Shown here: positions 1 through 64,000 of the stretch, one piece after another
How the letters are laid out: every line of letters starts with the position of its first letter
Position numbering within the stretch: position 1 is the stretch's first letter
NCBI GenBank assembly: GCA_041389025.1
Contig: JAWKSP010000002.1
Span: 21,246-85,245, forward strand
DNA from: Minisyncoccota bacterium
GTDB taxonomy: Bacteria; Patescibacteriota; Minisyncoccia; Phycocordibacterales; UBA918
Length of the DNA stretch: 64,000 nucleotides
Reading direction: 5' to 3'
Program-made: the position numbers and the translations under genes
Notes under the pieces: model-generated
Databases searched by the model: none
What the model saw: only the letters and a program-made list of their open reading frames with translations
Told to the model about the DNA's origin: nothing

Positions 1-1
1 T

Positions 2-640
2 GACGGTGAACAATATATTCCCAAGCCACACCTGTGCGAGAAGTGTAATAAGGAAGTAGATGTAACTAGAGAGAAATTGACCGATAATGAAGTGCGAACC
101 ACATACACCTGCCCTGCATGTGGTCATGAAGAAGTTGATGTATTAGACCTTTCTTCACCCGAAGAAGAGGAAGATCCTAAGTATGAATATGATCGCAATC
201 GCTTCTGTCTTTCTGGAGAGGAGCTACTCAAAGCACAAGAATCCAAAAGAAGCATGGATAATATGAAAGCTTTAATGGAAAAGATTGAGCACAAAGAGGA
301 GAACAAGGAGCAGTACGACAAAGTGGCTCAACTTACAAAGCTCACAGTTCCTCAATTAAAAGAGCGGGTGACCGATAAGTTAGAAAAGGAATCATACCTG
401 AACATTACTTTTGAAAAACCAGATCTAGGTCGTATTGTGTCTATTGAGTTCAGTGTAGAAGAAATGGAAACTGATAATGAACGAGCTAGTGTTCAAAAGC
501 TCACAAAGCTTATAAAAAAGCTTCTTAAAGACTCTAACTGGAGATTGATGACCGAAGGCATTACTTATCGTCTTGGTATGCTCAGTGGACGACTACGAGT
601 GTATGAGAATGAAGAAGATTTGCTGAAATTAGTTAAATGA
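2..640 (+). CDS. hypothetical zinc-ribbon protein (5' partial; reading frame open to window start)
   Basis: Frame of the 77..640 ORF has no stop back to nt 2. Two CxxC pairs (CEKC upstream of the listed Met, CPACGH after it) then an acidic/coiled region. Stop overlaps next gene start (ATGA). Confidence 0.55.
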   Translation, partial: DGEQYIPKPHLCEKCNKEVDVTREKLTDNEVRTTYTCPACGHEEVDVLDLSSPEEEEDPKYEYDRNRFCLSGEELLKAQESKRSMDNMKALMEKIEHKEENKEQYDKVAQLTKLTVPQLKERVTDKLEKESYLNITFEKPDLGRIVSIEFSVEEMETDNERASVQKLTKLIKKLLKDSNWRLMTEGITYRLGMLSGRLRVYENEEDLLKLVK

Positions 641-1023
641 GTATGAAAAATTCAACCACAACAATGAATACTGAAAACATCGTAAACATGCTTTTTAATT
701 CTATCGAAGAAGGTTCAAAGAAAGGAATCACTATGCTTTGGGATGCTGGCACATCGGCATTGATAGAACATTGGTTATTGGTCGGTGGCATTTTAATTGG
801 ACTGCTTATACTCTTCACACTAATGGCTCTGTTTGGACACTGGGCATCATTAGGCAGTTTCCTGTACCATTCAATTTACGCAATAGTTATTTTGATTATT
901 GGATCAATTTGGGGTCCAGAAGTTTTTATTAGCAACTGGTTTGGTTTCTTTACCGCCATCTTCTTGTATCCTGTATGTTATTTAGCTGTAGGCTGGATTT
1001 TAGACAAGACAAACCTTAAATAA
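637..1023 (+). CDS. small integral membrane protein (3 predicted TM helices), hypothetical
   Basis: 128-aa ORF, start overlaps upstream stop by 4 nt (translational coupling). Hydrophobic helices LLVGGILIGLLILFTLMALFG and AIVILIIGSIWG. Confidence 0.55.
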   Translation: MSMKNSTTTMNTENIVNMLFNSIEEGSKKGITMLWDAGTSALIEHWLLVGGILIGLLILFTLMALFGHWASLGSFLYHSIYAIVILIIGSIWGPEVFISNWFGFFTAIFLYPVCYLAVGWILDKTNLK

Positions 1024-1034
1024 ATATTAATACT

Positions 1035-1595
1035 ATGGAAAACAGATCACATGTTGAACCACTAGAAAGTCGTATTGCTCGTTTCCAAGATGGTCACCCA
1101 ATCGAAATCATAAGCACACTTTTAAATTCAATTGATAATCACTTTAATAACGAAATACGTCTGGCTACAGAAAACGATCATTACCAGACGTCATTACTGT
1201 TCTTAGGTATACACGCTGTATCACTGACTATTTCCGAAGGCTTATTTAATACACAAGGAGAAGCCGGGTATAAAATGTTTCTAGAGAATTATATTGATGG
1301 TGATACTCCTGACACAAAGTTCTCTAATATTGCTACCGAGATTCACAGCTGGAGAAACATACTCGCACATCAATGGTTGGGTGTAAGTGGATATGACATT
1401 GGTTATGATTACGAACAAGAAGAGGGGTGGATTAAACGTGATGATGTAGTTTTTATAAATCCAAAAATATACAGTGACCATTACTTAAACGCTTTTGTGG
1501 CAGGTGGCAGTATTTGGGACTTCGATAAACGATTTACAGAAGATGAGCTGCAACAAATCAAGGAACGCCTACTGGTAAAGTTTTTAGCGAGATAA
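1035..1595 (+). CDS. hypothetical protein
   Basis: 186-aa ORF 11 nt after previous gene, same strand. No recognisable motif. Confidence 0.5.
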   Translation: MENRSHVEPLESRIARFQDGHPIEIISTLLNSIDNHFNNEIRLATENDHYQTSLLFLGIHAVSLTISEGLFNTQGEAGYKMFLENYIDGDTPDTKFSNIATEIHSWRNILAHQWLGVSGYDIGYDYEQEEGWIKRDDVVFINPKIYSDHYLNAFVAGGSIWDFDKRFTEDELQQIKERLLVKFLAR

Positions 1596-1660
1596 AAGTG
1601 ACAGTTCACTGTCACTTTATGACACGTGCAAATATGTGTCACTTTTGTCACTTTTTACTA
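1595..1660. promoter_or_regulatory. array of GTGACA/TGTCAC half-sites: perfect 10-bp inverted repeat AAAGTGACAG-ttca-CTGTCACTTT overlapping the stop codon, plus TGACAC-N10-GTGTCA and direct GTCACTTTTGTCAC
   Basis: Read directly at 1595-1618, 1619-1642 and 1637-1651. Could be a weak intrinsic terminator (stem 10 bp, only TTT after it) and/or a transcription-factor operator cluster. Confidence 0.4.
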
Positions 1661-1751
1661 ACGCTCGAGAAGGGTCGTCAGAAATTTGCTATCGCTAATC
1701 AGAATAACCTTGCAGGGCAACAAATCAAATTGGTTCTATCACGAAAAGGCT

Positions 1752-1923
1752 CACAGCATATTTTCTTAGTAAAGAGCACCGTTTAGGTGCTTTTTACTTT
1801 TGAAAATAGCTGTGACCCAAGAGAAAGACGCCAATGCGTCTTTTGTGGGAATCGAACCAGCGGAGCGATGTTTTCTGCGCCTTTCCTAGCGCAGAAAAAG
1901 AGCGAGTTGCGTCCAGCAGTTCT
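1752..1923. repeat. ~170-bp direct repeat, copy A (second copy at 3324..3494, ~93% identical)
   Basis: Near-identical stretch cacagc(a/g)tattttct..gcaccgtttaggtgcttttt..gaaaatagctgt..aagacgccaatgcgtctt..gggaatcgaaccagcggagcgatgttttctgcgcctttcctagcgcagaaaa..gagcgagttgcgtccag. Contains 3 hairpins and, on the minus strand, a tRNA T-loop-like box GGTTCGATTCC. Confidence 0.8.
1774..1796 (+). terminator. intrinsic terminator hairpin GAGCACC-GTTTA-GGTGCTC followed by TTTTT (inside repeat copy A)
   Basis: Stem-loop plus U-run read directly. Confidence 0.55.
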
Positions 1924-2016
1924 TATGAGCGTTAGCGAATTAGAAACTGTGGGATCATTCCCCGTAGGGTCACCACGTATAGATAACTTACCACCAGTGC
2001 AAATCATCATCATAAA

Positions 2017-2056
2017 CACAACATCGCCCTTATTTTAAGGGCGATGTTGTGTTTTG
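2017..2056 (+). terminator. long hairpin ACACAACATCGCCCTTA-ttt-TAAGGGCGATGTTGTGT followed by TTTT
   Basis: 17-bp perfect stem, 3-nt loop, then T-run. No coding sequence upstream for ~450 nt, so it may terminate an unannotated transcript. Confidence 0.5.
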
Positions 2057-2156
2057 GGCTACAGACATAAAACTTACCAAAACAAACAAGTTGTGGTTGA
2101 ACCCTACCAAAAATCGAACCTACAATGCATATGTTATTATTGATTAACAATAACAT

Positions 2157-2927
2157 ATGAAAAAATTTTTTGTAATATTTTTGATAATCGTTGTAGCTGT
2201 AATTACTTATTACAAATTTACCTACCCTACTTTTACTTATAAATACCGCATGACAGTTGAGGTTGAAACACCGGAAGGAATTAAATCAGGCTCAAGTGTA
2301 ATTGAAGTGCGTACTGAACAATGGCCGGAGTGGATATCAGGGTTGTCTGGTGGAAATACTGAAAATTCATATGTGACAGGTGAATCTGTGTTTGTTGACT
2401 TGGGAGATGAAAAAAATATAGTAGTTTTGTTGGCTGCTGGTAGTTATGCACAAATCGAAAATGCAATAGTCTATTTAGCGCCACAAGCATTTTTAAATGT
2501 TGGTTTTCCGGAATCCAGTTCAGGATTAAAAAGTATTTGGGCAAGTAGATTATCTAAAATGACTAGTGAGAAAATAGAAGTGCGACCAGAACTTGTTCCG
2601 ACTATGGTTAGTTTTCAAGATTTAGATGACCCTAAAAGTGTCCAGCTAATTTATGCCGCCGACCGTTACGAAGTTGTTAACAAACAAGGATGGAGGGAGT
2701 ACCCTAGAAAGGTTGTAATAAATGACTTTAATACTAAATTTGGTGATGGTTATGAATTAAAAGGTGTATGGTTAGAGTTAACGGACGACCCTATAACAAA
2801 AGGTTTAGAAGAGAAATTGCTGTGGTGGAATAATTCAGGTCGTCCAGCATCTGAGATGCTAGAATCCCTACGTGATGGACATAATACAGGTACATCAATA
2901 GAACCTGAAAGAATATTTATAAAATGA
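2157..2927 (+). CDS. hypothetical N-terminally anchored/secreted protein
   Basis: 256-aa ORF. N-terminal hydrophobic segment FFVIFLIIVVAVITYY. No recognised domain. Confidence 0.6.
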   Translation: MKKFFVIFLIIVVAVITYYKFTYPTFTYKYRMTVEVETPEGIKSGSSVIEVRTEQWPEWISGLSGGNTENSYVTGESVFVDLGDEKNIVVLLAAGSYAQIENAIVYLAPQAFLNVGFPESSSGLKSIWASRLSKMTSEKIEVRPELVPTMVSFQDLDDPKSVQLIYAADRYEVVNKQGWREYPRKVVINDFNTKFGDGYELKGVWLELTDDPITKGLEEKLLWWNNSGRPASEMLESLRDGHNTGTSIEPERIFIK

Positions 2928-3106
2928 CAATTAACAGATATTCTTTAGATATTACTAACCAATCACCGTAATATTAGTAATATTTCAAGCCGCTTTTTTA
3001 TTTGATGAGTTATTAGGTAATTCGTTACCATGAATTAATTTAAATATCTTCTTAGTTTCCACCCTTGACACGTTCTTAAAAGTTCGAGATGTGGCTCGGT
3101 ATGGTT

Positions 3107-3323
3107 CACAAAAGCGAACTTCGTTCGCAGACAACGAGCGCGGCGAAGCCGCGCGAGAAAAAGGAGATGGAAAAACACCCCGTCGCGCAGCGACGGGGTG
3201 TTTTGGCTTCTGTTTCTTCTGCTGCGGCTTCGCCGCGTTTGTTGTGTCGAGACGAAGTCTCGTTTTGTGATGATGTACTAGCCTTTGCTCGAAATGGGTT
3301 CGAGCAAAGGATAGTACATCATC
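3107..3323 (+). other. GC-rich double long-hairpin element (candidate structured ncRNA or 3'UTR element): hairpin 1 ~3107-3269 (imperfect ~75-nt arms, perfect GC apex), hairpin 2 3269-3323 (25-bp stem, 1 mismatch, loop ATGGG)
   Basis: Arms align as reverse complements with scattered substitutions. Local GC far above the flanking sequence. Both overlapping six-frame ORFs (2985..3350 minus and 3089..3460 plus) translate to mirror-similar peptides, which is the signature of a palindrome rather than a gene. Confidence 0.45.
3175..3204. terminator. apical GC hairpin CACCCCGTCG-cgcag-CGACGGGGTG with T-runs on both strands (bidirectional terminator-like)
   Basis: Perfect 10-bp GC stem, TTTT downstream on plus and TTTTT on minus. 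Confidence 0.5.
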
Positions 3324-3494
3324 ACAGCGTATTTTCTCAGCAAAAGGCACCGTTTAGGTGCTTTTTACTTTTGAAAATAGCTGTAACCCAAGAGAAAGAC
3401 GCCAATGCGTCTTTCGTGGGAATCGAACCAGCGGAGCGATGTTTTCTGCGCCTTTCCTAGCGCAGAAAACGAGCGAGTTGCGTCCAGTAGTTCT
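3324..3494. repeat. ~170-bp direct repeat, copy B
   Basis: Aligns base-for-base with 1752..1923 apart from ~10 substitutions. Confidence 0.8.
3346..3367 (+). terminator. intrinsic terminator GCACC-GTTTA-GGTGC + TTTTT (inside repeat copy B)
   Basis: Same hairpin as in copy A. Lies downstream of gene 2157..2927 and the GC-rich element. Confidence 0.55.
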
Positions 3495-3616
3495 ATGGTT
3501 TTTGTTTCCACTGGTTACTTTTGTTGATAACTATAATTTCTTTCAATCCTAAGTTTATTGTTTTGGGAGAGATGTGTAAAGTGTATAATTAAACTTATAA
3601 TTACCTGTTTAATTTT

Positions 3617-4366
3617 GTGCTAAAACTTATTTCCCTAAACATAGAGTTGGATAAGCATTACTCAAGAATTATTGATTTGTTGGATAGAGAAAATCCTGAC
3701 GTAATAGCCTTACAGGAAGTACCAAAAGAGTTTTTGAATCAGATTGAAGATTTGGGATATAAAGCAACTTTTACAACCAGAAAACAAATACTTGATGGTA
3801 AGGGAAAAAGCTTTGAAGAAGGTTTAGTGTTGGCATCAAAGTTTCCTTGTGAGACTGTTGTGAGGTCTTATTTTGAGGTGAGTCATAAAACACATCTTTC
3901 ATCTGTTCCGGCGACAAAAAGAGGTGTTGATACTTTAGAAAAATATTCCTACATCATGGCTAAGATAAAAGTTGGTGGTGAGATTTTCAATATTGTCACT
4001 ACTCATTTAATAGTTACACCTGATGGTTTGACTAACGAGCTTCAGACTAAGGTAGTGACAGAATTATTACAGGTGATAAAAAATGAAGAATCGCACATGA
4101 TCTGTGGTGATTTCAATATGCCGCGCGGATATAATGGTTTGTATGAATTATTTACTAAAAAGTATGCAGATCAGATTCCTTTAAAATATAAAAGCAGTTT
4201 GGATAAAAATCTACATCGTTGTGGAAATATGCAATTGGAACAACCGATCTTTGATGAATACATGGTTGACTACCTTTTTACCCAACCTCCCTATCGGGCA
4301 AGGAACGTCAGGTTGGAATTTGGAGTCAGTGATCATGCGGCTGTGATTGCTGAGATATATAAATAG
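3617..4366 (+). CDS. endonuclease/exonuclease/phosphatase (EEP) family protein
   Basis: EEP hallmark motifs ALQEV, ICGDFNMPR and SDHAAV in conserved order. GTG start. Confidence 0.75.
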   Translation: MLKLISLNIELDKHYSRIIDLLDRENPDVIALQEVPKEFLNQIEDLGYKATFTTRKQILDGKGKSFEEGLVLASKFPCETVVRSYFEVSHKTHLSSVPATKRGVDTLEKYSYIMAKIKVGGEIFNIVTTHLIVTPDGLTNELQTKVVTELLQVIKNEESHMICGDFNMPRGYNGLYELFTKKYADQIPLKYKSSLDKNLHRCGNMQLEQPIFDEYMVDYLFTQPPYRARNVRLEFGVSDHAAVIAEIYK

Positions 4367-4400
4367 GTCAATGTTATACTAAAAAGGTAAATGAAACTTT

Positions 4401-5822
4401 ATGAATCATCTTTTTAATACTAAAACAAAAATAGTGGCAACACTCGGCCCTAGTTCCAGTAAGGTCTCAGACATAGAAAAAATGTTGTTGCAAGGTATGT
4501 CGGTAGCTCGGTTAAATATGAGTCATGGTAATCATGCTTCTCACGCTGAAATGATTAAGAACGCACATATAGCGGAAAGAAAAACCAAACGACCGTTGGC
4601 TATATTGCAGGACTTGGCTGGTCCAAAAATCAGAATTGGTGATTTTGAGACTGAAGAGGTCACCTTAACTCCAGGTAAAACTTTAATTTTAACTACTAAA
4701 AAGTGTGTTGGTACAGCTGATAAAGTAGAAATTAATTACAGTAAATTACCAAATGAAGTGGGTGCAGGAATGATTATTTACTTAAATGACGGAAAGCAAA
4801 AGTTGGAGGTTGAGAAAGTTACCAAAACAGAAATACATACGAAGGTACTAGTGGGCGGTGTGATCAAAGGCAGGCGTGGATTAAATGTACCAGATGCAAA
4901 TCTTTCTATATCTTCCCTGACAGTTAAAGATCGTAAGGATTTAGTTTTTGGTTTGGAGCAAGGAGTAGATTTTGTTACTTTGTCTTTTGTTCGTAGAGCA
5001 GAAGACATTAAAAAATTACGAAAATTAACTGAGAAGATTAAAAAGGTTAATATTGTAGCAAAAATTGAAACCAAGTCAGCGATTGAGAATTTAGAAGAAA
5101 TTATAAATGAAGCGGATGTAATAATGGTGGCGCGTGGAGATTTGGCGATTGAGATGCCTTTGGAAAAAGTCCCGTTGCTACAAAAAGAAATTATCCGTTT
5201 AGCGAACAAAGCTGGTAAGCCGGTGATCACAGCCACTCAGATGCTTGATTCGATGCGAGTGTCCACTACTCCGACTAGAGCTGAAGTGACAGACATAGCA
5301 AATGCTATTTTGGATGGTACTGATGCTGTTATGTTGTCGGATGAGACAGCAATTGGTTTACATCCCGATAAAGTGATCGAGATAATTAAACAGGTAGCTA
5401 AAGAGGTGGAATCAGATTCTTTCTTTCATTTACACCAATCAGACTGGGATTTTCTGCCAGAAAGTATTTATGAAGCAGTCAGTCAATCGATTGTGCACAG
5501 TGCTACTTCCACTAAGGCCCGCATTATTACAGCCTTTACGGAGAGCGGTTACACAGCACGCATGATTGCTCGGTATAGGCCACGAGTGCCGGTGTTGGTT
5601 ATGACTCCAAATAAAGTTACTTTCAATCAAGCATTGATAATTTATGGTTGTGAGCCGGTCTTGATAAGACGAGTAAAAAACTTGACTGAAGCTAGAAAAG
5701 TCGCTAAACGAGTATTAACTGATTGTTGTAAAATGAAGTCGGGAGAATTGTTTGTGCTTGGTGCCGGCGTGCCTTTTGGAAAACCTGGGGCGACTAATAT
5801 GATGATAGTAGATCGAGTATAG
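4401..5822 (+). CDS. pyk: pyruvate kinase
   Basis: N-terminal TKIVATLGPSS, MSVARLNMSHG, K-binding and active-site regions. Length 473 aa typical of the family. Confidence 0.92.
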   Translation: MNHLFNTKTKIVATLGPSSSKVSDIEKMLLQGMSVARLNMSHGNHASHAEMIKNAHIAERKTKRPLAILQDLAGPKIRIGDFETEEVTLTPGKTLILTTKKCVGTADKVEINYSKLPNEVGAGMIIYLNDGKQKLEVEKVTKTEIHTKVLVGGVIKGRRGLNVPDANLSISSLTVKDRKDLVFGLEQGVDFVTLSFVRRAEDIKKLRKLTEKIKKVNIVAKIETKSAIENLEEIINEADVIMVARGDLAIEMPLEKVPLLQKEIIRLANKAGKPVITATQMLDSMRVSTTPTRAEVTDIANAILDGTDAVMLSDETAIGLHPDKVIEIIKQVAKEVESDSFFHLHQSDWDFLPESIYEAVSQSIVHSATSTKARIITAFTESGYTARMIARYRPRVPVLVMTPNKVTFNQALIIYGCEPVLIRRVKNLTEARKVAKRVLTDCCKMKSGELFVLGAGVPFGKPGATNMMIVDRV

Positions 5823-5831
5823 CTTTTAAAT

Positions 5832-5865
5832 AAAAATAAAAAAGTCGGCATCTAAAGATGCCGAC
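5832..5865. terminator. hairpin GTCGGCATC-taaa-GATGCCGAC between convergent pyk and pyrC; strong T-run on the minus strand
   Basis: Read at 5844-5865. On the minus strand the stem is followed by TTTTTTATTTTTATTT. Confidence 0.6.
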
Positions 5866-5891
5866 CAAAACAAACTAACAATAAACCAAAG

Positions 5892-6755
5892 TCATACCAA
5901 TAAGTTATTTGACACAAACTTCCATTTTGTAAATCCACCAGCTCGAAACGGTACCAAAACTTCACCTTGTGTATAAGGTATGCTGGTTGGTATCTGCCAA
6001 GATATCCTAGCTAAAGTAATGGTGTCATTGTTTCTTGGTAAACCATAAAAATCAGCTCCATAGTGACTAGTGAAAGCCTCAAGATCGTTTAATGTACCAG
6101 CTGTCTCAAACACCTCAGCATAAAATTCTATGGCCGTCATGGCTGTAAAGCAACCAGCGCAACCGCAGCTACTTTCTTTGTCACCTTTTGCGTGTGGGGC
6201 TGAGTCGGTACCAAGGAAAAATTTTGGATTACCGGAAGTAGCTATTTTTACCAACGCTTCATGATGTTCTTCGTGCTTTAAGACCGGTAAGCAGTAATAG
6301 TGTGGATTTAATCCTCCTCTAAATATCGCGTTGCGGTTTTCAAGCAGATGTTGTGGTGTAATGGTAGCTGCTATTCCATCTCGAGCATCAATCACAAACT
6401 GAACAGCATCGAGTGTAGTGATATGCTCAAGTACAATCTTTAAACAAGAAAAACGATCGACAAGTTTCAGTAAGATTTTGTCGATAAAATATTTTTCTCG
6501 ATCAAAGATGTCAATCTCACCATTTTTATCTGAAAGAAGTTCACCGTGAATACATAATGGTAAACCATACTCTTCCATCGCCTCAAGGACTCTAGTAAGG
6601 TTCCAGATGTTAGTAACCCCACTTGCTGAGTTGGTCGTCGCACCGGCCGGATATAGCTTTGCCGCTAACACATGCTCTGAACTAGCGGCTTCGCGAATCA
6701 TTTCTGGTGTGGTTTCGTCAGTTAAATAGATGGTCATTTTTGGATCAAATAACAC
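5892..6755 (-). CDS. pyrC: dihydroorotase, C-terminal 287-aa segment (homodimeric PyrC type)
   Basis: AAKLYPAGATTNSASGVT, HGE, FLGTDSAPH motifs matching E. coli-type PyrC. The reading frame continues upstream without a frameshift to a TAA at 6783-6785. Confidence 0.8.
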   Translation of the reverse strand: MLFDPKMTIYLTDETTPEMIREAASSEHVLAAKLYPAGATTNSASGVTNIWNLTRVLEAMEEYGLPLCIHGELLSDKNGEIDIFDREKYFIDKILLKLVDRFSCLKIVLEHITTLDAVQFVIDARDGIAATITPQHLLENRNAIFRGGLNPHYYCLPVLKHEEHHEALVKIATSGNPKFFLGTDSAPHAKGDKESSCGCAGCFTAMTAIEFYAEVFETAGTLNDLEAFTSHYGADFYGLPRNNDTITLARISWQIPTSIPYTQGEVLVPFRAGGFTKWKFVSNNLLV

Positions 6756-6953
6756 ATCTTTTGGTAACGCATTTAAAATGCGTTACCTATAGTCTAAAGC
6801 CATAGTCGTGTTTATTACCGGTGGCTTAAGATTTGGCATTATTAGTGCTCGACCAAATACTTTGGCGCTATACGGAATGACAGTGCGCATTGCTGAACCG
6901 TCACGTACATGTAGATGAAAATCATCCGGTCGTGTAATTGTTAGACTTTCCAT
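5892..6953 (-). pseudogene. pyrC: full-length pyrC reading frame (353 codons) interrupted by a single in-frame TAA (6783..6785) at the position of a conserved Gln
   Basis: N-terminal fragment 6953..6786 encodes [19 protein letters not shown]...ALDYR, then TAA, then RILNALP...TIYLTDE in the same frame. E. coli PyrC has AYRQRILDA at this spot. Confidence 0.7.
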
Positions 6954-6974
6954 TTTAAACTCCTTTTAAATTGT

Positions 6975-7940
6975 TTAAGCGAAAACGTGGTTGGCGTGTG
7001 AAATTAATTTTTTCATGCGCCAAGGTCGCACTACAGCCACCGAACCAAGAAAGATAGCGTTTGCACCAACTTCTTTTAAGTCATTGATATCTGATATGGT
7101 TCTGATACCGTTGCCGGCAATTATCGGTAATTGTACCCCTCGTTCGCGTAAATCTTTCACCTTTTTGATAGTGAATTTAAGACATTGGTGACTAGATAGT
7201 CCGCCGTCTGCTTTTATTCCCCTATGCCTAAGTGGTGATTTATCACCGATGCTGTTCCAGTCTATTTCTTCTAGGGTTTCTGTGTCTCGCCATGGAATGG
7301 TGTTACCAACCCACAACGCATCCGCTACTTTTACTACTTCAGTAAGTACTTCGGTTGGCATAAGAGCGTTGCAGTTCAAGAGTACCGGAATTTTCGGTCC
7401 AAGGATTGCTTTGGCTGAGTTCAGTAAATTGCATATCTCAGAGTTAAATGAACCGACTTTAACGTCTGAATTTGGACAACCGCAATTTATTTGTACAGCC
7501 ATACCGTTATATGGGCCATAGTCTTTTATGAGTCGACACATGGCTTGAAGTTCCATTATTTGACTGTGATTACTTTTTGACTCAAGGGCAATTGAGATTA
7601 TAAACGGTTCAGTAAATCTTTGATAAACACCAAGTTTTAAATAAAAATCCAAACCATTATTTGCCAAACCGACTGCATTTATGATTTCTCCACCATTTTT
7701 AAATGGATTAACCCAAATACAGCGAGGGAGCGTCTCTTTTGGTGTCATACCGTCTTCCTGGAGAGGCATATTACCCTTCCTATTCGTGAGGGTCATGGTT
7801 TTTCCAGCAAAGCCGGTGTTTTCCCAGGTAGCCCCAAAAAGTCTTAGAAGTTTATGAAACAATAGTTCTTCTCCGGTGAATCCTCGAATGTAGGGCGCAC
7901 AAAACACTGATGGATAAAGTATTCCGTTTATTATAAACAT
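6975..7940 (-). CDS. pyrD: dihydroorotate dehydrogenase
   Basis: GLANNGLD, INCGCPNS and IIAGNGI motifs resembling DHODH flavin/substrate-binding motifs. Adjacent to pyrC on the same strand. Confidence 0.7.
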   Translation of the reverse strand: MFIINGILYPSVFCAPYIRGFTGEELLFHKLLRLFGATWENTGFAGKTMTLTNRKGNMPLQEDGMTPKETLPRCIWVNPFKNGGEIINAVGLANNGLDFYLKLGVYQRFTEPFIISIALESKSNHSQIMELQAMCRLIKDYGPYNGMAVQINCGCPNSDVKVGSFNSEICNLLNSAKAILGPKIPVLLNCNALMPTEVLTEVVKVADALWVGNTIPWRDTETLEEIDWNSIGDKSPLRHRGIKADGGLSSHQCLKFTIKKVKDLRERGVQLPIIAGNGIRTISDINDLKEVGANAIFLGSVAVVRPWRMKKLISHANHVFA

Positions 7941-8121
7941 TTAACTCCTCCTTTTGTTGGTTAATTGTATGTCAATTTACAAAAGTCTAGGAATAAATTC
8001 CTATTCCAAGGGCAACGTTAGCAAAAAAACAAAATATTGACAACACTTTTATTTAATATTTTCATCTTCTATACTTTCCCTGTACAAACATAGAAAATCA
8101 TGATATAGTTCCGGCTATTCT

Positions 8122-8340
8122 ATGAAAATTCTTGATAAATTGTATGGCTGGTACGGCCGAAAAACCGTCCGTTTTTTTATTGGTCTTGTAACTGCTTTGG
8201 TAATTTACGGTTTGTTTTTTGGTGGTGGTGCAAAACAGCCCGATATGGTGTCTGGTATTGTCAGCGAAAATTTACCAGCCGTTACGCTAACCACTGTTTC
8301 AGAGTTGGAAAATCCGGAAAATATTTCTTTTATTAGGTGA
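8122..8340 (+). CDS. N-terminal membrane-anchor fragment of an HlyD-type membrane-fusion protein (split gene)
   Basis: 72 aa with one TM helix followed by VSGIVSENLPAVTLTTVSE, typical of membrane-fusion-protein N-termini. Ends at TGA overlapping the GTG of the next ORF in the -1 frame. Confidence 0.45.
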   Translation: MKILDKLYGWYGRKTVRFFIGLVTALVIYGLFFGGGAKQPDMVSGIVSENLPAVTLTTVSELENPENISFIR

Positions 8341-9683
8341 GGTTCGGGCGGTTAAGTGAAGCTGAAATAAAATCAGAACGAGCTGGAAAAATCACAGCGG
8401 TGAATGTAGTGTTGGGGCAAACTGTATCGGCTGGTCAAATTATCGCTCAGTTAGAAAATGCGAGCGAGCGAGCTGCTCTTTTGCAAGCTGAGGGTGCTTA
8501 TGAAGCGATTTTAGCTAGTGTGGCACAAAGTGATATTTCTGTTAATGAAGCAGAAATAAGGTTAGATAATGCTAAACAATCTATTCATAACACTGCGCAA
8601 AATTCATATAACACTATAAATAATGTTGTTTTGAGTACACTGGATCAATTTTATTCAAATCCAACTAGTGGTGTAGTTAGTCTACGAATCGGTGGAGTTG
8701 GAAATACTGAATTTCTTAATAGTGAAAGAGTAGCTTTTCGATCTATGCTTGCAGACTGGAAATCTAAAATCATTACCACTGAAAGTGCTGAAGAAGAGCT
8801 TGCTTTTAACCGTGAAATCAAAGCCTATAGTGAGCGAGTATTAACGGTGACAAATATTTTACTACCACTTTTAAGTGACGATCGAAGTGTTAAAGGATAT
8901 TCTGATTCAGAAATAATTGCCTTAAGACAAAGTTTATCAGCAGCTCAAAGCCAGATCACTGCTACTATAAGTCAAATCGATGTTTCATATACTGAACTTA
9001 AAAATGCTAAGGAATCTTTAGAGAAAACTTTGCTTGTGACTAATGGAAATGAAGACACGGTTTCCGCTAGCGACGCACAAGTAAAACAAGCTTTGGGAAG
9101 TTTACGGGCTGTACAAGCAAGTTATGAAAAAACACTCCTTCGCTCTCCATTATATGGAACAATAAATTCACTTGATGTAAAAATAGGTCAGTTTGTTGGT
9201 TCGTTTGAAAAAGTAGCAACAGTAGCCAATAACAACAGCTTAGAAATCGTTTCTTTTGTTAGTGATAAACAATTAGAAAATATTTTGGTTGGTAAAAAAG
9301 TTTTGGTTGATGGTGAGATTGATGGAGTAATAACGGTTATTGCTCCGGCTATTGATAGTGCTACTAAAAAAACAGAGATAAGAATAGCGATTGAAGATCA
9401 AGAGTTGCAAAATGGTAAAACTGTCAGGGTTGCTTTACTGTTGGAAAATGATAAAGAAAAAGAGGATGGAGTCATTACTTTACCACTTACAGCGGTTAAA
9501 TTTATTGGTACAGAAAGTTTTATTTTTACTGTTAAAGACAATATTTTAGAATCAAAGCAAATTAGCCTAGGTGAAGTTCGGGGGGCTTTTGTTGAAGTCT
9601 TATCTGGGCTTGAAAAAGATGAGATTTTTGTATTGGATGTGCGAGGCCGAAGTCTCGGTGAAAAAGTACAAATTTTAAACTAA
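8337..9683 (+). CDS. efflux RND transporter periplasmic adaptor (membrane-fusion protein), body lacking its own membrane anchor
   Basis: AGKITAVNVVLGQTVSAGQIIAQLEN lipoyl-like motif, long coiled-coil hairpin, C-terminal beta domains. Directly upstream of an RND permease. Confidence 0.75.
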   Translation: MRFGRLSEAEIKSERAGKITAVNVVLGQTVSAGQIIAQLENASERAALLQAEGAYEAILASVAQSDISVNEAEIRLDNAKQSIHNTAQNSYNTINNVVLSTLDQFYSNPTSGVVSLRIGGVGNTEFLNSERVAFRSMLADWKSKIITTESAEEELAFNREIKAYSERVLTVTNILLPLLSDDRSVKGYSDSEIIALRQSLSAAQSQITATISQIDVSYTELKNAKESLEKTLLVTNGNEDTVSASDAQVKQALGSLRAVQASYEKTLLRSPLYGTINSLDVKIGQFVGSFEKVATVANNNSLEIVSFVSDKQLENILVGKKVLVDGEIDGVITVIAPAIDSATKKTEIRIAIEDQELQNGKTVRVALLLENDKEKEDGVITLPLTAVKFIGTESFIFTVKDNILESKQISLGEVRGAFVEVLSGLEKDEIFVLDVRGRSLGEKVQILN

Positions 9684-9707
9684 TAGAATAAAGCAGCAAC
9701 TTAATTT

Positions 9708-12700
9708 ATGTGGGAATTTTTTATTAACAACAAGAGATTTAGCTATTTGATAGTGGTGGTTTTACTTTTGTTTGGACTTTATTCAATTTTATCAATTCCT
9801 AAAGAATCCTCTCCTGAAGTGGTGGTGCCAATTGGAATTGTTACCACTATTCTTCCCGGTGCACCGGCTGTAGATATAGAGACACAAATTACTAATGAAT
9901 TAGAACGTGGGTTATCTGGTTCGCTTGAAAACGTAAAAAAAATAACCTCGAGTTCAAGAGAAGGTGTGTCCTCGATAACGGTTGAGTTTGAAGCTGAAGC
10001 TGATTTAGATAAATCAATCGACTCGCTTAAAGACGAAATCGATAGTCTCTTAAATCGTTTGCCAGCTGACGCTGAAAGACCGGTTGTTAGTGAAGTTAAT
10101 TTTGTGGATCAACCAATAATGACTATAGCTGTTTCTGGTGATCGTACAGAAAAAGAGTTATCTGTTTTAGCTGAAGATATAATTGACGAGCTTGAAGGAG
10201 TTTCTGGGGTGTCTAGGGTGGAAAAAAGTGGTGCCAGAGATCAAGAGGTAACAATTTTGGTTGATCAAGAAACTCTGCTTCGTTATGAGTTGTCTGTTAC
10301 TGATGTAGTTCAAGCGATACGTGTCGCTAATGTGAGTTTTCCAATTGGACAAATCGTAACTGATGGTGTTAGTTATAATATAATTTTTGAATCAAATGCG
10401 GACGCAGTAGAACTTTTATCAAATATTCCAATTACCAGTCTTGGTGGCCAGCCGGTCTTAGTGGCTGACGTGGCCGAGGTTGTGGTTGGATTGTCTCCAG
10501 CTATTACTTACTCCCGTCTTAGTGTGAATAATGAGCCGTCTAATATTTCTTTTACTCTAAATGTTTTTAAACAGAGTGGTGGTGATATTACTGGGATTAC
10601 AGATGATGTAGAAGAAAAACTTGATGTTTTAAAGTCTTCGCTTTTAAACGATTTAACTGTCTACACTGTTTATGACGCTGGAGAAGATATAAAGTCAGAT
10701 TTGACTCAACTTACGAGGTCTGGCTTGCAAACCATTCTTTTTGTAATTGTTATTTTGATGTTAGCAATTGGTTGGCGTGAAGGTTTGATAGCCGGCTTAG
10801 CTATCCCTTTGTCTTTCATGATTGGCTTTATTGGTTTGTATTTATCTGGTAATACCATAAATTTTATTAGTTTATTTGCACTTATTTTAGGAATTGGTGT
10901 TTTGGTTGATTCAGGAATTGTGATCGTGGAAGGGATTAATAAAAAAATAAGTCAAAACCCGAATTTAGACAAAACAGAAGCAGCAAGACAAGTAATTCGT
11001 GAATTTTCCTTCCCACTTACTTCCGGTACTTTAACTACTGTTTCAATGTTTGTGGGGTTATTTATTGTATCTGGCGTAACTGGACAGTTTATTGCTAGCA
11101 TTCCTTTTACTCTTATTTTTATTTTATTTGCTTCATTATTGGTGGCTTTAGGATTTTTGCCACTTATTACTTCTAAATTAATTAAAAAAAGAGCAACAAA
11201 TATAGTAGAAGAAAAACAAAAAATCTTATCGCAAAAATTGGAAAATTACTATAAAGAATCATTAACTAAAATTATTAATAGTTCTAAATTGAAGCGACGT
11301 TTTATCAGTTTGATTATTCTCGGTTTTGTTTCAGCTATTGCTTTAATTCCGCTTGGCTTGGTAAAAGTGGTCTTTTTTGAACAGTCTGACATAAATATAG
11401 TTTATATTGAAGTAGAAGAACCAGAAGGAACTATTAAAGAAACCACTGACCTAGCGGTAAGAAAAGTGGAAGAAAAACTTTTTGCTTATCCGGAAATGAT
11501 AGAGTCATACACAACTACAATTGGATCAGGAAATTTATTTGGGAGCGGTGGTCTTAATCCTAAACTTGGAAATATTCAATTAACCTTACGTGACGACCGG
11601 TCGATGAGTAGTTCTGCTTTTATTGATATTTTGCGAACTGATTTACTTGATATTAAGGATGCAAAAATTACAGTTAATCAACCAAGTGACGGTCCTCCGG
11701 TAGGTGCGCCAATTGGAGTAAAATTATATGGTGATGATCTGCGAGTTCTCTCTGATACTGCTAATGAAATAGCACAAACTTTATCTGAAATACCAAATAC
11801 TCGTAATGTAAAAACTAGCGCTAATACTAACACGACAGAGTTTGTGGTAAATCTTGATCAAGAAAAAGCTTCTATTTACGGTTTAAACTCACAGTTAGTC
11901 TCTCAGACTTTACGAGCAGCGGTAAACGGAACCGAAGCGGTTTCCATTACTTCACTTAATGATGATGTTGAAGTTATTGTTCGTTTAAATCTAAATGAAG
12001 AAAGTATTTCTGATCCAGAATTTGCTAATTGGACTACTCTAAATCGCTTAAGTGAACTTGAATTAGCTACACCTGGTGGAGATAGAATTCCAGTATCTGA
12101 AGTGGCAGATATTACCTTGCGTGAATCAAGTACGGTAATTAGTCATGAAAATCAAAAAAGAATTATGTCAGTTTCAGCTGATATAACAAATTCAGGAAAC
12201 GTAATAGAAATTAATCGTCAGTTAAATGAAAAATTAGAAAATGAGATTAATTTACCTGAAGATGTAACTTACAGTTTTGGTGGTGAGACTGAAGAGTCAG
12301 ATCAGGCCTTTAAAGAAATGTTTTTGGCTTTGATTGTTGGAGTGGTGTTGATGATTGGTGTTCTGGTATTCCAGTTTGATTCTTATCGACATACTTTTTA
12401 TGTGTTATCAATTTTGCCATTTTCTTTAATTGGTATTTTATATGGATTGGCTATTACTGGTAGCTCTCTCTCCTTCCCTTCCATTATGGGTTTTATTGCG
12501 CTAACCGGTATTATTGTAAATAACTCAATTCTTTTGATTGATATGATGAATCGAATGCGAAAAGAAAATCCGACTAAATCTATTCATGATGTTGTAATTG
12601 ATTCTTCAACTAGTAGGTTGCGACCAATTCTTTTAACTTCAATTACTACCATTATGGGTATGGTTCCACTCCTCTCTACTGATGAAATTTGGATTCCTTT

Positions 12701-12785
12701 AGCGACAGCGGTAATGTTTGGATTGGCCTTTTCAGTGGTTATTACTTTGTTTTTGGTACCAATTATTTACAGTAAATGGCGGTGA
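9708..12785 (+). CDS. efflux RND transporter permease (AcrB/HAE1-like)
   Basis: 1025 aa, 12-TM architecture with two large periplasmic loops, conserved RND motifs in TM4 and TM10 regions. Confidence 0.9.
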   Translation: MWEFFINNKRFSYLIVVVLLLFGLYSILSIPKESSPEVVVPIGIVTTILPGAPAVDIETQITNELERGLSGSLENVKKITSSSREGVSSITVEFEAEADLDKSIDSLKDEIDSLLNRLPADAERPVVSEVNFVDQPIMTIAVSGDRTEKELSVLAEDIIDELEGVSGVSRVEKSGARDQEVTILVDQETLLRYELSVTDVVQAIRVANVSFPIGQIVTDGVSYNIIFESNADAVELLSNIPITSLGGQPVLVADVAEVVVGLSPAITYSRLSVNNEPSNISFTLNVFKQSGGDITGITDDVEEKLDVLKSSLLNDLTVYTVYDAGEDIKSDLTQLTRSGLQTILFVIVILMLAIGWREGLIAGLAIPLSFMIGFIGLYLSGNTINFISLFALILGIGVLVDSGIVIVEGINKKISQNPNLDKTEAARQVIREFSFPLTSGTLTTVSMFVGLFIVSGVTGQFIASIPFTLIFILFASLLVALGFLPLITSKLIKKRATNIVEEKQKILSQKLENYYKESLTKIINSSKLKRRFISLIILGFVSAIALIPLGLVKVVFFEQSDINIVYIEVEEPEGTIKETTDLAVRKVEEKLFAYPEMIESYTTTIGSGNLFGSGGLNPKLGNIQLTLRDDRSMSSSAFIDILRTDLLDIKDAKITVNQPSDGPPVGAPIGVKLYGDDLRVLSDTANEIAQTLSEIPNTRNVKTSANTNTTEFVVNLDQEKASIYGLNSQLVSQTLRAAVNGTEAVSITSLNDDVEVIVRLNLNEESISDPEFANWTTLNRLSELELATPGGDRIPVSEVADITLRESSTVISHENQKRIMSVSADITNSGNVIEINRQLNEKLENEINLPEDVTYSFGGETEESDQAFKEMFLALIVGVVLMIGVLVFQFDSYRHTFYVLSILPFSLIGILYGLAITGSSLSFPSIMGFIALTGIIVNNSILLIDMMNRMRKENPTKSIHDVVIDSSTSRLRPILLTSITTIMGMVPLLSTDEIWIPLATAVMFGLAFSVVITLFLVPIIYSKWR

Positions 12786-12817
12786 GGTAAGGTCTAAATA
12801 GTTTTAAGTAGTTAAAA

Positions 12818-12845
12818 GCCGGCAGACGAAGTCTGCCGGCTTTTT
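12818..12845. terminator. hairpin GCCGGCAGAC-gaa-GTCTGCCGGC + TTTTT between convergent RND and PiT-like genes
   Basis: 10-bp GC-rich stem read directly, T-run 12841-12845. Confidence 0.7.
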
Positions 12846-12847
12846 AA

Positions 12848-13858
12848 TCATACCCAACCAAAATAATTTGATAAAATACCAGCTATTTGAAATTGGTGTT
12901 GAATAGCTAGAGCTACCGCAATGGAAATTGCTAAACCAAAAAGTAAACGAAGTAAATCTTTTCCAACCAAAGGAAAGACATCAGAAAATTTATAATTTTT
13001 TATCCAAGTAGACATGGCCAACTCACGACCACTTAATAAACCGACAAAAACCCAGGTAGTGGACATTGGTATGCTATTCCACTCTTTAAAAATCAAAAGT
13101 ATCAAGGCGTAAACTAAATCAATAATGGTAGCACTTCTGATATAACGAGTATTTTTCTTCTCTAGAACAATTTGTTGGATTTTTCCACCTTTTTTCCAAA
13201 AAATATAAGCCAGACCTATAACAAATATAGTGAGCACTAAAATAAACTGAAGTAAAGTTAATTCTCTTGGTAAAAATACCGCAACATTAGCGATATCATG
13301 TGAAAGCCAAGTGTACCAAAGAAAACCAGTTGCCAACCATTGGAAAATTCTCCATAATTTTTTTCTGTGTTCTGGCACCGGATTGTTAGCGTTGTCCCAC
13401 TTAAAAATTACAATCCATAATACATAGGCGGTAAGGGCTGCAATACCGTAACCAAGTGCAGACTTGGTTAGTATGCTGGTAAAAACCAAAGAGGAAGCAA
13501 AAGCACTTAGGACCAGTAAGGAAGTAGAAACCGGTATACCAACTCTGGTCAACAAAACTAGCGCCAAAGGCGCTAGTGCGTGATACCATTCTATTTGTAT
13601 AAAAGGTATCTTTTCCAATCTACCTGAAGATATGTCACCACCGCTGGTAAAATAACTTATAGATAAAGTGATTATAAGAATAGTTGAAGCAAAGCCCCAT
13701 AGATAATACCATCTAGTTTTTTGATTGGAGGCTATGAAAGTACCTAAGGTTTGTACGCTATCGTTTGCGATTACTGAATAAGCAGCTAGGAGAAAACCTA
13801 GTATCATCCAGATTATGGCAACATCAATGCCAAACATAATCTGATTATACGGCAACAA
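12848..13858 (-). CDS. putative inorganic phosphate transporter (PiT family-like) membrane protein
   Basis: About 10 TM segments. N-terminal ANDSVQTLGT and second-half SHDIANVAV resemble the duplicated GANDxxNxxGT signature of PiT/PHO4. Divergent, so tentative. Confidence 0.4.
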   Translation of the reverse strand: MLPYNQIMFGIDVAIIWMILGFLLAAYSVIANDSVQTLGTFIASNQKTRWYYLWGFASTILIITLSISYFTSGGDISSGRLEKIPFIQIEWYHALAPLALVLLTRVGIPVSTSLLVLSAFASSLVFTSILTKSALGYGIAALTAYVLWIVIFKWDNANNPVPEHRKKLWRIFQWLATGFLWYTWLSHDIANVAVFLPRELTLLQFILVLTIFVIGLAYIFWKKGGKIQQIVLEKKNTRYIRSATIIDLVYALILLIFKEWNSIPMSTTWVFVGLLSGRELAMSTWIKNYKFSDVFPLVGKDLLRLLFGLAISIAVALAIQHQFQIAGILSNYFGWV

Positions 13859-13908
13859 TTTAAATAAACAACTTTTGCTTGTTGATTTAATTAAATGCTC
13901 GCAATTGC

Positions 13909-15573
13909 TTGTTGTATACTAAACTTATGAATTATTTGGTAGAACTAAAAGAAAATTTTAAAGGTGAAGTTGAAACTTCTGAGAAAGTTTTAGAAAAATA
14001 TAGTGAAGACACTAGTATCTTTAAAATTATTCCCAAAGCAGTGGTTTTTCCAAAAGATATTGATGATCTAAAAAAAATAATACTGTCTGCAAAAAAATAT
14101 AAAGGTCAAATATCTTTAACAGCTAGATCAGCTGGTACTGATATGTCAGGTGGACCTCTAACTAATTCAGTTGTAGTAGATTTTTTACGTTATTTTAATC
14201 ACATAATATATGTTGATCCACAAAAAGCAATAACTGAACCAGGAGTTTTTTATCGTGATTTTGAACCAAAAACCTTAGCTCATGGTTCACTACTTCCCTC
14301 CTACACGGCTAGTCGTGAATTAAACACAGTTGGCGGTATGGTAGCCAACAATTCAGCTGGGGAAAAATCATTAACTTATGGTAAGACAGAACGATACGTT
14401 AAGAAATTAAAGGTAGTTTTGTCTGATGGTAACGAATATGAATTTCAAAAATTATCTCGTCAAGAGTGGGAAGAAAAAAAGCAGTTAGAGTCTTTTGAGG
14501 GTGATATTTACAGAAAGATAAGCACATTAATTGAGAATAATAAAGATTTAATTAACCAACAAAAACCAATTGTAAATAAAAATTCAGCTGGCTATGGTAT
14601 TTGGAATGTTTATAATCAAACTGAGGATACTTTTGATTTAACTCAACTTTTTGTAGGTTCACAAGGAACTTTAGGTTTAATTTCCGAAATAACTTTTTCT
14701 TTAATACCTGTTCGTAACGAATCAAGAATGTTAGTTATTTTTTTGAGAGATAAACACTTTAAGGAATTGGGGCAAATCGTCAATACTATATTACAATTTG
14801 AGCCAGAAAGTTTTGAATCATATGATGACAAAACTTTTGATGTGATGTTAAAAGTTTTTCCTAAGCTTTTTAAAAAGTTAGGTGGTAATCCTTTTAAGTT
14901 AGTTAAAGATTTTTGGCCGGAAATAAAAATGATTTTTACTGGTGGGGTACCAAAATTAGTTTTGATGGCCGAATTTACCGGTTTTACTGAGGAAGAGGTT
15001 GTAAAAGCTGTTAGACGAGCGGAAAATAAGATTAAAAAAGCTTATGATTTACCAACTCATATTACTGCCACTAAAGCTGAAGCTGATAAATACTGGACTA
15101 TCAGACGCGAAAGTTTCAAGCTTTTAAGAGAAAATGTGAAAGATAAACACACTGCTCCGTTTATTGATGATATGTCTGTTAAGCCAGAGTATTTACCAGA
15201 ATTTTTACCAGAGCTTTATAAAATATTGGATGAATACGATCTGACATACACTGTAGCTGGACATGTTGGAGATGGTAACTTTCATATAATACCTTTAATG
15301 GATTTTTCTAGACCTGATTTTGTGAATATTATTAAAGAGCTATCAGATCGAGTTTATACTTTAGTAGCTAAGTATCATGGCTCAACTACCGGTGAGCATA
15401 ATGACGGTTTAATTCGTACTCCTTATTTATATAAAATATTTTCGCCTGAAATGTTAGATATTTTTAATGAAATAAAAAATATTTTTGATCCATATAAACT
15501 CTTTAATCCACATAAAAAAGTTGATCCTGATATGGATTTACTTGTTTCCTCGATTAAAAAGGGTTATAAGTAG
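13909..15573 (+). CDS. FAD-binding oxidoreductase (FAD-linked oxidase, GlcD/PCMH type)
   Basis: ISLTARSAGTDMSGGPLTNSVVVDF (FAD_binding_4-like) and a C-terminal FAD-oxidase domain. The likely true start is the ATG at 13924 (the listed start is TTG). Confidence 0.7.
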   Translation: MLYTKLMNYLVELKENFKGEVETSEKVLEKYSEDTSIFKIIPKAVVFPKDIDDLKKIILSAKKYKGQISLTARSAGTDMSGGPLTNSVVVDFLRYFNHIIYVDPQKAITEPGVFYRDFEPKTLAHGSLLPSYTASRELNTVGGMVANNSAGEKSLTYGKTERYVKKLKVVLSDGNEYEFQKLSRQEWEEKKQLESFEGDIYRKISTLIENNKDLINQQKPIVNKNSAGYGIWNVYNQTEDTFDLTQLFVGSQGTLGLISEITFSLIPVRNESRMLVIFLRDKHFKELGQIVNTILQFEPESFESYDDKTFDVMLKVFPKLFKKLGGNPFKLVKDFWPEIKMIFTGGVPKLVLMAEFTGFTEEEVVKAVRRAENKIKKAYDLPTHITATKAEADKYWTIRRESFKLLRENVKDKHTAPFIDDMSVKPEYLPEFLPELYKILDEYDLTYTVAGHVGDGNFHIIPLMDFSRPDFVNIIKELSDRVYTLVAKYHGSTTGEHNDGLIRTPYLYKIFSPEMLDIFNEIKNIFDPYKLFNPHKKVDPDMDLLVSSIKKGYK

Positions 15574-15658
15574 ATTATTTTTTTATTCTTACTTTATTTT
15601 ACAAAACATAAAACCATCTGTAATATTGTTAAATTAATGGTTTTAAAACATTATTACT

Positions 15659-17008
15659 GTGACTTTTGAACATTTAAAAACAATTTATCGAGATTTTGAT
15701 ATTAGAGGAAAATACCCAGAAGAAATAACTGATGAAGAAGTAAATAAAATCGCTAAGGCGTTAACTAAGCATTTTAAAATTAGGAAAGTAGCAGTTGGTT
15801 ATGATATTAGACCTTCTGCTGATGCTTTAAGAAAAGCCTTGGTCGATGGTTTTGTTGATAGTGGAGTTGATGTCATTAATATCGGTCTTTGTACTACACC
15901 AATGTCTTACTATATGTGTGGCAATAGCGATGTCGATATGACTGTTATGATTACTGCTTCTCATATGCCGTCTGAGTATAATGGTCTTAAAATTACAGTT
16001 GAGGATTCAAAACCAGTCACCGGTGATATACTTCAAATAATCAGAGAAATTGTTGGTACACACACTTTCTCTGAAACTGTTACACGCGGTAGCGTTACCG
16101 ATCACGCCCTACAACCTGAATGGATAGAAAAATTTAAAAAGAGGCACAACTTAACGGGAGCAGGTTTTAGTATTGTGGTTGATCCAGCTAATATGATTGG
16201 AATACTGGAAATTGACACCTTTAAAGCTTTTGAACCTAACATAACAGTCCATACTATATTTGATACATTTGATCATACTTGCCCAAACCATGAGGCAAAT
16301 CCTTTAAAATCAGAAGTCTTAGCTTTTGTTGGAAACGAAGTAAAAAATAAAAAAGCAGATCTAGGTGTTTCCTTTGATGGTGATGCTGATAGGGTCGGTT
16401 TTGTTGATGAGAACGGTGATATTGTACCAAGTGATTTAATTGGGGCTCTCTTGGCAAGACAGGTTTTGGAAGAAAATAAAGAGTCTACAATAGTGTGTGA
16501 TATTCGTTCTTCCAAAGCTTTGACTGAGGAAATAAAAAAGTTGAAAGGTAAAGTCGTAAGAGAAAAGGTCGGTCACACTCACATACGTTCTAGAATGAGA
16601 AAAGAAAATGCTGTTTTAGGTATCGAGCTTTCTGGACACTTTTTCTTTAAAGAGACATTTTTTTCTGAAGGTGGAGCTTTGCCAGCTTTTTTGATTATGG
16701 AATTGATGAAAAAAGAAAATAAAAAACTTAGCGAGCTGGTAGCTGAAGTACGAAAATATTATCAATCAGGTGAGATAAACAGTACTGTAACTAGAGATAT
16801 TGATGCTATTTATTCTGATATCCAAAAAGAATTTCCTGATATGGATGTTAATCGACAAGATGGACTTACCTTAGAATCAGCAGATTGGTGGTGTAACGTA
16901 CGACCTTCGGCCAATGATCCGGTTATGAGGTTAAATTTAGAAGCCAAGAATAAAGAATTAATGGAAGAGAAACGTGATGTAATTTTAGGGATTATTAGGA
17001 GAAGCTAG
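15659..17008 (+). CDS. phosphomannomutase/phosphoglucomutase (alpha-D-phosphohexomutase)
   Basis: Active-site TASHMP, metal-binding FDGDADR, sugar-binding GIELSGHFFF. Confidence 0.85.
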   Translation: MTFEHLKTIYRDFDIRGKYPEEITDEEVNKIAKALTKHFKIRKVAVGYDIRPSADALRKALVDGFVDSGVDVINIGLCTTPMSYYMCGNSDVDMTVMITASHMPSEYNGLKITVEDSKPVTGDILQIIREIVGTHTFSETVTRGSVTDHALQPEWIEKFKKRHNLTGAGFSIVVDPANMIGILEIDTFKAFEPNITVHTIFDTFDHTCPNHEANPLKSEVLAFVGNEVKNKKADLGVSFDGDADRVGFVDENGDIVPSDLIGALLARQVLEENKESTIVCDIRSSKALTEEIKKLKGKVVREKVGHTHIRSRMRKENAVLGIELSGHFFFKETFFSEGGALPAFLIMELMKKENKKLSELVAEVRKYYQSGEINSTVTRDIDAIYSDIQKEFPDMDVNRQDGLTLESADWWCNVRPSANDPVMRLNLEAKNKELMEEKRDVILGIIRRS

Positions 17009-17027
17009 TTTGTAAATAACACCATAA

Positions 17028-17066
17028 AGGGCGCAAAACTTCGTTTTGCGCCCTTTATGGTGTTAT
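17028..17066. terminator. very long hairpin AACACCATAAAGGGCGCAAAAC-ttcg-GTTTTGCGCCCTTTATGGTGTT (bidirectional terminator between the phosphomannomutase/phosphoglucomutase gene and tRNA-Ala)
   Basis: Stem of about 17 bp with a TTCG tetraloop, read directly. Confidence 0.65.
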
Positions 17067-17084
17067 CATCAGGGACTTTATTTA

Positions 17085-17160
17085 TGGTGGACCCTAGCGG
17101 ACTTGAACCGCTCACCTCATCCATGCCATGGATGCGCTCTACCGGATGAGCTAAGGGCCC
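17085..17160 (-). tRNA. tRNA-Ala (anticodon GGC), CCA encoded
   Basis: Minus-strand sequence GGGCCCTTAGCTCATCCGGTAGAGCGCATCCATGGCATGGATGAGGTGAGCGGTTCAAGTCCGCTAGGGTCCACCA folds as a cloverleaf with a G3:U70 Ala identity pair, anticodon loop AUGGCAU and T-arm AGCGG/CCGCT. Confidence 0.85.
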
Positions 17161-17230
17161 CTTTTGCAGTGGCATTTTAGCATATAAAATATTTTTAGGC
17201 TAAAAATCAAAAAACATTTTACCAAATAAA

Positions 17231-17253
17231 GTAAAACCAGCTTTTTTGCTGGT
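17231..17253 (-). terminator. hairpin ACCAGC-aaaaaa-GCTGGT followed by TTTTAC on the minus strand (after tRNA-Ala TGC)
   Basis: Read directly. Confidence 0.5.
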
Positions 17254-17263
17254 CTTACTTCAT

Positions 17264-17340
17264 TGGTGGACCCGAGAGGATTCGAACCCCCGGCCTCCTC
17301 AGTGCAAATGAGGCGCTCTAGCCAACTGAGCTACGGGCCC
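17264..17340 (-). tRNA. tRNA-Ala (anticodon TGC), CCA encoded
   Basis: GGGCCCGTAGCTCAGTTGGCTAGAGCGCCTCATTTGCACTGAGGAGGCCGGGGGTTCGAATCCTCTCGGGTCCACCA. G3:U70 pair, anticodon loop UUUGCAC. T-stem needs two G-U pairs. Confidence 0.8.
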
Positions 17341-17389
17341 AATTAAAGGGCGTAAGTATAATATTGGCTTTCAATAATAAAGTCAATAG

Positions 17390-17860
17390 TTAATCAGCAT
17401 TTCTTGTGGTTAAAAACCACGGAGTATTAGGATCAACTGACTGTATGGTACTTCCAATAGCTAAACCAGTATCTGACCATTTTACAAACGAAGCAATTTC
17501 ATTTTCCATTGTTAAGGTATTACCATCTAACAAGGCTTGTCTTTTTGCTGAAGAGTCAACATCGTATATATAAGCTGTACAATTACCAATACTTCCTTGC
17601 ATTTCTTCACATAAAAATACAAATTTTTCATCGTTTGATGGGATAGACATTTTTTGGCTGTGATTTAGTTTGTTGACGGTAGTTGGTGATGAGACGTATA
17701 AGTGCTCGGTGTTAGGTGATGAGTCTGTTAATAAAATAAAACCTGTAACAAAACCTATTACATACGACGTAACTATAATTGCTACTCTTTCATGTCTAGT
17801 TCCTTCCATATTTTTATTATTATACTTGATAAATTTTATAAATAATCGACTTTTCCTCAA
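17390..17860 (-). CDS. hypothetical membrane-anchored protein
   Basis: 156-aa ORF. One TM helix (VAIIVTSYVIGFVTGFILL). No known motif. Confidence 0.5.
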   Translation of the reverse strand: MRKSRLFIKFIKYNNKNMEGTRHERVAIIVTSYVIGFVTGFILLTDSSPNTEHLYVSSPTTVNKLNHSQKMSIPSNDEKFVFLCEEMQGSIGNCTAYIYDVDSSAKRQALLDGNTLTMENEIASFVKWSDTGLAIGSTIQSVDPNTPWFLTTRNAD

Positions 17861-17867
17861 CTTAGTA

Positions 17868-18866
17868 TTAAGCAGTTGAGGTTGTAATAATATGATTAAT
17901 TAAATCCTCATAACGTACACCAACCGACTCAACTATTTTTGTATAAGTAGAATCACATGATAACTCAGGTAATGAATTTATTTCTAAAAAATAAATTTTT
18001 CCATCGTCACTTACTATAAAATCAGATCTAGAGTACTGAGAAAGATTTAGAACAGTATGTATTTTTTCAGCTAGTTGTGAAATTTCGTTTTTAATACTAT
18101 ATGTTAAAGTTGAAGGACAATAAAGATCTCTTTGTTTTTTGAGTTTTGCCTCGTAGGTGAAGTAAGGATAATCACTAGAAAAAATTATTTCTCCAGGAGG
18201 AAAAACGTATGTTTTTTCGTTGCGAAAATTTTCTAACAAAGCTACTGAGATTTCTTTTCCATCAATAAATTCTTCAATTAACCAACGGTCTTGATTGCTT
18301 TTGTTGTTAAATAGTCCAAATAATATAGCTTTTAATTCATAAATATTGGCGGCAAAGTATGAGTCTAACGATGAACTATTGGCTATCGGTTTTATGATAT
18401 AGTTTGGGCCAAAAGAATCTTTAATTAAAGTTACGATTTTTTCTAATTCGTTTACGTCAATAATTTCCGGAAGAACGAAGTGTTGAGGAGTTAACACACC
18501 ATAACTCTTTAAAGTGTTTTTTGTAAAAAGTTTGTTAAAAGCCATAGCTGACGATAGTGATGAACTACCATTAAACTTAATGGATTTTTTTTGCAAAATT
18601 TTTTGTAAACTACCATCTTCAGCTGATTTTCCGTGTAATCCTAAAAAAACAATGTCAGCCCCTTCCAAAAGTAAACTAATATTTCTAGATCGACCTTCTT
18701 CCAGGAACTCCTGATTTTTCGTGACTACTATATCTCTGGTTTGGTAGCCTAATCGATTTAATGTTTTTATAGTATCAGAACCTGTACGCATAGAAATAGC
18801 GTAATTACCATCTTTACCACCACGAAACACTGTAACTCGTTGATTTTTTGGCATAGTAAAACTCAT
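17868..18866 (-). CDS. ddl: D-alanine--D-alanine ligase
   Basis: VFLGLHGKSAEDGSLQKIL (cf. LHGrgGEDGtlQG), ATP-grasp motifs, YEAKLKK..LYCP, LEINSLPELS (cf. LEaNTsPGmT). Confidence 0.85.
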   Translation of the reverse strand: MSFTMPKNQRVTVFRGGKDGNYAISMRTGSDTIKTLNRLGYQTRDIVVTKNQEFLEEGRSRNISLLLEGADIVFLGLHGKSAEDGSLQKILQKKSIKFNGSSSLSSAMAFNKLFTKNTLKSYGVLTPQHFVLPEIIDVNELEKIVTLIKDSFGPNYIIKPIANSSSLDSYFAANIYELKAILFGLFNNKSNQDRWLIEEFIDGKEISVALLENFRNEKTYVFPPGEIIFSSDYPYFTYEAKLKKQRDLYCPSTLTYSIKNEISQLAEKIHTVLNLSQYSRSDFIVSDDGKIYFLEINSLPELSCDSTYTKIVESVGVRYEDLINHIITTSTA

Positions 18867-18879
18867 AAATAATTTTTAA

Positions 18880-21645
18880 CTATGATTCTCCAGGGTTTCC
18901 AAGGACGTTAATTCTAGTAGTTGTACTAAAAGTGGTTGGAGTAGCATTTATACAACTTAGTTTAAACAATTGAGTATTAGTAATCAAACTGGTTACAACA
19001 GTGCCACTTACTCTAGTGTTTGAGTCTACCACACCGCTAATAATACTAGGGTTAAATGATAGTGGTGTAAAACTACTTGGTCCGGTTAATTGGCAGTCCA
19101 CATCAATTGATTTCATTTCCCATTCAATTGTAGTTGTGCTACCAGACCTGATAAGAGAAGGATTAGCAGAAAAATCAAATTCTGGGTCAACATCTAAAGC
19201 ATTACCACTATCTGAACCGGTACCGGAACTTGAATCAGCGAGTGAATTTGGATCACTTAGAGTAAAGACAGTTGAATATGATTTTCCGGCTAAGTCAGAT
19301 TGTGAGTAAGTTTCTGGTTCATTAACCTCAATAGTAATTCTTATCGGAGTGTTAATTGGAATATTGTAAAACTCAACTGTTTTTACTGTATCCCAATCAA
19401 CATCAAAGTCGTTAGTAGGATTACTTCCCTGCTTTAAGGTTTGAATAGGTCCAGATGCATTATCTTCAATTGATAAATTATCACCAATATCTAAACTAAC
19501 TAAATATGAAATTGGATTTGATTGTCTGGTCGGATTTTCTAATATTGAAGCGGTATCAAAACTTTGGTCCTGAGCGGCAAAACTAACCTCAATTTTATCG
19601 TAAGTATTTGTAGTATCATCAAAAATACTGGAGCTAGTTGAAATTTCCGGTAGACCCCAGCCTTGGGTTACCAAAAACTTATAGTTTAAGGTATCGGTTG
19701 TTTCCATCCCGTCGGCCGAACCTGCTCCAATGCTATTTACAGCAAACACCTTTAAATAATAATCAGTGCCGTTGCTTAGACCGCTGATACCAATTCGTTT
19801 ATAGTAAGGGATTGTGGTAGTTGATGGTAAAGGTCCTTGCAGATAGCAGCTACTGGCCCAGCTAGCAGCGTAAGCTGAGTCATAGGTTGACGATGCGGCG
19901 TTTAGTTTAAGTGGATCTAAGGCATTTATACTTAGTTGATCAGTTGAATAACATATACCATATTCTTCAATTAAAGAATAACCAGCGTTAGTAATACCCA
20001 GTTGAGGGTTGATGTAATCAGGATTGGTGATGGATGAACCATAATAACCTACTGTTGGTGGAGTTGGGGTGCCGGCAGTTGGGTCAAAAGGCGAAAGATC
20101 AGTGGTAAATGAACCGACTGGTGAAAAGCCCCAGCCAGCATCATTTTTTGCCATCATCCTAAAGTAAACAGTGGTGCTAGCTGGTAAGTTTGTTACGTAG
20201 AAATAAAAAGTGGAGTTACTGCTATTATATCCACTTGTTCTGGTATTACAGGTGCCACTTGAAAGTAATGTAGAAGTACTGTTTGCGTCACTTAATGATG
20301 TTGTCCAACAAACCCCTGTTTCTGTAACAGGTAAGTAGTTGGTGTGAGCATCGGTGGTAGTTCCATAAAGCCAGGCGGTAGAGTTAGTTACTCCATTAAC
20401 CCCATTAATAATTGAACTATAGCTATACAAATTAACCTCAGGAACAGATAGACTTAATGGAACACTGTAATCATAATTACTTGAAGTGGTTGTGTTTCCG
20501 ATATTATCAGTACTTACTATGTAAAATCTGTAGGTGTCGCTTTTACTAAAACTTCCCAAAATATAGGTTACAGAAGTGGAGGTTGTGAATGAAGGATAAA
20601 AAGATGGAATAATTCCATAGGTTGAGCCGGTAGTAAGGTTCTCAACATATAGTTGGCTATTAGCCAACCCAGCATGTGAATCAGCAAGGCTTTGAGTAAC
20701 ACTAACCGAAACTGTACTTGGTGATTCTTCGCTAACTACTTTAAAATCTGTTATTTGAGATGAAGGGGGTGTAGTGTCTATGGTAATTGATTTTACTGAA
20801 GGTAGTCCAGATACCGGTATGCTACCAAATGTCCAAGTCCACTCGGGTGAAGACAGTCTTTCAGTGGTTGATTCACCGTCCAACTCCTCATGAAATGACC
20901 AGAAATATTTTCCGTCAGGAACTCCAGTTGGCAAAGGTATCGCTCTCGTACCTATACCACCACTAGTACTCACTTCCTTAGTGTAAATATCACCTGAAGC
21001 ATGATCTTCTAAATAAAGTTTTATTTTAGTTACATTATTTGTATTATATAAAGATGTAAGCTTGTTTGTTTCAACTAGAAATTCAACTGAAGAAGTGGCG
21101 ATTGCTCCATTGTTTGGAAATGAGGAAGTGGTATTAGGAGAACTTTCTGAAACAGGACTTAGTTGTACATATCCTTTAAAATGGCTACCTCGCATAGCTT
21201 CTAAAGCAGCTGTGTTGCTTGAGTCTGGAAAAAGTGCTGGTGCGGAAAAGGGTTTGTAATTTGCTGAATTCAAAACTAAGACTTGCAAACCATTCTTTGT
21301 TGGGTCAAAACATAGTGACTCTGATTTGTTTACAGCATTATAATTTCTGGTTAAAATCTCGGTTTGGTTAGAAAGACTGTCCTTTATCTTAACAGTCCAT
21401 TTACCAATACTGTTTGAGATTAATGTTTCTGTATCTCTATCTACCAACCATAGTTCAATTGAAGCTTGATTAGCAGAACAATTAACAGTGGCACTATCAT
21501 CTATATACTCCACTCTTGGTGAAAACCAACCAAAAGATTCGTTAGCTAAAACTTGGTTAAAAGAAGCAAAAAATAAAAGAGTTATTAAAAAAAGATAAAA
21601 TGTTGAAAAAATTATTTTTATTTGTGACATAGCTGTAGATTTCAT
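18880..21645 (-). CDS. large secreted surface protein with Fn3-like domain(s); paralog of 22468..25338
   Basis: 921 aa. Signal peptide. Fn3-like motif YFRMMAKNDAGWGFSPVGS. N-terminal ESFGWFSPRVEYIDDSATVNCS and C-terminal ANPSLIRSGSTTTIEWEMKS blocks shared with the paralog. Confidence 0.65.
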   Translation of the reverse strand: MKSTAMSQIKIIFSTFYLFLITLLFFASFNQVLANESFGWFSPRVEYIDDSATVNCSANQASIELWLVDRDTETLISNSIGKWTVKIKDSLSNQTEILTRNYNAVNKSESLCFDPTKNGLQVLVLNSANYKPFSAPALFPDSSNTAALEAMRGSHFKGYVQLSPVSESSPNTTSSFPNNGAIATSSVEFLVETNKLTSLYNTNNVTKIKLYLEDHASGDIYTKEVSTSGGIGTRAIPLPTGVPDGKYFWSFHEELDGESTTERLSSPEWTWTFGSIPVSGLPSVKSITIDTTPPSSQITDFKVVSEESPSTVSVSVTQSLADSHAGLANSQLYVENLTTGSTYGIIPSFYPSFTTSTSVTYILGSFSKSDTYRFYIVSTDNIGNTTTSSNYDYSVPLSLSVPEVNLYSYSSIINGVNGVTNSTAWLYGTTTDAHTNYLPVTETGVCWTTSLSDANSTSTLLSSGTCNTRTSGYNSSNSTFYFYVTNLPASTTVYFRMMAKNDAGWGFSPVGSFTTDLSPFDPTAGTPTPPTVGYYGSSITNPDYINPQLGITNAGYSLIEEYGICYSTDQLSINALDPLKLNAASSTYDSAYAASWASSCYLQGPLPSTTTIPYYKRIGISGLSNGTDYYLKVFAVNSIGAGSADGMETTDTLNYKFLVTQGWGLPEISTSSSIFDDTTNTYDKIEVSFAAQDQSFDTASILENPTRQSNPISYLVSLDIGDNLSIEDNASGPIQTLKQGSNPTNDFDVDWDTVKTVEFYNIPINTPIRITIEVNEPETYSQSDLAGKSYSTVFTLSDPNSLADSSSGTGSDSGNALDVDPEFDFSANPSLIRSGSTTTIEWEMKSIDVDCQLTGPSSFTPLSFNPSIISGVVDSNTRVSGTVVTSLITNTQLFKLSCINATPTTFSTTTRINVLGNPGES

Positions 21646-21654
21646 AAAAAAATA

Positions 21655-22395
21655 CTAAAGAGCAAACAGTTGCGGATAACCAGTAACTGTTATGGTACCA
21701 GACTTAGCTACTGATGAAGATTTAATTATTTGACCATCAATTGATATCTTGTCACCCACTTGCAAGTTGTTTAAAGTTATTTTGTTACCGTTTATAAGAA
21801 CCTCAAACTTCCCAGTTTTATCTATAAAAAAATAACCGGAACCATCTGATTTTGAAATCACTATACGATCTGATTCAATTGCATAAACAGCTCCATTTCC
21901 AGTAAAGTAACTGGTGTCAGTCGAATTATCTTTAGAAACAACTTCTACACTAGCATTGGCACTTAGATATGTTTTTGGAATATTGTTTTCTGTAGCTGGT
22001 AAGGTTTCAGTTTTTCCGTCAGCATATTTAACTAAAATATCAGGTGTTTGAATAGGTACATAATCCAAATTAGAGTTGGTGGCCATAGTGGTCGGTAGAC
22101 TGGTTTTTGTAACTGTATCTATTTCAGATTGTGATAAAATTTGTACTGAATTTACTTCTTTGTCCTCAGTAATATTTGCTGGTTTTCTTACAGCTGGAAG
22201 CATTTTTAAACGCTCTGAAGCAATTTGGTCTTCAGTTAAAATATTAACATTTGGTACAGAAAAGTTTTGAGGATAACTAAGAATGTTTACTTTGTTATCA
22301 ATGTATATATAAGAACCAAAAAAAGCAAAAGCAACCACAATAAAAAAATAAGTAGTATTACGAAGTAGTTGCCTCTCCTCAAAATTATTTAACAT
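21655..22395 (-). CDS. small N-terminally anchored protein; paralog of 25357..26121
   Basis: 246 aa. TM helix TYFFIVVAFAFFGSYIYI. C-terminal block NGNKITLNNLQVGDKISIDG matches VNGKPFSPNELNEGDKISVEG of the paralog. Confidence 0.6.
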   Translation of the reverse strand: MLNNFEERQLLRNTTYFFIVVAFAFFGSYIYIDNKVNILSYPQNFSVPNVNILTEDQIASERLKMLPAVRKPANITEDKEVNSVQILSQSEIDTVTKTSLPTTMATNSNLDYVPIQTPDILVKYADGKTETLPATENNIPKTYLSANASVEVVSKDNSTDTSYFTGNGAVYAIESDRIVISKSDGSGYFFIDKTGKFEVLINGNKITLNNLQVGDKISIDGQIIKSSSVAKSGTITVTGYPQLFAL

Positions 22396-22435
22396 AATTA
22401 TTTACAAATTATACTGCATAATAACTAAAGAAAAA

Positions 22436-22465
22436 AACACCACCTGTGAAAAGGTGGTGTTTTTT
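22436..22465 (-). terminator. hairpin AACACCACC-tgtgaaaa-GGTGGTGTT with T-runs on both sides, separating the two cassettes
   Basis: Read directly. On the minus strand the stem is followed by TTTTTTTCTTT. Confidence 0.65.
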
Positions 22466-22467
22466 GA

Positions 22468-25338
22468 TTAAGTTTCCTCTTGTGAACCTATCACCGTAAC
22501 TCTGGTGTCAGGCGATGAATAAATATTTGTACCAGCAGCAGTACATTCGAGTTTAAATATTTGTGTGCTAGCTAAGTTGGCAGAATCAAAACTACCTCCG
22601 ATTCTTCCGCTAGGTAAATTTGAACTATAGGTAGGATCTGCGGGATCAAAAATTGTCGGTACACCAGTATCCATGGGACCGCTAAAACTGCATGTAAATA
22701 CACCTGGTGCGACACTATCCATCTCCCATTCAAGTGTTGTATTTCTATCCTTTCTTATTAGCGCTGGGTTAGCTGTTAAGCTTATATGAGGATCGGTTGC
22801 GGCGGTTGAGTTGGCATTTGAATTTGTTTGATCAGATGGAAAACTGTTTGGTGGGTACAGTGTACCAAGTAATATTTTGGTTTTATCAAAGTCGCAATTT
22901 GGTTTTGGTGATGGGGTGCTAGTTAAGGGTGCACATGAATAAGAGGTTGGTTCAGGATTTAAAGTAACCTCAATTTTGTATTGTCCAAGAGGAACATCGG
23001 TAAAACTTATATCGTCTATGTCAAGGTATCCACCTTGTGGTGTAGCTGGTATACTACCAGTTTTAGTCTCTTTTAATATAAGATTGTTTGAAGCATCAAG
23101 ACCATAATAAATTCTTGCTTCATAATTTATAGACCTTCTTGCAACGGAGCCCATTGGATTTAAATTATATACAAGACTTGTTTGATCGGTTGGGTTATAA
23201 CTTTCATCGTAAGCGATTACTTTTATATCTACATTATCGTATCTACCAAGCGTACTATCAAAATTACCTAAATACACTTTACCTAAACTTGTTCTGTCAA
23301 CATCGGTGTTATGAAAATAATGACTAAAATGATAGTAAGGAACGACAGTTGATATTTGAGCGTTAGCGAAGCTGTATTCTTCTTCGGTAGATATTCGAGT
23401 AGCTGGTGTCGATAAATCAGCTAAATCATTAAGAAGGAAGGCTCGAAAATAATATGTAGTATTGGGTGATAAACCTAAAAAAGATGGATTGGCTGTAAAT
23501 GGTACGTTAGATGTATTGTTGTTCCAAGATAAACCCGAAGCATTATTTGTTGGGAATAAATTGCAATTTGGATTAACTGTATTTAAAGCATTTGGATAAA
23601 AATTATTTCTATCATCCACATCCAAAAACCAGCACATACCATATAAATCAACATTTCTAGCATGTGTTTTTCTTATTGTAATAGCTGAGCGTATAAAATT
23701 TGTGCTTGGTAATAAACTATCAATGGTAATTTCTACTCTATCTTGATTATTTGGATCAGTAAAAATTGCTGTTGTAGTTATTGAACTATTACTAGTCATC
23801 CCCCAACCAACTGGATTGTGAGCAAATACTCTAAAGTGGACAGTAGTATCTGGAGGCAAACCTGATGCAATTCTGTTAAAGGTATAACTAGAGGAATTTA
23901 GACTAGCTACATCTGTACCGGTGTTTTCACAAGTAATAGAGCCGCTAGGTAAATTATCTAAATCACCGTCGTTGTCTGTGTCGAGTAAAGTTATATCATT
24001 AGTTTTGAAAGATGATATATCACCGTTTACACTAGACCAGCAAACATAAGCTGAATCAATTCCAAAAGGATTGCCGGTATCATTCCAAACAGCGTTTATT
24101 TGTTTTTTGCTGGTGTCAGTTAAAATATCTGTATAAGGAGGGCTATCAAGTGAAATATCAGGAGGATTCGAAGAAGATAAGTCAGGTATGGAAATCGTAT
24201 AGGGTCCGTAAGTTCGATTATTGCCCAAGTTGTCAACGGCTGTAATATAAAAACCATAATTTTTTCCCATATCGAGGTTTGACATAGTGTAATTTAAACT
24301 AAAACTAGAAGTGTAGTCTGGCACTGAATTGTTACTAAAGACAGGTTGAAATGTCATTCCACTGTCTTCGCTATATGATATTTGATAACTTTGTATACCC
24401 GAACCATCATTACTATCGTTAATGGTATAATTGAAACTAACATCAACAGTTGTTGGGCCAACTATATTTGAAACAACTAAATTACTTATATTCGAAATCG
24501 GTGCTGTTCCATCGATAATAACAGATTCAGTCGCTGGAACAGCTGAGGTTGGAATTTTGGAAAAAGTCCAACCACTAGAGTTTGCAGTATTATTTAACTG
24601 AGCGTGCATACTCCATAGATACAGGCCATCCTCAGTAAACGAGATATAGCCAGGTGGTGTACTTATTCTGGAAACAGCTGGGTTTACAACTGAATAGTCA
24701 AACTCATTTATTATATTGTTTTTTGAAAAATAAAATTTTATGGTGTCCACACCAGCGTTTCCATATAAAGTATCTGTATCATTTAAATCAACAGAAAAAG
24801 TAGCATCGCTGGGAGTGTAAGAATTAGCCAAGGTACTAGTTACTAAATCAGGAGTGGTTTGACTTCGTGGTTTTAGTTCAACATAACCAATAAAATGTTG
24901 GCCTATTAAGGATGTATCTGGTGTGGTTGAGTAAACCACTGGTCCACTATAATAACGATAATCTCCCCCGCCACCAGTGTAATTTACCCTAATCCCTTGT
25001 GTTGTGGCATTAAAGCAAATAGGATCAGATTTCTTAGTACCGGCTGAATAAGAAAAATTACGAACAGCAGTTTTAGTATTTTTATTAACAACATTCACGT
25101 TCCAAGTAGAATTTGGGCCTGATATCAAATTTTTAGTCTTAGCTTTAACCAAATGAACCTCAATAGAGGTTTCTTGAGATGAACAAGAAGCTGGGCCTAC
25201 ATAATCAACTCTGGGAGCAAACCAACCATACGAACCAGCGGCCTCAGAGTAGTTGATTCCAATAAATAAAAAACTAAAAAAGAAAGTAATACTTAGAAAT
25301 AAGTTTATTCCAATACATTTATTTATTTTATTATACAT
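22468..25338 (-). CDS. large secreted surface protein with Fn3-like domain(s); paralog of 18880..21645
   Basis: 956 aa. Signal peptide. HFRVFAHNPVGWGMTS Fn3-like motif. Shared N- and C-terminal blocks with the paralog. Confidence 0.65.
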   Translation of the reverse strand: MYNKINKCIGINLFLSITFFFSFLFIGINYSEAAGSYGWFAPRVDYVGPASCSSQETSIEVHLVKAKTKNLISGPNSTWNVNVVNKNTKTAVRNFSYSAGTKKSDPICFNATTQGIRVNYTGGGGDYRYYSGPVVYSTTPDTSLIGQHFIGYVELKPRSQTTPDLVTSTLANSYTPSDATFSVDLNDTDTLYGNAGVDTIKFYFSKNNIINEFDYSVVNPAVSRISTPPGYISFTEDGLYLWSMHAQLNNTANSSGWTFSKIPTSAVPATESVIIDGTAPISNISNLVVSNIVGPTTVDVSFNYTINDSNDGSGIQSYQISYSEDSGMTFQPVFSNNSVPDYTSSFSLNYTMSNLDMGKNYGFYITAVDNLGNNRTYGPYTISIPDLSSSNPPDISLDSPPYTDILTDTSKKQINAVWNDTGNPFGIDSAYVCWSSVNGDISSFKTNDITLLDTDNDGDLDNLPSGSITCENTGTDVASLNSSSYTFNRIASGLPPDTTVHFRVFAHNPVGWGMTSNSSITTTAIFTDPNNQDRVEITIDSLLPSTNFIRSAITIRKTHARNVDLYGMCWFLDVDDRNNFYPNALNTVNPNCNLFPTNNASGLSWNNNTSNVPFTANPSFLGLSPNTTYYFRAFLLNDLADLSTPATRISTEEEYSFANAQISTVVPYYHFSHYFHNTDVDRTSLGKVYLGNFDSTLGRYDNVDIKVIAYDESYNPTDQTSLVYNLNPMGSVARRSINYEARIYYGLDASNNLILKETKTGSIPATPQGGYLDIDDISFTDVPLGQYKIEVTLNPEPTSYSCAPLTSTPSPKPNCDFDKTKILLGTLYPPNSFPSDQTNSNANSTAATDPHISLTANPALIRKDRNTTLEWEMDSVAPGVFTCSFSGPMDTGVPTIFDPADPTYSSNLPSGRIGGSFDSANLASTQIFKLECTAAGTNIYSSPDTRVTVIGSQEET

Positions 25339-25356
25339 AAAAATAAAACTAAAAAA

Positions 25357-26121
25357 TTAAAGACTAATAAAGGTTATTCCTTTAAAAATTACTGTTTTTG
25401 TGTCTAAGACGTGTGTTACACCATGATATCCATAACCCTCAACTGAAATTTTGTCACCCTCATTTAATTCGTTGGGTGAAAAGGGTTTACCGTTAACCAA
25501 AAAATTAGTTTTATTGTCATATTTAGACGTAGCCAAACCCTTACCGTTATCTTGCATAAAAACAATGTAATTATTTACATAATCTATTTCGTGAATTGTA
25601 CCCTCTAAAAACATAAAAGTTTTTTCACCTGTATCTGAAATAGCTTTTATTTCTTCATCACTGGGCGGAGTTTTTGATTGGTTGTATTCTTCTCTACTAA
25701 CGGTTTTAGTTTCAAAAATAACTGTTCCATCCGGCATTATCTCTTTAACTTTTTTTACTTCAACCACATCATTGTTTGTCGGATCTGGGTTTTCAGTTAT
25801 TGCGCCGCTTGGTATTGTGGTCTCGATAACTTTCATTCCACCAGTTTGCGTTATATTTGGTTGGTTATTAATGGCAACGTCTGTCTCATTTGAAGTTTCT
25901 ATTCTTTGATTAAAATCAACTAACTTTTGTTTTTCAAACTGGAATTCCTGCTCTGAAAGCAAACTAATGCTAGGTACGGTGACATTTTCTGGATACGGTT
26001 CAACTACTGAAGACCTGTTTTCTGTATAAGTAATGATAATTACGACTAAAACTAAAACGCCCAAAAAAGCGTAAGTGAGATACTTTAGTATCAAATTTTC
26101 TTTTTCTTGTTGTGGTTGCAT
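25357..26121 (-). CDS. small N-terminally anchored protein; paralog of 21655..22395
   Basis: 254 aa. TM helix LTYAFLGVLVLVVIIITY. Conserved C-terminal motif. Confidence 0.6.
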   Translation of the reverse strand: MQPQQEKENLILKYLTYAFLGVLVLVVIIITYTENRSSVVEPYPENVTVPSISLLSEQEFQFEKQKLVDFNQRIETSNETDVAINNQPNITQTGGMKVIETTIPSGAITENPDPTNNDVVEVKKVKEIMPDGTVIFETKTVSREEYNQSKTPPSDEEIKAISDTGEKTFMFLEGTIHEIDYVNNYIVFMQDNGKGLATSKYDNKTNFLVNGKPFSPNELNEGDKISVEGYGYHGVTHVLDTKTVIFKGITFISL

Positions 26122-26196
26122 AACAATTATATTTTATTGAATTATAACAGCCACCTCTACAAAGTATTTATTTCAACTGTTAATAAAATATAAAAG

Positions 26197-27432
26197 TTAT
26201 TTTTTAAAGGATTTTTGATTTAGATTTCTAAAATAATTTATAGCAAATCTATGTGCTTCTGCATTCGCCAACAGTATTTCGTCTTTGTACTTCCCAACGA
26301 TTTTATTTGAAGAAACAATTTTTATCGGCTTGTGTTTATCGTTTTTTACCACCGACACCACCGGTATGGATAAATTATTTTCTTTTAAAACACTTTCGGC
26401 GGCTGTTTTTTGTATTGTGTTACCGTCAACCACTATCAAGTTTGGTAATATCCACTCTTTATGCTCCAATCGTCTCATCAAAACTTCTTTTAACGCTGCC
26501 GGATCATTGGCGTCAGACAAGGTTTTTATTTTGAATTTTCGGTAGTCACTATTTTTAGTTTGACAATCTTCAATTACAACCATTACTCCAACCATGTCTT
26601 TACCACGATAATGCGCAACATCATATCCTTCTATTCTAAAACTTTTACCGTCTTGAAATCGTTTATAATCATTATTTATTAAGGAAATGTCATTAATATG
26701 TTTGAGGCCAAAAATTCTTTTCTTGTAGATGCTAGCTTTTTCAAACGCTTCTTTTTTGGCTGCCAACATCATTTCCTTTTCGAGTTCTTTTATAATTATT
26801 TGCTTTTTTCCTTGAAATAAAAGAGCGATATGTTTAATAGTTTTATTATATTCATCTTTATTGTCAACCTCAGGATATAGTCCTATTTGACGATTAAAAT
26901 CAATTTGGCCTTTAATCATTTTTGATTTTTCCTTCCCGATTGGTAATCGGGTGTCATAATACTTAAAAAGTCGCCTAACTACTTTTAATGCTTCACGTAA
27001 TAATGAAGCGCTGGTAAACGGTCCGAATTCATATTTAAGATCTTTCTTACTAAATTTTTCAGTTAAATCTTTACCTCTTACCAAAAGAACTCGGGGGTAA
27101 TCTTCTTTTGTGATTATAAGATGATTATAACTTTTATCATCTTTGCTTCTAGTATTATATTTGGGTTTATGAGATCTTATTAGGTTGGTTTCCAGTATAA
27201 GGGCCTCTAAAACGCTTTCGGTTTCGGTATAATCTACATCAAAAGACTCGGTCACCATTTTTTTTATTAATTCTGAGCGCTTTATTTCTATATCACTAGA
27301 AAAATAACTTGATACTCTGTTTTTTAAAGATGTGGCCTTACCAATATATAAAATTTCTTTTTTAGAACCACGAAAAAAGTACACTCCCGGTTTATCTGGT
27401 AGCTCATTAATTTTAAAATCAGTTCTTTTCAT
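26197..27432 (-). CDS. uvrC: excinuclease ABC subunit C, short form (GIY-YIG + RNase H-like endonuclease domain, no C-terminal HhH)
   Basis: PGVYFFRGSKKEILYIGKATSLKNRVSSYF GIY-YIG motif. C-terminal IVVDGNTIQKTAAESVLKENNLSIPVVSVVK. Only 411 aa. Confidence 0.7.
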   Translation of the reverse strand: MKRTDFKINELPDKPGVYFFRGSKKEILYIGKATSLKNRVSSYFSSDIEIKRSELIKKMVTESFDVDYTETESVLEALILETNLIRSHKPKYNTRSKDDKSYNHLIITKEDYPRVLLVRGKDLTEKFSKKDLKYEFGPFTSASLLREALKVVRRLFKYYDTRLPIGKEKSKMIKGQIDFNRQIGLYPEVDNKDEYNKTIKHIALLFQGKKQIIIKELEKEMMLAAKKEAFEKASIYKKRIFGLKHINDISLINNDYKRFQDGKSFRIEGYDVAHYRGKDMVGVMVVIEDCQTKNSDYRKFKIKTLSDANDPAALKEVLMRRLEHKEWILPNLIVVDGNTIQKTAAESVLKENNLSIPVVSVVKNDKHKPIKIVSSNKIVGKYKDEILLANAEAHRFAINYFRNLNQKSFKK

Positions 27433-27436
27433 GGAC

Positions 27437-30091
27437 TTAATTACTTTTTAGGTATTTTTTTAGGTATTGGCCGGTAAAAGAATTTTTGCTATTAGCCACT
27501 TCTTCGGGCGTGCCTTTAGCCACTATTTGTCCACCATTTACACCACCTTCCGGTCCAATGTCAATAATGTAGTCAGATGACTTAATAAGGTCTAAATTAT
27601 GTTCAATTACCACCACTGTGTTTCCTTTGTTTACTAGCTTTTGTAGTATTTCAATTAATTTTCTAACATCATCATAATGTAAACCAACTGTTGGTTCATC
27701 TAATAGATAAATGGTCTTTTGCGTATGAGGCTTGTATAGTTCAGAAGCAATTTTTACTCTTTGAGCTTCCCCACCAGATAGTGTGGTAGCACTTTGGCCT
27801 AATTCCAAATAACCTAAACCAACTTCCAATAAAGTAAATAATCTTTCCTGAATAGCTGGTATATCAATAAAAAACTCATGAGCCTCCTCAATTGTCATAT
27901 TTAAAACTTCATAAATATTTTTTTTACGGTATGTGACCTCCAAGGTTTCCTTGGTAAATCTTTTTCCATCACAAACATCACAGGTTACATAAACGGTAGG
28001 TAAAAAGTGCATTTCTACAGCAATTTGCCCGTTTCCTTGACAGGCTTCACATCGTCCCCCTTTAACATTAAAACTAAACCTACCTGGTTTCCAGCCTCTA
28101 GCTCTAGCTTCACTGGTGGCAGCAAACATGTCACGAATATGAGTGAAGGCACCGGTATAAGTAGCTGGATTACTGCGTGGAGTTCGTCCGATTGGAGATT
28201 GATCAATTAAACATGAGCGCCCCAAGTATTCTGTACCGGTAAAACTTTTACAATTATAAGTATGTGGAGTTCTAAAACGTTTTTCTAATCGTGATTTTAG
28301 GTTTCTATCTACAATTTCATACATAAATGTTGATTTACCAGAACCGGACACACCAGTAATACAGACAAATTTTCCTAGTGGTAAATCAACATTTAAATTT
28401 TTTATATTATAAGCTTTTCCACCTCTTATTTTAAGCGAACCTTTCTCTGAAGTGCGTCTGTCCGGAATTTCGATTTTTTTAGTTCCGCGTAGATAATCAA
28501 GGGTCAAGGATTTTGATGAATTTGTTTTAGCAGATAGTAATTTTTCCAAATAATCTGCTACTACCACTTCCCCACCGTGTACACCGGCTTTGGGTCCAAT
28601 ATCAATTAAATAATCTGAGGCAAAAATTGTATCTTCATCGTGTTCAACTATTATGATTGTGTTACCTAAGTCTCTTAGTTCAGTCAAGGTTTTTATTAAT
28701 CGATCATTATCACGTTGGTGAAGCCCGATAGATGGTTCGTCCAACACATATAAAGCGCCAACCAAACCTGAACCCAATTGTGAAGCTAGTCTAATACGTT
28801 GTGCTTCACCCCCAGATAACGTGTTGGCACGCCGGTCTAAAGTTAGGTAATCAATACCAACATTTTCCATAAACTGTAATCTTTCTATAATTTCACGTAA
28901 GGCTGGCCAAGCAATATCTTGTTGCTTTTTGGTTAAATTTAGCTTTTCTATAAATAAAGAAGCTTCTTTGACGGTCATACTAGTAAATTGAACTATATTT
29001 ATTCCTAAATCATCTTTATTATTACCGCCTAAATAAACTCTTAAAGCTTCCGGACGCAATCTTGCGCCATTACAGCTAGAACAAGTCTCGTCTTGAAGAA
29101 CTCCAACCACACCAAGTCCGTTACACTCAGAACAGGCTCCATAAGGAGAATTAAAAGAAAAGAGTCTAGGTTCCACCTCCGGAAAAGAAGACCCGTCAAT
29201 TGGACAAATGAACTTTGCAGACAAGGTTCTTTCGCTACCGTCTGGACTTTCTATTTTGATTAAGCCACCAGATTCCTTAAGAGCCAACTCAACCGCTTCA
29301 GACAACCTTTCACGTGACCCTTTTGGATCATCGGTAAACTCACTAACGTAAATTTCATCAATTAGAATATCTATATCATGACGCTTGTTTTTGGTTAAAA
29401 CAATTTTTTCTCGCAACTGTTTGATTTCACCGTCAATTTTTACGGTTTCATAACCTTTGTTTAGCAAATCGTACAACAATTGGTAATATTCACCTTTACG
29501 ACCAACTACAATAGGAGAAAATACAACTACCCTACCCTTGGAAACTTCGATCCCCAGTACTTTTTGTGAGTTTTTCTTAGTTGCCTCCCTAACTTCTTTA
29601 GATTCAATTGATTTAAGTATAATTCCCAAAATTTCATCTTGTGAAAGTTTTTGTATAGGAACGTCAACCTCAAGACAATATGGTTGTCCGACTCGTGCAT
29701 AAAGTATACGTAAATAATCGTAGATTTCGGTTATGGTAGCCACGGTCGAACGCGGATTTCTAGAAGCTGATTTTTGATCAATGGAAATAGCCGGGGAAAG
29801 CCCTGAAATTTCATCAACATCTGGTTTTTGTAATTTATTTAAAAACTGACGAGCGTACGGAGATAAAGATTCAACATAACGTCTTTGTCCCTCAGCAAAA
29901 ATAGTATCAAATGCCAAAGAAGATTTACCTGAACCAGATGGACCAGTAATAGCAATCATTTTACCTCGAGGCATTTCAACGTTAATATTTTTTAAATTAT
30001 GTGTGCGAGCACCACGAATAACTATCTTACTATCTGAAGAATTAATGTGTCCATCTTCCCATTTTGTAGTCGTTTTTTTGTTTGCTTTCAT
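27437..30091 (-). CDS. uvrA: excinuclease ABC subunit A
   Basis: Two ABC ATPase modules (GPSGSGKSS, GVSGSGKST), zinc-finger Cys clusters, UvrA signature. 884 aa. Confidence 0.92.
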   Translation of the reverse strand: MKANKKTTTKWEDGHINSSDSKIVIRGARTHNLKNINVEMPRGKMIAITGPSGSGKSSLAFDTIFAEGQRRYVESLSPYARQFLNKLQKPDVDEISGLSPAISIDQKSASRNPRSTVATITEIYDYLRILYARVGQPYCLEVDVPIQKLSQDEILGIILKSIESKEVREATKKNSQKVLGIEVSKGRVVVFSPIVVGRKGEYYQLLYDLLNKGYETVKIDGEIKQLREKIVLTKNKRHDIDILIDEIYVSEFTDDPKGSRERLSEAVELALKESGGLIKIESPDGSERTLSAKFICPIDGSSFPEVEPRLFSFNSPYGACSECNGLGVVGVLQDETCSSCNGARLRPEALRVYLGGNNKDDLGINIVQFTSMTVKEASLFIEKLNLTKKQQDIAWPALREIIERLQFMENVGIDYLTLDRRANTLSGGEAQRIRLASQLGSGLVGALYVLDEPSIGLHQRDNDRLIKTLTELRDLGNTIIIVEHDEDTIFASDYLIDIGPKAGVHGGEVVVADYLEKLLSAKTNSSKSLTLDYLRGTKKIEIPDRRTSEKGSLKIRGGKAYNIKNLNVDLPLGKFVCITGVSGSGKSTFMYEIVDRNLKSRLEKRFRTPHTYNCKSFTGTEYLGRSCLIDQSPIGRTPRSNPATYTGAFTHIRDMFAATSEARARGWKPGRFSFNVKGGRCEACQGNGQIAVEMHFLPTVYVTCDVCDGKRFTKETLEVTYRKKNIYEVLNMTIEEAHEFFIDIPAIQERLFTLLEVGLGYLELGQSATTLSGGEAQRVKIASELYKPHTQKTIYLLDEPTVGLHYDDVRKLIEILQKLVNKGNTVVVIEHNLDLIKSSDYIIDIGPEGGVNGGQIVAKGTPEEVANSKNSFTGQYLKKYLKSN

Positions 30092-30139
30092 AAGATAAAA
30101 ACCGAGTATTCAGTATAAGCATTTTATCGATAGATGCAA

Positions 30140-30976
30140 TTATTTTTTTGCTAACGGACAATCATGCTTACTTAATATAAGTGCAACCAAGTCGTTTAAA
30201 TTAGTAGTGGCTTTTATCAAAAAGTCATCGGCTTTTAGTTTACTGGCGATTTCTCTATCTCGAGGCGTATCTTTATTAGAAAAAACGATGACGGGTAACT
30301 TAGAAAAAGTTTCGTCATCGCGTATTTCTTTTAAAACATCCAAACCATTTTTACCCGGCAACATGATGTCAAGTAGGATCAGGGTTGGTGTATATTCTCT
30401 GAGTATTTGAAAGGCATCTAGTCCATTGTGGCAAAATTTAAAGGGTATTTTACTCTTGGTTAATTTTATAGAAAGCATGTCTCTTAGTAAGGGATCATCT
30501 TCAAAAATTAAAATACGCATTTCAATGTTATTTTTTTCTTTTATTGGTAACTTTTTACTTTCTGTAATATCAATGTAGCTTTCACTTTTTTTTGGATTAT
30601 TATTTTCTAATATTGATTTTTCAGCAATTTCCAATAAATCAGAAAAATTAAGATTTTCTTTGTTTGTAGAATATTTGTAATTTAAATCAATTTTATCATT
30701 AGAAGTATTTGCTATAACTAAAATAACCGGTATTCGGTTTGCGGTTAGATTGTTTAAATCAGTTACTAATTCTTTGTCGTTGTTTACAGTACATTCAACA
30801 ATTACAAAATCTGGTTTTAGACTCTTTATATCTTCAATGCCATCTTTAACAGTTTTTGAAGCTACGACTTCAACACCCGCAAAAGAAAGAGTCTTTTCGA
30901 CGGTATTTAGAAAACCAAGATCAGTACCTAAAATTAGGGCTTTCTTTCCAAGTAAAGTTTTTCTTTCTTGTGTCAT
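30140..30976 (-). CDS. response-regulator receiver protein with two REC-like domains and no output domain
   Basis: C-terminal REC: ILIFEDDPLLRDM..LILLDIMLPGKNGLDVL..PVIVFSNK. N-terminal half is a degenerate REC-like fold. No DNA-binding domain. No histidine kinase in the window. Confidence 0.7.
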   Translation of the reverse strand: MTQERKTLLGKKALILGTDLGFLNTVEKTLSFAGVEVVASKTVKDGIEDIKSLKPDFVIVECTVNNDKELVTDLNNLTANRIPVILVIANTSNDKIDLNYKYSTNKENLNFSDLLEIAEKSILENNNPKKSESYIDITESKKLPIKEKNNIEMRILIFEDDPLLRDMLSIKLTKSKIPFKFCHNGLDAFQILREYTPTLILLDIMLPGKNGLDVLKEIRDDETFSKLPVIVFSNKDTPRDREIASKLKADDFLIKATTNLNDLVALILSKHDCPLAKK

Positions 30977-31048
30977 AACATGTATTTAAACAAACACCTC
31001 AACATTATGACATAAATTTTGTTTTAAAATCATTTTTAATTGACAGTT

Positions 31049-33073
31049 TTACTTATTGAATTGTTTTTCTAAAATTTTAATTTCATCTCTTAGAATAGCA
31101 GCGGTTTCAAAATCCAATACTTCTACCGCTTCCTCCATTTGCTTCCGTTTATCTTTCAGCATCTTTTTAGGGTTTTTAGTAAATAATTCCATATCAATTT
31201 TTAGTAAATTGTCTACTGTTTTCTCATGTTCTGTTCTTAATTGATCAGCGATGGATTTGATTTCTCTAGAAACTGTTTTAGGAGTTATGTTGTGCTTTTT
31301 ATTGTAATCTAGCTGTTTTTTACGTCGCCTTTCCGTCTCATCAATTGCGGTTCTTAATGACGGTGTAATTTCGTCAGCATAAAGTATTACACGCCCATTT
31401 ACATTTCTGGCTGCACGACCGATAGTTTGAATTAAAGCCGTTTCGTTTCGTAAAAAACCTTCTTTATCAGCATCAAGAATAGCTACCAGTTCAACCTCCG
31501 GTAGATCTAAGCCTTCCCTAAGCAAATTTACTCCAACTAAACAATCAAATTTGCCTTTTCTAAATTCTGTTAAAATTTCAATCCTTTCTAAAGTATCAAC
31601 ATCACTATGAATGTATTTAGTTTTTATGGATTTTTCCGACAGAAAATCTGTTAGATCTTCAGCCATTTTTTTGGTTAAAGTAGTTACCAATACTCGAACA
31701 TCATTACTAATGGTTTTTTCTGCTTCTTTAATAAAATCCTTTATTTGACCGTCGTATTTTTTTGTGGCAGTTATTTTTCGAACATCAATTTTTGGATCTA
31801 ATAAACCAGTTGGTCGAATCACTTGTTCAACCATTTTTACGTTAGTTTCTTGGACCTGTTTGTGTTCATAGCGCCCAGGAGTAGCAGAGGTGTAGATTCG
31901 CTGACCGACTTTGGTTTCAAATTCAGCAAATTTTAGCGGTCTATTATCAAAAGCACTTGGTAATCTAAAACCATGTTCAATTAAAGTTTCCTTTCGTGAA
32001 CGATCGCCAGCATACATACCGTTTAATTGTGGTATGGTTACATGTGATTCATCTATAACGGTTAAAAAATCCGGTTTTCCATCTGATGTGTGCGGAAAAT
32101 ACGATAATAAAGTATACGGCGCTTCTCCTGTCTGCCTTCGATCAAAGTGCCTTGAATAGTTCTCAATTCCGTTACAGTAACCAATTTCACGAATTAAAGC
32201 GAGATCGTGTTCGGTTCGTCGTCGCAATCTTTCAGCTTCTAAAATTTTACCTTCTTTTTTAAAGTAATCTAAACGATTTTTTAATTCATTTTTTATGTCA
32301 GTTACAGCCTGTTTCTTCTCTTTTTCTGGAGTCACAAAATGTTTGGCTGGAAATAAGAAAAAAACGTCTGGTTCAGCAACTATACTTCTCGTAATAGCAT
32401 CTATAGTGGTAATTGAACTCACTCGATTGCCGGAAAAACCAATTCTATATATAAGTTTTTCGTTGGTTGGCATAACTTCTATCTGGTTACCAACAGCCCT
32501 AAACTTAGCCGGACTAAGGTCGACATTAGTTCTTTCAAACTGCATATCAATCAAAAGTCGCAACATTTCAGTTCTAGTTACTTCAAACCCTTTTTCAATT
32601 TTTAAGTGTTTCTTTAAATATTCTTTTGGCGAACCAAGACCATAAATACACGAAACAGAAGCCACTATTATCACGTCCGAACGTGTGAGTAAGGCTTGAG
32701 TAGAGGCATGTCTTAATCGGTCAATTTCTTCATTTATTTGTGCTTCTTTTTCAATATATGTATCACTGGTTGGCATATAGGCTTCTGGTTGGTAGTAGTC
32801 ATAATATGAAACAAAATAATGAACAGCATTATCAGGAAAAAAATCACGATATTCTTGGGCTAATTGTGCAGCTAAGGTCTTATTGTGAGCAATCACCAGT
32901 GTTGGTTTTTGAATTTTTTCTATTATGTTGGCAACAGTAAACGTTTTACCAGAACCGGTTACCCCCAATAAGGTTTGGTGTTTATATCCTTTTTTTAATC
33001 CAGACACTAAACTTTTAATAGCTTCAGGTTGATCACCAGCTGGTTTTTTATTGGTTTTTAGTTTGAATTTCAT
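31049..33073 (-). CDS. uvrB: excinuclease ABC subunit B
   Basis: N-terminal PAGDQPEAI..GVTGSGKTFT helicase motif I. YVSYYDYYQPEAY beta-hairpin region. C-terminal UVR domain. Confidence 0.92.
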   Translation of the reverse strand: MKFKLKTNKKPAGDQPEAIKSLVSGLKKGYKHQTLLGVTGSGKTFTVANIIEKIQKPTLVIAHNKTLAAQLAQEYRDFFPDNAVHYFVSYYDYYQPEAYMPTSDTYIEKEAQINEEIDRLRHASTQALLTRSDVIIVASVSCIYGLGSPKEYLKKHLKIEKGFEVTRTEMLRLLIDMQFERTNVDLSPAKFRAVGNQIEVMPTNEKLIYRIGFSGNRVSSITTIDAITRSIVAEPDVFFLFPAKHFVTPEKEKKQAVTDIKNELKNRLDYFKKEGKILEAERLRRRTEHDLALIREIGYCNGIENYSRHFDRRQTGEAPYTLLSYFPHTSDGKPDFLTVIDESHVTIPQLNGMYAGDRSRKETLIEHGFRLPSAFDNRPLKFAEFETKVGQRIYTSATPGRYEHKQVQETNVKMVEQVIRPTGLLDPKIDVRKITATKKYDGQIKDFIKEAEKTISNDVRVLVTTLTKKMAEDLTDFLSEKSIKTKYIHSDVDTLERIEILTEFRKGKFDCLVGVNLLREGLDLPEVELVAILDADKEGFLRNETALIQTIGRAARNVNGRVILYADEITPSLRTAIDETERRRKKQLDYNKKHNITPKTVSREIKSIADQLRTEHEKTVDNLLKIDMELFTKNPKKMLKDKRKQMEEAVEVLDFETAAILRDEIKILEKQFNK

Positions 33074-33099
33074 GCTTATAAAGGAGTATAGCCTATACT

Positions 33100-34338
33100 T
33101 TAGTTTTGCAAAAGTTGTAGTCTTAAATGTTCGGTAAAACTAACGATGGTATGTAAATTGTGTATAGAGGCCAAGTGTCCGGCTAACATTTCGTTGGCTT
33201 TAAATAAATGAGCTAGATAAGCTTTGGAATAATTGTTAGCCACATATCCATCATCAAATTCATCGACTGATGACAGGTCTTTTTGATATTTGTTGTTTTT
33301 AATATTTATTTTTTCTATTTCTGGATAAGAAAGTGTGCCACACTCAGTTGTTTTGATTTTTCCAGTTTTTACATAAATTGAACCGGTTCTAGCCAGCCTT
33401 GTAGGATTAACACAGTCAAAGGTGTCGCAACCATTTAAAACCCCTAACACAATGTCTTCTGGCTCACCAATACCTAGCAAATGACGAGGTTTTTCTTCTG
33501 GTAAGGTTTGGTTAACTACTTTAAGGGAGTCAAAGAGATCACTTTTAGAAAAGCTACCGCCAATTCCAAAACCATCAAAGTCCATTGCAGATAATGTTTC
33601 AGCACTTTTTTTTCTTAAATCTAAAAAACGACCACCCTGCACCACTCCATATAAACCCTGTTTTTTTAAGGCTTGATAATTTTGTTTATGGGCCAAAATA
33701 CTACGTTTAGCCCAGCGGTGAGTTCTCTCCATTGCTTCTGTTTGATAAGCATAATTGGCAGTTGGACTAGTGCATTCATCAAAAGCGATAATTATATCAG
33801 CTCCGATGTTGTGTTGTATTTCAATTGAACGCTCGGCAGTAAAACGGTGCATTGAGCCATCAATGTGAGAAGTAAAAGTCACCCCTTCCTCATCAATAAT
33901 ACATAATTTACCATGTTCCGTTGCCAATTCTTTGTTATATACGTTTATGCCACCTTCAACTACTTGATTGGTTGAGACTTCTGTAGCAAATTTTGTTACT
34001 CCTTTACCAAAAGCAGCGCCTAAAGAAAAAACTTGAAAACCGCCAGAATCAGTGATGGTTGGAGTTTTCCATTTGGTAAAATTATGTAAACCACCAGCTT
34101 CCGCAATAAGCTTCTCGCCAGGTTGTAAAAATAGATGATAAGTATTAGCTAAAGTAACTTGATTACCAACATAATTCGTCAAATCTTCTGCTTTTAGGCT
34201 CTTAACTGTACCTTTTGTGCCAACCACCACAAAAGCCGGTGTTTTTATATCTCCATTTGGAGTATTTATAACACCAGCTCTGGCCAAAGTATTTTTTGAC
34301 TTATTTTCTATTTTGAATTTAACAGGTTTTTCATTCAT
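33100..34338 (-). CDS. tgt: tRNA-guanine transglycosylase (queuine tRNA-ribosyltransferase)
   Basis: TIM-barrel motifs TPNGDIKTPAFVVVGTKG, IIAFDECTSP and LLGIGEPEDI, plus a C-terminal zinc site. Confidence 0.85.
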   Translation of the reverse strand: MNEKPVKFKIENKSKNTLARAGVINTPNGDIKTPAFVVVGTKGTVKSLKAEDLTNYVGNQVTLANTYHLFLQPGEKLIAEAGGLHNFTKWKTPTITDSGGFQVFSLGAAFGKGVTKFATEVSTNQVVEGGINVYNKELATEHGKLCIIDEEGVTFTSHIDGSMHRFTAERSIEIQHNIGADIIIAFDECTSPTANYAYQTEAMERTHRWAKRSILAHKQNYQALKKQGLYGVVQGGRFLDLRKKSAETLSAMDFDGFGIGGSFSKSDLFDSLKVVNQTLPEEKPRHLLGIGEPEDIVLGVLNGCDTFDCVNPTRLARTGSIYVKTGKIKTTECGTLSYPEIEKINIKNNKYQKDLSSVDEFDDGYVANNYSKAYLAHLFKANEMLAGHLASIHNLHTIVSFTEHLRLQLLQN

Positions 34339-34382
34339 AATAAAAACAACCCTAGGTAATATAAGGTCGTTTTAATGTTTAG

Positions 34383-34928
34383 CTAGTTTACTTCTAGTAG
34401 TTCAATTGCAAAAACTAAAGTTGAATTAGCAGGAATTGATGCAATTGATTGATTTCCATAACCTAGTTCTGGCGGAATAACCAATATCCTTTGTCCACCA
34501 ACCTTCATCCCGACCAACCCTTGTTCCCAACCCTTTATAACATCACCGCTGCCAACTTTAAAGGTGAACGGTTCTCCGCGTTTCCTTGAATTATCAAATT
34601 CTTCACCGCCAACTAAGGTGCCGATATAGTGAACAGTAACTTTGTCACCATTTTTGACAGGCTCTCCTGTCCCAATTACTATGTCGTCAACAACCAAATT
34701 TTTTATATTACCATCAGAGTCCGAAGCCTTTATAAAAGCCTGTGTTCTTTCGTTTTGTTCATCAACTCCCTCATTAACCACCACTACTCCTCCTTGCGAG
34801 ACCGCCGCTGTTTGAGAAGAATTCTCTTCAGTGACAAAAACAGAGTTTTCTACCCTAACCAAGTACAAAGCTAATGCCATGAAAAGCACACTAACTCCAA
34901 TCCCAATCATTTCAAATTTACTTATCAT
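34383..34928 (-). CDS. FKBP-type peptidyl-prolyl cis-trans isomerase, membrane-anchored
   Basis: VTVHYIGTLVGGEEFDNS..FKVGSGDVIKGWEQGLVGMKVGGQR..IPPELGYG. N-terminal TM helix. Confidence 0.85.
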   Translation of the reverse strand: MISKFEMIGIGVSVLFMALALYLVRVENSVFVTEENSSQTAAVSQGGVVVVNEGVDEQNERTQAFIKASDSDGNIKNLVVDDIVIGTGEPVKNGDKVTVHYIGTLVGGEEFDNSRKRGEPFTFKVGSGDVIKGWEQGLVGMKVGGQRILVIPPELGYGNQSIASIPANSTLVFAIELLEVN

Positions 34929-34939
34929 AATTTATTTAT

Positions 34940-36064
34940 TTATATCGCCATAATAACTGTTTTTTGTGAAGTTGCAAGATTTTTATCAAGAATTATTTGA
35001 CTATTAAGAATTTGAGTCTTTAAGTCTTTGTTACTATTAGCTGAAAGTTGTTGTAAAAAAACATTTTTTTGCGATAATTTCATTAAATTTGGTTGAGATA
35101 GATTCGTTGAGTTATCAACTGGTAACAAATCAATTAAAAACTCATTATTTGAATTTTTACTAATTTCCAGTACCAAACCTGTTTGTACAGTGGTATCAAA
35201 ATACTGGTCGAAAATAAAATTTCCTAATGAGTAAAATACCAGTTTGTCATTAATTATTTCAATTGGTTGTACTACATGTGGATGATGTCCAACAATCATA
35301 TCAGCACCGATTTCTACAAGGTATGTAGCTAAATTTCGTTGTTCATTACTGTTTTCTAGTTCATACTCATTTCCCCAATGAATGTAAACAATTTGTAAAT
35401 CACTATAATTGTTAATCCAGTTAAAAAGTTTATTTACATCACTTCTATTTAAGTTACCATAGGTATCATTTAGACCCACTAAAGCGATTCGACTTTTATC
35501 TAAATTTAAAAAATTAACCGACGATATTTCAGATTTATTAGGATTGCCGAAGACTGAGATATTTTGATTTTCAAGCATGAAAATCGTGTTTTTATAACCG
35601 GATAGTCCAAAATCATAAGAGTGATTATTGGCTAAAGATAAGTGTGTAAAACCATACCTAGATAAAATTTCTGTGTAATTTTTATTAACTGAAAAGTTTA
35701 AATGGTTATTTTTAGTTGGTTTATGAAATATCGGTATGCTGGCCTCAAAATTTCCAACCAAATAGCTATTTTTCTTAAAAAGAGAGGTGAAATTTTTAAA
35801 AGGATAATCATCACCTTCTCTTTTCATTAAGGTTTCTACATGCCGAGCTAACATTACATCACCAACAAAAAATATTTTGTCTGACTTCTCTTCTTTTTTG
35901 CTTAAAATAAAATCAGTTTCTTGTAAGTAAATAGACGCTCCATAACTTGTACTTGGCCAAATCAAATGTGAGAAGTTATTAAAATCAAAAGTTTTTAAAT
36001 TAAAAATTATAATAAATAGTGTTAAAATACCTATAGAAAACCTAAGAGTAGTCAACGGTACCAT
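34940..36064 (-). CDS. CapA-family metallophosphoesterase (poly-gamma-glutamate synthesis-like)
   Basis: FFVGDVMLARHVE, SLANNHSYDFG, GADMIVGHHPHVVQP motifs. N-terminal anchor. Confidence 0.75.
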   Translation of the reverse strand: MVPLTTLRFSIGILTLFIIIFNLKTFDFNNFSHLIWPSTSYGASIYLQETDFILSKKEEKSDKIFFVGDVMLARHVETLMKREGDDYPFKNFTSLFKKNSYLVGNFEASIPIFHKPTKNNHLNFSVNKNYTEILSRYGFTHLSLANNHSYDFGLSGYKNTIFMLENQNISVFGNPNKSEISSVNFLNLDKSRIALVGLNDTYGNLNRSDVNKLFNWINNYSDLQIVYIHWGNEYELENSNEQRNLATYLVEIGADMIVGHHPHVVQPIEIINDKLVFYSLGNFIFDQYFDTTVQTGLVLEISKNSNNEFLIDLLPVDNSTNLSQPNLMKLSQKNVFLQQLSANSNKDLKTQILNSQIILDKNLATSQKTVIMAI

Positions 36065-36067
36065 GCT

Positions 36068-36481
36068 TTAGTTATACAAAGTAGCGGCAGCTGGGTGGAA
36101 TATACCTATTTGGTAGTAATACATGGCAGCGGTAAATAAAAGAGTCGAAATGGCAACAATACCAAGTATTATTAAAATCATTCTAATATAACTTTTCTTT
36201 ATATCAATTTCTGGTTCAACTGAGTCTACGCTGATGTCAATATTTAAAAATTGAGAAATTTCTTTTGAGCTAAGGCTACCATCTTTTCTAAAAACCTTGT
36301 GTAAACCGTCTTCTTTATTAGACTTCTCTATCTTTTGACCTTTTAGTATCATTAAAGACTCTACTACATCGTTATCATTATAACCAGCCTTAGCTAACAC
36401 CGACTTTATATCAGCTTCAGCTGAAGTTGGTGTGAGACCATTAATTCTAATCAGTATTTCAATTTGTTTTTTATCAATCAT
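36068..36481 (-). CDS. hypothetical protein with C-terminal TM helix
   Basis: 137-aa ORF, tightly packed between CapA and the AI-2E gene. Confidence 0.45.
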   Translation of the reverse strand: MIDKKQIEILIRINGLTPTSAEADIKSVLAKAGYNDNDVVESLMILKGQKIEKSNKEDGLHKVFRKDGSLSSKEISQFLNIDISVDSVEPEIDIKKSYIRMILIILGIVAISTLLFTAAMYYYQIGIFHPAAATLYN

Positions 36482-36485
36482 AATT

Positions 36486-37532
36486 TTATTGTTTTATTTC
36501 TTGCTGTTTACTTTTTACTATGTATTGATTGTAAATTTCTAATAATACAATAAATAATGTAACAATCACCGGTCCTACAATAAATCCGATAGGTCCGAAC
36601 ATCGATATTCCACCAAGTACAGATAGAAGCATTAAAAAAGGATGCATATTATTTCCTCGACTCATTAAATAAGGACCGATCATATTATCAACTACTACCA
36701 CTACTACTACAGCCCAAATCGCTAGTCCAATAGCGGCAAAGACTGAGCTGGTCATAAATAAGTAGATAACCGCCGGTATCATGATAGTAATAGTTCCGAT
36801 CCCTGGCAACATCGCTAATATTGCCGCAACCGCACCCCACAAAACAGCCCTTTCAATACCGAATATTGTAAAACCAATAGCTGCTAATAATCCTTGTAAA
36901 AAAGACACTAAAAGGACTCCGGTTGCGACCGAACGAACCGCTATAGCCAACCTAGAAAATATCACATAATCTTCTCTGTCAGGCAAAGGACTGATTTTTG
37001 CAATTACTGACAAAAGCTCTCTTCCGTCTTTGAAAAAATAAAATGAGCCAATTAAAGAGATTAGAATAACAAAAACAGTAGTTAATGTTCCGGCAAATAT
37101 AGAACCTAAACTTCCAACAAACCAACCAGCGCTTTGCCTCAATTGTTCGGTCAGGTTTATTTGAAACTCTGGTACATAAATAGATATTTTATCCTCTAGA
37201 GTTGTTAAATATTGTTCAATCGTTAAATTTTGATCTGAACCAAGTGTTTGGTAAAAGCTAATTAACTCTTTTAAAAATATAGTGGAAACAAAAAAGATTG
37301 GGATTACAATCAAAACCACCACTATAAGAGTGGTTATAAGGGCCGCCAAAGACTCGTTTTGGCGAGGTATGTACTTTTTAATAGCAGTATACATTGGATA
37401 GCAAATAGTTACTATTATTAAAGACAAAGCCAAGGCCGATACAAACGGAGAAAAAACTTGCCAGACCAAGTAACCGGAAGCAACAAGAAGTAAAAAGAAG
37501 AAAACGTATTCTACTATTCGTGCAATTGACAT
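36486..37532 (-). CDS. AI-2E family (PerM/UPF0118) transporter
   Basis: About 8 TM helices. Conserved C-terminal FGPIGFIVGPVIV. Confidence 0.6.
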   Translation of the reverse strand: MSIARIVEYVFFFLLLVASGYLVWQVFSPFVSALALSLIIVTICYPMYTAIKKYIPRQNESLAALITTLIVVVLIVIPIFFVSTIFLKELISFYQTLGSDQNLTIEQYLTTLEDKISIYVPEFQINLTEQLRQSAGWFVGSLGSIFAGTLTTVFVILISLIGSFYFFKDGRELLSVIAKISPLPDREDYVIFSRLAIAVRSVATGVLLVSFLQGLLAAIGFTIFGIERAVLWGAVAAILAMLPGIGTITIMIPAVIYLFMTSSVFAAIGLAIWAVVVVVVVDNMIGPYLMSRGNNMHPFLMLLSVLGGISMFGPIGFIVGPVIVTLFIVLLEIYNQYIVKSKQQEIKQ

Positions 37533-37560
37533 AATTATTAATAATAACTATAGCAATAAA

Positions 37561-37590
37561 ATAAAAAAAGAACTAGTGTAAAACTAGTCC
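37561..37590 (-). terminator. hairpin GGACTAGT-tttac-ACTAGTTC followed by TTTTTTTAT on the minus strand; end of the long minus-strand surface operon
   Basis: Read directly (plus strand: ataaaaaaagaactagtgtaaaactagtcc). Confidence 0.6.
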
Positions 37591-37601
37591 TTTTATTATT
37601 C

Positions 37602-37757
37602 TTATATATTTTCCGGTAAATTATCACGAACCGAAACAGCAAACATTTCTAATGTTTTAAGACTTTCTGACGCTGTTTTGTCAAAAGCTGAAAATGTTAG
37701 ACTGAAAAAGTGTGACAATCCCCACAAAATTATTAAAAAACCAATTGCTTTAAACAT
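37602..37757 (-). CDS. possible unannotated small membrane protein (51 aa) in the 3' region after the TlpA-like gene
   Basis: ATG..TAA ORF MFKAIGFLIILWGLSHFFSLTFSAFDKTASESLKTLEMFAVSVRDNLPENI with one hydrophobic helix. Below the 60-aa cut-off of the ORF track. Confidence 0.25.
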   Translation of the reverse strand: MFKAIGFLIILWGLSHFFSLTFSAFDKTASESLKTLEMFAVSVRDNLPENI

Positions 37758-37872
37758 ATTTTTTAATTGCGAACCAGAATCTTTTTTCCAAAGACTCTGT
37801 TTAAAAACAGATGGTGCGCAAAGTGTTTAATGCAATATCTAACCAAAATTTAACATTTTAGAGGATATTATG

Positions 37873-38433
37873 TCAATTGGTATTACTCAAGCTTTTATCA
37901 ATGATTCCTTTTAACTCTTCTTCACTTAAAGTACCTCTAAAATGTTTTTCAACATTTCCTTTTTTATCATAAACAATAGTTTCTGGCATGGCATAACCAC
38001 CGATTAATTTATAAAATCTATCTTCCGGATCTAAAATTATTTTGACTGTTTCTACTTGAGAAACTGTGTTTATATAGCGTTTTGCCCTATCTTTACTTTC
38101 TTTTCGATTAATGGCCAAAAAAACCACTTTTTCTTGATCGTAGTTTAATGCTACTTTATCTAAAAGTTCTAACTCCATTTTTGAATAAGGTGACCAACTA
38201 GCCCAAGATGTAACGACCATTATTTTACCAAGGTACTCTTTTAGTGATAATTGATTGCCTTCCAAGTCTGTATATACAGCAGGTTTTTCTTCCTGTCCGA
38301 TAAATATATCTCTGACTTTTTCGTCAACTACATTTTTATTATTAGTTACAATAAAGTAAGTTAATATCGCTAAAATAATTATAGTCACAAATCCAGCGAC
38401 AAGAATTTTTTTATGTTCCTTTGCAATTGGCAT
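37873..38433 (-). CDS. TlpA/redoxin-like thioredoxin-fold protein lacking the CxxC cysteines (SPYS in their place), membrane-anchored
   Basis: VVTSWASWSPYSKMELELL aligns with the WAxWCxPC redoxin motif but both Cys are Ser. N-terminal TM anchor. Confidence 0.6.
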   Translation of the reverse strand: MPIAKEHKKILVAGFVTIIILAILTYFIVTNNKNVVDEKVRDIFIGQEEKPAVYTDLEGNQLSLKEYLGKIMVVTSWASWSPYSKMELELLDKVALNYDQEKVVFLAINRKESKDRAKRYINTVSQVETVKIILDPEDRFYKLIGGYAMPETIVYDKKGNVEKHFRGTLSEEELKGIIDKSLSNTN

Positions 38434-38450
38434 ACTGATTAATAACTAGA

Positions 38451-39131
38451 CTAAATACCTAATTCGACTCGCCATTGTTCGTATGGTAAAGCTCCAACTA
38501 CTGGTGTAACCGAATCACCATCAATAATTAAACTAAAAGGTGTTCCATTCGCTCCCAATTGTCTGGCTACATCTAAATCGGTTGAAATGAGAGTGTTGAT
38601 ATTATTATCACTCATACAAGAATTGTAAGTAGATTCAGATAAACCGGCTGATAAAGCGTAATTTTTTAAGAAATCCTCATTGTTTGAACCAACATTAGCA
38701 AATAAAATTTCTGTAAAATTCCAAAAAGCGTCGTTTCCTAATTCTCTAGCTATACATTCCGCAGAAACAGCTGCTAAAAAAGCATTTTCGTGAATTGGCA
38801 AAGGCAAGTGTCTGTATTCCCAAGCTATTTTTCCATTTGATTCATCTACGATTCTTTTTAAGGTTGGATGAAGTCTGGCACAAAATGGACACTCAAAATC
38901 AGAGAACTCAACAATCACTATATCAGCTTCTTCACTACCATATAAATGTCTATATTCACCCCTCTTAATTTCATCAGGACTTAGACTTATGCTAGCTGAT
39001 GCGCTTGCTACATTTGTCTTTTGTTCAGTTATAACCGAAGAATTTGTAGAAAACTTGAAAAATATTGCTACAGCTACCAAACCAAAACCTAAAACAATTG
39101 AAGTGGCGATTTGTGTGTGATTTAATTGCAT
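38451..39131 (-). CDS. DsbA-family thiol:disulfide oxidoreductase
   Basis: EFSDFECPFCARLHP active-site CPFC. N-terminal anchor. Confidence 0.8.
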   Translation of the reverse strand: MQLNHTQIATSIVLGFGLVAVAIFFKFSTNSSVITEQKTNVASASASISLSPDEIKRGEYRHLYGSEEADIVIVEFSDFECPFCARLHPTLKRIVDESNGKIAWEYRHLPLPIHENAFLAAVSAECIARELGNDAFWNFTEILFANVGSNNEDFLKNYALSAGLSESTYNSCMSDNNINTLISTDLDVARQLGANGTPFSLIIDGDSVTPVVGALPYEQWRVELGI

Positions 39132-39137
39132 ACTAGT

Positions 39138-39653
39138 TTAACCTTTTATATAAATCTCAAATTCATCCGGAGTTTCACCGACAGCAGCTGGGATAAGATT
39201 GAGTTCGGCTGGTTGGCCATTAAAAGTAGCAGTCACAGTAGCTTCTCTTGAAGCTGTGGCCTCTACTGAAAAACGTTGATTGGTTAATACTTGCGCACAA
39301 GTGTCAGCCGTATTTATAACTTTAAAGTCCAATTTTATTTGCTCTGGATATGATTCCATTACCATCGCTGAAACATCTACAAGATCACAAGGGGTGGGCA
39401 TAGTTATTTCGCCGACAAAGGTGTGGGTACCATCAATATAAAAGTGTTTTGCGTCTATTCGTTTTGGATCAGGTACTTCTGCTTGTTCTGTGGGTTCAAC
39501 ATTTTCCTCTTCATCTGTGTTTTGTATTTCTTCATTTTTGAAACTACTAAACATAAACATTCCGACGACCACAAGAATGAACAAGACAACGATTAGTATT
39601 ATTGATGATTTATTCATGGTGAATTTTTTAGTTTTATAATTACTGCTATACAT
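39138..39653 (-). CDS. hypothetical secreted protein (2 Cys)
   Basis: 171 aa. TM/signal segment. No motif. Confidence 0.5.
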   Translation of the reverse strand: MYSSNYKTKKFTMNKSSIILIVVLFILVVVGMFMFSSFKNEEIQNTDEEENVEPTEQAEVPDPKRIDAKHFYIDGTHTFVGEITMPTPCDLVDVSAMVMESYPEQIKLDFKVINTADTCAQVLTNQRFSVEATASREATVTATFNGQPAELNLIPAAVGETPDEFEIYIKG

Positions 39654-39662
39654 TATACAACA

Positions 39663-41327
39663 TTATAAGTTTAGATTGCTACCCAAGAAGATAATTATCG
39701 ATTGATCGCCAAGCGTTGCATCGTTGGTAATAGATATTAGTGCGTTGTTTAGCTCTCCACTTAGTTTAATGGCGTCTTCTTGATATTCTCTTTTGTACAC
39801 AATAACCGTTTTCTCTTGCTCTGTTTCCAGATCAGCTTCCAATTTATCTATTTTGTAGCCATTTTCTTCAAGTTTCAATCTCAGCTTGGCTGCCGCACCG
39901 GATTCACCGCTTCTATTTACTATCATAATTTTTGATGTCTCATTGTCAATATTTTTCTCCAAATCAAGTGGTTGGTTGTTGAGTTGATTGTAAATAATTT
40001 CCTCAGAATTCATTTCTAACTTCTCTACTCCGTTGTTGTATGAAATGGCAAAACTTCGTTTATCGGTAGTCGCTCCGTTTATATACCAAACGAAAAATAT
40101 AATCAATGATAGCAAAAAGAGACCAGCCAACATTGTTGTTTTATAATGATTAAAAAATTTCCAAACTGTGAAGAGTCTATCTTTTTTACTATTTTCAAAA
40201 CTTAAACCGGATTTTAAGTCTAAGATTTTTTCTTTGGTCGGTATATGTATTTTTAAATACCGTTTACTTTTTAGGCGGTTATTCAACTCAGCTTCTGACC
40301 TTAAGTGTGATACATCCAGTCCGGCAGACGACAACATTTTTCTTATGTATAGTCTAATTAGAAAAGCTGAACCATAAATAATTAACCCAACAGTAAGAAT
40401 GAATATCAAAATTGGTTTAACTGGAATTATCCAAAAATAAGTTTTGGAGGTAGAAAATTGTCTTTGGTCCTGTCCGTAAGCTAAGGTCGCAATGGCCGAA
40501 TAACGACCAATATCTGTTGGCGACCACTCTCCTGTCCAAGAAAACTTAAAGTTTCTGATGCCAGTGGTACCGTCGGTTTTATGCGGAACCTTCCCGTAAC
40601 TACTTTTCTGGTTTATCGGTATAACACCCCGCTCCTGACCCCACATGTTTAAAATTTTTATTTCACCCTGTGGTTGCAAATAGACATTCCCTTTGTTTTC
40701 AAAGCGTAAGCTAAAGTCAACTGCCGGCTCCTGAAAAAGAACCTTACTGGTGATAAATTCCCTTATTTCACCGGACTCAATAACATCGCCGTCAATTCTG
40801 GTAAAAATAAGAGTGGTGACCATCTGAGATGTTTGTAGATTTGGTTGCTCACCGCTTGTGTCTAACGGTTTCGTGCCAATCATGATGGCCGCATAGTGTC
40901 CACCTGGCGCTGCATTGCTCGGGACGTTTATTTCAAAAGGTATTTCTATACTTTGTTCCCTTGGTACTAAAACAGGTTCTTTACTAACCGAAATCCAACT
41001 TCCAAGTGTTGGTTTATTTATGTCATCTTTATCTATGCTTACAAAACTAACAGAACCACCTTCTTCTTTAGGTATAAAATTAAATACTTCCGCATACACA
41101 GTTATATCTCGTTCATTTACATTTATTACTTTAATTCCACTTTTCCATTTTTGATTGGGTTCAGCACGCATGTCAAAAATAGTTGGTGAAACACTTAGTG
41201 TTAGTGAATCTTGAGCGCTTGCATGGCTTGTAAAAAATAAAAAAGAAATTAATAGGAAAACTAACAGTAGTATCACACTATAAATCTTTTTTGAGGTTAA
41301 TATCATGTTCATATTTGTCATGTTCAT
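39663..41327 (-). CDS. surface protein: DUF916-like N-terminal beta domain, two TM helices, C-terminal LytR_C-like domain
   Basis: N-terminal SLTLSVSPTIFDMRAEP..VINVNERDITVYAEV resembles DUF916. C-terminal IVNRSGESGAAAKLRLKLEENGYKIDKLEADLETEQEKTVIVYK resembles LytR_C. Confidence 0.5.
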   Translation of the reverse strand: MNMTNMNMILTSKKIYSVILLLVFLLISFLFFTSHASAQDSLTLSVSPTIFDMRAEPNQKWKSGIKVINVNERDITVYAEVFNFIPKEEGGSVSFVSIDKDDINKPTLGSWISVSKEPVLVPREQSIEIPFEINVPSNAAPGGHYAAIMIGTKPLDTSGEQPNLQTSQMVTTLIFTRIDGDVIESGEIREFITSKVLFQEPAVDFSLRFENKGNVYLQPQGEIKILNMWGQERGVIPINQKSSYGKVPHKTDGTTGIRNFKFSWTGEWSPTDIGRYSAIATLAYGQDQRQFSTSKTYFWIIPVKPILIFILTVGLIIYGSAFLIRLYIRKMLSSAGLDVSHLRSEAELNNRLKSKRYLKIHIPTKEKILDLKSGLSFENSKKDRLFTVWKFFNHYKTTMLAGLFLLSLIIFFVWYINGATTDKRSFAISYNNGVEKLEMNSEEIIYNQLNNQPLDLEKNIDNETSKIMIVNRSGESGAAAKLRLKLEENGYKIDKLEADLETEQEKTVIVYKREYQEDAIKLSGELNNALISITNDATLGDQSIIIFLGSNLNL

Positions 41328-42321
41328 GTGATTTTCTTACAAACACCGGTAGCTCCGTAGCTTCATAGTTATCACGTATATCACTATCGGTTTGTTTACC
41401 TGCTTTTACCAATAGAACTGTAATTGTCAGTGGTATTAATAATAACAGTATTATTAAACCAATCAACAGTGGAAGAGGTATTGTATAGTAGTAATTAGTG
41501 TCATGTAATGAAGCTAAGTGACTGTTTCCATACTGTAATGATAAAAAAGCTTTGTTCTTACCAAAAACATTGGTTTTAGGAAGCGGTTCGGAAAAATCAA
41601 CTTTTTCTCCAGGAGCAATAGTAACGTTCTCCGTGTTTAATAAAACAGCTGTCACTTCTTCACCTTTTCCGTTGTAAATTATAATTTCACCTTTAGGAGT
41701 AAGTGGTACATCACCCTCATTTTTTAACGAATAAGAAAATTCATGATTATCACTATCGTAAATTACATTATCGGTCTTAAAACTTGTTAGTCTAAGCAGT
41801 TCGACCTGTTTTTCATCTATTGAAATTCTCACGATAACTCCATCAGCTACTCCAGCTTTTACTTTATTTTCCGCTATATCTCTATTTTTTCCATTTCCAA
41901 AGCCAATGAATCCATGGTATTCACCTGGTTTTGCATTGGGGTTTATTCTTATAGTTACCGGAACGGAGATCATTTCTCCTGGTTGAATATCAATTCTTGC
42001 TCTGGAAATCTCTACCCAGCTAGTAATTGAAACGGTTCTGTCTGTCATTGAAGCTGGAATAAAAGATTTTACCTCATCATCACCACCTATTTCAATTTCA
42101 TGTACGGAAGCAAATAACCTTGTTGGTACATTACCATTATTTTTAATGGTAATTTCTTTAGTAATAATATCTCTCACTTCAGTTTTATGATCAATTATTA
42201 GGGGTGAGACAGAAATAGTGTTTACAGCTTCAGTGAGTTTAGGATTTATCAAAATAACTGAAAAAATAAAAATACCACTGAAAAATTTAATATTTTTTAG
42301 AATTTTAAATTTTAATTTCAT
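41278..42321 (-). CDS. DUF916/DUF3324-like cell-surface protein (signal peptide + beta-rich ectodomain + C-terminal TM anchor)
   Basis: NTISVSPLIIDHKTEVRDIITKEITIKNNGNVPTRLFASVHEIEI then C-terminal helix LLIGLIILLLLIPLTITVLLV. This architecture is typical of WxL-locus accessory proteins in Firmicutes. Confidence 0.45.
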   Translation of the reverse strand: MKLKFKILKNIKFFSGIFIFSVILINPKLTEAVNTISVSPLIIDHKTEVRDIITKEITIKNNGNVPTRLFASVHEIEIGGDDEVKSFIPASMTDRTVSITSWVEISRARIDIQPGEMISVPVTIRINPNAKPGEYHGFIGFGNGKNRDIAENKVKAGVADGVIVRISIDEKQVELLRLTSFKTDNVIYDSDNHEFSYSLKNEGDVPLTPKGEIIIYNGKGEEVTAVLLNTENVTIAPGEKVDFSEPLPKTNVFGKNKAFLSLQYGNSHLASLHDTNYYYTIPLPLLIGLIILLLLIPLTITVLLVKAGKQTDSDIRDNYEATELPVFVRKSHEHDKYEHDINLKKDL

Positions 42322-42324
42322 AAA

Positions 42325-45300
42325 CTAAAATGATGGAACTGCTAAATACACGATCTCGGTTTGATAATCTCCAAACTCCTGCATGACTGCAATCCTCACT
42401 CGGTAAACTATATCATGACTCTCGGTGGCCGGAATTGAGCTATACATAATTTCTGTAGGCAATGTTTCTAATCCAGCAAAGGTGTCGTCGGCAGCGAATC
42501 TAGTTGAACCACCTTTTAGTGTACCGTCGGTTGTATGATACCCTACACATCCAGTTGAAGTCGATTGACAACCAATGGTCCAACTGGTAGGCGAAATATT
42601 CGAACCTGTTATTGACGGTATTTCTGTTCCTAGGTTATTTAAAAATTGTTGGCTGGCAAATTTAAATATTTGGTAGCCTTTAGAAGCGTTTGTGTCTATA
42701 GTTATTCTGTGCGCCGCCTCATAATTTGTATCAAAAAGTAAACTACCGAATTCGATTCCGTTTGGCGTCGTTGAAATATCAGTTATTATTCCTGCTGTAC
42801 TAGTACCTGAAGGTAAACCTGAAACAGTAAAGACTAGATTTGTTCCTTCAGTAACTAGTGATGGGTATGAAAAACCGGCTTTGGTAGGTACCGGTTCATC
42901 AAAAGTGACGTCATATACCCTAAAGTAGTAAACAGTATCATATTTTGGGTTGTTGCCTTTTAATGTAAAAGAGTATTCTTTTGTAGTGCTAGCTTCATGT
43001 GTGTGTCCAGATACAAAAGTTGATACCGTGTTGTGGGTACCGCAACCACCACCTGAAGACGACACACAAACGTCATTGCCTGATAAAACAGAAGTGGTTA
43101 TTATTTCATTATCAACTCCCCCACCATCAACATAACACCATGATGAGGTAGCTACGCAATTATCACTGGCAGCAACGTCATATGCATCGCTAAAATTAGC
43201 ATCCTCTGAATACTGTAATTTAAATTTTACATTACTACCTTGTATGTTTTTAGTTTCAGAAACCGATATTCTAAGTGTTAAGTCGTCGTTATCGGGTACG
43301 TTAACTGGAGCTGATTCTTCTGCTGCTAGTGGTGAGATAGGAGTTTCGTTTTGTGCATCATCATACCAGCGCCACGTTCCAGTTTTTGGTGTATACCCAG
43401 CTGTACGTATTTGGGGATAATTGTTGTACACATCAACTAGAGTATTGTCGCTCTTAATCATTCTAAAGCAATATGTACTTTTTGGATCTGCGTTATTTTG
43501 TTCTATAAACCAGTCATACTCCACATTTTCATCTTGATCAACTGAATAAGGGTTAACAGCAGACGGGTTCTCATGCGTAAGAACACCTGATACATCTGAA
43601 ATAGAAATAAGAAGATCTCCAGCTACTGGCGGATTGGTAGATAAAAACGTTCCGTCAGTAGTTGTAGTTGAAAGGTATCCTCTCCAGGCTGTAGAGCTAC
43701 TGTTGTTACCCAAGTCATGCCAAGAGGTCGACTCTATAGCCGAACATGTGCCTGAACGCAGTCCGTATTGTAACTTAAAGTCTTGAAAACCAGCTGGCAT
43801 ATTTGCGTTAATAATTTTTAGTGTCATTCTGAGACGGATTTTATCTCCCGTGATTAAAGGTTCATCATTAACTGTAATGGATGTATTCTCCCCTAAATCA
43901 ACAACTCCAAGTGGCCACGGATCGGTTGGCTTTAAGGCATTGTTGTCGACATAAAATCGGTAGTAATTTTGTCTTATGGATAAATCAGCTACTGGCCATT
44001 CAATAATTTCAACTTGATAAGTAAAGACTGGTGCACCTACCTTACTTCTCCAAATTTGATAAGTGGAAGTGCTAGTCAAGGTAAAGCCGGACATTGGTCT
44101 CGGGTAAGCCGTGTTGTCTCCCTCTGATCTGCTATTAGCGTTTATGGAAGTGTTGTTTAAAGCTGCTACATTGGTACCCATGTTTACAGACAATGACAAA
44201 GGAGCGGCACCTCCAAAGGTGTTGCCACTAGAGCGTTGTACTTTCATTTCACCGCTTCCAGTTTGAGTATTTTCAATTATCCAAGCTACTGAAGTTTGTC
44301 CTTCGGCAACAGAAGCTCCCGACTCCAATCTAAAAGAGACAGCACCTATGCTTGAGAGCCAAACCTCATGACCATAATGAACTACCCTATTATTCGCCCC
44401 CATCCTCTTTTGTGTGTGAATGAAGGTATGAGAAAGACTGTTTACTGCTGCTATTGACTCTGTTTCAGTAGTACCAGCTGATAAGTAAGTATGCTCTACT
44501 CTTTGAATTTTCCAATTAACTCCAATAAATTCAATGACTGCATAACTTACATTTACCACACTTGAACCATTATGATCGCGTTTAAAAACAGGAACATCAC
44601 CTGTTTCGTACCATTCTGATGTTACTTGACCAGCGTAAAAATTTTTACTTGTATTCTGATTCTGAATACCGGTTATAAAAACCACCACATCTTCACTATC
44701 CGATATATTACTTAGTGATGTGCCTGTAGCTACAACGTCTGAACTACTCAGCTCTATTGTATCGACCATTCTCACAACTATTTCATTGTCAGTTCCTGGC
44801 GAACCAATAAATTCAATTATTTCCCAATCAACCCTTGTATTATCGGTAGCAGTTGTTGGTCTAGCTAACGTAAAACTAGTAATTAGATCAGAAGAATCTT
44901 CAATGTATACAGTTACGTCATCTGCATTTTGATTATTAGTAGCACCAGTATCATGACCAGAACCAGTCATGTGTGAGTTTGTTATTCTTACAAAAGCTCT
45001 CGTATTACTGGCAACCGCAGTATAATCTGTACCAGCCAGTAAGGTGGTGGAGGTTCCCGAAACTTGTACAGAACCACGCTGAATTATAAAGTCACGCTTA
45101 GGAGACGTGGTTAACTCAGCATAATTTGTATAGGTCGGTAGCTCGTCTCCATCAGAGGTAACGCGAAAGCAATAAGTTGTGTTGTTGACTGTGCTAGTGT
45201 TTGACATGATACTAAATTCAAGATCAACATAGTCATTTGGTGGAATAGTCGTGGTAGCAGAAAGAGTTTGTAGTTCTGTAACTGAGTCGTTGTTAGAAAC

Positions 45301-48300
45301 AAAACTTCCTATACCATCACTGACACCACCACCCGCTAAGCTAATATCTGTTGTATCATCACCGTCCGTTAAATAACTAGAGTTGTACATTTCCCAACCG
45401 TCACCTGGAGTATCTATATTTAACCACACTGAAGCATCCGAACAAGTTGTTACTTTTAGAGCGTACTCTAGTTGATATTTAGATTGCGTTGTTGTTACTG
45501 TTCCTGTATTAGTTAAACCAAAACGTAGTCTGATTGGAGTATTCAAATTAAAATTTTCTAGAGCCGTGTTCTCAGACCCTCCGGTAGCTGATGTAGCATC
45601 AGTTTCGTTTCCGTCGTCATTTCGCCAGTGATAATTTGCTTGATTTACTATACTACCTTGAATTGTAGTTGTGCTGGTGATTTGTATCGGTGTTGAAGGT
45701 CCTACTGAACCAGAATCAACGGCAACATCGATTGCTGGAGATGATATAATTATTTTAATAGTTTCGCTATCTTCAGCCTCATCTGCTACGTCAAAAACAG
45801 AATAAATACAGAGCGTGCTAGTAGAAGTTATATTAACTGAGTCTGTGAAAGTTTTTGTTTCGTTAAAATCAGAAAAAGCCAAGGAGCTGGTTGCGCCAAA
45901 CTGATTTTCGGTTCCGGTATATGATTCACTGTCGCAATCATATGGGCTGGTAATGTCATGTTTATAATATAAACGTAAGTTACTTAAACTGGTAGAGGCA
46001 TTTACTGTTCCAATTTCAGATAATTTAATGCTTGTAACATTTCTGAAACTGGAGTTCTCTTTAAAAACAAAGCTACCACCTAAATAGTTATTTGGAGAAG
46101 AAACTTCCGCAACCGAGTTTTGTGTTCCAATTGAAGAAACTGTTATGTCTGATGTAATCGTGAGAGTAGGATAATTAGTGTAATTGTTTAAAGCAATATC
46201 ATTACTAATAAGACGAAAACAATAAGTTTCTCCTTCAGCTACTGTGCTCGAGGCTTGAATTGAATATTCAAATTCAATAAATTCATTTTGATCAAGTGAT
46301 ATTCCAGAAACGGTAGAAGTGGTGTCTAAAACCGCATTATTACCGGAAAGAAAGGTGTTGGCACCGTCAGTAACACCACCGCTACTGATAGCTACGTTTG
46401 TAGTATTATTACCGTTTGTTAAATTTATAGAGTCATAAAGATTAAACTTTGCTGACTGAGATCCTACTTCTGTCCATGATATAATATCGCCACAGGTTGG
46501 AGCAGCAACTCCATACTCTAATTTATAAGTACCCGAAACAGTGGTTGTAGCTCCCTCATTGAATAATCCCAAACGCAAGCGTACATTTTCATTGGCCTGA
46601 ACACCATTTAAAACTGTGTTCTCAGACCCTCCGGTAGCTGATGTAGCATCAGTTTCGTTTCCGTCGTCATTTCGCCAGTGATAAGCATTTTGTACTAAAA
46701 TAGGATTAACAACATTAGTCGTCCCCGATAAAGATACTTTTTCTGTCGGAAAAACATCAACCCCTCCAGTTACGTTCACATCATCTTTAGGACTTGTTAT
46801 TACAACTTCAATCGTTTCATCATTTGATGATGTATCAAGTATATCTATTACTGTATATAAACAAATACTTTGAGTAGGTGAAATTTCAACTGATCCGGTA
46901 AACGTGGCTGAACCATTTGCTCCAGAAAACCCGCCTGTCACCGTGTCTCCAAATTGGCTTTCGGTTCCAGTATATGATTCATTACTGCAGTCATATGGTT
47001 CAGACGTATCAAATTCGTAATAAAGCTTAACATCACCAATATCAGCGTCAGCATCAATAGTTCCTTCTTCAGATATTTTTATAGAGGTGACGGTACGAGT
47101 TGCTGTGGTATTAAGGGAAAAACTTCCACCAACGTAAAAAGAGTTGGTTTCAGGACGAACTTCTGTTGATTGAGTACCGACTGAGGATAGAGTGGAGTCA
47201 GGACCAATATCGCTAATTGTATCTCCAACAATGTCTCTGATTCCTGAAGTATGATTGTACCAACTAATGAAAATTCTTTCATATGACAACACATTCATGT
47301 CCACACCATATAAATCACCAGAGACTGAATTGACCGGACCTTGTTCAGAACCCCAACTAGCCATGTTATCTGTTGATTTTACCCAATAAACATCGCCAGT
47401 GTCGATACTGCCAATAGCTGACCTTGCGGTGTAGCCAACATAAAGATCTCCATTATTCTGATCTCTTGAAATAGCAACTTGAACTAAACCTCTTGTTGCG
47501 TCGTTTGTTATTATATCGGTCTTTCCTGTCCATGAACCACCAGAATAAACCGCAGTTCTTATATCGTGGTCATTTGTAGAAAAATCATTATTATCCGCAA
47601 CATAAGCTAAATAAATATCGTTTGATTCAGGGTCAATGGTGGCTGACATCCCCACATCATAAGTAGTGTTTCGAACAGCACCGGTGTCAAAGGAGCTAAT
47701 CGATGACCAAGATGAACCATTCCATACACTGGAACGAATATGATTGTTTGTACTTCTGTTTATTAGCAAGATATTTCCAGAAGCTAGTGGCATTAAGATA
47801 CTCCAGCTATTTGCATTTCCTTGAGGTGGAGTACCAGCTAGTGACCAGTTAGTAGAAAGGTCACAGTTACTGGCACAATTAACAAGTAAGGTTTCATCTC
47901 CATCATCGACACCCATAAAGATTTTTCCGTCAGTAGCTTTCGTTATATAAGGACGATTGGCACCGGACGTAAGTACCGAGACAGCACTCAATGTAGTACT
48001 GGTTGCAGTTGAGCCAAGCAACAAACTGTCATCAGATGTGTCGAGTCTATTATAAAACAGTTCGTCATCACCATTATCCATGGTCGCTATATGAATGTAA
48101 TCACCCATATCATTTGGTGTCCACCGATCATACCAAACCACCACACCTAAACAATCAGACTGAGAATCCACAACGACTGAGGAACCCCACGATAAACCCC
48201 CGTTAGTAGTTTTTGAGTAAACACAATTACCACTGTTTGGTGAACCGTCACGATAAAATCTATAACCTACTTGATCGCCAGTAAAGACTGTAGCTGATCC

Positions 48301-48495
48301 CGCCTGAACTTGAGTTGTTTGACTGGTACTTGGCGAAGAATCTATTATTACCGTAGCCGCCTCAGCAATATTTGATTTTAAAAATAAAATATGCAAAACA
48401 AAATTGTTAGTTAGCTCGAGCATTAAAACAACAAATAAGAGCAGTGTTACAGAACGCTTACGCACAACAAACAAACGTAGAAATAAGTTTCCCAT
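42325..48495 (-). CDS. giant secreted protein (2056 aa): N-terminal BNR/Asp-box-like propeller, then 4 copies of a ~200-350-aa lectin-like beta-sandwich repeat
   Basis: Signal peptide. Asp-box-like TTNGGLSW, SGGSWTGKT. Repeats marked by YHWRNDDGNETDATSATGGSENT (x2), WRWYDDAQNET, YYRFYVDNN, each ending YCFR. Confidence 0.7.
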   Translation of the reverse strand: MGNLFLRLFVVRKRSVTLLLFVVLMLELTNNFVLHILFLKSNIAEAATVIIDSSPSTSQTTQVQAGSATVFTGDQVGYRFYRDGSPNSGNCVYSKTTNGGLSWGSSVVVDSQSDCLGVVVWYDRWTPNDMGDYIHIATMDNGDDELFYNRLDTSDDSLLLGSTATSTTLSAVSVLTSGANRPYITKATDGKIFMGVDDGDETLLVNCASNCDLSTNWSLAGTPPQGNANSWSILMPLASGNILLINRSTNNHIRSSVWNGSSWSSISSFDTGAVRNTTYDVGMSATIDPESNDIYLAYVADNNDFSTNDHDIRTAVYSGGSWTGKTDIITNDATRGLVQVAISRDQNNGDLYVGYTARSAIGSIDTGDVYWVKSTDNMASWGSEQGPVNSVSGDLYGVDMNVLSYERIFISWYNHTSGIRDIVGDTISDIGPDSTLSSVGTQSTEVRPETNSFYVGGSFSLNTTATRTVTSIKISEEGTIDADADIGDVKLYYEFDTSEPYDCSNESYTGTESQFGDTVTGGFSGANGSATFTGSVEISPTQSICLYTVIDILDTSSNDETIEVVITSPKDDVNVTGGVDVFPTEKVSLSGTTNVVNPILVQNAYHWRNDDGNETDATSATGGSENTVLNGVQANENVRLRLGLFNEGATTTVSGTYKLEYGVAAPTCGDIISWTEVGSQSAKFNLYDSINLTNGNNTTNVAISSGGVTDGANTFLSGNNAVLDTTSTVSGISLDQNEFIEFEYSIQASSTVAEGETYCFRLISNDIALNNYTNYPTLTITSDITVSSIGTQNSVAEVSSPNNYLGGSFVFKENSSFRNVTSIKLSEIGTVNASTSLSNLRLYYKHDITSPYDCDSESYTGTENQFGATSSLAFSDFNETKTFTDSVNITSTSTLCIYSVFDVADEAEDSETIKIIISSPAIDVAVDSGSVGPSTPIQITSTTTIQGSIVNQANYHWRNDDGNETDATSATGGSENTALENFNLNTPIRLRFGLTNTGTVTTTQSKYQLEYALKVTTCSDASVWLNIDTPGDGWEMYNSSYLTDGDDTTDISLAGGGVSDGIGSFVSNNDSVTELQTLSATTTIPPNDYVDLEFSIMSNTSTVNNTTYCFRVTSDGDELPTYTNYAELTTSPKRDFIIQRGSVQVSGTSTTLLAGTDYTAVASNTRAFVRITNSHMTGSGHDTGATNNQNADDVTVYIEDSSDLITSFTLARPTTATDNTRVDWEIIEFIGSPGTDNEIVVRMVDTIELSSSDVVATGTSLSNISDSEDVVVFITGIQNQNTSKNFYAGQVTSEWYETGDVPVFKRDHNGSSVVNVSYAVIEFIGVNWKIQRVEHTYLSAGTTETESIAAVNSLSHTFIHTQKRMGANNRVVHYGHEVWLSSIGAVSFRLESGASVAEGQTSVAWIIENTQTGSGEMKVQRSSGNTFGGAAPLSLSVNMGTNVAALNNTSINANSRSEGDNTAYPRPMSGFTLTSTSTYQIWRSKVGAPVFTYQVEIIEWPVADLSIRQNYYRFYVDNNALKPTDPWPLGVVDLGENTSITVNDEPLITGDKIRLRMTLKIINANMPAGFQDFKLQYGLRSGTCSAIESTSWHDLGNNSSSTAWRGYLSTTTTDGTFLSTNPPVAGDLLISISDVSGVLTHENPSAVNPYSVDQDENVEYDWFIEQNNADPKSTYCFRMIKSDNTLVDVYNNYPQIRTAGYTPKTGTWRWYDDAQNETPISPLAAEESAPVNVPDNDDLTLRISVSETKNIQGSNVKFKLQYSEDANFSDAYDVAASDNCVATSSWCYVDGGGVDNEIITTSVLSGNDVCVSSSGGGCGTHNTVSTFVSGHTHEASTTKEYSFTLKGNNPKYDTVYYFRVYDVTFDEPVPTKAGFSYPSLVTEGTNLVFTVSGLPSGTSTAGIITDISTTPNGIEFGSLLFDTNYEAAHRITIDTNASKGYQIFKFASQQFLNNLGTEIPSITGSNISPTSWTIGCQSTSTGCVGYHTTDGTLKGGSTRFAADDTFAGLETLPTEIMYSSIPATESHDIVYRVRIAVMQEFGDYQTEIVYLAVPSF
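45566..45634. repeat. 69-bp perfect intragenic repeat, copy 1 (pairs with 46616..46684)
   Basis: gtgttctcagaccctccggtagctgatgtagcatcagtttcgtttccgtcgtcatttcgccagtgataa identical at both sites, 1050 bp apart. Confidence 0.85.
46616..46684. repeat. 69-bp perfect intragenic repeat, copy 2
   Basis: Identical to 45566..45634. Confidence 0.85.
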
Positions 48496-48543
48496 TTCAG
48501 ATTAATTATACAAGACGAATGAGTATTTCTTTGTTTTTATGCA

Positions 48544-50598
48544 CTACATACCATCTGTTGAGATACTTCTCTCAGTTTTTTCGAACGGCAGTATTTCCAT
48601 ATCTGATACAGTATTCACCGACTGTTCTGTTTCACTTTTTTTAGTGTTTATTTCCAAATCTGAATCAGTACTAATTGATTTCATATTTAGAGTTAGATCA
48701 TCATCTGCCGAAACTGGTTTGGTACTAGTCGATACATTATCAGTCTGGTTAAATTCATCAAGATCAATATCGTCATCTATATCATTTTTTACATCAAGTG
48801 TTTTTACTGAAGGTTTGGTTTGAATCATAGCTCTTATTTCATTGGTAGACTCACTATCCGGTATTTTATCAGGAAGATCTCTTGGTAAGGTGTCTAATTG
48901 TATGAATTCTTTAGAAAAAATGTCATACCCTTTGGTTACAATATCACCATTAGCATGCAATGAATCATACACCAAAACCATCCTCGGATTATCCACCGAT
49001 AGACCTTCTGGGTCATTTACACTCAATATATTTCCAGTAGTAATATCATACATTTCAATGGTTTTTTCACCGGCTCGGTTATGCTTATTCCAAATAACTA
49101 ACGATCCTTGTATTCGAGGTCCCATATTATGATCATTGCCATCAGTTATTTGTTCTTGTTTTTTCCCATCGTATAAAATAATATTCCAACTGTTTCCAGT
49201 CCATCTTTGCCAAACCACATAATTACCCTGCTTCGCTGGTTCGGTATTGTTTACAGTATCGTTTGTAAGTTGAGTCTCTTTTTTTGTATCCAAATCATAC
49301 AAAATAATTTGATATCGATCACTAATCATTCTGTGCCAAACAATAGTATTTGTTTTTTCATCATAATAAGGAGAAGCATCTGGAACATTGTTGTGAGTCA
49401 ATTGAATTTGCTTATTTTCTTTTGTTAGAAATATTTCTAAATCACCATCTTCATCAGGAGCTGCAAATAGATCATCTTTTAAATGCTTGTCTGCTGACTC
49501 ATAACAGTAATACGAACCAGTAGCAAGTTTTGTACAGTCATTTTCATTAAATTGAAAGGCTGTGTCGTTTTTAACATATGCGACTAATGGCTCATTAGAT
49601 TTTAAACTTGAAGTAGCTGTGGTAGCGATCGCAATTTTTTCTTCTGTATTAATATTATCTAAACTTTCTTGATTATCATTAACTTGGTCACTGTAAGGTT
49701 CTTTTTCAATTTGATTTTCGTTGCTTTTGTTTTCAAAAACTGTTTTGTCGTTTTCATCTACTTCATTTATAACATTAATTTTATCTTCCATTTTCTCAAC
49801 TGACTTAGTTTGAACATTAGCATCAACAGAATCTACCGTGCTTGATGTAGAAGACTGTTTTGTTTGTAACTGTGTGCTGGAAGCATAAGTTTCTTGAAAA
49901 TCTTTTTCATCAATAACATACACATCTTCAGATAGATTGTTAGTTGAAGATGCTTTTTTAGTGGAAGACGCGTTATCTAATTGTCGTTTTGATTCTTTCT
50001 TTTCAATCTCAAAATTGTTTGTGGTTGTTATTGAAGTTGAACTATTATTATTCATCTCGGTTACAGTTTCTTTGTTCATTTGTGTTTTTTCATAGGAAGA
50101 TGAAGCAAAGGTTTCTGATTTACTTGTAATATTTTGTTTTTTTTCAATCACATCGACTTGAGGAGAATCATTGTTGTCTATTGACACCACTCCTTCCTTG
50201 TCTTTAGAATTGTTTTCTTTTGGCTCATTTTTATTTTCAAGTGACTCTTCAGATATTTTTTTGTTATCAGTTAATGGTAGATTTTCAATTTTTCTTGTAT
50301 CAACCTTTTTTTTGTTACCTTCATTATTTTCGTTCTCTTCCACATCTTCATCATATACTCCAATTTCTTCCACCATCGTCTCTGCTATTGGTTTTGCAAC
50401 TTCATTTGCATAAGCCAAACCAACTCCTTGAAGAAAAAAAGAACAGAGCAACACAAAAACTCCAAGGTAGCTTGGCAAAGTTTTGTAAACATATCTATAA
50501 AGAGACACCTTATATATAGCGCTAAATCTTTTTACATTCACTGAAGAAGTGTTTTTATTGTTTACTGTTTTTTTGTTTGGTTTTGTTTCCTTATTCAT
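48544..50598 (-). CDS. membrane-anchored surface protein: long acidic/Ser-Thr-rich low-complexity stalk + C-terminal propeller-like W-x-YD repeats
   Basis: Repeats TIVWHRMISDRYQIILYD, YVVWQRWTGNSWNIILYD, SLVIWNKHNRAGEKTIEMYD. Confidence 0.6.
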   Translation of the reverse strand: MNKETKPNKKTVNNKNTSSVNVKRFSAIYKVSLYRYVYKTLPSYLGVFVLLCSFFLQGVGLAYANEVAKPIAETMVEEIGVYDEDVEENENNEGNKKKVDTRKIENLPLTDNKKISEESLENKNEPKENNSKDKEGVVSIDNNDSPQVDVIEKKQNITSKSETFASSSYEKTQMNKETVTEMNNNSSTSITTTNNFEIEKKESKRQLDNASSTKKASSTNNLSEDVYVIDEKDFQETYASSTQLQTKQSSTSSTVDSVDANVQTKSVEKMEDKINVINEVDENDKTVFENKSNENQIEKEPYSDQVNDNQESLDNINTEEKIAIATTATSSLKSNEPLVAYVKNDTAFQFNENDCTKLATGSYYCYESADKHLKDDLFAAPDEDGDLEIFLTKENKQIQLTHNNVPDASPYYDEKTNTIVWHRMISDRYQIILYDLDTKKETQLTNDTVNNTEPAKQGNYVVWQRWTGNSWNIILYDGKKQEQITDGNDHNMGPRIQGSLVIWNKHNRAGEKTIEMYDITTGNILSVNDPEGLSVDNPRMVLVYDSLHANGDIVTKGYDIFSKEFIQLDTLPRDLPDKIPDSESTNEIRAMIQTKPSVKTLDVKNDIDDDIDLDEFNQTDNVSTSTKPVSADDDLTLNMKSISTDSDLEINTKKSETEQSVNTVSDMEILPFEKTERSISTDGM

Positions 50599-50698
50599 TA
50601 AACACAGCCTACTCGTAGCGGAGAGTAGTTTTGCCCATCACACTATAAATAATAGCAATTTTCATAGCCTTTTTAGATGTTATCAACAGTTGGCGAGC

Positions 50699-51451
50699 TT
50701 ATAAATCCATGAAGGATTTAGCTAGAATTATAGAAAAGTCAACAAACCCCATTTCTCCATCACCGTTAAAATCGTAAGTTTTTTGTTTAGAGTGCCAAGC
50801 AGACATAAAAGCACTTACATCCTTTAAAGTAACATTACCATCACCATCAATATCAGTGTTTACACTAAGTTCAGCCAAAGCTTTTACAGTAGAAAGATTT
50901 TCACCTTCTGAATATATATAAAGACTGGTTTTTCCAATTTCAGAATCATTGGTAAAAGCAACTTCAGAACCAGTTCCGTCACCCGCCAATAAGCTAGCTT
51001 TATCCAACACCAACTCCGTTTGTCCGGTTGATTTAGCTTTTACGTTAATGGTACCGATCAAATGTTCGCCCATAAAACCCCGCTTAAATGTCCCACCACT
51101 AAATCTAACTACATTTTTTTCGATCTTTGGGTCTTCTGTCCATATTGTCAAAACCGATTCTCCAATGTTAACTCCGGTAATCTCAACCAAATCAGGTGAG
51201 TACTTAACTGATATGTCAACGGCATTTACTGCAGTTTTAGCACCAACAAAAACATCAACTGAGAAACTTTCTCCTTCTATCACCATTTCCTTTGAAGAGG
51301 TTAACTTTACATACGATTTATCAGAAGAAATTACATTCGCATAATACAAACCAGTGATAGTAAATAATATAGGAAAAATGAATGCAAAACGAACAGTCTT
51401 TATTCTCTCTACTTTTCTGTTTTTGTTTACATTAAGCATTTTAAGCTTCAA
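50699..51451 (-). CDS. N-anchored protein with cohesin-like beta-sandwich domain and C-terminal dockerin (twin F-hand) module
   Basis: DIDGDGNVTLKDVSAFMSAW .. DFNGDGEMGFVDFSIILAKSF match dockerin positions 1,3,5,9,12. The middle domain is paralogous to the 53491..53952 and 53956..55047 N-terminal domains. Confidence 0.6.
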   Translation of the reverse strand: MKLKMLNVNKNRKVERIKTVRFAFIFPILFTITGLYYANVISSDKSYVKLTSSKEMVIEGESFSVDVFVGAKTAVNAVDISVKYSPDLVEITGVNIGESVLTIWTEDPKIEKNVVRFSGGTFKRGFMGEHLIGTINVKAKSTGQTELVLDKASLLAGDGTGSEVAFTNDSEIGKTSLYIYSEGENLSTVKALAELSVNTDIDGDGNVTLKDVSAFMSAWHSKQKTYDFNGDGEMGFVDFSIILAKSFMDL

Positions 51452-52115
51452 TCAAATTCGAACGTATTGTGGAAGCTTTTTCAGTCACCACAATCAGTTT
51501 TCCTTTTATGTTACTAGCTTTATCTCTTAATTCAATTATTTCTTTCGAACGCAAATCATTGGTTTGTAAAAGAGACAAAATTATTTGTCTTTGCACTGTG
51601 ACCAGCGACTCAAATTCATCACGAATACTTTTCTCTAATGAAACTAATTCTTTCCAACCACTAATGTCCACTGCAACCTCATCAAAATCTCCCAGAATTG
51701 AGCGCTGTAGAACCATTTGCTCAACAATCTCTATCTCACGTTGCAGTTGACTTAACATCACCGTACGTTGCCCCACAAAGACGTATCCGCATTGATTAAA
51801 AAGACTGTTGAGCTCTGTTAGTTCAATTTTGGTTAAACCTTTGTCCAGTGACGACAATAGTGAGTCAAACTTTTGTCTAGTTTCAATTGGACATTTAGGC
51901 ACAACTGCTTCAGTTAATTCATTTCCACCACCACGACCGGTAATGGAAGCTAATTCCTTAACTAGAATAAGCTGGTTTTCAATTTCGTTATCTAATAAGA
52001 TTTTTACTGAATTAAGTTTTTTGTCACTAATGGCAGTTGATAGAAAATATATAACCAATATCCCTAAAACTATTCCGCCGATAAATGTATACTGTCTTTT
52101 GGTTGTTTCTGTCAT
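51441..52115 (-). CDS. N-anchored coiled-coil protein, hypothetical
   Basis: 224 aa. TM helix FIGGIVLGILVIYFL. Heptad-rich remainder. Confidence 0.5.
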   Translation of the reverse strand: MTETTKRQYTFIGGIVLGILVIYFLSTAISDKKLNSVKILLDNEIENQLILVKELASITGRGGGNELTEAVVPKCPIETRQKFDSLLSSLDKGLTKIELTELNSLFNQCGYVFVGQRTVMLSQLQREIEIVEQMVLQRSILGDFDEVAVDISGWKELVSLEKSIRDEFESLVTVQRQIILSLLQTNDLRSKEIIELRDKASNIKGKLIVVTEKASTIRSNLIEA

Positions 52116-52186
52116 AATATATATTAAATTTAATTTTTACAATTCTATCACAATTTAATAAGCCTGATTTCGCTAAACATCGATTT

Positions 52187-53488
52187 TTATTTGTTTAATT
52201 CATCGATATCGTTTAATTCTTTTTCAATTCTATACTTGGATGAAGACAGAGCCGATTTCATACCGGTAACCACATCATCTTCAGCTTTTGTGAGTTTTTT
52301 CGTGCGCCGTGAGTTTACAAGTTCAGTTTCATAAGCGTCCATAAATCTTTCTAGCTCCGTAAACTCCCGTTTCAAGATGGCGATGGCTTCGGTGGATTCG
52401 GTTTGTACTCGCTTTCGATAGCGCTTAAATCTCAGCAAGGTATACCAAATCAAGAAAGCTAAAAGAGTCAATGTGCCTACTAGTGGAACTATTACCGATA
52501 AAATATCCACTACATAACTACCAATCCTAACAAATCCCGGTTCTTGAACTGCTATTCTAATTGATTCAGATCTTTCGGATACCGCGCCAAAAGCGTCAGT
52601 TGCCACGACTTCTAACTCATAAACACCCTTTGATAGAGTACTTTCCGGTATAAAGACAAATTCACCACTTTCGTTTGCTTTCAAATTATATTCAATTTGG
52701 TTGGCGCCAACCTTTTTTAAAAAGACATTAACATCTGAACCTGGTCTGGTCATTCCTTTAATAACCGGTATAACTTGATCGTTTATTTCATTTGGGTATT
52801 CGGTGAAGGTAGGCTTATCAAATGCGGTAATTGTAAATGAATAGGTTGAAATCAAAGCATTTCCAGCACCATCAATAGCTTCTGCCACTATAGAATGATA
52901 TCCAGGGGATAAACTAGGGAGTGTGAATTCACCAGTTTCATCTATATCAATAAACTCAACCGGCTCTTCTTCATCGATTTTAATCTTATAGTTTTTTACG
53001 CCTGATGTCTCATCTTCTGTTTCAAACAAAAGAGTTTGGTTCGGCGAGCTAAAATCAACACCTTCTGGAGAAGTGATAGTAAACAAAGTCGGTGATTTAC
53101 TATCGACCGCCAGACGGTAGTGAGCCACTTTACCCCAGCCGTTTTCATTTTTAAATTGCAAATGGAAATATAACTCACCTTCCGGTAACGAATCTAAAGT
53201 AATGGTGTTAATTGGTGTGTTATAGACCTTGGTTGGTATGGAACTTGGTGTGGTATCCAATAAGGTTCTAACTGCCACAATGTCGTTTGGCACAGTCCAG
53301 TTTAAAATTGCTGTATCATTTTTATACCAAGAATTACTGTCAACGTGAGTGGATGATGTTATTTTTGGTGTTTGCGGAGTATTCGCCACTGGCACATACC
53401 AACCACCTCCGGTTCCGGCTGAGAACTCACGGCTTGAATAGTGTACGTTCCACCGACATATTTGAAATAATGTTTGAACCCATTCCAT
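52187..53488 (-). CDS. Ig-like-domain surface protein with C-terminal TM anchor and coiled-coil tail; probably the C-terminal part of one gene with 53491..53952
   Basis: No signal peptide of its own. C-terminal helix VVDILSVIVPLVGTLTLLAFLIWY. Architecture matches the C-terminal two-thirds of paralog 53956..55047. Confidence 0.55.
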   Translation of the reverse strand: MEWVQTLFQICRWNVHYSSREFSAGTGGGWYVPVANTPQTPKITSSTHVDSNSWYKNDTAILNWTVPNDIVAVRTLLDTTPSSIPTKVYNTPINTITLDSLPEGELYFHLQFKNENGWGKVAHYRLAVDSKSPTLFTITSPEGVDFSSPNQTLLFETEDETSGVKNYKIKIDEEEPVEFIDIDETGEFTLPSLSPGYHSIVAEAIDGAGNALISTYSFTITAFDKPTFTEYPNEINDQVIPVIKGMTRPGSDVNVFLKKVGANQIEYNLKANESGEFVFIPESTLSKGVYELEVVATDAFGAVSERSESIRIAVQEPGFVRIGSYVVDILSVIVPLVGTLTLLAFLIWYTLLRFKRYRKRVQTESTEAIAILKREFTELERFMDAYETELVNSRRTKKLTKAEDDVVTGMKSALSSSKYRIEKELNDIDELNK

Positions 53489-53490
53489 CG

Positions 53491-53952
53491 TTAGCCAGCA
53501 CCGGACCCATCACCAAATGAAACCTTAGCCGAATTAGCAGAAAGAGTTTTAAAGGTGACATTAAAAATGTTACCTGAAGCACCAGAGTAACCACTAGGTT
53601 TTCCGCCACTAAAGGTAATTGTGCCGGCACTATTAGAAAAAGTTGGTTCTGTTACCCAGAGATTGAATATAGAAGCTGACTTGTCGATTGATACTACAGA
53701 TAAGTGCTGTGGATTAAATTTTAAAGTACCTTCCGCGGCGTTTATGCTTTTGCCACCGGTATTTACAGTGATTGACGCAGTGAAAAGTTTATTTATCTGA
53801 TAAACACCGGTGGAAGGCGTAACTGAGAGTGTAGCAGCGTTTATAGTTACTGGAAAAAAGACAACAATGCTTACTAGATAAAACCTAAATAACCAATTCA
53901 ATTTACTGTTTATCGAAAGAAAGAACTTACTTTTAAAGATGTAACTTTGCAT
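53491..53952 (-). CDS. signal peptide + cohesin-like domain (probable N-terminal part of the split gene)
   Basis: ATLSVTPSTGVYQINKLFTASITV..WVTEPTFSNSAGTITFSGGKPSGYSG paralogous to the other cohesin-like domains. TAA, then 2 nt, then the ATG of the next ORF. Confidence 0.55.
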   Translation of the reverse strand: MQSYIFKSKFFLSINSKLNWLFRFYLVSIVVFFPVTINAATLSVTPSTGVYQINKLFTASITVNTGGKSINAAEGTLKFNPQHLSVVSIDKSASIFNLWVTEPTFSNSAGTITFSGGKPSGYSGASGNIFNVTFKTLSANSAKVSFGDGSGAG

Positions 53953-53955
53953 GCT

Positions 53956-55047
53956 TTATTTTTGATTACTTGATTCTTTATCAAAGTCAGCTTCTTCATC
54001 ATTGGTTATTTCACCTGCTACCTCACTTTCGACTTCTCTTTCTAAGGCTTCTTTTTTTCTTCTTCTGACGTAGTAAATTGAAGTGAAGATAATTATGACC
54101 AGCACGACAATAGATACTATCGCTACCATATTTAGAGAATTGTTTTTAAATCCTGCAACATCAGACCGTAATGATTCATCAGGTACTAAGGTAGCCACAT
54201 ATTCATTACCGGCCTTATCAAAGGCTCGTACTCTAATAGTGCTATTTAAGGTCTGATCGTCCAGTATGTAAGGACTATTGGCTTTAACCCATTCTTTTCC
54301 TACTCCGCCCCAAGCAAAACTACTAAATTGAGATAATGGTTCTTCCATCACTTCATAGTGACTTATACCAGTCTGTTTGTCCTTCGTTGAGAAAATAATG
54401 TAATAACGGCCGTTAAAATTAATTCCTTTTTCATCTCTGATCAGATTGATACTGAATTCCTCTGGTGGAAGATCGTCTTCACGAACCAGTCGATGCCAAT
54501 CATCAGTAATATTAGCAGCCGGATCATTCTCCAAAGCAACCTTCATACCGTAAGTAGTGAGCGGGGCTTTAGTACCCTGCCCGTCATTTAGTAAAATTTG
54601 CGTGGTTGGCAAGAAGGAAACTACAGCTTCAGTACTGGTAGATTTTACACCGATTTGCAAACCTGGAGATCTAAACATTATCTCAGCAATAATATTTGTA
54701 AGACTAGGATCCCCGTCAACACGACCACAATATCCATTTGGAATACCTCCGGCAAAGGATATTGTCCTATCTTCTTTGTTAATAGTTGGCTCCTCGATCC
54801 ATACACTCAAAATAGATTTACCAATAGAAGTATCGACTGGTTGAATATTTTCAGAATATTCTAAAACCGCATCGATAACATTAATACATTCTCCGTTTTC
54901 TTTGTCCGGCATTAATCTAACAGCAGATATAAGAGTATCGCCACGATGTAAAGTTGCGGTGGCTGGATCAATATATAAAGTCGCCGCTAAAGTTTGATTA
55001 CTAGTTATAAGAAGAATAGAAACCAAAAAAGGAGTTAGGTATTTCAT
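53956..55047 (-). CDS. signal peptide + cohesin-like domain + Ig-like domain + C-terminal TM anchor with acidic tail
   Basis: ATLYIDPATATLHRGDTLISAVRL..WIEEPTINKEDRTISFAGGIPNGYCG. C-terminal helix MVAIVSIVVLVIIIFTSIYYV. Confidence 0.6.
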   Translation of the reverse strand: MKYLTPFLVSILLITSNQTLAATLYIDPATATLHRGDTLISAVRLMPDKENGECINVIDAVLEYSENIQPVDTSIGKSILSVWIEEPTINKEDRTISFAGGIPNGYCGRVDGDPSLTNIIAEIMFRSPGLQIGVKSTSTEAVVSFLPTTQILLNDGQGTKAPLTTYGMKVALENDPAANITDDWHRLVREDDLPPEEFSINLIRDEKGINFNGRYYIIFSTKDKQTGISHYEVMEEPLSQFSSFAWGGVGKEWVKANSPYILDDQTLNSTIRVRAFDKAGNEYVATLVPDESLRSDVAGFKNNSLNMVAIVSIVVLVIIIFTSIYYVRRRKKEALEREVESEVAGEITNDEEADFDKESSNQK

Positions 55048-55104
55048 ATATTCTAAATTATATCAAATCTTTATCAAACCTAGTTTAAATATATACACAA
55101 CTTT

Positions 55105-55144
55105 AGACAAACAAAAAACCCGTCTCGTGGTGGGAGATAGGTTT
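55105..55144 (-). terminator. hairpin AAACCTATCTC-ccaccac-GAGACGGGTTT + TTTTGTTTGT on the minus strand, internal to the surface locus
   Basis: One mismatch in an 11-bp stem, read directly. Confidence 0.5.
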
Positions 55145-55180
55145 TCTGTTTTAAACTCCAAGCTTGAAGCCAATACTGTT

Positions 55181-55906
55181 TTAAAATACTGGCGTTGCTA
55201 CGTATGTCAGCGTAGCAGTATAGTCATCTGCTGCTTCTTGCAAAGCGGTTGCTTCAACGGTGTAACCAATTCTAGCTACACCGACACCGTCGTTGGTGCC
55301 ATTAGCAGGACCGTCGTTTCTGAATATCTCTACCGGAGTAGTTGATGCTGAAACGTAGGCTCTACCTGAACCACCAACATCAAACTCATCAGATAGACCG
55401 GCTGTTACAGTTGAGTCGTTCGAAGTTATACCCCAATGTCCATAAGTATCTTCATTTCCAATCGTTTCAGACGGCGATACCCAAAGAGTAGGTGTTGAGG
55501 TGTATGCACCATCAGCAAACCCATCTATATCTGCACCAGTTGCAGATATTAGTTGTCCATCTGCCTGAACAGTAACCACAAAGCCGTTGGCGGCGTTAGT
55601 GCTTACAGAAAGATCCTGAGCAATTGTGGCTGGTGTATCAGCCGCAAGTGTACCAAAAGGAATCGTGGTTGGTGTTGAAGTACCAGTTGTTGTATCCTGA
55701 TTGACACCAAGACCGTTTCCAACACCATTTACCGTAAAGTTAAAGATTGTATCTACTGATGCAGTAACTGTTACTGTATCTACAATAGCAACTCTAGTTT
55801 GTCCAGTGTCTGTTCCACTATCAATATCAACATCGATAGTGTAAGAACCAGAGGTTGGGTTGGTTATTTGGTTTGTTCCAGTTCCATTGGTGGTAAAGCA
55901 TACCAA
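55181..55906 (-). CDS. Thr/Gly-rich surface-protein fragment with no Met (begins at TTG immediately after a TAA); probable downstream half of a split gene with 55827..56330
   Basis: 241 codons containing no internal Met. The overlapping upstream ORF carries the signal peptide. Same composition in both. Confidence 0.45.
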   Translation of the reverse strand: MVCFTTNGTGTNQITNPTSGSYTIDVDIDSGTDTGQTRVAIVDTVTVTASVDTIFNFTVNGVGNGLGVNQDTTTGTSTPTTIPFGTLAADTPATIAQDLSVSTNAANGFVVTVQADGQLISATGADIDGFADGAYTSTPTLWVSPSETIGNEDTYGHWGITSNDSTVTAGLSDEFDVGGSGRAYVSASTTPVEIFRNDGPANGTNDGVGVARIGYTVEATALQEAADDYTATLTYVATPVF

Positions 55907-56330
55907 TTTGAATTGTTACGGTAGCCCCTGCACCAATGGTGTCTGTACCGCTAGTTATGTCTATAACCTGACCGGCTGTTGTAACATTCCAGTCAACACC
56001 ATTAGCCGCTCCATCGATAAGAGACTCTTCGGTTCCTGATACATTCATATCAAGATCTTGAGCTACTAAACTACCGATACCTGTAAAACCTGACTGAAAA
56101 GTGAGGGAGATTACTCCACCTGCACCTAAACCAGTCGGTGTAACAAAACTAATTGTGTGATCAGAAACAGTTGAAGGAGCTGAATCTGAAAGAGTGTCGC
56201 TAAAGTTTGTGACATTTGCAGCTTCCACAAACCTAATCATAGGTAGGCCTATTGACCAAAGTACTATGGCTATTATTGAAGTCACCGCAACAGCTTGGAG
56301 CAATGAGAACGAAAATAGCGTTCTTAACAT
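55827..56330 (-). CDS. signal-peptide-bearing N-terminal part of a Thr/Gly-rich surface protein
   Basis: MLRTLFSFSLLQAVAVTSIIAIVLW. Overlaps the next ORF by 80 nt in another frame. Confidence 0.5.
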   Translation of the reverse strand: MLRTLFSFSLLQAVAVTSIIAIVLWSIGLPMIRFVEAANVTNFSDTLSDSAPSTVSDHTISFVTPTGLGAGGVISLTFQSGFTGIGSLVAQDLDMNVSGTEESLIDGAANGVDWNVTTAGQVIDITSGTDTIGAGATVTIQIGMLYHQWNWNKPNNQPNLWFLHYRC

Positions 56331-56392
56331 ATTGCTCTACGTTGTATTAGTCCACAGTCCGGATCTAACACGTCGCGACTCCGTGCTTCCGA

Positions 56393-56409
56393 ATGGTTAA
56401 ATTAACCAT
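56393..56409. promoter_or_regulatory. perfect 17-nt palindrome ATGGTTAA-a-TTAACCAT ~65 nt upstream of the start at 56330 (candidate operator)
   Basis: Read directly, inside a 275-bp intergenic leader. Confidence 0.35.
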
Positions 56410-56606
56410 GCAATGTGAGGTCTCCACTCCGCACATCTAAAAAAGCACTGTAAACATATCTGCTTTGTAATACTTGGCTGAAGTACCCAAGTTACGCGAC
56501 AAACTTGCAGTGAATCTAAAATGGTTCACCTCCAAAACAGATACATTTTTATTTTAACTTTTTTCTAAAATTTAAAAGCGTACTTATACACAAAATTTGA
56601 AAAAAC

Positions 56607-57806
56607 TTAACCTGTCCAATTAAAAAGTAAGATTGAAAAATCTTCTATGCCAACCTTTCCATTGCCGTTTATGTCAGCGGACGGATTTGAATTCCCACCG
56701 TCACTTCCCCACCAAAAAATCAAAATAGAAAAGTCCACCAAGTTTACATTGTTATCACGATTTAAATCTGATGAGGTGGTGATCTTACCCTCCACACCAA
56801 CAAACAACTGTAAAGCTGTACTGAAGCTACTTTCAGTCGTTAGTGGTTCTACCCCAGTAACTGAACGGACTTTGATATTGTGTTCATCAACCGAAAGTTT
56901 TGCAACATTTAATATTCCAGACCATTCCCCGTCCGAATCAGAATTAAATGTCTGCAACAGATTTGTATTATCAGCAAAGACTTCAATCTTTGCATTTGGT
57001 ACAGATTGCCCGCTAATCGTTACTTCATCACCAAAGTCGATCTGTTGGTCAGAAAGACGTATGGTTGGTGGTATTATAATACCCGTTAAATTAGTTATAG
57101 CCCCATGTGTTACGTCAAAAGTAGTGTTGAATGTAACTGATTTCGTACTTTTGCTGTCAGTAGCCCAAAAACTGAGTGAAGCAGTTCCTGGTGAAGCTTC
57201 AGTTGAAAAATCAAACTCACCAGAACTATCTGCTTTTACAGTACCAACTTGTTCGGTATCCAGCAAAATATTTACTATTCGACTTGGATAAGATTTTCCT
57301 GATATGCTAATTTCGGTATCATTTAGTTTTTTTGTACTTCCTCCTCCACCGCCACTATTTCCACCAGAACTACCACCACCACCAGAGCCAGCCGGTTCAA
57401 TTTTACAGATTGCCGAGCAAAAATCTCCATTGTCATTATTGCCATCATCACACTCCTCACCGTAAGTGGTTTGCAAAATACCGTCTCCGCAATATGGTCC
57501 CCAGAGACAAGCTGGGGTACACTGCCTGCCTACGATAGTGGTACTGTAGACACCTGTTTCTCCCGGCGTATCACATTGTTCGTTACTATCCACCAAGGAA
57601 TTACCGCAAATACTTAAATTCACTGTTGTGGTGGCAGAAGTTGTAGTGGCGCCGTATGCTTGTGACACACTCAATAATTGCAAAATAAAAAGCACAATGC
57701 ATGATAAGGCAAAACAAAGAGTTGTCCCTTTACTTAAATCTAATTTTAGTAGGGTTTTAAAAAACTTCATAATTATCCTATTTCGCTTTATATCTTGACC
57801 GAGCAA
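56607..57806 (-). CDS. secreted protein: two myxococcus-type Cys-rich repeats, Gly-rich linker, Ig-like domains, C-terminal dockerin module
   Basis: CGNSLVDSNEQCDTPGE..C and CGDGILQTTYGEECDDGNNDNGDFCSAIC (TIGR02232-like). DLNRDNNVNLVDFSILIFWW .. DINGNGKVGIEDFSILLFNW dockerin F-hands. Confidence 0.7.
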   Translation of the reverse strand: MLGQDIKRNRIIMKFFKTLLKLDLSKGTTLCFALSCIVLFILQLLSVSQAYGATTTSATTTVNLSICGNSLVDSNEQCDTPGETGVYSTTIVGRQCTPACLWGPYCGDGILQTTYGEECDDGNNDNGDFCSAICKIEPAGSGGGGSSGGNSGGGGGSTKKLNDTEISISGKSYPSRIVNILLDTEQVGTVKADSSGEFDFSTEASPGTASLSFWATDSKSTKSVTFNTTFDVTHGAITNLTGIIIPPTIRLSDQQIDFGDEVTISGQSVPNAKIEVFADNTNLLQTFNSDSDGEWSGILNVAKLSVDEHNIKVRSVTGVEPLTTESSFSTALQLFVGVEGKITTSSDLNRDNNVNLVDFSILIFWWGSDGGNSNPSADINGNGKVGIEDFSILLFNWTG

Positions 57807-58761
57807 AATATAGCATTAGGATGATCACTATAAAGACAGGTAATAGAATTGATACCTTGTGCGCAAACGATAAGCCAAAGAAGCCAAAGCCGGCAGTTTG
57901 CAACGTACCGTAAGGGAGAATACTTAAGTTTACCTCACCTTCTTGTTTAACATCATCTCCATTATAAATAGTATATCTGGCAATGTAACTACCGGCCGGT
58001 AATCTGGTTGGTATTTCCGCAACGACTTCTTCAGTGGCGTATGGTTCAATCTTAGGTACTTTTCCTAAGTTCTTAGTTTCTTCAAGCAGTACCTTCCCGC
58101 CAAAATCAAAAATTCTAAATTCCACCTTTGATGGTGAAATATTTACATTTCCAGTGTTTTCAATCAACATTCCGAAATTAATTTTTCCTGGAAAATATAG
58201 CCAACCGACTTTCTTCCCTTCATTCAAATCAGACACAGAAATCTTCCTGACCCGAAAGTCTTTAATTTCCCTATCGATAACATTTAGATCAATATCCACT
58301 TGAGCTCCCAAAGATATATTTACTGCTCCGGATGACACTTGATTATCATCGGGAACAGTTTTAATTCGCATAACACCTTTATAATCTTTAAAGTCGGCGT
58401 CTTTTGGCACTTTTACTCGCACAGTCATTGGAACCTTTTGTTCTCCTCTTGGTAAAGGAATGGTATAACCCTCAACTACTTCTATCCAATCCTGTATCTC
58501 AGGTGCGTCAATAGTTATTTGAGCTTTTAGTGGAACATTTGGATCACCTCTTACTAAAAGTATCTGTTGTTCATAAGTTGAATTTCTGGTTAGACTGGTA
58601 TTTTTTACATAAGGAGGTGTAATACCAAAACCAGCTCTGGCAAATTCAATTGATACTAAAAAAAATAGCAGAGTTACCGCAATCAGTTTTCCCAACCCTT
58701 CTTTCATGAGAGTATTATACACAATGATAATTATCTGAAAAAATGAACAAAAAGGCAACAA
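57778..58761 (-). CDS. DUF916/DUF3324-like surface protein (signal peptide + beta ectodomain + C-terminal TM)
   Basis: Same architecture as 41278..42321. C-terminal helix ILLPVFIVIILMLYF. Confidence 0.45.
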   Translation of the reverse strand: MLPFCSFFQIIIIVYNTLMKEGLGKLIAVTLLFFLVSIEFARAGFGITPPYVKNTSLTRNSTYEQQILLVRGDPNVPLKAQITIDAPEIQDWIEVVEGYTIPLPRGEQKVPMTVRVKVPKDADFKDYKGVMRIKTVPDDNQVSSGAVNISLGAQVDIDLNVIDREIKDFRVRKISVSDLNEGKKVGWLYFPGKINFGMLIENTGNVNISPSKVEFRIFDFGGKVLLEETKNLGKVPKIEPYATEEVVAEIPTRLPAGSYIARYTIYNGDDVKQEGEVNLSILPYGTLQTAGFGFFGLSFAHKVSILLPVFIVIILMLYFARSRYKAK

Positions 58762-58807
58762 CCACCGTCTGGATAACGGTGGTTGTTGCCTTTTTGTTTT
58801 ATTTAGT

Positions 58808-60670
58808 CTACCAATCTGTAGAACTAGATATCACTGCATAGAAGGTGTTTAGCCCCGTGTATGAACCTGCCAGAGTAATGGTGGCCGGTACTTCAATTCC
58901 CCAGTATGTTATTCCTGAATTTGGAGTAGATGTTGAAGTGGTCTTCGGTACTTTTAATTCTAGCATTTGCGGTGATGATGATGACATATCAATTCCTGAG
59001 CCATACGATACTGATGATGTGGCAAATTCCTGTTTAAAGTCTGGAATGGTTGAAGTAGCTGAATTCTCACACTCGTTACCGACAGCAAAAGTGGTACACA
59101 TAGCCTCTCCCTCAATATTTTCATTTAGACCGGTGTTTCCTACGGATCTAACGGTGGTTGTAGCGTTTAGGGTTCCTGTATTATTGCCCGGTTCCAGAGC
59201 TCCGTACGGTATCTCAGCTGTCAGTAGATCAATCGCTGGGAAACTTAATAATTCAACGGTGTTACTACTCAGAACTTTTGTTCCGGTGGCATTATTATCA
59301 TCTATTCCACTAATAGCTGCTATCCAAACATCTGTGTCGTAAGGTGAGGTAGAGTCTGTTGGTTGTGCCACAAACCATAATGGAAATGTACATGACCAAC
59401 TTATGGTAGCGTCGGTCGGACCACCGCAACTGGTTGATGAAGCGGTACAAGAGAGATTCCAAGTGGTAGTCGCTAAGCTACTTGGGTAACAGTTGTTTGG
59501 ATTGTATGATCCGGTTGTTCCATCACAGGTTGATGTTCCGATAGAATTTCTAAATAATGCCACTTCATAACTAACCATCTCGTCCCCTGACAGAGCATTT
59601 TCACAACTGTTGGCATCTGAGGTCTCAAAATCAAGGGTAAATCCGGTAGTCTCTCCCGAATCAACACTTAAAGTTATGTCTGAACCGCCATTGATAGAAA
59701 CTGTTCCGGCAGGAACTGTGGGAGCTACGTTATTTACAGTAAAACCTACATTAGTACCATGAGCTCCACCTTGAGCTTGATGTCCATGTTCATCAACTAT
59801 GAACCCCCAAGCATCATAGACATCGTCTTGGATAATTGACGGTAATGTGTAACTAGTAGTAGCGTTGTCATGCATAGCAATAGTTGTACTGGAAATTGTC
59901 CCACCAGCACCACAGTCCACTGTCGATGTACCAGTTCCAAAATCATTTGCGTTACATACAACTAGGTATATTTGGTCTGAAGAATCAACTGTGTCGGGAT
60001 CAGATGAGGTTGAGAAAAAACTAAAGATAGAGCCCGGGTCAGCAGGTGAATTGTTGTAAAAACTAGAAAATACCGGTCTGTGGTTTACTAAAAATGGTGA
60101 TGAGTTAGTGGCATTTAAACCTTGTGAGTAAGTATCGTTACAACGAGGATTGACCGGATCATCGTCACATACCCATGCGTACCAGTTATTCGACTCACTA
60201 AAGCTTTCTGTGGTTGTTGTAGCCGCGACTGCAGTAGAAAGAGCTGCAGTAGCTGTTGATACAGCCCATTGAGTAGCTGTACCATCACAATCAGGTGGAG
60301 CTGTACCCAAGTCATTTAAAGATGCGGCGGCGTTGGGAGTTGGAGTGGCGCTGTTGCTACATATCAAAAGGAAATATGGGGCAGAACCGGAATTGTCAGC
60401 CACTGCTGTCCAAGACACATTCTGCCCGGAGTTAGTAGGTGTACTAGTGGATGATTCATTGGTTTCGTAGGCTAGTGTTTGCCATTGCGGAGGAGTATTT
60501 AGAACAGTCAGGGTGGTCGTGGCAGATTGGGCTTCCACCTTTAACAACTCGGTCTTTCCAGCATTAAAGAGAAAAACCATACTTACCACAACCAATCCAA
60601 AGACTGAAGTGAGTATGGTTATTTTTCCCGCTGTCATTAGTTGTTTTTTTTCTGATAAATAATTGAACAT
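58808..60670 (-). CDS. Thr/Ser-rich secreted protein with 12 Cys, hypothetical
   Basis: 620 aa. N-terminal anchor ITILTSVFGLVVVSMVFLF. Low-complexity Thr/Ser/Ala tracts. Confidence 0.6.
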   Translation of the reverse strand: MFNYLSEKKQLMTAGKITILTSVFGLVVVSMVFLFNAGKTELLKVEAQSATTTLTVLNTPPQWQTLAYETNESSTSTPTNSGQNVSWTAVADNSGSAPYFLLICSNSATPTPNAAASLNDLGTAPPDCDGTATQWAVSTATAALSTAVAATTTTESFSESNNWYAWVCDDDPVNPRCNDTYSQGLNATNSSPFLVNHRPVFSSFYNNSPADPGSIFSFFSTSSDPDTVDSSDQIYLVVCNANDFGTGTSTVDCGAGGTISSTTIAMHDNATTSYTLPSIIQDDVYDAWGFIVDEHGHQAQGGAHGTNVGFTVNNVAPTVPAGTVSINGGSDITLSVDSGETTGFTLDFETSDANSCENALSGDEMVSYEVALFRNSIGTSTCDGTTGSYNPNNCYPSSLATTTWNLSCTASSTSCGGPTDATISWSCTFPLWFVAQPTDSTSPYDTDVWIAAISGIDDNNATGTKVLSSNTVELLSFPAIDLLTAEIPYGALEPGNNTGTLNATTTVRSVGNTGLNENIEGEAMCTTFAVGNECENSATSTIPDFKQEFATSSVSYGSGIDMSSSSPQMLELKVPKTTSTSTPNSGITYWGIEVPATITLAGSYTGLNTFYAVISSSTDW

Positions 60671-60765
60671 AAATAAATTGCCTACCTATTAAACTTTTTT
60701 ATATTTTAACTAATGTTTATTTTTTAGTGATGTAGTTATACACATTTTATACACAGTTTAAAAAA

Positions 60766-61974
60766 TTATTCATAACGAATAGCATCAAGTGGATTTAAAG
60801 TTGAGGCTCGCCTAGCCGGAAAAACACCTGTCAAATAACCAACTGCCGCTGAAAATAAAGCAATGAAGGTCAAAAACCCAAGCGGGAAAGAAAATAACGT
60901 AACGGCCTGTCCACCAAACTGGCTGGCTAAAATATTTAAAAATAGATTTATTGTTAAACCGATTAAAACACCCATTAATATTCCAGTAATACCACCCAAA
61001 AAACCTACTACAATTGACTCTGAGATAAAAAGATTTTTAACATCCTTTGGCGAAGCACCAATGGTTCTCATGATTCCAATCTCTTTTGTCCGTTCCAATA
61101 AAGTAACTGTCATAGTGTTAAACATACCGATAGCTGACACCACCAGAGCGATACCACCAAAAGTGGCTAAAACTACTTGTATGCCTTGAAATATTTTTGA
61201 TGCCTGTTCTACAGTTTTTGATAGTGCGGTAACTCTGTAGCCTTCCTCTATTAATTTTTCTTCAACGATTGGTAAATTTTCATTGGTGTCCACACGGACT
61301 TGCACTCTCTCATACTGCTCAATACCTACGTGACTTCTTAACTCAGGAAGCATCATCATACTATTTAAAACCGCCTCTTCCTTGGTAATACCTTTCACCA
61401 CATATTCTTTATCAATCGGAACCTCTAATACAGCATCCGTACCATCTTCAGCTGGAACTAACAATCGAAACGAAACTTTTTGACCAACAAAAGACTCAGG
61501 GTCATCAACACCAAAAAGCTTTAGAACGGCTGGCGACAACATGACTGAATTAGCATCTCCAGCATCTTCTTCTGTAAATACATCACCAGCTGTAGCGGTT
61601 ATCCCGGCGTATTTCAAATATGGTGGTTCAACTCCTTGAATAAAAACATTACCGGTCAAACCTTTATACGTCACCAAAGCCGGAAACCTAGCTAAAGGTG
61701 CCACGTCGACCACCTCAGGCATTTCTTTAAATTTTTGAACGGTGTCGCTATTTAAAGTAAGATTCTGACTTCCGGTAGCCGACACCCCAAGTGACAGCAG
61801 AGTTTCACCAAATACAATCTGCTCTAATATAATTTTCTGTAAACCAAAACCAAGTCCTACCAACACAACCACCGCTCCGGTACCAACCCCCATACCAAGA
61901 ATAGTCAACCATGTACGCATTGGGTTGGTCTTAAACATTCTGGTTGAAAGTTGTGCTAAATCTTGTACTCGCAT
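60766..61974 (-). CDS. ABC transporter permease, FtsX/MacB-like
   Basis: 4 TM helices with a large extracytoplasmic domain between TM1 and TM2. C-terminal FtsX motif IGIMRTIGASPKDVKNLFISES. Confidence 0.8.
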   Translation of the reverse strand: MRVQDLAQLSTRMFKTNPMRTWLTILGMGVGTGAVVVLVGLGFGLQKIILEQIVFGETLLSLGVSATGSQNLTLNSDTVQKFKEMPEVVDVAPLARFPALVTYKGLTGNVFIQGVEPPYLKYAGITATAGDVFTEEDAGDANSVMLSPAVLKLFGVDDPESFVGQKVSFRLLVPAEDGTDAVLEVPIDKEYVVKGITKEEAVLNSMMMLPELRSHVGIEQYERVQVRVDTNENLPIVEEKLIEEGYRVTALSKTVEQASKIFQGIQVVLATFGGIALVVSAIGMFNTMTVTLLERTKEIGIMRTIGASPKDVKNLFISESIVVGFLGGITGILMGVLIGLTINLFLNILASQFGGQAVTLFSFPLGFLTFIALFSAAVGYLTGVFPARRASTLNPLDAIRYE

Positions 61975-62133
61975 TAGATGAAGAAATGGGCGTGGTGACT
62001 ATTCTGAATTTACGTCCCAATTTTTTATTTCCTTAAAAAATTACTGGACGTTGAAGGTCGAACGCTCATAGAATTACGAACCTATAATACAATTATTCTA
62101 CCACTACACATTAAGCAAATAATTAGTTACTCA

Positions 62134-63456
62134 CTAACTTTTATAACTAACATCCACACCTTGTGCTATTACTTTTTCAAAATAACGAGTTAGATCATCG
62201 GCTTCTTTCTCGCTTAAACCTAGACCATTACTCCTTATTCCTTTTGATAGGTTTTCATTAAACTCATCTTCTTCAATAACTCCAGTTACTCTGTCGGCTA
62301 TCATTTCAATTAGGTTTTCGTCTTGTTTTTTATTTAACTTTATATGATGTGTGCTTTGTAAATGATGCCTTAGTCGCTCCGCCAGCTTATGTTGACTAAA
62401 GAAAATTTCGTTATTGTCTTTTTTGGCTCTAAAACGCCGAATATCATCAGCTTGTTCCATCAATTTTTCTGCAGTACTGGCCATTTTTTTAGCATCTGCC
62501 TCAAGCACCTCTACACCTCCCCTTTCAAATGGTAAAACCAATCCTTTGATAAAGGTTTTTTTATCAATTTTTCCTTTTATAAAAAGACCGATTGCATGCT
62601 CTAGTCTCACTAATTGTTTATAGGTGTATTTTTGAGTAAGGAAATTCACCATACTCTTAACTCGCAGAGTGTCTACTGAATCATAAGGATAGAGTCTGGC
62701 CAATTGCTCTAACTCTGTTACTATCGTCTCCCCTTCTTTTACCGGTTTTATTTGCTTACGCTGAGGATTTACCACTTCACGCACAATATGACCGTCTTTT
62801 AAATAATAAACACGATGCGCGTAACTCAAATGAGCGGCGTTATGCGACACCATAATAATAGTACGACGATCAAAGGTGTTAATCTCGTCAATTTTATCCA
62901 TTACCTGCTGAGTCGATACTGAGTCTAAGTTACCCGTTGGTTCATCAGCTAAAAGAATTTTTGGGTCATTTACCATCGAGCGTGATACTGATACGCGTTG
63001 TTGCTGACCTCCTGAAAGCATGGCTGGAACTTTGTGTGACACATGCCCTACCCCAAAACGATCCAACAATGACTGCGCTCGTCTTTCACGAGAAGTTTTA
63101 TCGGCATCACAGAAAATCATCGGTAAAGCCACATTATCCAATACTGAAAGAGATGGAATTAGGTTAAAAGATTGAAATATAATACCCATCACATAACGTT
63201 GAAAGTAGACACGCTCTTCAGGCGGATAAGAATATATATCATCACCGCGAATTAAAAGCGTACCTTCACCAGGTGGTAAGGAACCTTGAATTGCATACAT
63301 CAGAGTTGATTTACCCGAGCCTGAAGCACCAAAAAGAATGATGTACTCACCTTCGTAAATATCGGTATTTACACCTGTCAAAGCTTTAAACTCGTTTGAC
63401 TTACCTTTATTATAAATAATTGATAAGTCACGACAAACAATCAGCGGTTTCGCCAT
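62134..63456 (-). CDS. ABC transporter ATP-binding protein with ~200-aa C-terminal extension
   Basis: Walker A GASGSGKST, signature LSGGQQQRVSVSR, Walker B ILLADEPTGNLD. Partner of the FtsX-like permease. Confidence 0.85.
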   Translation of the reverse strand: MAKPLIVCRDLSIIYNKGKSNEFKALTGVNTDIYEGEYIILFGASGSGKSTLMYAIQGSLPPGEGTLLIRGDDIYSYPPEERVYFQRYVMGIIFQSFNLIPSLSVLDNVALPMIFCDADKTSRERRAQSLLDRFGVGHVSHKVPAMLSGGQQQRVSVSRSMVNDPKILLADEPTGNLDSVSTQQVMDKIDEINTFDRRTIIMVSHNAAHLSYAHRVYYLKDGHIVREVVNPQRKQIKPVKEGETIVTELEQLARLYPYDSVDTLRVKSMVNFLTQKYTYKQLVRLEHAIGLFIKGKIDKKTFIKGLVLPFERGGVEVLEADAKKMASTAEKLMEQADDIRRFRAKKDNNEIFFSQHKLAERLRHHLQSTHHIKLNKKQDENLIEMIADRVTGVIEEDEFNENLSKGIRSNGLGLSEKEADDLTRYFEKVIAQGVDVSYKS

Positions 63457-63509
63457 GTATATATTATGGCATTTCTATAAAAGTTTAGTTCGTTTATATC
63501 CCCAAACAA

Positions 63510-64000
63510 CTATCCGCCAATATTTTTGACCCAACCAAACGTACTTTCAAAGTTTTCGATAATCAAATCGATGATATTTTTCTCTTGAATCGGAGTGAAC
63601 AATACAAAATTTTCAGACTGAGCTTTATTACCAGCCTGATCTTCGCAATTCAACCAAAACTGATAAACCGTGGCCGGTGCAAAATCTATAACAACCTCAA
63701 CATGGCTGGTGTTGTACTCAATACTTTCTTTTTCAATAGTAGTCGGTTCTGTTCCTCCAGCTACTCCTTCACGATAAGTCATTAGACAGGAAGCGGACTC
63801 GTCTGTCACCCATTCAATAATAGTCTGAATTCGTGATTCACCTCCAGGAAACAAGGTGGACTCATTTGTCACATTAGAAATTATCGGTGCAGCAATATCT
63901 CGCACAGTCACAAACTGAATCGGCTGACTCTTTACACGGTCTCCGCCGGAGTTTTCTGATATCACATAAGCCACATATCTCGTCCCAAGGGTAAGGTCAG
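63510..64000 (-). CDS. Fn3-like-domain protein (5' partial; frame open to window end)
   Basis: Frame continues upstream of the listed GTG with no stop to nt 64000. Fn3-like pattern YQFWLNCEDQAGNKAQS. Confidence 0.5.
   Translation of the reverse strand, partial: DLTLGTRYVAYVISENSGGDRVKSQPIQFVTVRDIAAPIISNVTNESTLFPGGESRIQTIIEWVTDESASCLMTYREGVAGGTEPTTIEKESIEYNTSHVEVVIDFAPATVYQFWLNCEDQAGNKAQSENFVLFTPIQEKNIIDLIIENFESTFGWVKNIGG

Follow-up and report, generated by a model that had tools for sequence, protein, structure and literature searches.

Two adjacent gene pairs, each consisting of a gene for a small protein and a gene for a large one, raise the question of whether they are copies of a single cassette and what such a cassette might do. 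They are located in a stretch of 64,000 nucleotides (hereafter the window) from the genome of an uncultured member of Paceibacteria (Patescibacteria/CPR). Bacteria of this group are ultra-small and mostly episymbiotic, and their biology therefore depends heavily on the cell surface. To our knowledge, CPR envelope proteins other than type IV pili have hardly been characterised at the molecular level. No description of the cassette was found in the literature or among curated families, and public records say "hypothetical" (individual names in Table 1).

Paralogy, conservation and age of the two gene pairs

In a preliminary description of this locus, the two pairs, here designated cassettes A and B (Table 1), were proposed to be paralogous gene for gene. 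Pairwise alignments bear this out. Large A and large B align in BLASTP over residues 13-956 and 18-921, respectively, with 27% identity (E=2e-71, composition-adjusted statistics), and small A and small B over ~200 residues with 25% identity (E=4e-11). At the nucleotide level, no similarity was found between the cassettes. All motifs quoted previously (N-terminal, C-terminal and GDKIS) were found: the pair AGSYGWFAPRVDY / NESFGWFSPRVEY immediately follows the position at which the signal peptide is predicted to be cleaved, ANPALIRKDRNTTLEWEM / ANPSLIRSGSTTTIEWEM is likewise present in the large proteins, and the small proteins contain EGDKISVEG / VGDKISIDG. The objection that the resemblance might be limited to low-complexity segments fails, because shared W, C, G, P, D, F and Y residues are scattered over the whole length and not over low-complexity runs; W, C, G and P columns are invariant.

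Table 1. Features of the cassette locus (positions within the window)
Feature	Position	Strand	Description	Basis
Small A	25357-26121	minus	254 aa, MEZ4104317.1, public name "hypothetical"	ORF list
Large A	22468-25338	minus	956 aa, MEZ4104316.1, public name "fibronectin type III domain-containing protein"	
Small B	21655-22395	minus	246 aa, MEZ4104315.1	ORF list
Large B	18880-21645	minus	921 aa, MEZ4104314.1, public name "hypothetical"	
Intrinsic-terminator-like hairpin	22432-22465	minus	cassette A / cassette B gap; G+C-rich core ACACCACCT / AGGTGGTGT, then T run	
TATAAT, perfect hexamer	22408-22413	minus	12 nt upstream of small B start codon; candidate -10 element	read from sequence
ddl (D-Ala-D-Ala ligase)	17868-18866	minus	starts 13 nt past large B stop codon	Pfam
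ORF "t", N-anchored	17390-17809	minus	139 aa from conserved start MEGTRHER...SYVIGFVTGF	
uvrC, short form	26197-27432	minus	411 aa; conserved upstream boundary of cassette locus	Pfam and synteny

The terminator reported between the copies, at 22436-22465, is present with slightly wider limits (Table 1). Its hairpin has 14 pairs, five of which are G-C; this count takes in A-T pairs of the flanking A and T runs. The TATAAT hexamer, missing from the promoter-scan output and accompanied by a poor -35 match, is a candidate -10 element of a separate cassette B transcript. In the NCBI annotation, large B starts at an internal Met (916 aa). A third copy of the cassette was not found within the window.

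Exhaustive HMMER search retrieved about 35-40 full-length representatives of the large-protein family. In related genomes the pair is a conserved unit. Of 18 cassettes examined on about 14 other contigs, 17 have a small homologue immediately upstream of the large gene, and the 18th has the same architecture with a small gene whose sequence similarity is undetectable. The small-protein profile was built from nine cassettes; the other upstream ORFs, scored as independent, matched it with E from 3e-51 to 2.5e-10. Cassettes usually sit between uvrC and ddl, and the pairing is kept outside this context as well (loci L005, L011 and L014). Five loci carry two cassettes and five carry one; both genes were duplicated every time. 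At least one related genome, L016, has no cassette at the corresponding locus, and the cassette is thus not an essential envelope component.

The duplication had been thought to be old, with both copies retained, and trees agree with this. In L001, the closest relative (74% identity in UvrC), uvrC and ddl likewise enclose both cassettes, arranged as in the window. In neighbour-joining trees, cassette A groups with the first cassette of L001 and with that of L008 (bootstrap 92% for small and 97.5% for large proteins), and cassette B with the second cassette of L001 (100% for both). Two cassettes of one genome are sisters in none of 200 bootstrap replicates. Since each type, A or B, clusters with its counterparts in other genomes and never with the other type, the duplication must be old. 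Both genes diverged in concert: distance matrices of small and large proteins are correlated (Mantel r=0.74, p=4e-4), and the A and B clades match in both trees. The cassette proteins evolve fast, with 41-59% identity between the window and L001 as against 70-92% for flanking housekeeping genes. The simplest account of cassettes A and B is a tandem duplication in situ; since the A and B types of small protein are in reversed order in L003, there is room for recombination or independent events.

Architecture of the two proteins

Large A consists of a signal peptide (1-33), domains D1 (34-160) and D2 (161-277), an Fn3 domain D3 (278-388), two Fn3-like domains with a conserved Cys pair, D4 (389-528) and D5 (529-652), domain D6 (653-829), an S/N/T-rich linker (830-850) and a C-terminal Ig-like domain (851-956) ending with ...VIGSQEET. 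Large B has the same domain order. Of the Fn3 content initially ascribed to both proteins, that of large A exceeds the Pfam gathering score (PF00041, residues 283-374, 45.5 bits versus 25, E=9e-12). In large B the match stays below the cut-off of 25 (16.3 bits), and the homologous region aligns with large A. D1-D2, the N-terminal ~280 residues, have no Pfam or NCBIfam family match, and no enzymatic domain was recognised in the large protein. The AF2 model of large A is all-beta (pLDDT 73.4), and its Foldseek matches are only generic MG/Fn3 chains.

Members of the large-protein family are composed of about seven beta-sandwich/Fn3 domains, with a size of ~88-100 kDa, pI 4.0-5.0 and four conserved Cys pairs. 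A DsbA-like gene, which fits these Cys pairs, is present in the window. A signal peptide and a conserved mature N-terminus, with consensus [S/A]-[Y/F]-G-W-[F/L], occur in 37 of 39 members, and the C-terminal tail reads ...G-x-x-x-E-[ILVT]. Mean identity is 36% in D1 and 35% in D7 versus 23-24% in D3, D4 and D6; the ends are thus conserved and the middle is variable.

Established modes of surface anchoring were rejected for the large protein. It is not a lipoprotein, as a lipobox ([LVI][ASTVI][GAS]C) at the signal-peptide end was found in 0/39 family members. Neither is it a sortase-anchored LPXTG protein: C-terminal LPXTG was found in 0/39 members, which end with the above-mentioned tail, and LPxT[GAS] is only internal, in six of the 39. 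Anchoring of an S-layer protein by SLH, CWB2 or LysM modules was dismissed likewise, none of these having a Pfam or NCBIfam match at E<=1 in any of the four cassette proteins. No TM-like window was detected in the large proteins beyond the signal peptide. Search of five proteins against PHROGs and PADLOC yielded no phage or defence match at E<=0.01.

The AF2 model of small B, made with a 14-sequence alignment, predicts a TM helix (4-35, pLDDT about 90), a short helix (55-64), a disordered stalk (70-157) and a six-stranded OB-fold barrel (161-239, pLDDT 86-90). By alignment with small B, small A has an N-terminal TM anchor (a TM-like window was detected), a variable stalk and a C-terminal beta-barrel with GDKISVEG. 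Its juxtamembrane segment, VPxxxLLSEQEFxxEKQKL, is conserved, and the juxtamembrane helix is the most conserved element outside the barrel in the small-protein family. The stalk is disordered, S/T/E/P-rich and ~90-130 residues long. Since the N-termini of several small homologues carry net positive charge, N-in topology is favoured.

Assignment of the small-protein C-terminus to the OB-fold is a prediction with weak scores. The top 50 Foldseek matches covering the small B barrel are all OB domains, but with E>=6e-3; these include CspA (TMt 0.55-0.61), Unr CSD (0.62), periplasmic CusF (0.54), S1, the LysRS OB domain and Ten1. Profile scores of small B are below cut-offs for BOF (PF04076, 18.5 bits versus 25.8), TIGR00156 (17 versus 108) and NF033674 (17.8 versus 35), and small A has no match to these BOF/YgiW-YdeI models. 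DUF5666 (PF18914) matches one of nine small proteins (E=1.7e-4), with no match in small A or small B. The likeness to BOF/YgiW/YdeI and DUF5666 is that of an extracytoplasmic beta-barrel of ~80 residues, and the weak matches extend over the barrel with its G-D-x-[IV] motif. BOF proteins are soluble and periplasmic, occur in diderms and have a cleaved signal peptide. In contrast, the small-protein barrel is predicted to sit on a long disordered stalk with a TM anchor, and it is encoded together with a giant partner.

A possible tether and its alternatives

With moderate confidence we propose that the pair is a two-component cell-surface assembly, peculiar to a subset of Paceibacteria, in which each large protein is tethered by its cognate small protein; physical contact between the two, retention at the surface and the role in the cell are what we infer here. 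The small protein would be a type-II (N-in) membrane protein, whose disordered stalk would have sufficient length to span the wall, with the OB-fold barrel presented outside. The large protein would be exported by Sec, cleaved just before [S/A]-[Y/F]-G-W-[F/L] and folded into an acidic rod, in which about seven beta-sandwich/Fn3 domains would be stabilised by disulfides. Because it lacks an anchor of its own, its attachment to the cell would depend on the cognate small protein, with a conserved end of the large protein as the probable contact site: either D1 or the C-terminal domain and its ...G-x-x-x-E-[ILV]-COOH tail. Such a complex might serve as an S-layer-like envelope or as a host/partner-contact structure. 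The ancient duplication would have given rise to A and B versions, each with its own tether, of which lineages now carry one or both.

Several observations count against this model: the OB-fold scores are weak, the domain order of the large protein is fixed and non-repetitive, unlike in classic fibrillar adhesins, the cassette is absent from L016, and gene adjacency with co-divergence is also expected for a chaperone or an assembly factor. Nevertheless, with its conserved syntenic position, fast evolution and joint duplication of both genes, the cassette can be put to the test as a concrete candidate envelope or host-contact structure, and the A and B pairs are a natural experiment in partner specificity. 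If true, the tether model would mean that monoderm-like bacteria can keep proteins on their surface in a novel manner that involves neither sortase nor SLH or lipid anchors. Should it fail, about 40 clusters of proteins now called "hypothetical" still gain a more accurate annotation.

The preliminary description had already suggested that the small protein could be a dedicated partner or chaperone of the large one. The partnership is upheld by the 17/18 adjacency and by the Mantel correlation. Taken together, the observations agree more closely with an anchor or tether than with a chaperone. As a post-translocation chaperone or assembly factor, the small protein would be membrane-tethered near the Sec exit and its OB-fold would transiently bind the emerging large protein, which would fold or oligomerise and then be released or retained by other means. 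We consider this unlikely. The same conserved adjacency and co-divergence are predicted, and the most conserved non-barrel element is a helix just outside the membrane; yet a chaperone at the membrane surface would not need a disordered spacer of ~90-130 residues, a feature typical of tethers that span the wall, and the large protein has no alternative anchor. Moreover, the small proteins bear no similarity to known foldases or chaperones in Pfam, NCBIfam or PDB sequences.

It is quite improbable that the pair is an extracellular ligand-capture device, its OB-fold binding nucleic acid or oligosaccharide and its large protein binding polymers, for scavenging by a metabolically reduced CPR cell. 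OB-folds classically bind oligonucleotides or oligosaccharides, and Fn3-like domains are found alongside many polymer-degrading enzymes. The best fold matches of the small B barrel are nucleic-acid-binding CSD/S1 domains, and Patescibacteria are thought to take up DNA (PMC13293708). However, nuclease, glycosidase, ComEA/ComEC or carbohydrate-binding-module signatures were found in 0/4 proteins (Pfam, NCBIfam), both proteins are acidic (pI 4-5), which is unfavourable to DNA binding, and fast type-specific co-divergence is more suggestive of specific recognition between proteins than of a generic ligand. Adjacency to uvrC is without functional implication; it is mere lineage synteny, because the cassette also occurs elsewhere.

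That the large protein is an alpha-2-macroglobulin-like protease trap with the small protein as membrane partner is effectively refuted by the missing thioester domain (motif C[GA]EQ in 0/39 members). The top Foldseek PDB matches are indeed MG-domain chains of complement C3/C4/C5, A2ML1, CD109 and bacterial A2M (E down to 8e-15), and large B has a weak Pfam MG2 match (E=0.08), but TM-scores <=0.18 indicate generic beta-sandwich strings. Further, there is no A2M, thioester or receptor-binding-domain Pfam match, bacterial A2Ms are longer (~1500-1650 aa versus ~900 aa), and they are lipoproteins, in contrast to the lipobox-free large family. Finally, although the large proteins are S/T/N-rich (27-34% combined) and a first homologue search was empty, because a 43-aa fragment represents the cluster of large A, the composition-corrected alignment with its invariant columns, the lack of DNA-level identity, the full-length HMMER representatives and the same layout in independent assemblies refute an artefact of composition or gene calling as well as a very recent assembly duplication.

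Known surface systems offer partial analogies to the proposed tether. In Sulfolobales, SlaA and SlaB are encoded by adjacent genes; the former is a large secreted multi-beta-sandwich canopy and the latter a smaller membrane-anchored stalk protein with a C-terminal TM anchor and a coiled-coil stalk. The likeness is one of analogy, not homology: a stalk protein holds the canopy away from the membrane, as the small protein would do here, and in both systems the large protein is fast-evolving and devoid of an anchor. Pfam, NCBIfam and PDB sequence searches gave no match to SlaA/SlaB, and fold matches are generic. The cassette differs by its N-terminal TM, disordered stalk and predicted OB-fold head, by gene order (small then large) and by its bacterial CPR lineage, and the lattice is only hypothetical here.

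Bacterial multi-domain Ig-like/Fn3 surface proteins (e.g. the S-layer protein SbsB, and fibrillar adhesins) share with the large protein a Sec signal peptide, a beta-sandwich chain, acidic pI, S/T-richness and a variable exposed region. Unlike them, it lacks SLH, CWB2, LysM, LPXTG, lipobox and C-terminal TM, its domains are distinct and in fixed order instead of one repeat in tandem, and its gene is strictly coupled to a dedicated small-protein gene. Tannerella forsythia has two S-layer proteins, TfsA and TfsB, encoded in tandem, exported by T9SS with a C-terminal domain signal and anchored via the outer membrane. They are a precedent for two large paralogous surface-layer proteins retained side by side, but no small tether gene accompanies them, and homology to the cassette proteins is undetectable.

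S-layers were seen by microscopy in some Patescibacteria species (PMC13293708). In the literature, we found no Paceibacteria protein assigned to an S-layer. Judged from sequence and model, the large proteins have features compatible with S-layer proteins in general (about 88-100 kDa, pI 4-5, all-beta, secreted). There is some, if small, likelihood that the cassette encodes the S-layer of a Paceibacteria lineage, convergent with SlaA/SlaB, in which a wall-spanning OB-fold stalk would carry a seven-domain canopy of ~100 kDa and A and B would form alternative or mixed lattices setting host/phage specificity. An envelope lattice of Paceibacteria would thereby be identified at the molecular level for the first time, and bacterial surface layers would have a further, novel mode of anchoring.

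Genes downstream of the cassettes

The ddl gene is the conserved downstream neighbour of the cassette or cassettes, with synteny in seven loci (L001-L004, L008, L013, L017). Because of this constancy and its short distance from the large B stop codon, ddl is probably co-transcribed with cassette B. ORF "t", which has no match in Pfam, PADLOC or PHROG, is found 3' of ddl in all syntenic loci. Its HMM matches only beside ddl, with E of 1e-49 to 2e-80 for complete ORFs and 2e-17 for the L001 copy, which is truncated by the contig end. Since it tracks ddl and not the cassette, ORF "t" may lie outside the module.

Two paralogous cassettes of old origin

Four ORFs in the window form cassettes A and B, each composed of a gene for a small membrane-anchored protein and a gene for a large secreted protein (see table). 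The preliminary description held these pairs to be paralogous gene for gene. All four ORFs, located on the minus strand, are confirmed, and so is their relationship: large A and large B align end to end in composition-adjusted BLASTP (E=2e-71, 27% identity), and small A matches small B across ~200 residues (E=4e-11). Since invariant W, C, G, P, D, F and Y columns are scattered over the entire length, low complexity does not account for the resemblance. Artefactual similarity is excluded by independent assemblies and composition-corrected statistics. The N-terminal block, the C-terminal block and the GDKIS motif noticed earlier are all present, and the hairpin separating the copies is a good candidate for an intrinsic terminator. 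No similarity between the cassettes is detectable at DNA level, and the window contains no third copy. The four protein records (MEZ4104314-17) are annotated as "hypothetical" in three cases and as "fibronectin type III domain-containing" in one. The neighbourhood comprises, in order, uvrB, a response regulator gene, uvrA, a short uvrC (411 aa), the cassettes, ddl, a small membrane ORF and two tRNA-Ala genes.

Features of the cassettes, their products and other genes of the window (nucleotide positions in the window; residues for protein segments)
Feature	Location	Strand	Remark
Small A	25357-26121	minus	254 aa
Large A	22468-25338	minus	956 aa
Small B	21655-22395	minus	246 aa
Large B	18880-21645	minus	921 aa
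Terminator candidate	22432-22465		14 pairs and T run
Small B, TM helix	residues 4-35		pLDDT ~90
Small B, short conserved helix	residues 55-64		family motif VPxxNxLTxEExxxERxKL
Small B, disordered stalk	residues 70-157		pLDDT <50
Small B, six-stranded barrel	residues 161-239		pLDDT 86-90
Large A, signal peptide	residues 1-33
Large A, D1	residues 34-160
Large A, D2	residues 161-277
Large A, D3	residues 278-388		Fn3; Pfam E=9e-12
Large A, D4	residues 389-528		Fn3-like, conserved Cys pair
Large A, D5	residues 529-652		Fn3-like, conserved Cys pair
Large A, D6	residues 653-829
Large A, linker	residues 830-850		low confidence, S/N/T-rich
Large A, C-terminal domain	residues 851-956		Ig-like
't' ORF	17390-17809	minus	listed start is upstream TTG; conserved start is internal Met
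Ddl	17868-18866	minus
UvrC	26197-27432	minus
Response regulator	30140-30976
AhpC/redoxin	37873-38433	minus
DsbA-like thioredoxin	38451-39131	minus
Secreted/envelope gene run	39663-60670	minus	~20 kb
WxLIP_PGBD+LytR_C protein	39663-41327	minus
DUF7507-like protein	41278-42321	minus
ORF	42325-48495	minus	2056 aa, no Pfam match
ORF	48544-50598	minus	684 aa, no Pfam match
Big_13 protein	52187-53488	minus
Cohesin-domain protein	53491-53952	minus	153 aa; Pfam E=3e-6
DUF4215+Big_6+Dockerin_1 protein	56607-57806	minus	399 aa; C-terminal Dockerin_1, E=5e-6

Neighbour-joining trees were constructed separately for small and large proteins (200 bootstrap replicates). The closest relative of the window, L001 (UvrC 74% identical), carries both cassettes in the same order. 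Cassette A groups with the first cassette of L001 and that of L008 in 92% (small proteins) and 97.5% (large proteins) of replicates, and cassette B with the second cassette of L001 in 100% for both proteins. Two cassettes of one genome are never sisters (0/200). The order shared with L001 and these topologies bear out the proposal that the duplication is old and that both copies were kept. The sole cassette of L008 is A-type and that of L002 B-like, and differential loss thus followed the old duplication. Recombination or separate events may also have contributed, because small-protein types in L003 occur in reversed order (B-like first) and its second large protein is without clear affinity. 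Distance matrices of small and large proteins are correlated (Mantel r=0.74, p=4e-4).

Cassettes evolve much faster than their housekeeping neighbours. Between the window and L001, FKBP, TGT, UvrA/B/C and the response regulator are 70-92% identical, as against 41% for large A, 59% for large B, 49% for small A and 46% for small B. Ddl, compared with its L001 counterpart (16500-17471), is only 52% identical, as against 81-92% for UvrA, UvrB and TGT; such divergence is unusually fast for a housekeeping cell-wall enzyme adjoining the cassette.

Distribution and pairing of the two genes

The large-protein family is real but rare. When 1.84 billion cluster representatives were searched exhaustively by HMMER with an A+B profile, 204 matches were obtained. 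About 35-40 of them are relatives over the full length or the N-terminal module (860-1040 aa; 30 with E<=1e-30), and the others match solely in generic Fn3-like domains that belong to unrelated giant proteins. In the giant proteins P0138, P0142, P0156, P0163 and P0177 (1700-4300 aa, from other metagenomic organisms), the Fn3-like domain with conserved Cys pair (profile positions ~510-615) is repeated up to 16-28 times; this repeat type seems to be widespread and poorly annotated. Word-indexed search with large A was empty because the representative of its cluster is a 43-aa fragment; the same search with a 14-sequence small-protein profile found nothing beyond the query members. Against genome contigs, a two-sequence alignment retrieved no loci, whereas an eight-sequence alignment did. 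A metagenome scan yielded only two short fragments, and nothing meaningful was matched in PDB sequences by large A, small A or the small-protein profile. Loci were collected by pattern scan and exact-protein look-up.

The layout uvrA-uvrC-[small+large]n-ddl-'t', in which 't' is a conserved N-anchored ORF, was found again in L001, L002, L003, L004, L008/L009 (a complete 1.09-Mb Ca. Nomurabacteria genome), L010, L013 and L017. Two cassettes are present in the window, L001, L003, L007 and L010, and one in L002, L004, L008, L013 and L017. The pair also occurs in unrelated gene contexts (L005, L011/L012, L014, L015). A homologous small gene lies directly upstream of 17 of the 18 large genes with visible upstream region. 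Independent upstream ORFs match a profile built from nine small proteins with E from 3e-51 to 2.5e-10; the exception, L015, gives no significant match to this profile, and nevertheless shares the TM-plus-beta architecture. A related Kaiserbacteria genome (L016) has uvrC-ugd-ddl and no cassette; the module is thus lineage-specific and dispensable. The other contexts, together with this genome, rule out a functional tie to uvrC: association with uvrC and ddl is synteny, not function.

The 't' ORF was seen beside ddl only. It goes with ddl and not with the cassette, and the idea that it is a third component was set aside. It and its homologues (139-202 aa, MEGT+xER...SY[VI]IGF[VT]..., conserved Cys pair) are always located 3' of ddl (L002 9710-10189; L003 13524-14081; L004 9611-10219; L008 9544-10104; L013 9604-10194; L017 13639-14100) and have no Pfam, PADLOC or PHROG match. 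In L017 (9973-13605), a single called product of 1210 aa spans the large protein and Ddl. Relative to the homologue P0133, the large protein is frameshifted over its last ~40 residues, and a true fusion was rejected in favour of an assembly error as most likely cause. Immediately downstream there is a resolvase/Prim-Pol mobile element.

To judge by predicted transcription signals, cassettes A and B would be expressed separately. The terminator candidate follows cassette A, and a perfect TATAAT, a candidate promoter element, precedes the start codon of cassette B by 12 nt. A terminator also follows the L003 cassette with A-type small protein. Since the stop codon of cassette B is only 13 nt from ddl, these genes are likely co-transcribed.

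Protein architecture and proposed role

An AF2 model of small B was built with 14 homologues. Foldseek matches of its barrel are all OB-folds (CspA and Unr cold-shock domains, S1, LysRS anticodon-binding domain, CusF, Ten1), with TM-scores of 0.54-0.62 normalised to single-domain targets, yet E>=6e-3. The modelled OB-fold agrees with sub-threshold BOF/YgiW matches and with a DUF5666 match in one homologue. N-termini of several homologues are positively charged, which favours a predicted N-in/C-out topology.

The AF2 model of the large protein (25-sequence alignment), from which the domain plan of large A was read, is all-beta with mean pLDDT 73 (87-94 in N-terminal domains). In 37 of 39 family members the signal peptide is followed within few residues by [S/A]-[Y/F/S]-G-W-[F/L], and most end in V-x-G-x-x-x-E-[ILVT]-COOH. 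The ends are best conserved (mean identity 36% in D1, 35% in D7), and D3, D4 and D6 least (23-24%); D5 is absent from the homologue P0128. Mature proteins are of 88-100 kDa with pI 4.0-5.0. Four Cys pairs are conserved. The DsbA-like thioredoxin gene of the window, adjoining AhpC/redoxin, is consistent with the extracytoplasmic disulfide formation that these pairs would need. Fold searches found only generic beta-sandwich strings (TM-scores <=0.21): complement/A2M MG chains, mastigoneme, contactin, cytokine receptors and phage Fn3 proteins. D1-D2, the C-terminal domain and the small protein are covered by no curated family.

None of the 39 members examined has a thioester motif, lipobox or C-terminal LPXTG, and Pfam/NCBIfam searches detected no SLH, LysM or CWB module. 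Anchoring by sortase, as a lipoprotein or through SLH was rejected accordingly. The pair is classified as a putative secreted multi-Ig-like surface protein with dedicated anchor partner. A tether-and-rod surface complex, with its interaction, surface location and role all inferred, would be the most economical model; we consider it slightly more probable than not. The large protein, exported without anchor of its own, is always encoded alongside a fast-co-evolving bitopic partner. The long disordered spacer of the latter could span the wall and present the predicted OB-fold head, which would hold the cognate large protein by one of its conserved ends, leaving its variable middle domains to face outward. 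The assembly might be either a lattice (S-layer-like) or a fibrillar host-contact structure. A lattice, if formed, would be organised like archaeal SlaA/SlaB. According to a recent review, S-layers have been observed by microscopy in some Patescibacteria (PMC13293708). In the literature library searched, we met with no assignment of a Paceibacteria protein to such layers and no paper on the pair.

The genetics would fit equally well if the small protein were a chaperone or assembly factor, but the long spacer and missing anchor would then be left unexplained, and we regard this role as rather unlikely. A role of the OB-fold in capturing a ligand such as DNA or glycan is possible but improbable, being disfavoured by acidic pI, lack of a catalytic or uptake domain and type-specific co-divergence. 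Since the thioester is missing, an alpha-2-macroglobulin-like trap is excluded, and phage or defence origin was rejected as PADLOC and PHROG searches gave no match. The gene pair is well defined and testable, with narrow distribution and a predicted function.

Other genes of the window

The short UvrC comprises GIY-YIG, UVR and RNase-H-like endonuclease domains; Pfam gave no match to a helix-hairpin-helix region at its C-terminus. Since its >7900 Patescibacteria homologues are mostly ~410 aa among the matches listed, the short form is a lineage trait. In the related genomes L016 (857-3400) and L017 (1531-3972), the response regulator gene is separated from uvrA by genes for a Big_13 protein of 813-847 aa and a histidine kinase; the window lacks both of these, and its response regulator directly abuts uvrA. 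The run of secreted/envelope genes includes a Cohesin-domain protein and, near it, a Dockerin_1 protein. Judged from these domain matches, the two may form a cohesin-dockerin pair for surface assembly in this Paceibacteria MAG.

What the first reader, a model, noticed from the sequence alone, without database searches (positions are those of the whole stretch)
50699..57806. Two dockerin-type C-termini and three paralogous cohesin-like domains in neighbouring genes
Proteins 50699..51451 and 56607..57806 each end in two ~22-aa segments with Asp/Asn at positions 1, 3, 5, 9 and 12 (DIDGDGNVTLKD, DFNGDGEMGFVD; DLNRDNNVNLVD, DINGNGKVGIED). Each segment is followed by hydrophobic helix residues, which is the dockerin duplicated F-hand pattern. 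The ~120-aa domains of 50699..51451, 53491..53952 and 53956..55047 align with each other and show the alternating beta-strand pattern of cohesins. One protein (50699..51451) carries both module types plus a membrane anchor, which could allow chaining or anchoring of dockerin-bearing cargo.
Basis: partly seen in the sequence, partly recalled or inferred. Interest (0 to 1): 0.7.

Follow-up and report, generated by a model that had tools for sequence, protein, structure and literature searches.

The report
Cohesin–dockerin set in Paceibacteria surface operon
Three membrane-tethered cohesin modules and two dockerin modules, the plug-and-socket parts best known from cellulosomes, sit in a rigidly conserved cell-surface operon of ultra-small Paceibacteria next to a pilin-like gene, and probably hold a surface complex together rather than degrade cellulose.

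Summary

Corrections:
- 53491-53952 is the 5' piece of one 587-codon gene (52187-53952) broken by three 1-nt indels. It is intact in 39 other genomes.
- Loop position 9 is Asp/Asn in only one of the four loops.
- P1's "anchor" could be a signal peptide.

The window is a Paceibacterota MAG. The genes lie in a 13-gene cluster with invariant order in 45 species-level genomes. The cluster also holds a MacB-type ABC transporter, a distant relative of the CPR Pam pilin, and a 2056-aa protein sharing that pilin's C-terminal domain. There are no carbohydrate-active enzymes.

Best reading: a non-cellulosomal cohesin-dockerin tethering set for a surface or pilus-associated complex. Binding and partner choice remain untested. 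This is a new variant of a known kind, of moderate interest.

The parts
56607..57806 (-). P4: secreted dockerin-bearing protein. Order of parts: signal peptide, Cys-rich DUF4215/myxo_disulf repeat (57393-57617), Gly/Ser linker, two Ig-like domains (56817-57332), C-terminal dockerin. The true start is probably about 12-36 codons downstream of the TTG at 57806.
   Evidence: Pfam DUF4215 40.6 bits, Big_6 33.2 bits, Dockerin_1 27.2 bits against a cut-off of 22.9. TIGR02232 E 8.9e-13. The orthologue alignment shows shorter N-termini.
56610..56771 (-). P4 dockerin module (residues 346-399): two F-hand loops, DLNRDNNVNLVD and DINGNGKVGIED, each followed by an almost identical helix (DFSILIFWW and DFSILLFNW).
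   Evidence: It is the most conserved module of the cluster, with 83.5% mean pairwise identity over 27 species.
53956..55047 (-). P3: signal peptide, N-terminal cohesin domain (54514-54987), FnIII/Ig-like domain (54178-54465), C-terminal transmembrane helix (54061-54147), short charged tail.
52187..53952 (-). P2: one gene split here into ORFs 53491-53952 and 52187-53488 by three single-base indels near 53503, 53452 and 53400. Reconstructed 587-aa product: signal peptide, cohesin (about 53401-53835), Big_13 and other Ig-like domains, TM helix, about 90 aa of cytoplasmic coiled coil.
   Evidence: The 582-aa Nomurabacteria orthologue aligns across the in-frame TAA and into a second frame. Three-frame reading. 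HMM fragments in the other frames. Pfam Cohesin 27.8 bits on the fragment. Orthologues are 574-651 aa and uninterrupted in 39 genomes.
51441..52115 (-). P5: conserved 224-aa protein with an N-terminal TM helix and a helical domain. It always lies between P2 and P1. Function unknown.
   Evidence: No family hit. TM helix at residues 8-30. Found at the same position in 45 of the 47 loci compared, 44 of 46 distinct genomes.
50699..51451 (-). P1: N-terminal hydrophobic segment (51332-51394; signal anchor or signal peptide), cohesin (50906-51322), about 15-aa linker, C-terminal dockerin (50702-50866).
   Evidence: Pfam Dockerin_1 20.0 bits and Cohesin 18.0 bits, both below cut-off. AF2 pLDDT 74.5. 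All top 40 Foldseek hits are cohesins, best 2vo8 with TM 0.83. The dockerin motif is invariant in 63 orthologues. NCBI names the identical protein 'cohesin domain-containing protein'.
55184..56330 (-). Context: pilin-like gene, split here into ORFs 55827-56330 and 55181-55906 by one frameshift near 55900. Its C-terminal domain is a distant relative of the CPR Pam pilin C-terminal domain.
   Evidence: The 382-aa orthologue aligns in two frames. NF058581 CPR_Pam_pilin_C is hit by 24 of 33 orthologues (best E 3.2e-6, full model coverage) and by 39 of 60 divergent family representatives (best E 9.1e-10). The scores shown (18.9 and 17.5 bits) are far below the 55-bit cut-off.
42325..48495 (-). Context: 2056-aa surface protein whose last roughly 190 residues are homologous to the pilin-like C-terminal domain. 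Candidate tip adhesin.
   Evidence: tblastn cross-hits E 3.4e-7 and 8.6e-6. No Pfam or NCBIfam hit.
57778..58761 (-). Context: 327-aa protein with a signal peptide and a C-terminal TM helix. It is weakly paralogous to 41278-42321 and, through that protein, linked to the N-terminal part of 39663-41327 (WxLIP_PGBD + LytR_C).
   Evidence: tblastn paralogy E 2e-4 and 9e-18. WxLIP_PGBD 29.3 bits against a cut-off of 27.3 on the 554-aa protein. TM positions.
60766..63456 (-). Context: MacB/FtsX-type ABC permease (60766-61974) and its ATPase (62134-63456) at the head of the conserved cluster.
   Evidence: Pfam MacB_PCD 69.2 bits, FtsX 64.1 bits, ABC_tran 111.3 bits. The permease lies at the upstream edge of the cluster in every locus that reaches that far. 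The ATPase lies beyond the fetched flanks and was not checked.

Best explanation
These are genuine but divergent cohesin and dockerin modules. They form a non-cellulosomal tethering set inside a conserved cell-surface operon of Paceibacteria.

Shown:
- There are three single-cohesin proteins. P2 and P3 present an N-terminal cohesin on an Ig/FnIII stalk held by a C-terminal transmembrane helix. P1 has an N-terminal hydrophobic segment, a cohesin and a dockerin.
- There is one secreted cargo, P4, made of a Cys-rich repeat, two Ig-like domains and a dockerin.
- All four genes are co-oriented, adjacent, and syntenic in 45 species.

Inferred:
- After Sec export, the Ca-loaded dockerins of P4 and P1 plug into the membrane-tethered cohesins. 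P4, which has no anchor of its own, is thereby held at the cell surface.
- P1, having both module types, acts as an adaptor or cross-linker. Its dockerin would bind P2 or P3 and its cohesin would bind P4, or P1 could chain head to tail.
- Because the set is embedded between a Pam-like pilin, a giant protein with the same pilin domain, Ig-fold membrane proteins and a MacB-type transporter, the complex most likely forms the base or an accessory platform of an adhesive filament or surface layer used for host or particle attachment. It does not look like an enzyme scaffold.
- In this MAG the P2 gene and the pilin-like gene carry frameshifts. Either this copy is partly decayed or the assembly is erroneous there.
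For: Module identity:
- Pfam hits above the curated cut-off for the P4 dockerin and the P2 cohesin.
- 29 of 29 P4 orthologues hit Dockerin_1. 25 of 39 P2 orthologues hit Cohesin. 32 of the 120 listed P1 orthologues carry a precomputed PF00404 hit.

Paralogy and exclusivity: the cross-family HMM hits are restricted to these five modules in the whole 64-kb window.

Selection: the dockerin loops and helices are invariant or nearly so in 63 P1 and 29 P4 orthologues. The P4 dockerin is the most conserved module in the cluster, at 83.5% identity.

Co-inheritance: gene order MacB-620-327-P4-pilin-P3-P2-P5-P1-684-2056-347-554 is identical in all 45 species-representative genomes, as far as each contig reaches, and in a complete 1.09-Mb Nomurabacteria genome.

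Topology: signal peptides and TM helices are placed as described.

Context: the pilin-like neighbour relates to CPR Pam pilins (preprint 10.64898/2026.03.03.709456). No glycoside hydrolase or CBM was found in any cluster protein. DsbA and thioredoxin genes downstream fit disulfide-rich exported proteins.
Against: - No binding was tested. No multimer prediction could be run.
- A mirror-tree analysis over 27 species gave no signal that pairs either dockerin with a particular cohesin.
- P1 is below Pfam cut-offs on both modules, and P3 has no sequence-level cohesin hit.
- The reconstructed full-length P2 of this window did not return Cohesin at E<=0.01, although its 153-aa fragment did.
- Loop position 9 is not Asp/Asn in three of the four loops.
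- The link to a Pam-type pilus rests on sub-threshold HMM matches (best E 9.1e-10; the bit scores shown are 17.5 and 18.9 against a cut-off of 55). The Pam preprint mentions no cohesin or dockerin.
- P2 is frameshifted here, so in this organism the full set may not be functional.
Confidence: 0.6

Rival explanations
1. Pilus-anchor reading. The cohesin-fold domains of P2 and P3 are not dockerin receptors. They are the ectodomains of membrane anchors or terminators of a Pam-like donor-strand pilus, analogous to PamR (two FnIII domains plus a C-terminal TM helix). The dockerins would be Ca-binding modules with another target, such as cell wall, host glycan or the pilus shaft.
For: P2 and P3 share the 'beta-sandwich domains plus C-terminal TM helix' layout described for PamR, PamC and PamD in preprint 10.64898/2026.03.03.709456. 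RbmA, the PamR-like fold, appears among the P3 Foldseek hits (rank 50, E 1.3e-5). The adjacent gene is a distant Pam pilin relative. No co-evolution signal links P4's dockerin to any cohesin.
Confidence: 0.2
2. Cellulosome-like enzyme scaffold. The set organises carbohydrate-active enzymes on the cell surface, as in Clostridia.
For: It uses the same module families (PF00963, PF00404). The closest solved structures are cellulosomal.
Against: No protein has more than one cohesin. Neither dockerin protein carries a catalytic or carbohydrate-binding module, only Cys-rich and Ig-like modules or a cohesin. No GH, CE, PL or CBM hit was found in any cluster protein. Only two dockerins occur in the 64 kb. 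The host is a reduced-genome Paceibacterium.
Confidence: 0.04
3. Chance or mis-call. The C-terminal motifs are generic EF-hand-like Ca loops, and the beta domains are generic Ig-like sandwiches with no specific relation to cohesin or dockerin.
For: P1 also gives weak EF-hand_1 and EF-hand_6 hits and sub-threshold scores on both modules. P3 has no Pfam hit. Beta-sandwich folds are easily over-matched.
Confidence: 0.03

Closest known systems
Non-cellulosomal cohesin-dockerin pairs, for example the Archaeoglobus fulgidus cohesin (PDB 2xdh) and Clostridium perfringens glycoside-hydrolase cohesins (2vo8, 2jh2, 2w1n). Surveyed by Peer et al. 2009, cited through PMC9012536.
   Different: Here the cohesins are held by transmembrane helices. 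The set is a fixed 3:2 module complement inside one operon conserved across a whole CPR class, next to pilin-like genes. The cargo is a Cys-rich/Ig protein, not an enzyme.
Cellulosomal type I cohesin-dockerin system (Clostridium/Acetivibrio thermocellum CipA, OlpA, OlpC; PF00963 and PF00404)
   Same: Same two module families: a duplicated F-hand dockerin at the C-terminus of the cargo and a cohesin beta-sandwich. The near-identical helices in P4's two repeats recall the symmetric dual-binding-mode dockerins (sequence; the comparison is from my own knowledge).
   Different: No scaffoldin, CBM, SLH or sortase anchoring, and no enzymes. Sequence identity to solved cohesins is only 9-20%. P3 is undetectable by the Pfam model.
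Pam pilus system of CPR bacteria (Troman et al. 2026, bioRxiv 10.64898/2026.03.03.709456; NCBIfam NF058581 and NF058579)
   Same: The gene next to P3 and P4 has a C-terminal domain distantly matching the Pam pilin C-terminal domain. The operon also encodes several beta-sandwich proteins with an N-terminal signal and a C-terminal TM helix, as described for PamC, PamD and PamR.
   Different: Pam pilins were reported mainly in Saccharimonadia and Microgenomatia. The preprint mentions no cohesin, dockerin or MacB transporter. The bit scores shown here are far below the family cut-off. Membership of the Pam system is not established.
WxL/Csc cell-surface complex loci of Firmicutes (WxL-interacting protein, DUF916 = PF06030)
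   Same: The 554-aa protein at the cluster's downstream end passes the WxLIP_PGBD cut-off (29.3 against 27.3 bits) and has two paralogues in the cluster. Like Csc loci, this is a multi-gene locus of non-enzymatic surface proteins.
   Different: No WxL-domain or LPXTG proteins were detected. The cohesin and dockerin modules are not part of WxL loci.

Membership tests
Dockerin (Pfam PF00404 Dockerin_1) | HMM score at or above the Pfam gathering cut-off (22.9 bits) | tested here: met
   P4 scores 27.2 bits, and 29 of 29 orthologues hit at E<=0.001. P1 itself scores 20.0 bits, below the cut-off, but 32 of 120 listed orthologues carry a precomputed PF00404 hit. The P4-family HMM hits P1 at E 1.7e-5.
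Dockerin (Pfam PF00404 Dockerin_1) | Two tandem 12-residue Ca-binding loops (Asp/Asn at positions 1, 3, 5 and 12), each followed by a helix, at the protein's C-terminus | tested here: met
   All four loops have D/N at positions 1, 3, 5 and 12. Position 9 is D/N in only one loop. Helices at 209-221 and 236-247 in the P1 model, with block pLDDT 76-92 over residues 201-250.
Dockerin (Pfam PF00404 Dockerin_1) | Ca-dependent binding to a cognate cohesin | not testable with these tools
   No multimer prediction or experiment was available. The mirror-tree analysis was uninformative.
Cohesin (Pfam PF00963) | HMM score at or above the Pfam gathering cut-off (24.1 bits) | tested here: inconclusive
   The P2 fragment scores 27.8 bits and passes, and 25 of 39 P2 orthologues hit. 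The reconstructed full-length P2 gave no hit at E<=0.01. P1 scores 18.0 bits, below the cut-off. P3 and all 120 listed orthologues have no hit.
Cohesin (Pfam PF00963) | Cohesin-type nine-stranded beta-sandwich fold | tested here: met
Cellulosome | Scaffoldin with multiple cohesins, plus dockerin-bearing carbohydrate-active enzymes and a CBM | tested here: not met
   Each protein has one cohesin. The dockerin proteins carry Cys-rich/Ig modules or a cohesin only. No CAZyme or CBM family was found in the cluster.
CPR Pam pilus system (NCBIfam NF058581; preprint 10.64898/2026.03.03.709456) | Pilin whose C-terminal domain reaches the family cut-off (55 bits) | tested here: not met
   The window fragment scores 18.9 bits. 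24 of 33 orthologues hit at E<=0.01, best 3.2e-6. 39 of 60 divergent relatives hit, best 9.1e-10. This is consistent remote similarity, with the scores shown far below the cut-off.
CPR Pam pilus system (NCBIfam NF058581; preprint 10.64898/2026.03.03.709456) | PapD-like membrane-anchored chaperones and donor-strand-exchange assembly | tested here: inconclusive
   The 327-, 347- and 554-aa proteins have an N-terminal signal and a C-terminal TM helix, but give only weak Ig-like or WxLIP hits. No structure prediction quota was left. Donor-strand exchange is not testable here.

The most novel reading that the evidence does not exclude
In Paceibacteria, cohesin-dockerin pairing has been recruited as the membrane-proximal docking platform of a Pam-related, donor-strand-type pilus. 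The transmembrane cohesin proteins P2 and P3 would form the base. P1 would bridge. The dockerin protein P4 would couple the platform to a filament built from the 382-aa pilin and tipped by the 2056-aa adhesin that shares the pilin's C-terminal domain. This would be a previously undescribed way to anchor a surface filament in a cell that has neither an outer membrane usher nor a sortase.
Probability: 0.25. Interest if true: 0.8.

Novelty: new variant of a known kind. Interest (0 to 1): 0.55.

Why it matters
Paceibacteria (Parcubacteria) are among the most abundant uncultivated bacteria, and how they attach to hosts or particles is largely unknown. This locus is a fixed 13-gene surface operon, kept in the same order in 45 species-level genomes. 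It combines cohesin-dockerin connectors with a pilin-like protein and a giant putative adhesin.

That gives a concrete, testable candidate for their attachment apparatus. The tests could be recombinant binding assays, multimer modelling, or cryo-ET of enrichments. The locus also extends cohesin-dockerin biology to transmembrane-anchored, non-enzymatic complexes in the Candidate Phyla Radiation. Finally, it supplies very divergent orthogonal cohesin-dockerin pairs that could be useful as protein-assembly parts. One of the three cohesin families is invisible to Pfam.

Tried and rejected
- Partner assignment by mirror-tree. I computed distance matrices for five modules over 27 species, regressed them on a background of four other cluster proteins, and ran a Mantel test. 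The P4 dockerin shows no residual correlation with any cohesin (r -0.13 to 0.04). The P1 dockerin correlates weakly with all three (r 0.20-0.29). This does not discriminate between partners.
- Linking the pilin-like protein to solved structures by sequence. phmmer and a profile search against PDB sequences gave nothing meaningful.
- Reaching distant pilin relatives with the 1.84-billion-protein search. The 150 hits listed were all close family members (E<=7e-33), so the link to Pam pilins had to go through NCBIfam scans.
- Pfam scan of the 327-aa and 347-aa families for PapD-like or WxLIP domains. Only scattered weak Ig-like hits came back.
- Pfam on the reconstructed full-length P2 of the window. 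Unexpectedly there was no Cohesin hit at E<=0.01. I suspect a length or filter effect, but did not test that.
- The afdb50 fold library was unavailable, so the taxonomic spread of the cohesin+FnIII+TM architecture could not be surveyed structurally.
- Literature searches for cohesin or dockerin in Parcubacteria, Paceibacteria or CPR found no description of this cluster. The only related note is an essential dockerin-domain protein in a Saccharibacterium (PMC10633639).
- The cellulosome reading was rejected for lack of any enzyme or CBM.

Full report
**Origin and gene models**

The window is from a Candidatus Paceibacterota MAG. P1 (50699-51451) and P3 (53956-55047) are 100% identical to NCBI proteins from a 250,242-bp contig, and NCBI already names P1 'cohesin domain-containing protein'. 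All genes discussed lie on the minus strand, packed head to tail.

**Observation check: dockerins**

- P1 ends with DIDGDGNVTLKD...DFNGDGEMGFVD. P4 (56607-57806) ends with DLNRDNNVNLVD...DINGNGKVGIED.
- Positions 1, 3, 5 and 12 are Asp/Asn in all four loops. Position 9 is Asp/Asn only in the first P4 loop.
- Each loop is followed by a hydrophobic helix. The P1 model has helices at 209-221 and 236-247.
- A loop regular expression finds 5 matches in all 461 six-frame ORFs of at least 40 aa. Four of them are these two pairs.
- Pfam Dockerin_1 scores 27.2 bits on P4 (cut-off 22.9) and 20.0 bits on P1.
- All 29 P4 orthologues hit Dockerin_1 (best E 4.3e-8). 32 of the 120 listed P1 orthologues carry a precomputed PF00404 hit.
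- The loops and helices are invariant or nearly so in 63 P1 and 29 P4 orthologues.

**Observation check: cohesins**

- The three beta domains are paralogous. BLASTP gives E 2e-8, 3e-7 and 7e-14. Family HMMs cross-hit only these three proteins in the window (E 1e-6 to 7e-16).
- Pfam Cohesin passes its cut-off on the 153-aa P2 fragment (27.8 against 24.1 bits). It is sub-threshold on P1 (18.0 bits) and absent on P3. None of the 120 listed P3 orthologues has any Pfam hit.
- Structure settles the matter. The AF2 model of P1 (pLDDT 74.5) matches only cohesins in its top 40 Foldseek-PDB hits (best 2vo8, E 4e-9, TM 0.83).

**Corrections to the gene picture**

- The ORF 53491-53952 is only the 5' piece of a larger gene. 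The 582-aa Nomurabacteria orthologue aligns through its TAA stop and then into the frame of ORF 52187-53488.
- Reading the three frames gives ...SFGDGS | VLANDGMGSNIISNMS | GGTYTIQAVSSQPEPEVV | YVPVANTPQ... This implies three single-base indels within about 110 nt. The missing cohesin strands are found by HMM in the other two frames.
- The gene is uninterrupted (574-651 aa) in 39 other genomes.
- The reconstructed 587-aa product has this order: signal peptide, cohesin, Ig-like domains (Big_13), TM helix, coiled-coil tail. Oddly, the reconstructed protein did not return Cohesin at E<=0.01, although 25 of 39 orthologues do.
- The neighbouring ORFs 55827-56330 and 55181-55906 are likewise one 382-codon gene with a single frameshift near 55900. 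I cannot tell whether these four indels are assembly errors or real decay.
- P1's N-terminal hydrophobic stretch stays below the 1.8 hydropathy cut-off used. My hand sum for its best 19-aa window is about 1.6. 'Membrane anchor' against 'cleaved signal peptide' stays open.

**Conservation**

- P1 has 437 database relatives and P3 has 919.
- A scan of one genome per species found P1 orthologues in 45 MAGs labelled Paceibacteria, Kaiserbacteria, Nomurabacteria, Parcubacteria or similar.
- tblastn of all cluster proteins shows one invariant order wherever the contig reaches: MacB permease, 620-aa, 327-aa, P4 (dockerin), 382-aa pilin-like, P3, P2, P5, P1, 684-aa, 2056-aa, 347-aa, 554-aa. The same order holds in a complete 1.09-Mb Nomurabacteria chromosome.
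- Over 27 species the P4 dockerin is the most conserved module (83.5% mean identity). The other four modules are at 53-67%, and the background cluster proteins at 33-65%.

**Context**

- None of the cluster proteins has a carbohydrate-active or carbohydrate-binding domain. P4's cargo is a Cys-rich DUF4215/myxo_disulf repeat plus two Ig-like domains.
- The 382-aa protein's C-terminal domain matches NCBIfam NF058581 (CPR Pam pilus pilin, C-terminal domain). The match appears in 24 of 33 orthologues (best E 3.2e-6, full model length) and in 39 of 60 more divergent family representatives (best E 9.1e-10; one also hits PamT). The window fragment scores only 18.9 bits and the one orthologue shown 17.5 bits, against a cut-off of 55.
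- The same domain ends the 2056-aa protein and several 570-1022-aa proteins elsewhere. That is the layout expected for tip adhesins that carry a pilin domain.
- The Pam system was described in 2026 from cryo-EM of Ca. Mycosynbacter filaments. It has donor-strand pilins, membrane-anchored PapD-like chaperones and an FnIII+TM anchor called PamR. It was reported mainly in Saccharimonadia and Microgenomatia, and the preprint makes no mention of cohesin or dockerin.
- Three paralogous proteins here (327, 347 and 554 aa) have a signal peptide and a C-terminal TM helix. The 554-aa one passes WxLIP_PGBD and LytR_C.

**Mechanism**

- Shown: the modules, their topology and their co-inheritance.
- Inferred: P4, which has no anchor, is held at the surface by its dockerin binding a membrane-tethered cohesin on P2, P3 or P1. 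P1, with both modules, bridges or chains.
- P4's two repeat helices are nearly identical (DFSILIFWW and DFSILLFNW). This is the symmetry seen in dual-binding-mode dockerins (my own knowledge). P1's two helices differ from each other.
- Which dockerin binds which cohesin is unknown. The mirror-tree analysis was uninformative.
- More speculatively, the complex serves the adjacent pilus-like apparatus.

**Rivals**

- (a) P2 and P3 are PamR-like pilus anchors, and the dockerins have another target. Possible, confidence about 0.2. RbmA appears at rank 50 for P3, but with a poor superposition.
- (b) A cellulosome. Rejected, because there is no scaffoldin, enzyme or CBM.
- (c) Chance EF-hand and Ig matches. 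Rejected.

**Comparison with the known, and novelty**

- Non-cellulosomal cohesin-dockerin modules are known in all three domains of life (Peer et al. 2009, as cited in PMC9012536).
- A dockerin-domain protein was noted as essential in a Saccharibacterium (PMC10633639).
- I found no paper describing this Paceibacteria cluster.
- The modules are new, divergent members of known families. The arrangement is a new variant of a known kind: three TM-tethered single cohesins plus two dockerins, fixed within a pilin-containing operon across a CPR class.
- Interest is moderate (0.55). It is not a surprise at domain level, but it is a concrete handle on the surface biology of Paceibacteria.

Noticed in passing
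window 53380-53520 and 55880-55920: Four single-base indels break two adjacent surface-protein genes: the P2 cohesin gene 52187-53952 (three indels within about 110 nt) and the pilin-like gene 55184-56330 (one indel). Every other large gene in the 64 kb looks intact, and both genes are intact in other genomes. The cause could be assembly error, strain mixture or real decay.
   Followed up: partly
window 55184-56330 and 42328-42855; L001:5232-6380: The 382-aa protein is a distant relative of the newly described CPR Pam pilin C-terminal domain (NF058581), with the scores shown far below the family cut-off. The same domain ends the 2056-aa giant protein. This suggests a Pam-related filament with a giant tip adhesin in Paceibacteria, a class where the preprint did not report it as prevalent.
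   Followed up: partly
window 57778-58761, 41278-42321, 39663-41327: Three linked proteins each have an N-terminal signal and a C-terminal TM helix. The 347-aa and 554-aa proteins are clear paralogues (E 9e-18), and the 327-aa protein matches the 347-aa one weakly (E 2e-4). The 554-aa one carries WxLIP_PGBD (DUF916) and LytR_C. They are candidates for membrane-anchored chaperone or anchor roles, but the fold was not determined.
   Followed up: partly
window 60766-63456: A MacB/FtsX-type ABC permease, with its ATPase upstream, heads the cluster. The permease is found at the upstream edge in every locus that reaches that far. The ATPase has a roughly 200-aa C-terminal extension beyond the ABC domain. 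Its role is unknown; export or mechanotransmission are possibilities.
   Followed up: no
window 37873-39131: DsbA-like thioredoxin and AhpC/redoxin-like genes lie just downstream of the cluster. This fits disulfide-rich exported proteins: P4's Cys-rich repeat and P3's invariant Cys54 and Cys107.
   Followed up: no
protein P0241: A 4710-aa metagenomic protein matches residues 55-110 of the pilin C-terminal fragment in 46 separate stretches. It is either a giant repeat protein built from a piece of this domain or a Thr/Gly-rich low-complexity match.
   Followed up: no
window 52187-53952 (reconstructed protein): The 153-aa fragment passes Pfam Cohesin (27.8 bits), but the reconstructed 587-aa protein returns no Cohesin hit at E<=0.01. 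14 of 39 full-length orthologues also miss it. Detection of this cohesin subfamily by PF00963 is marginal, and the P3 family is missed entirely.
   Followed up: partly
loci L003, L005, L009, L018, L030, L032, L037, L040, L042, L044-L046: Twelve MAGs titled 'uncultured Candidatus Saccharibacteria bacterium' carry the same syntenic cluster with 37-51% identity to P1. Either the record names are imprecise or the cluster extends beyond Paceibacteria.
   Followed up: no
window 48544-50598: The 684-aa protein after P1 has a long acidic, low-complexity N-terminal half and C-terminal beta-propeller repeats (TIGR04275, E 6.9e-12). Only the C-terminal half is conserved among orthologues.
   Followed up: no
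window 17085-17340: Two tRNA-Ala genes (GGC and TGC anticodons) lie about 100 nt apart on the minus strand.
   Followed up: no
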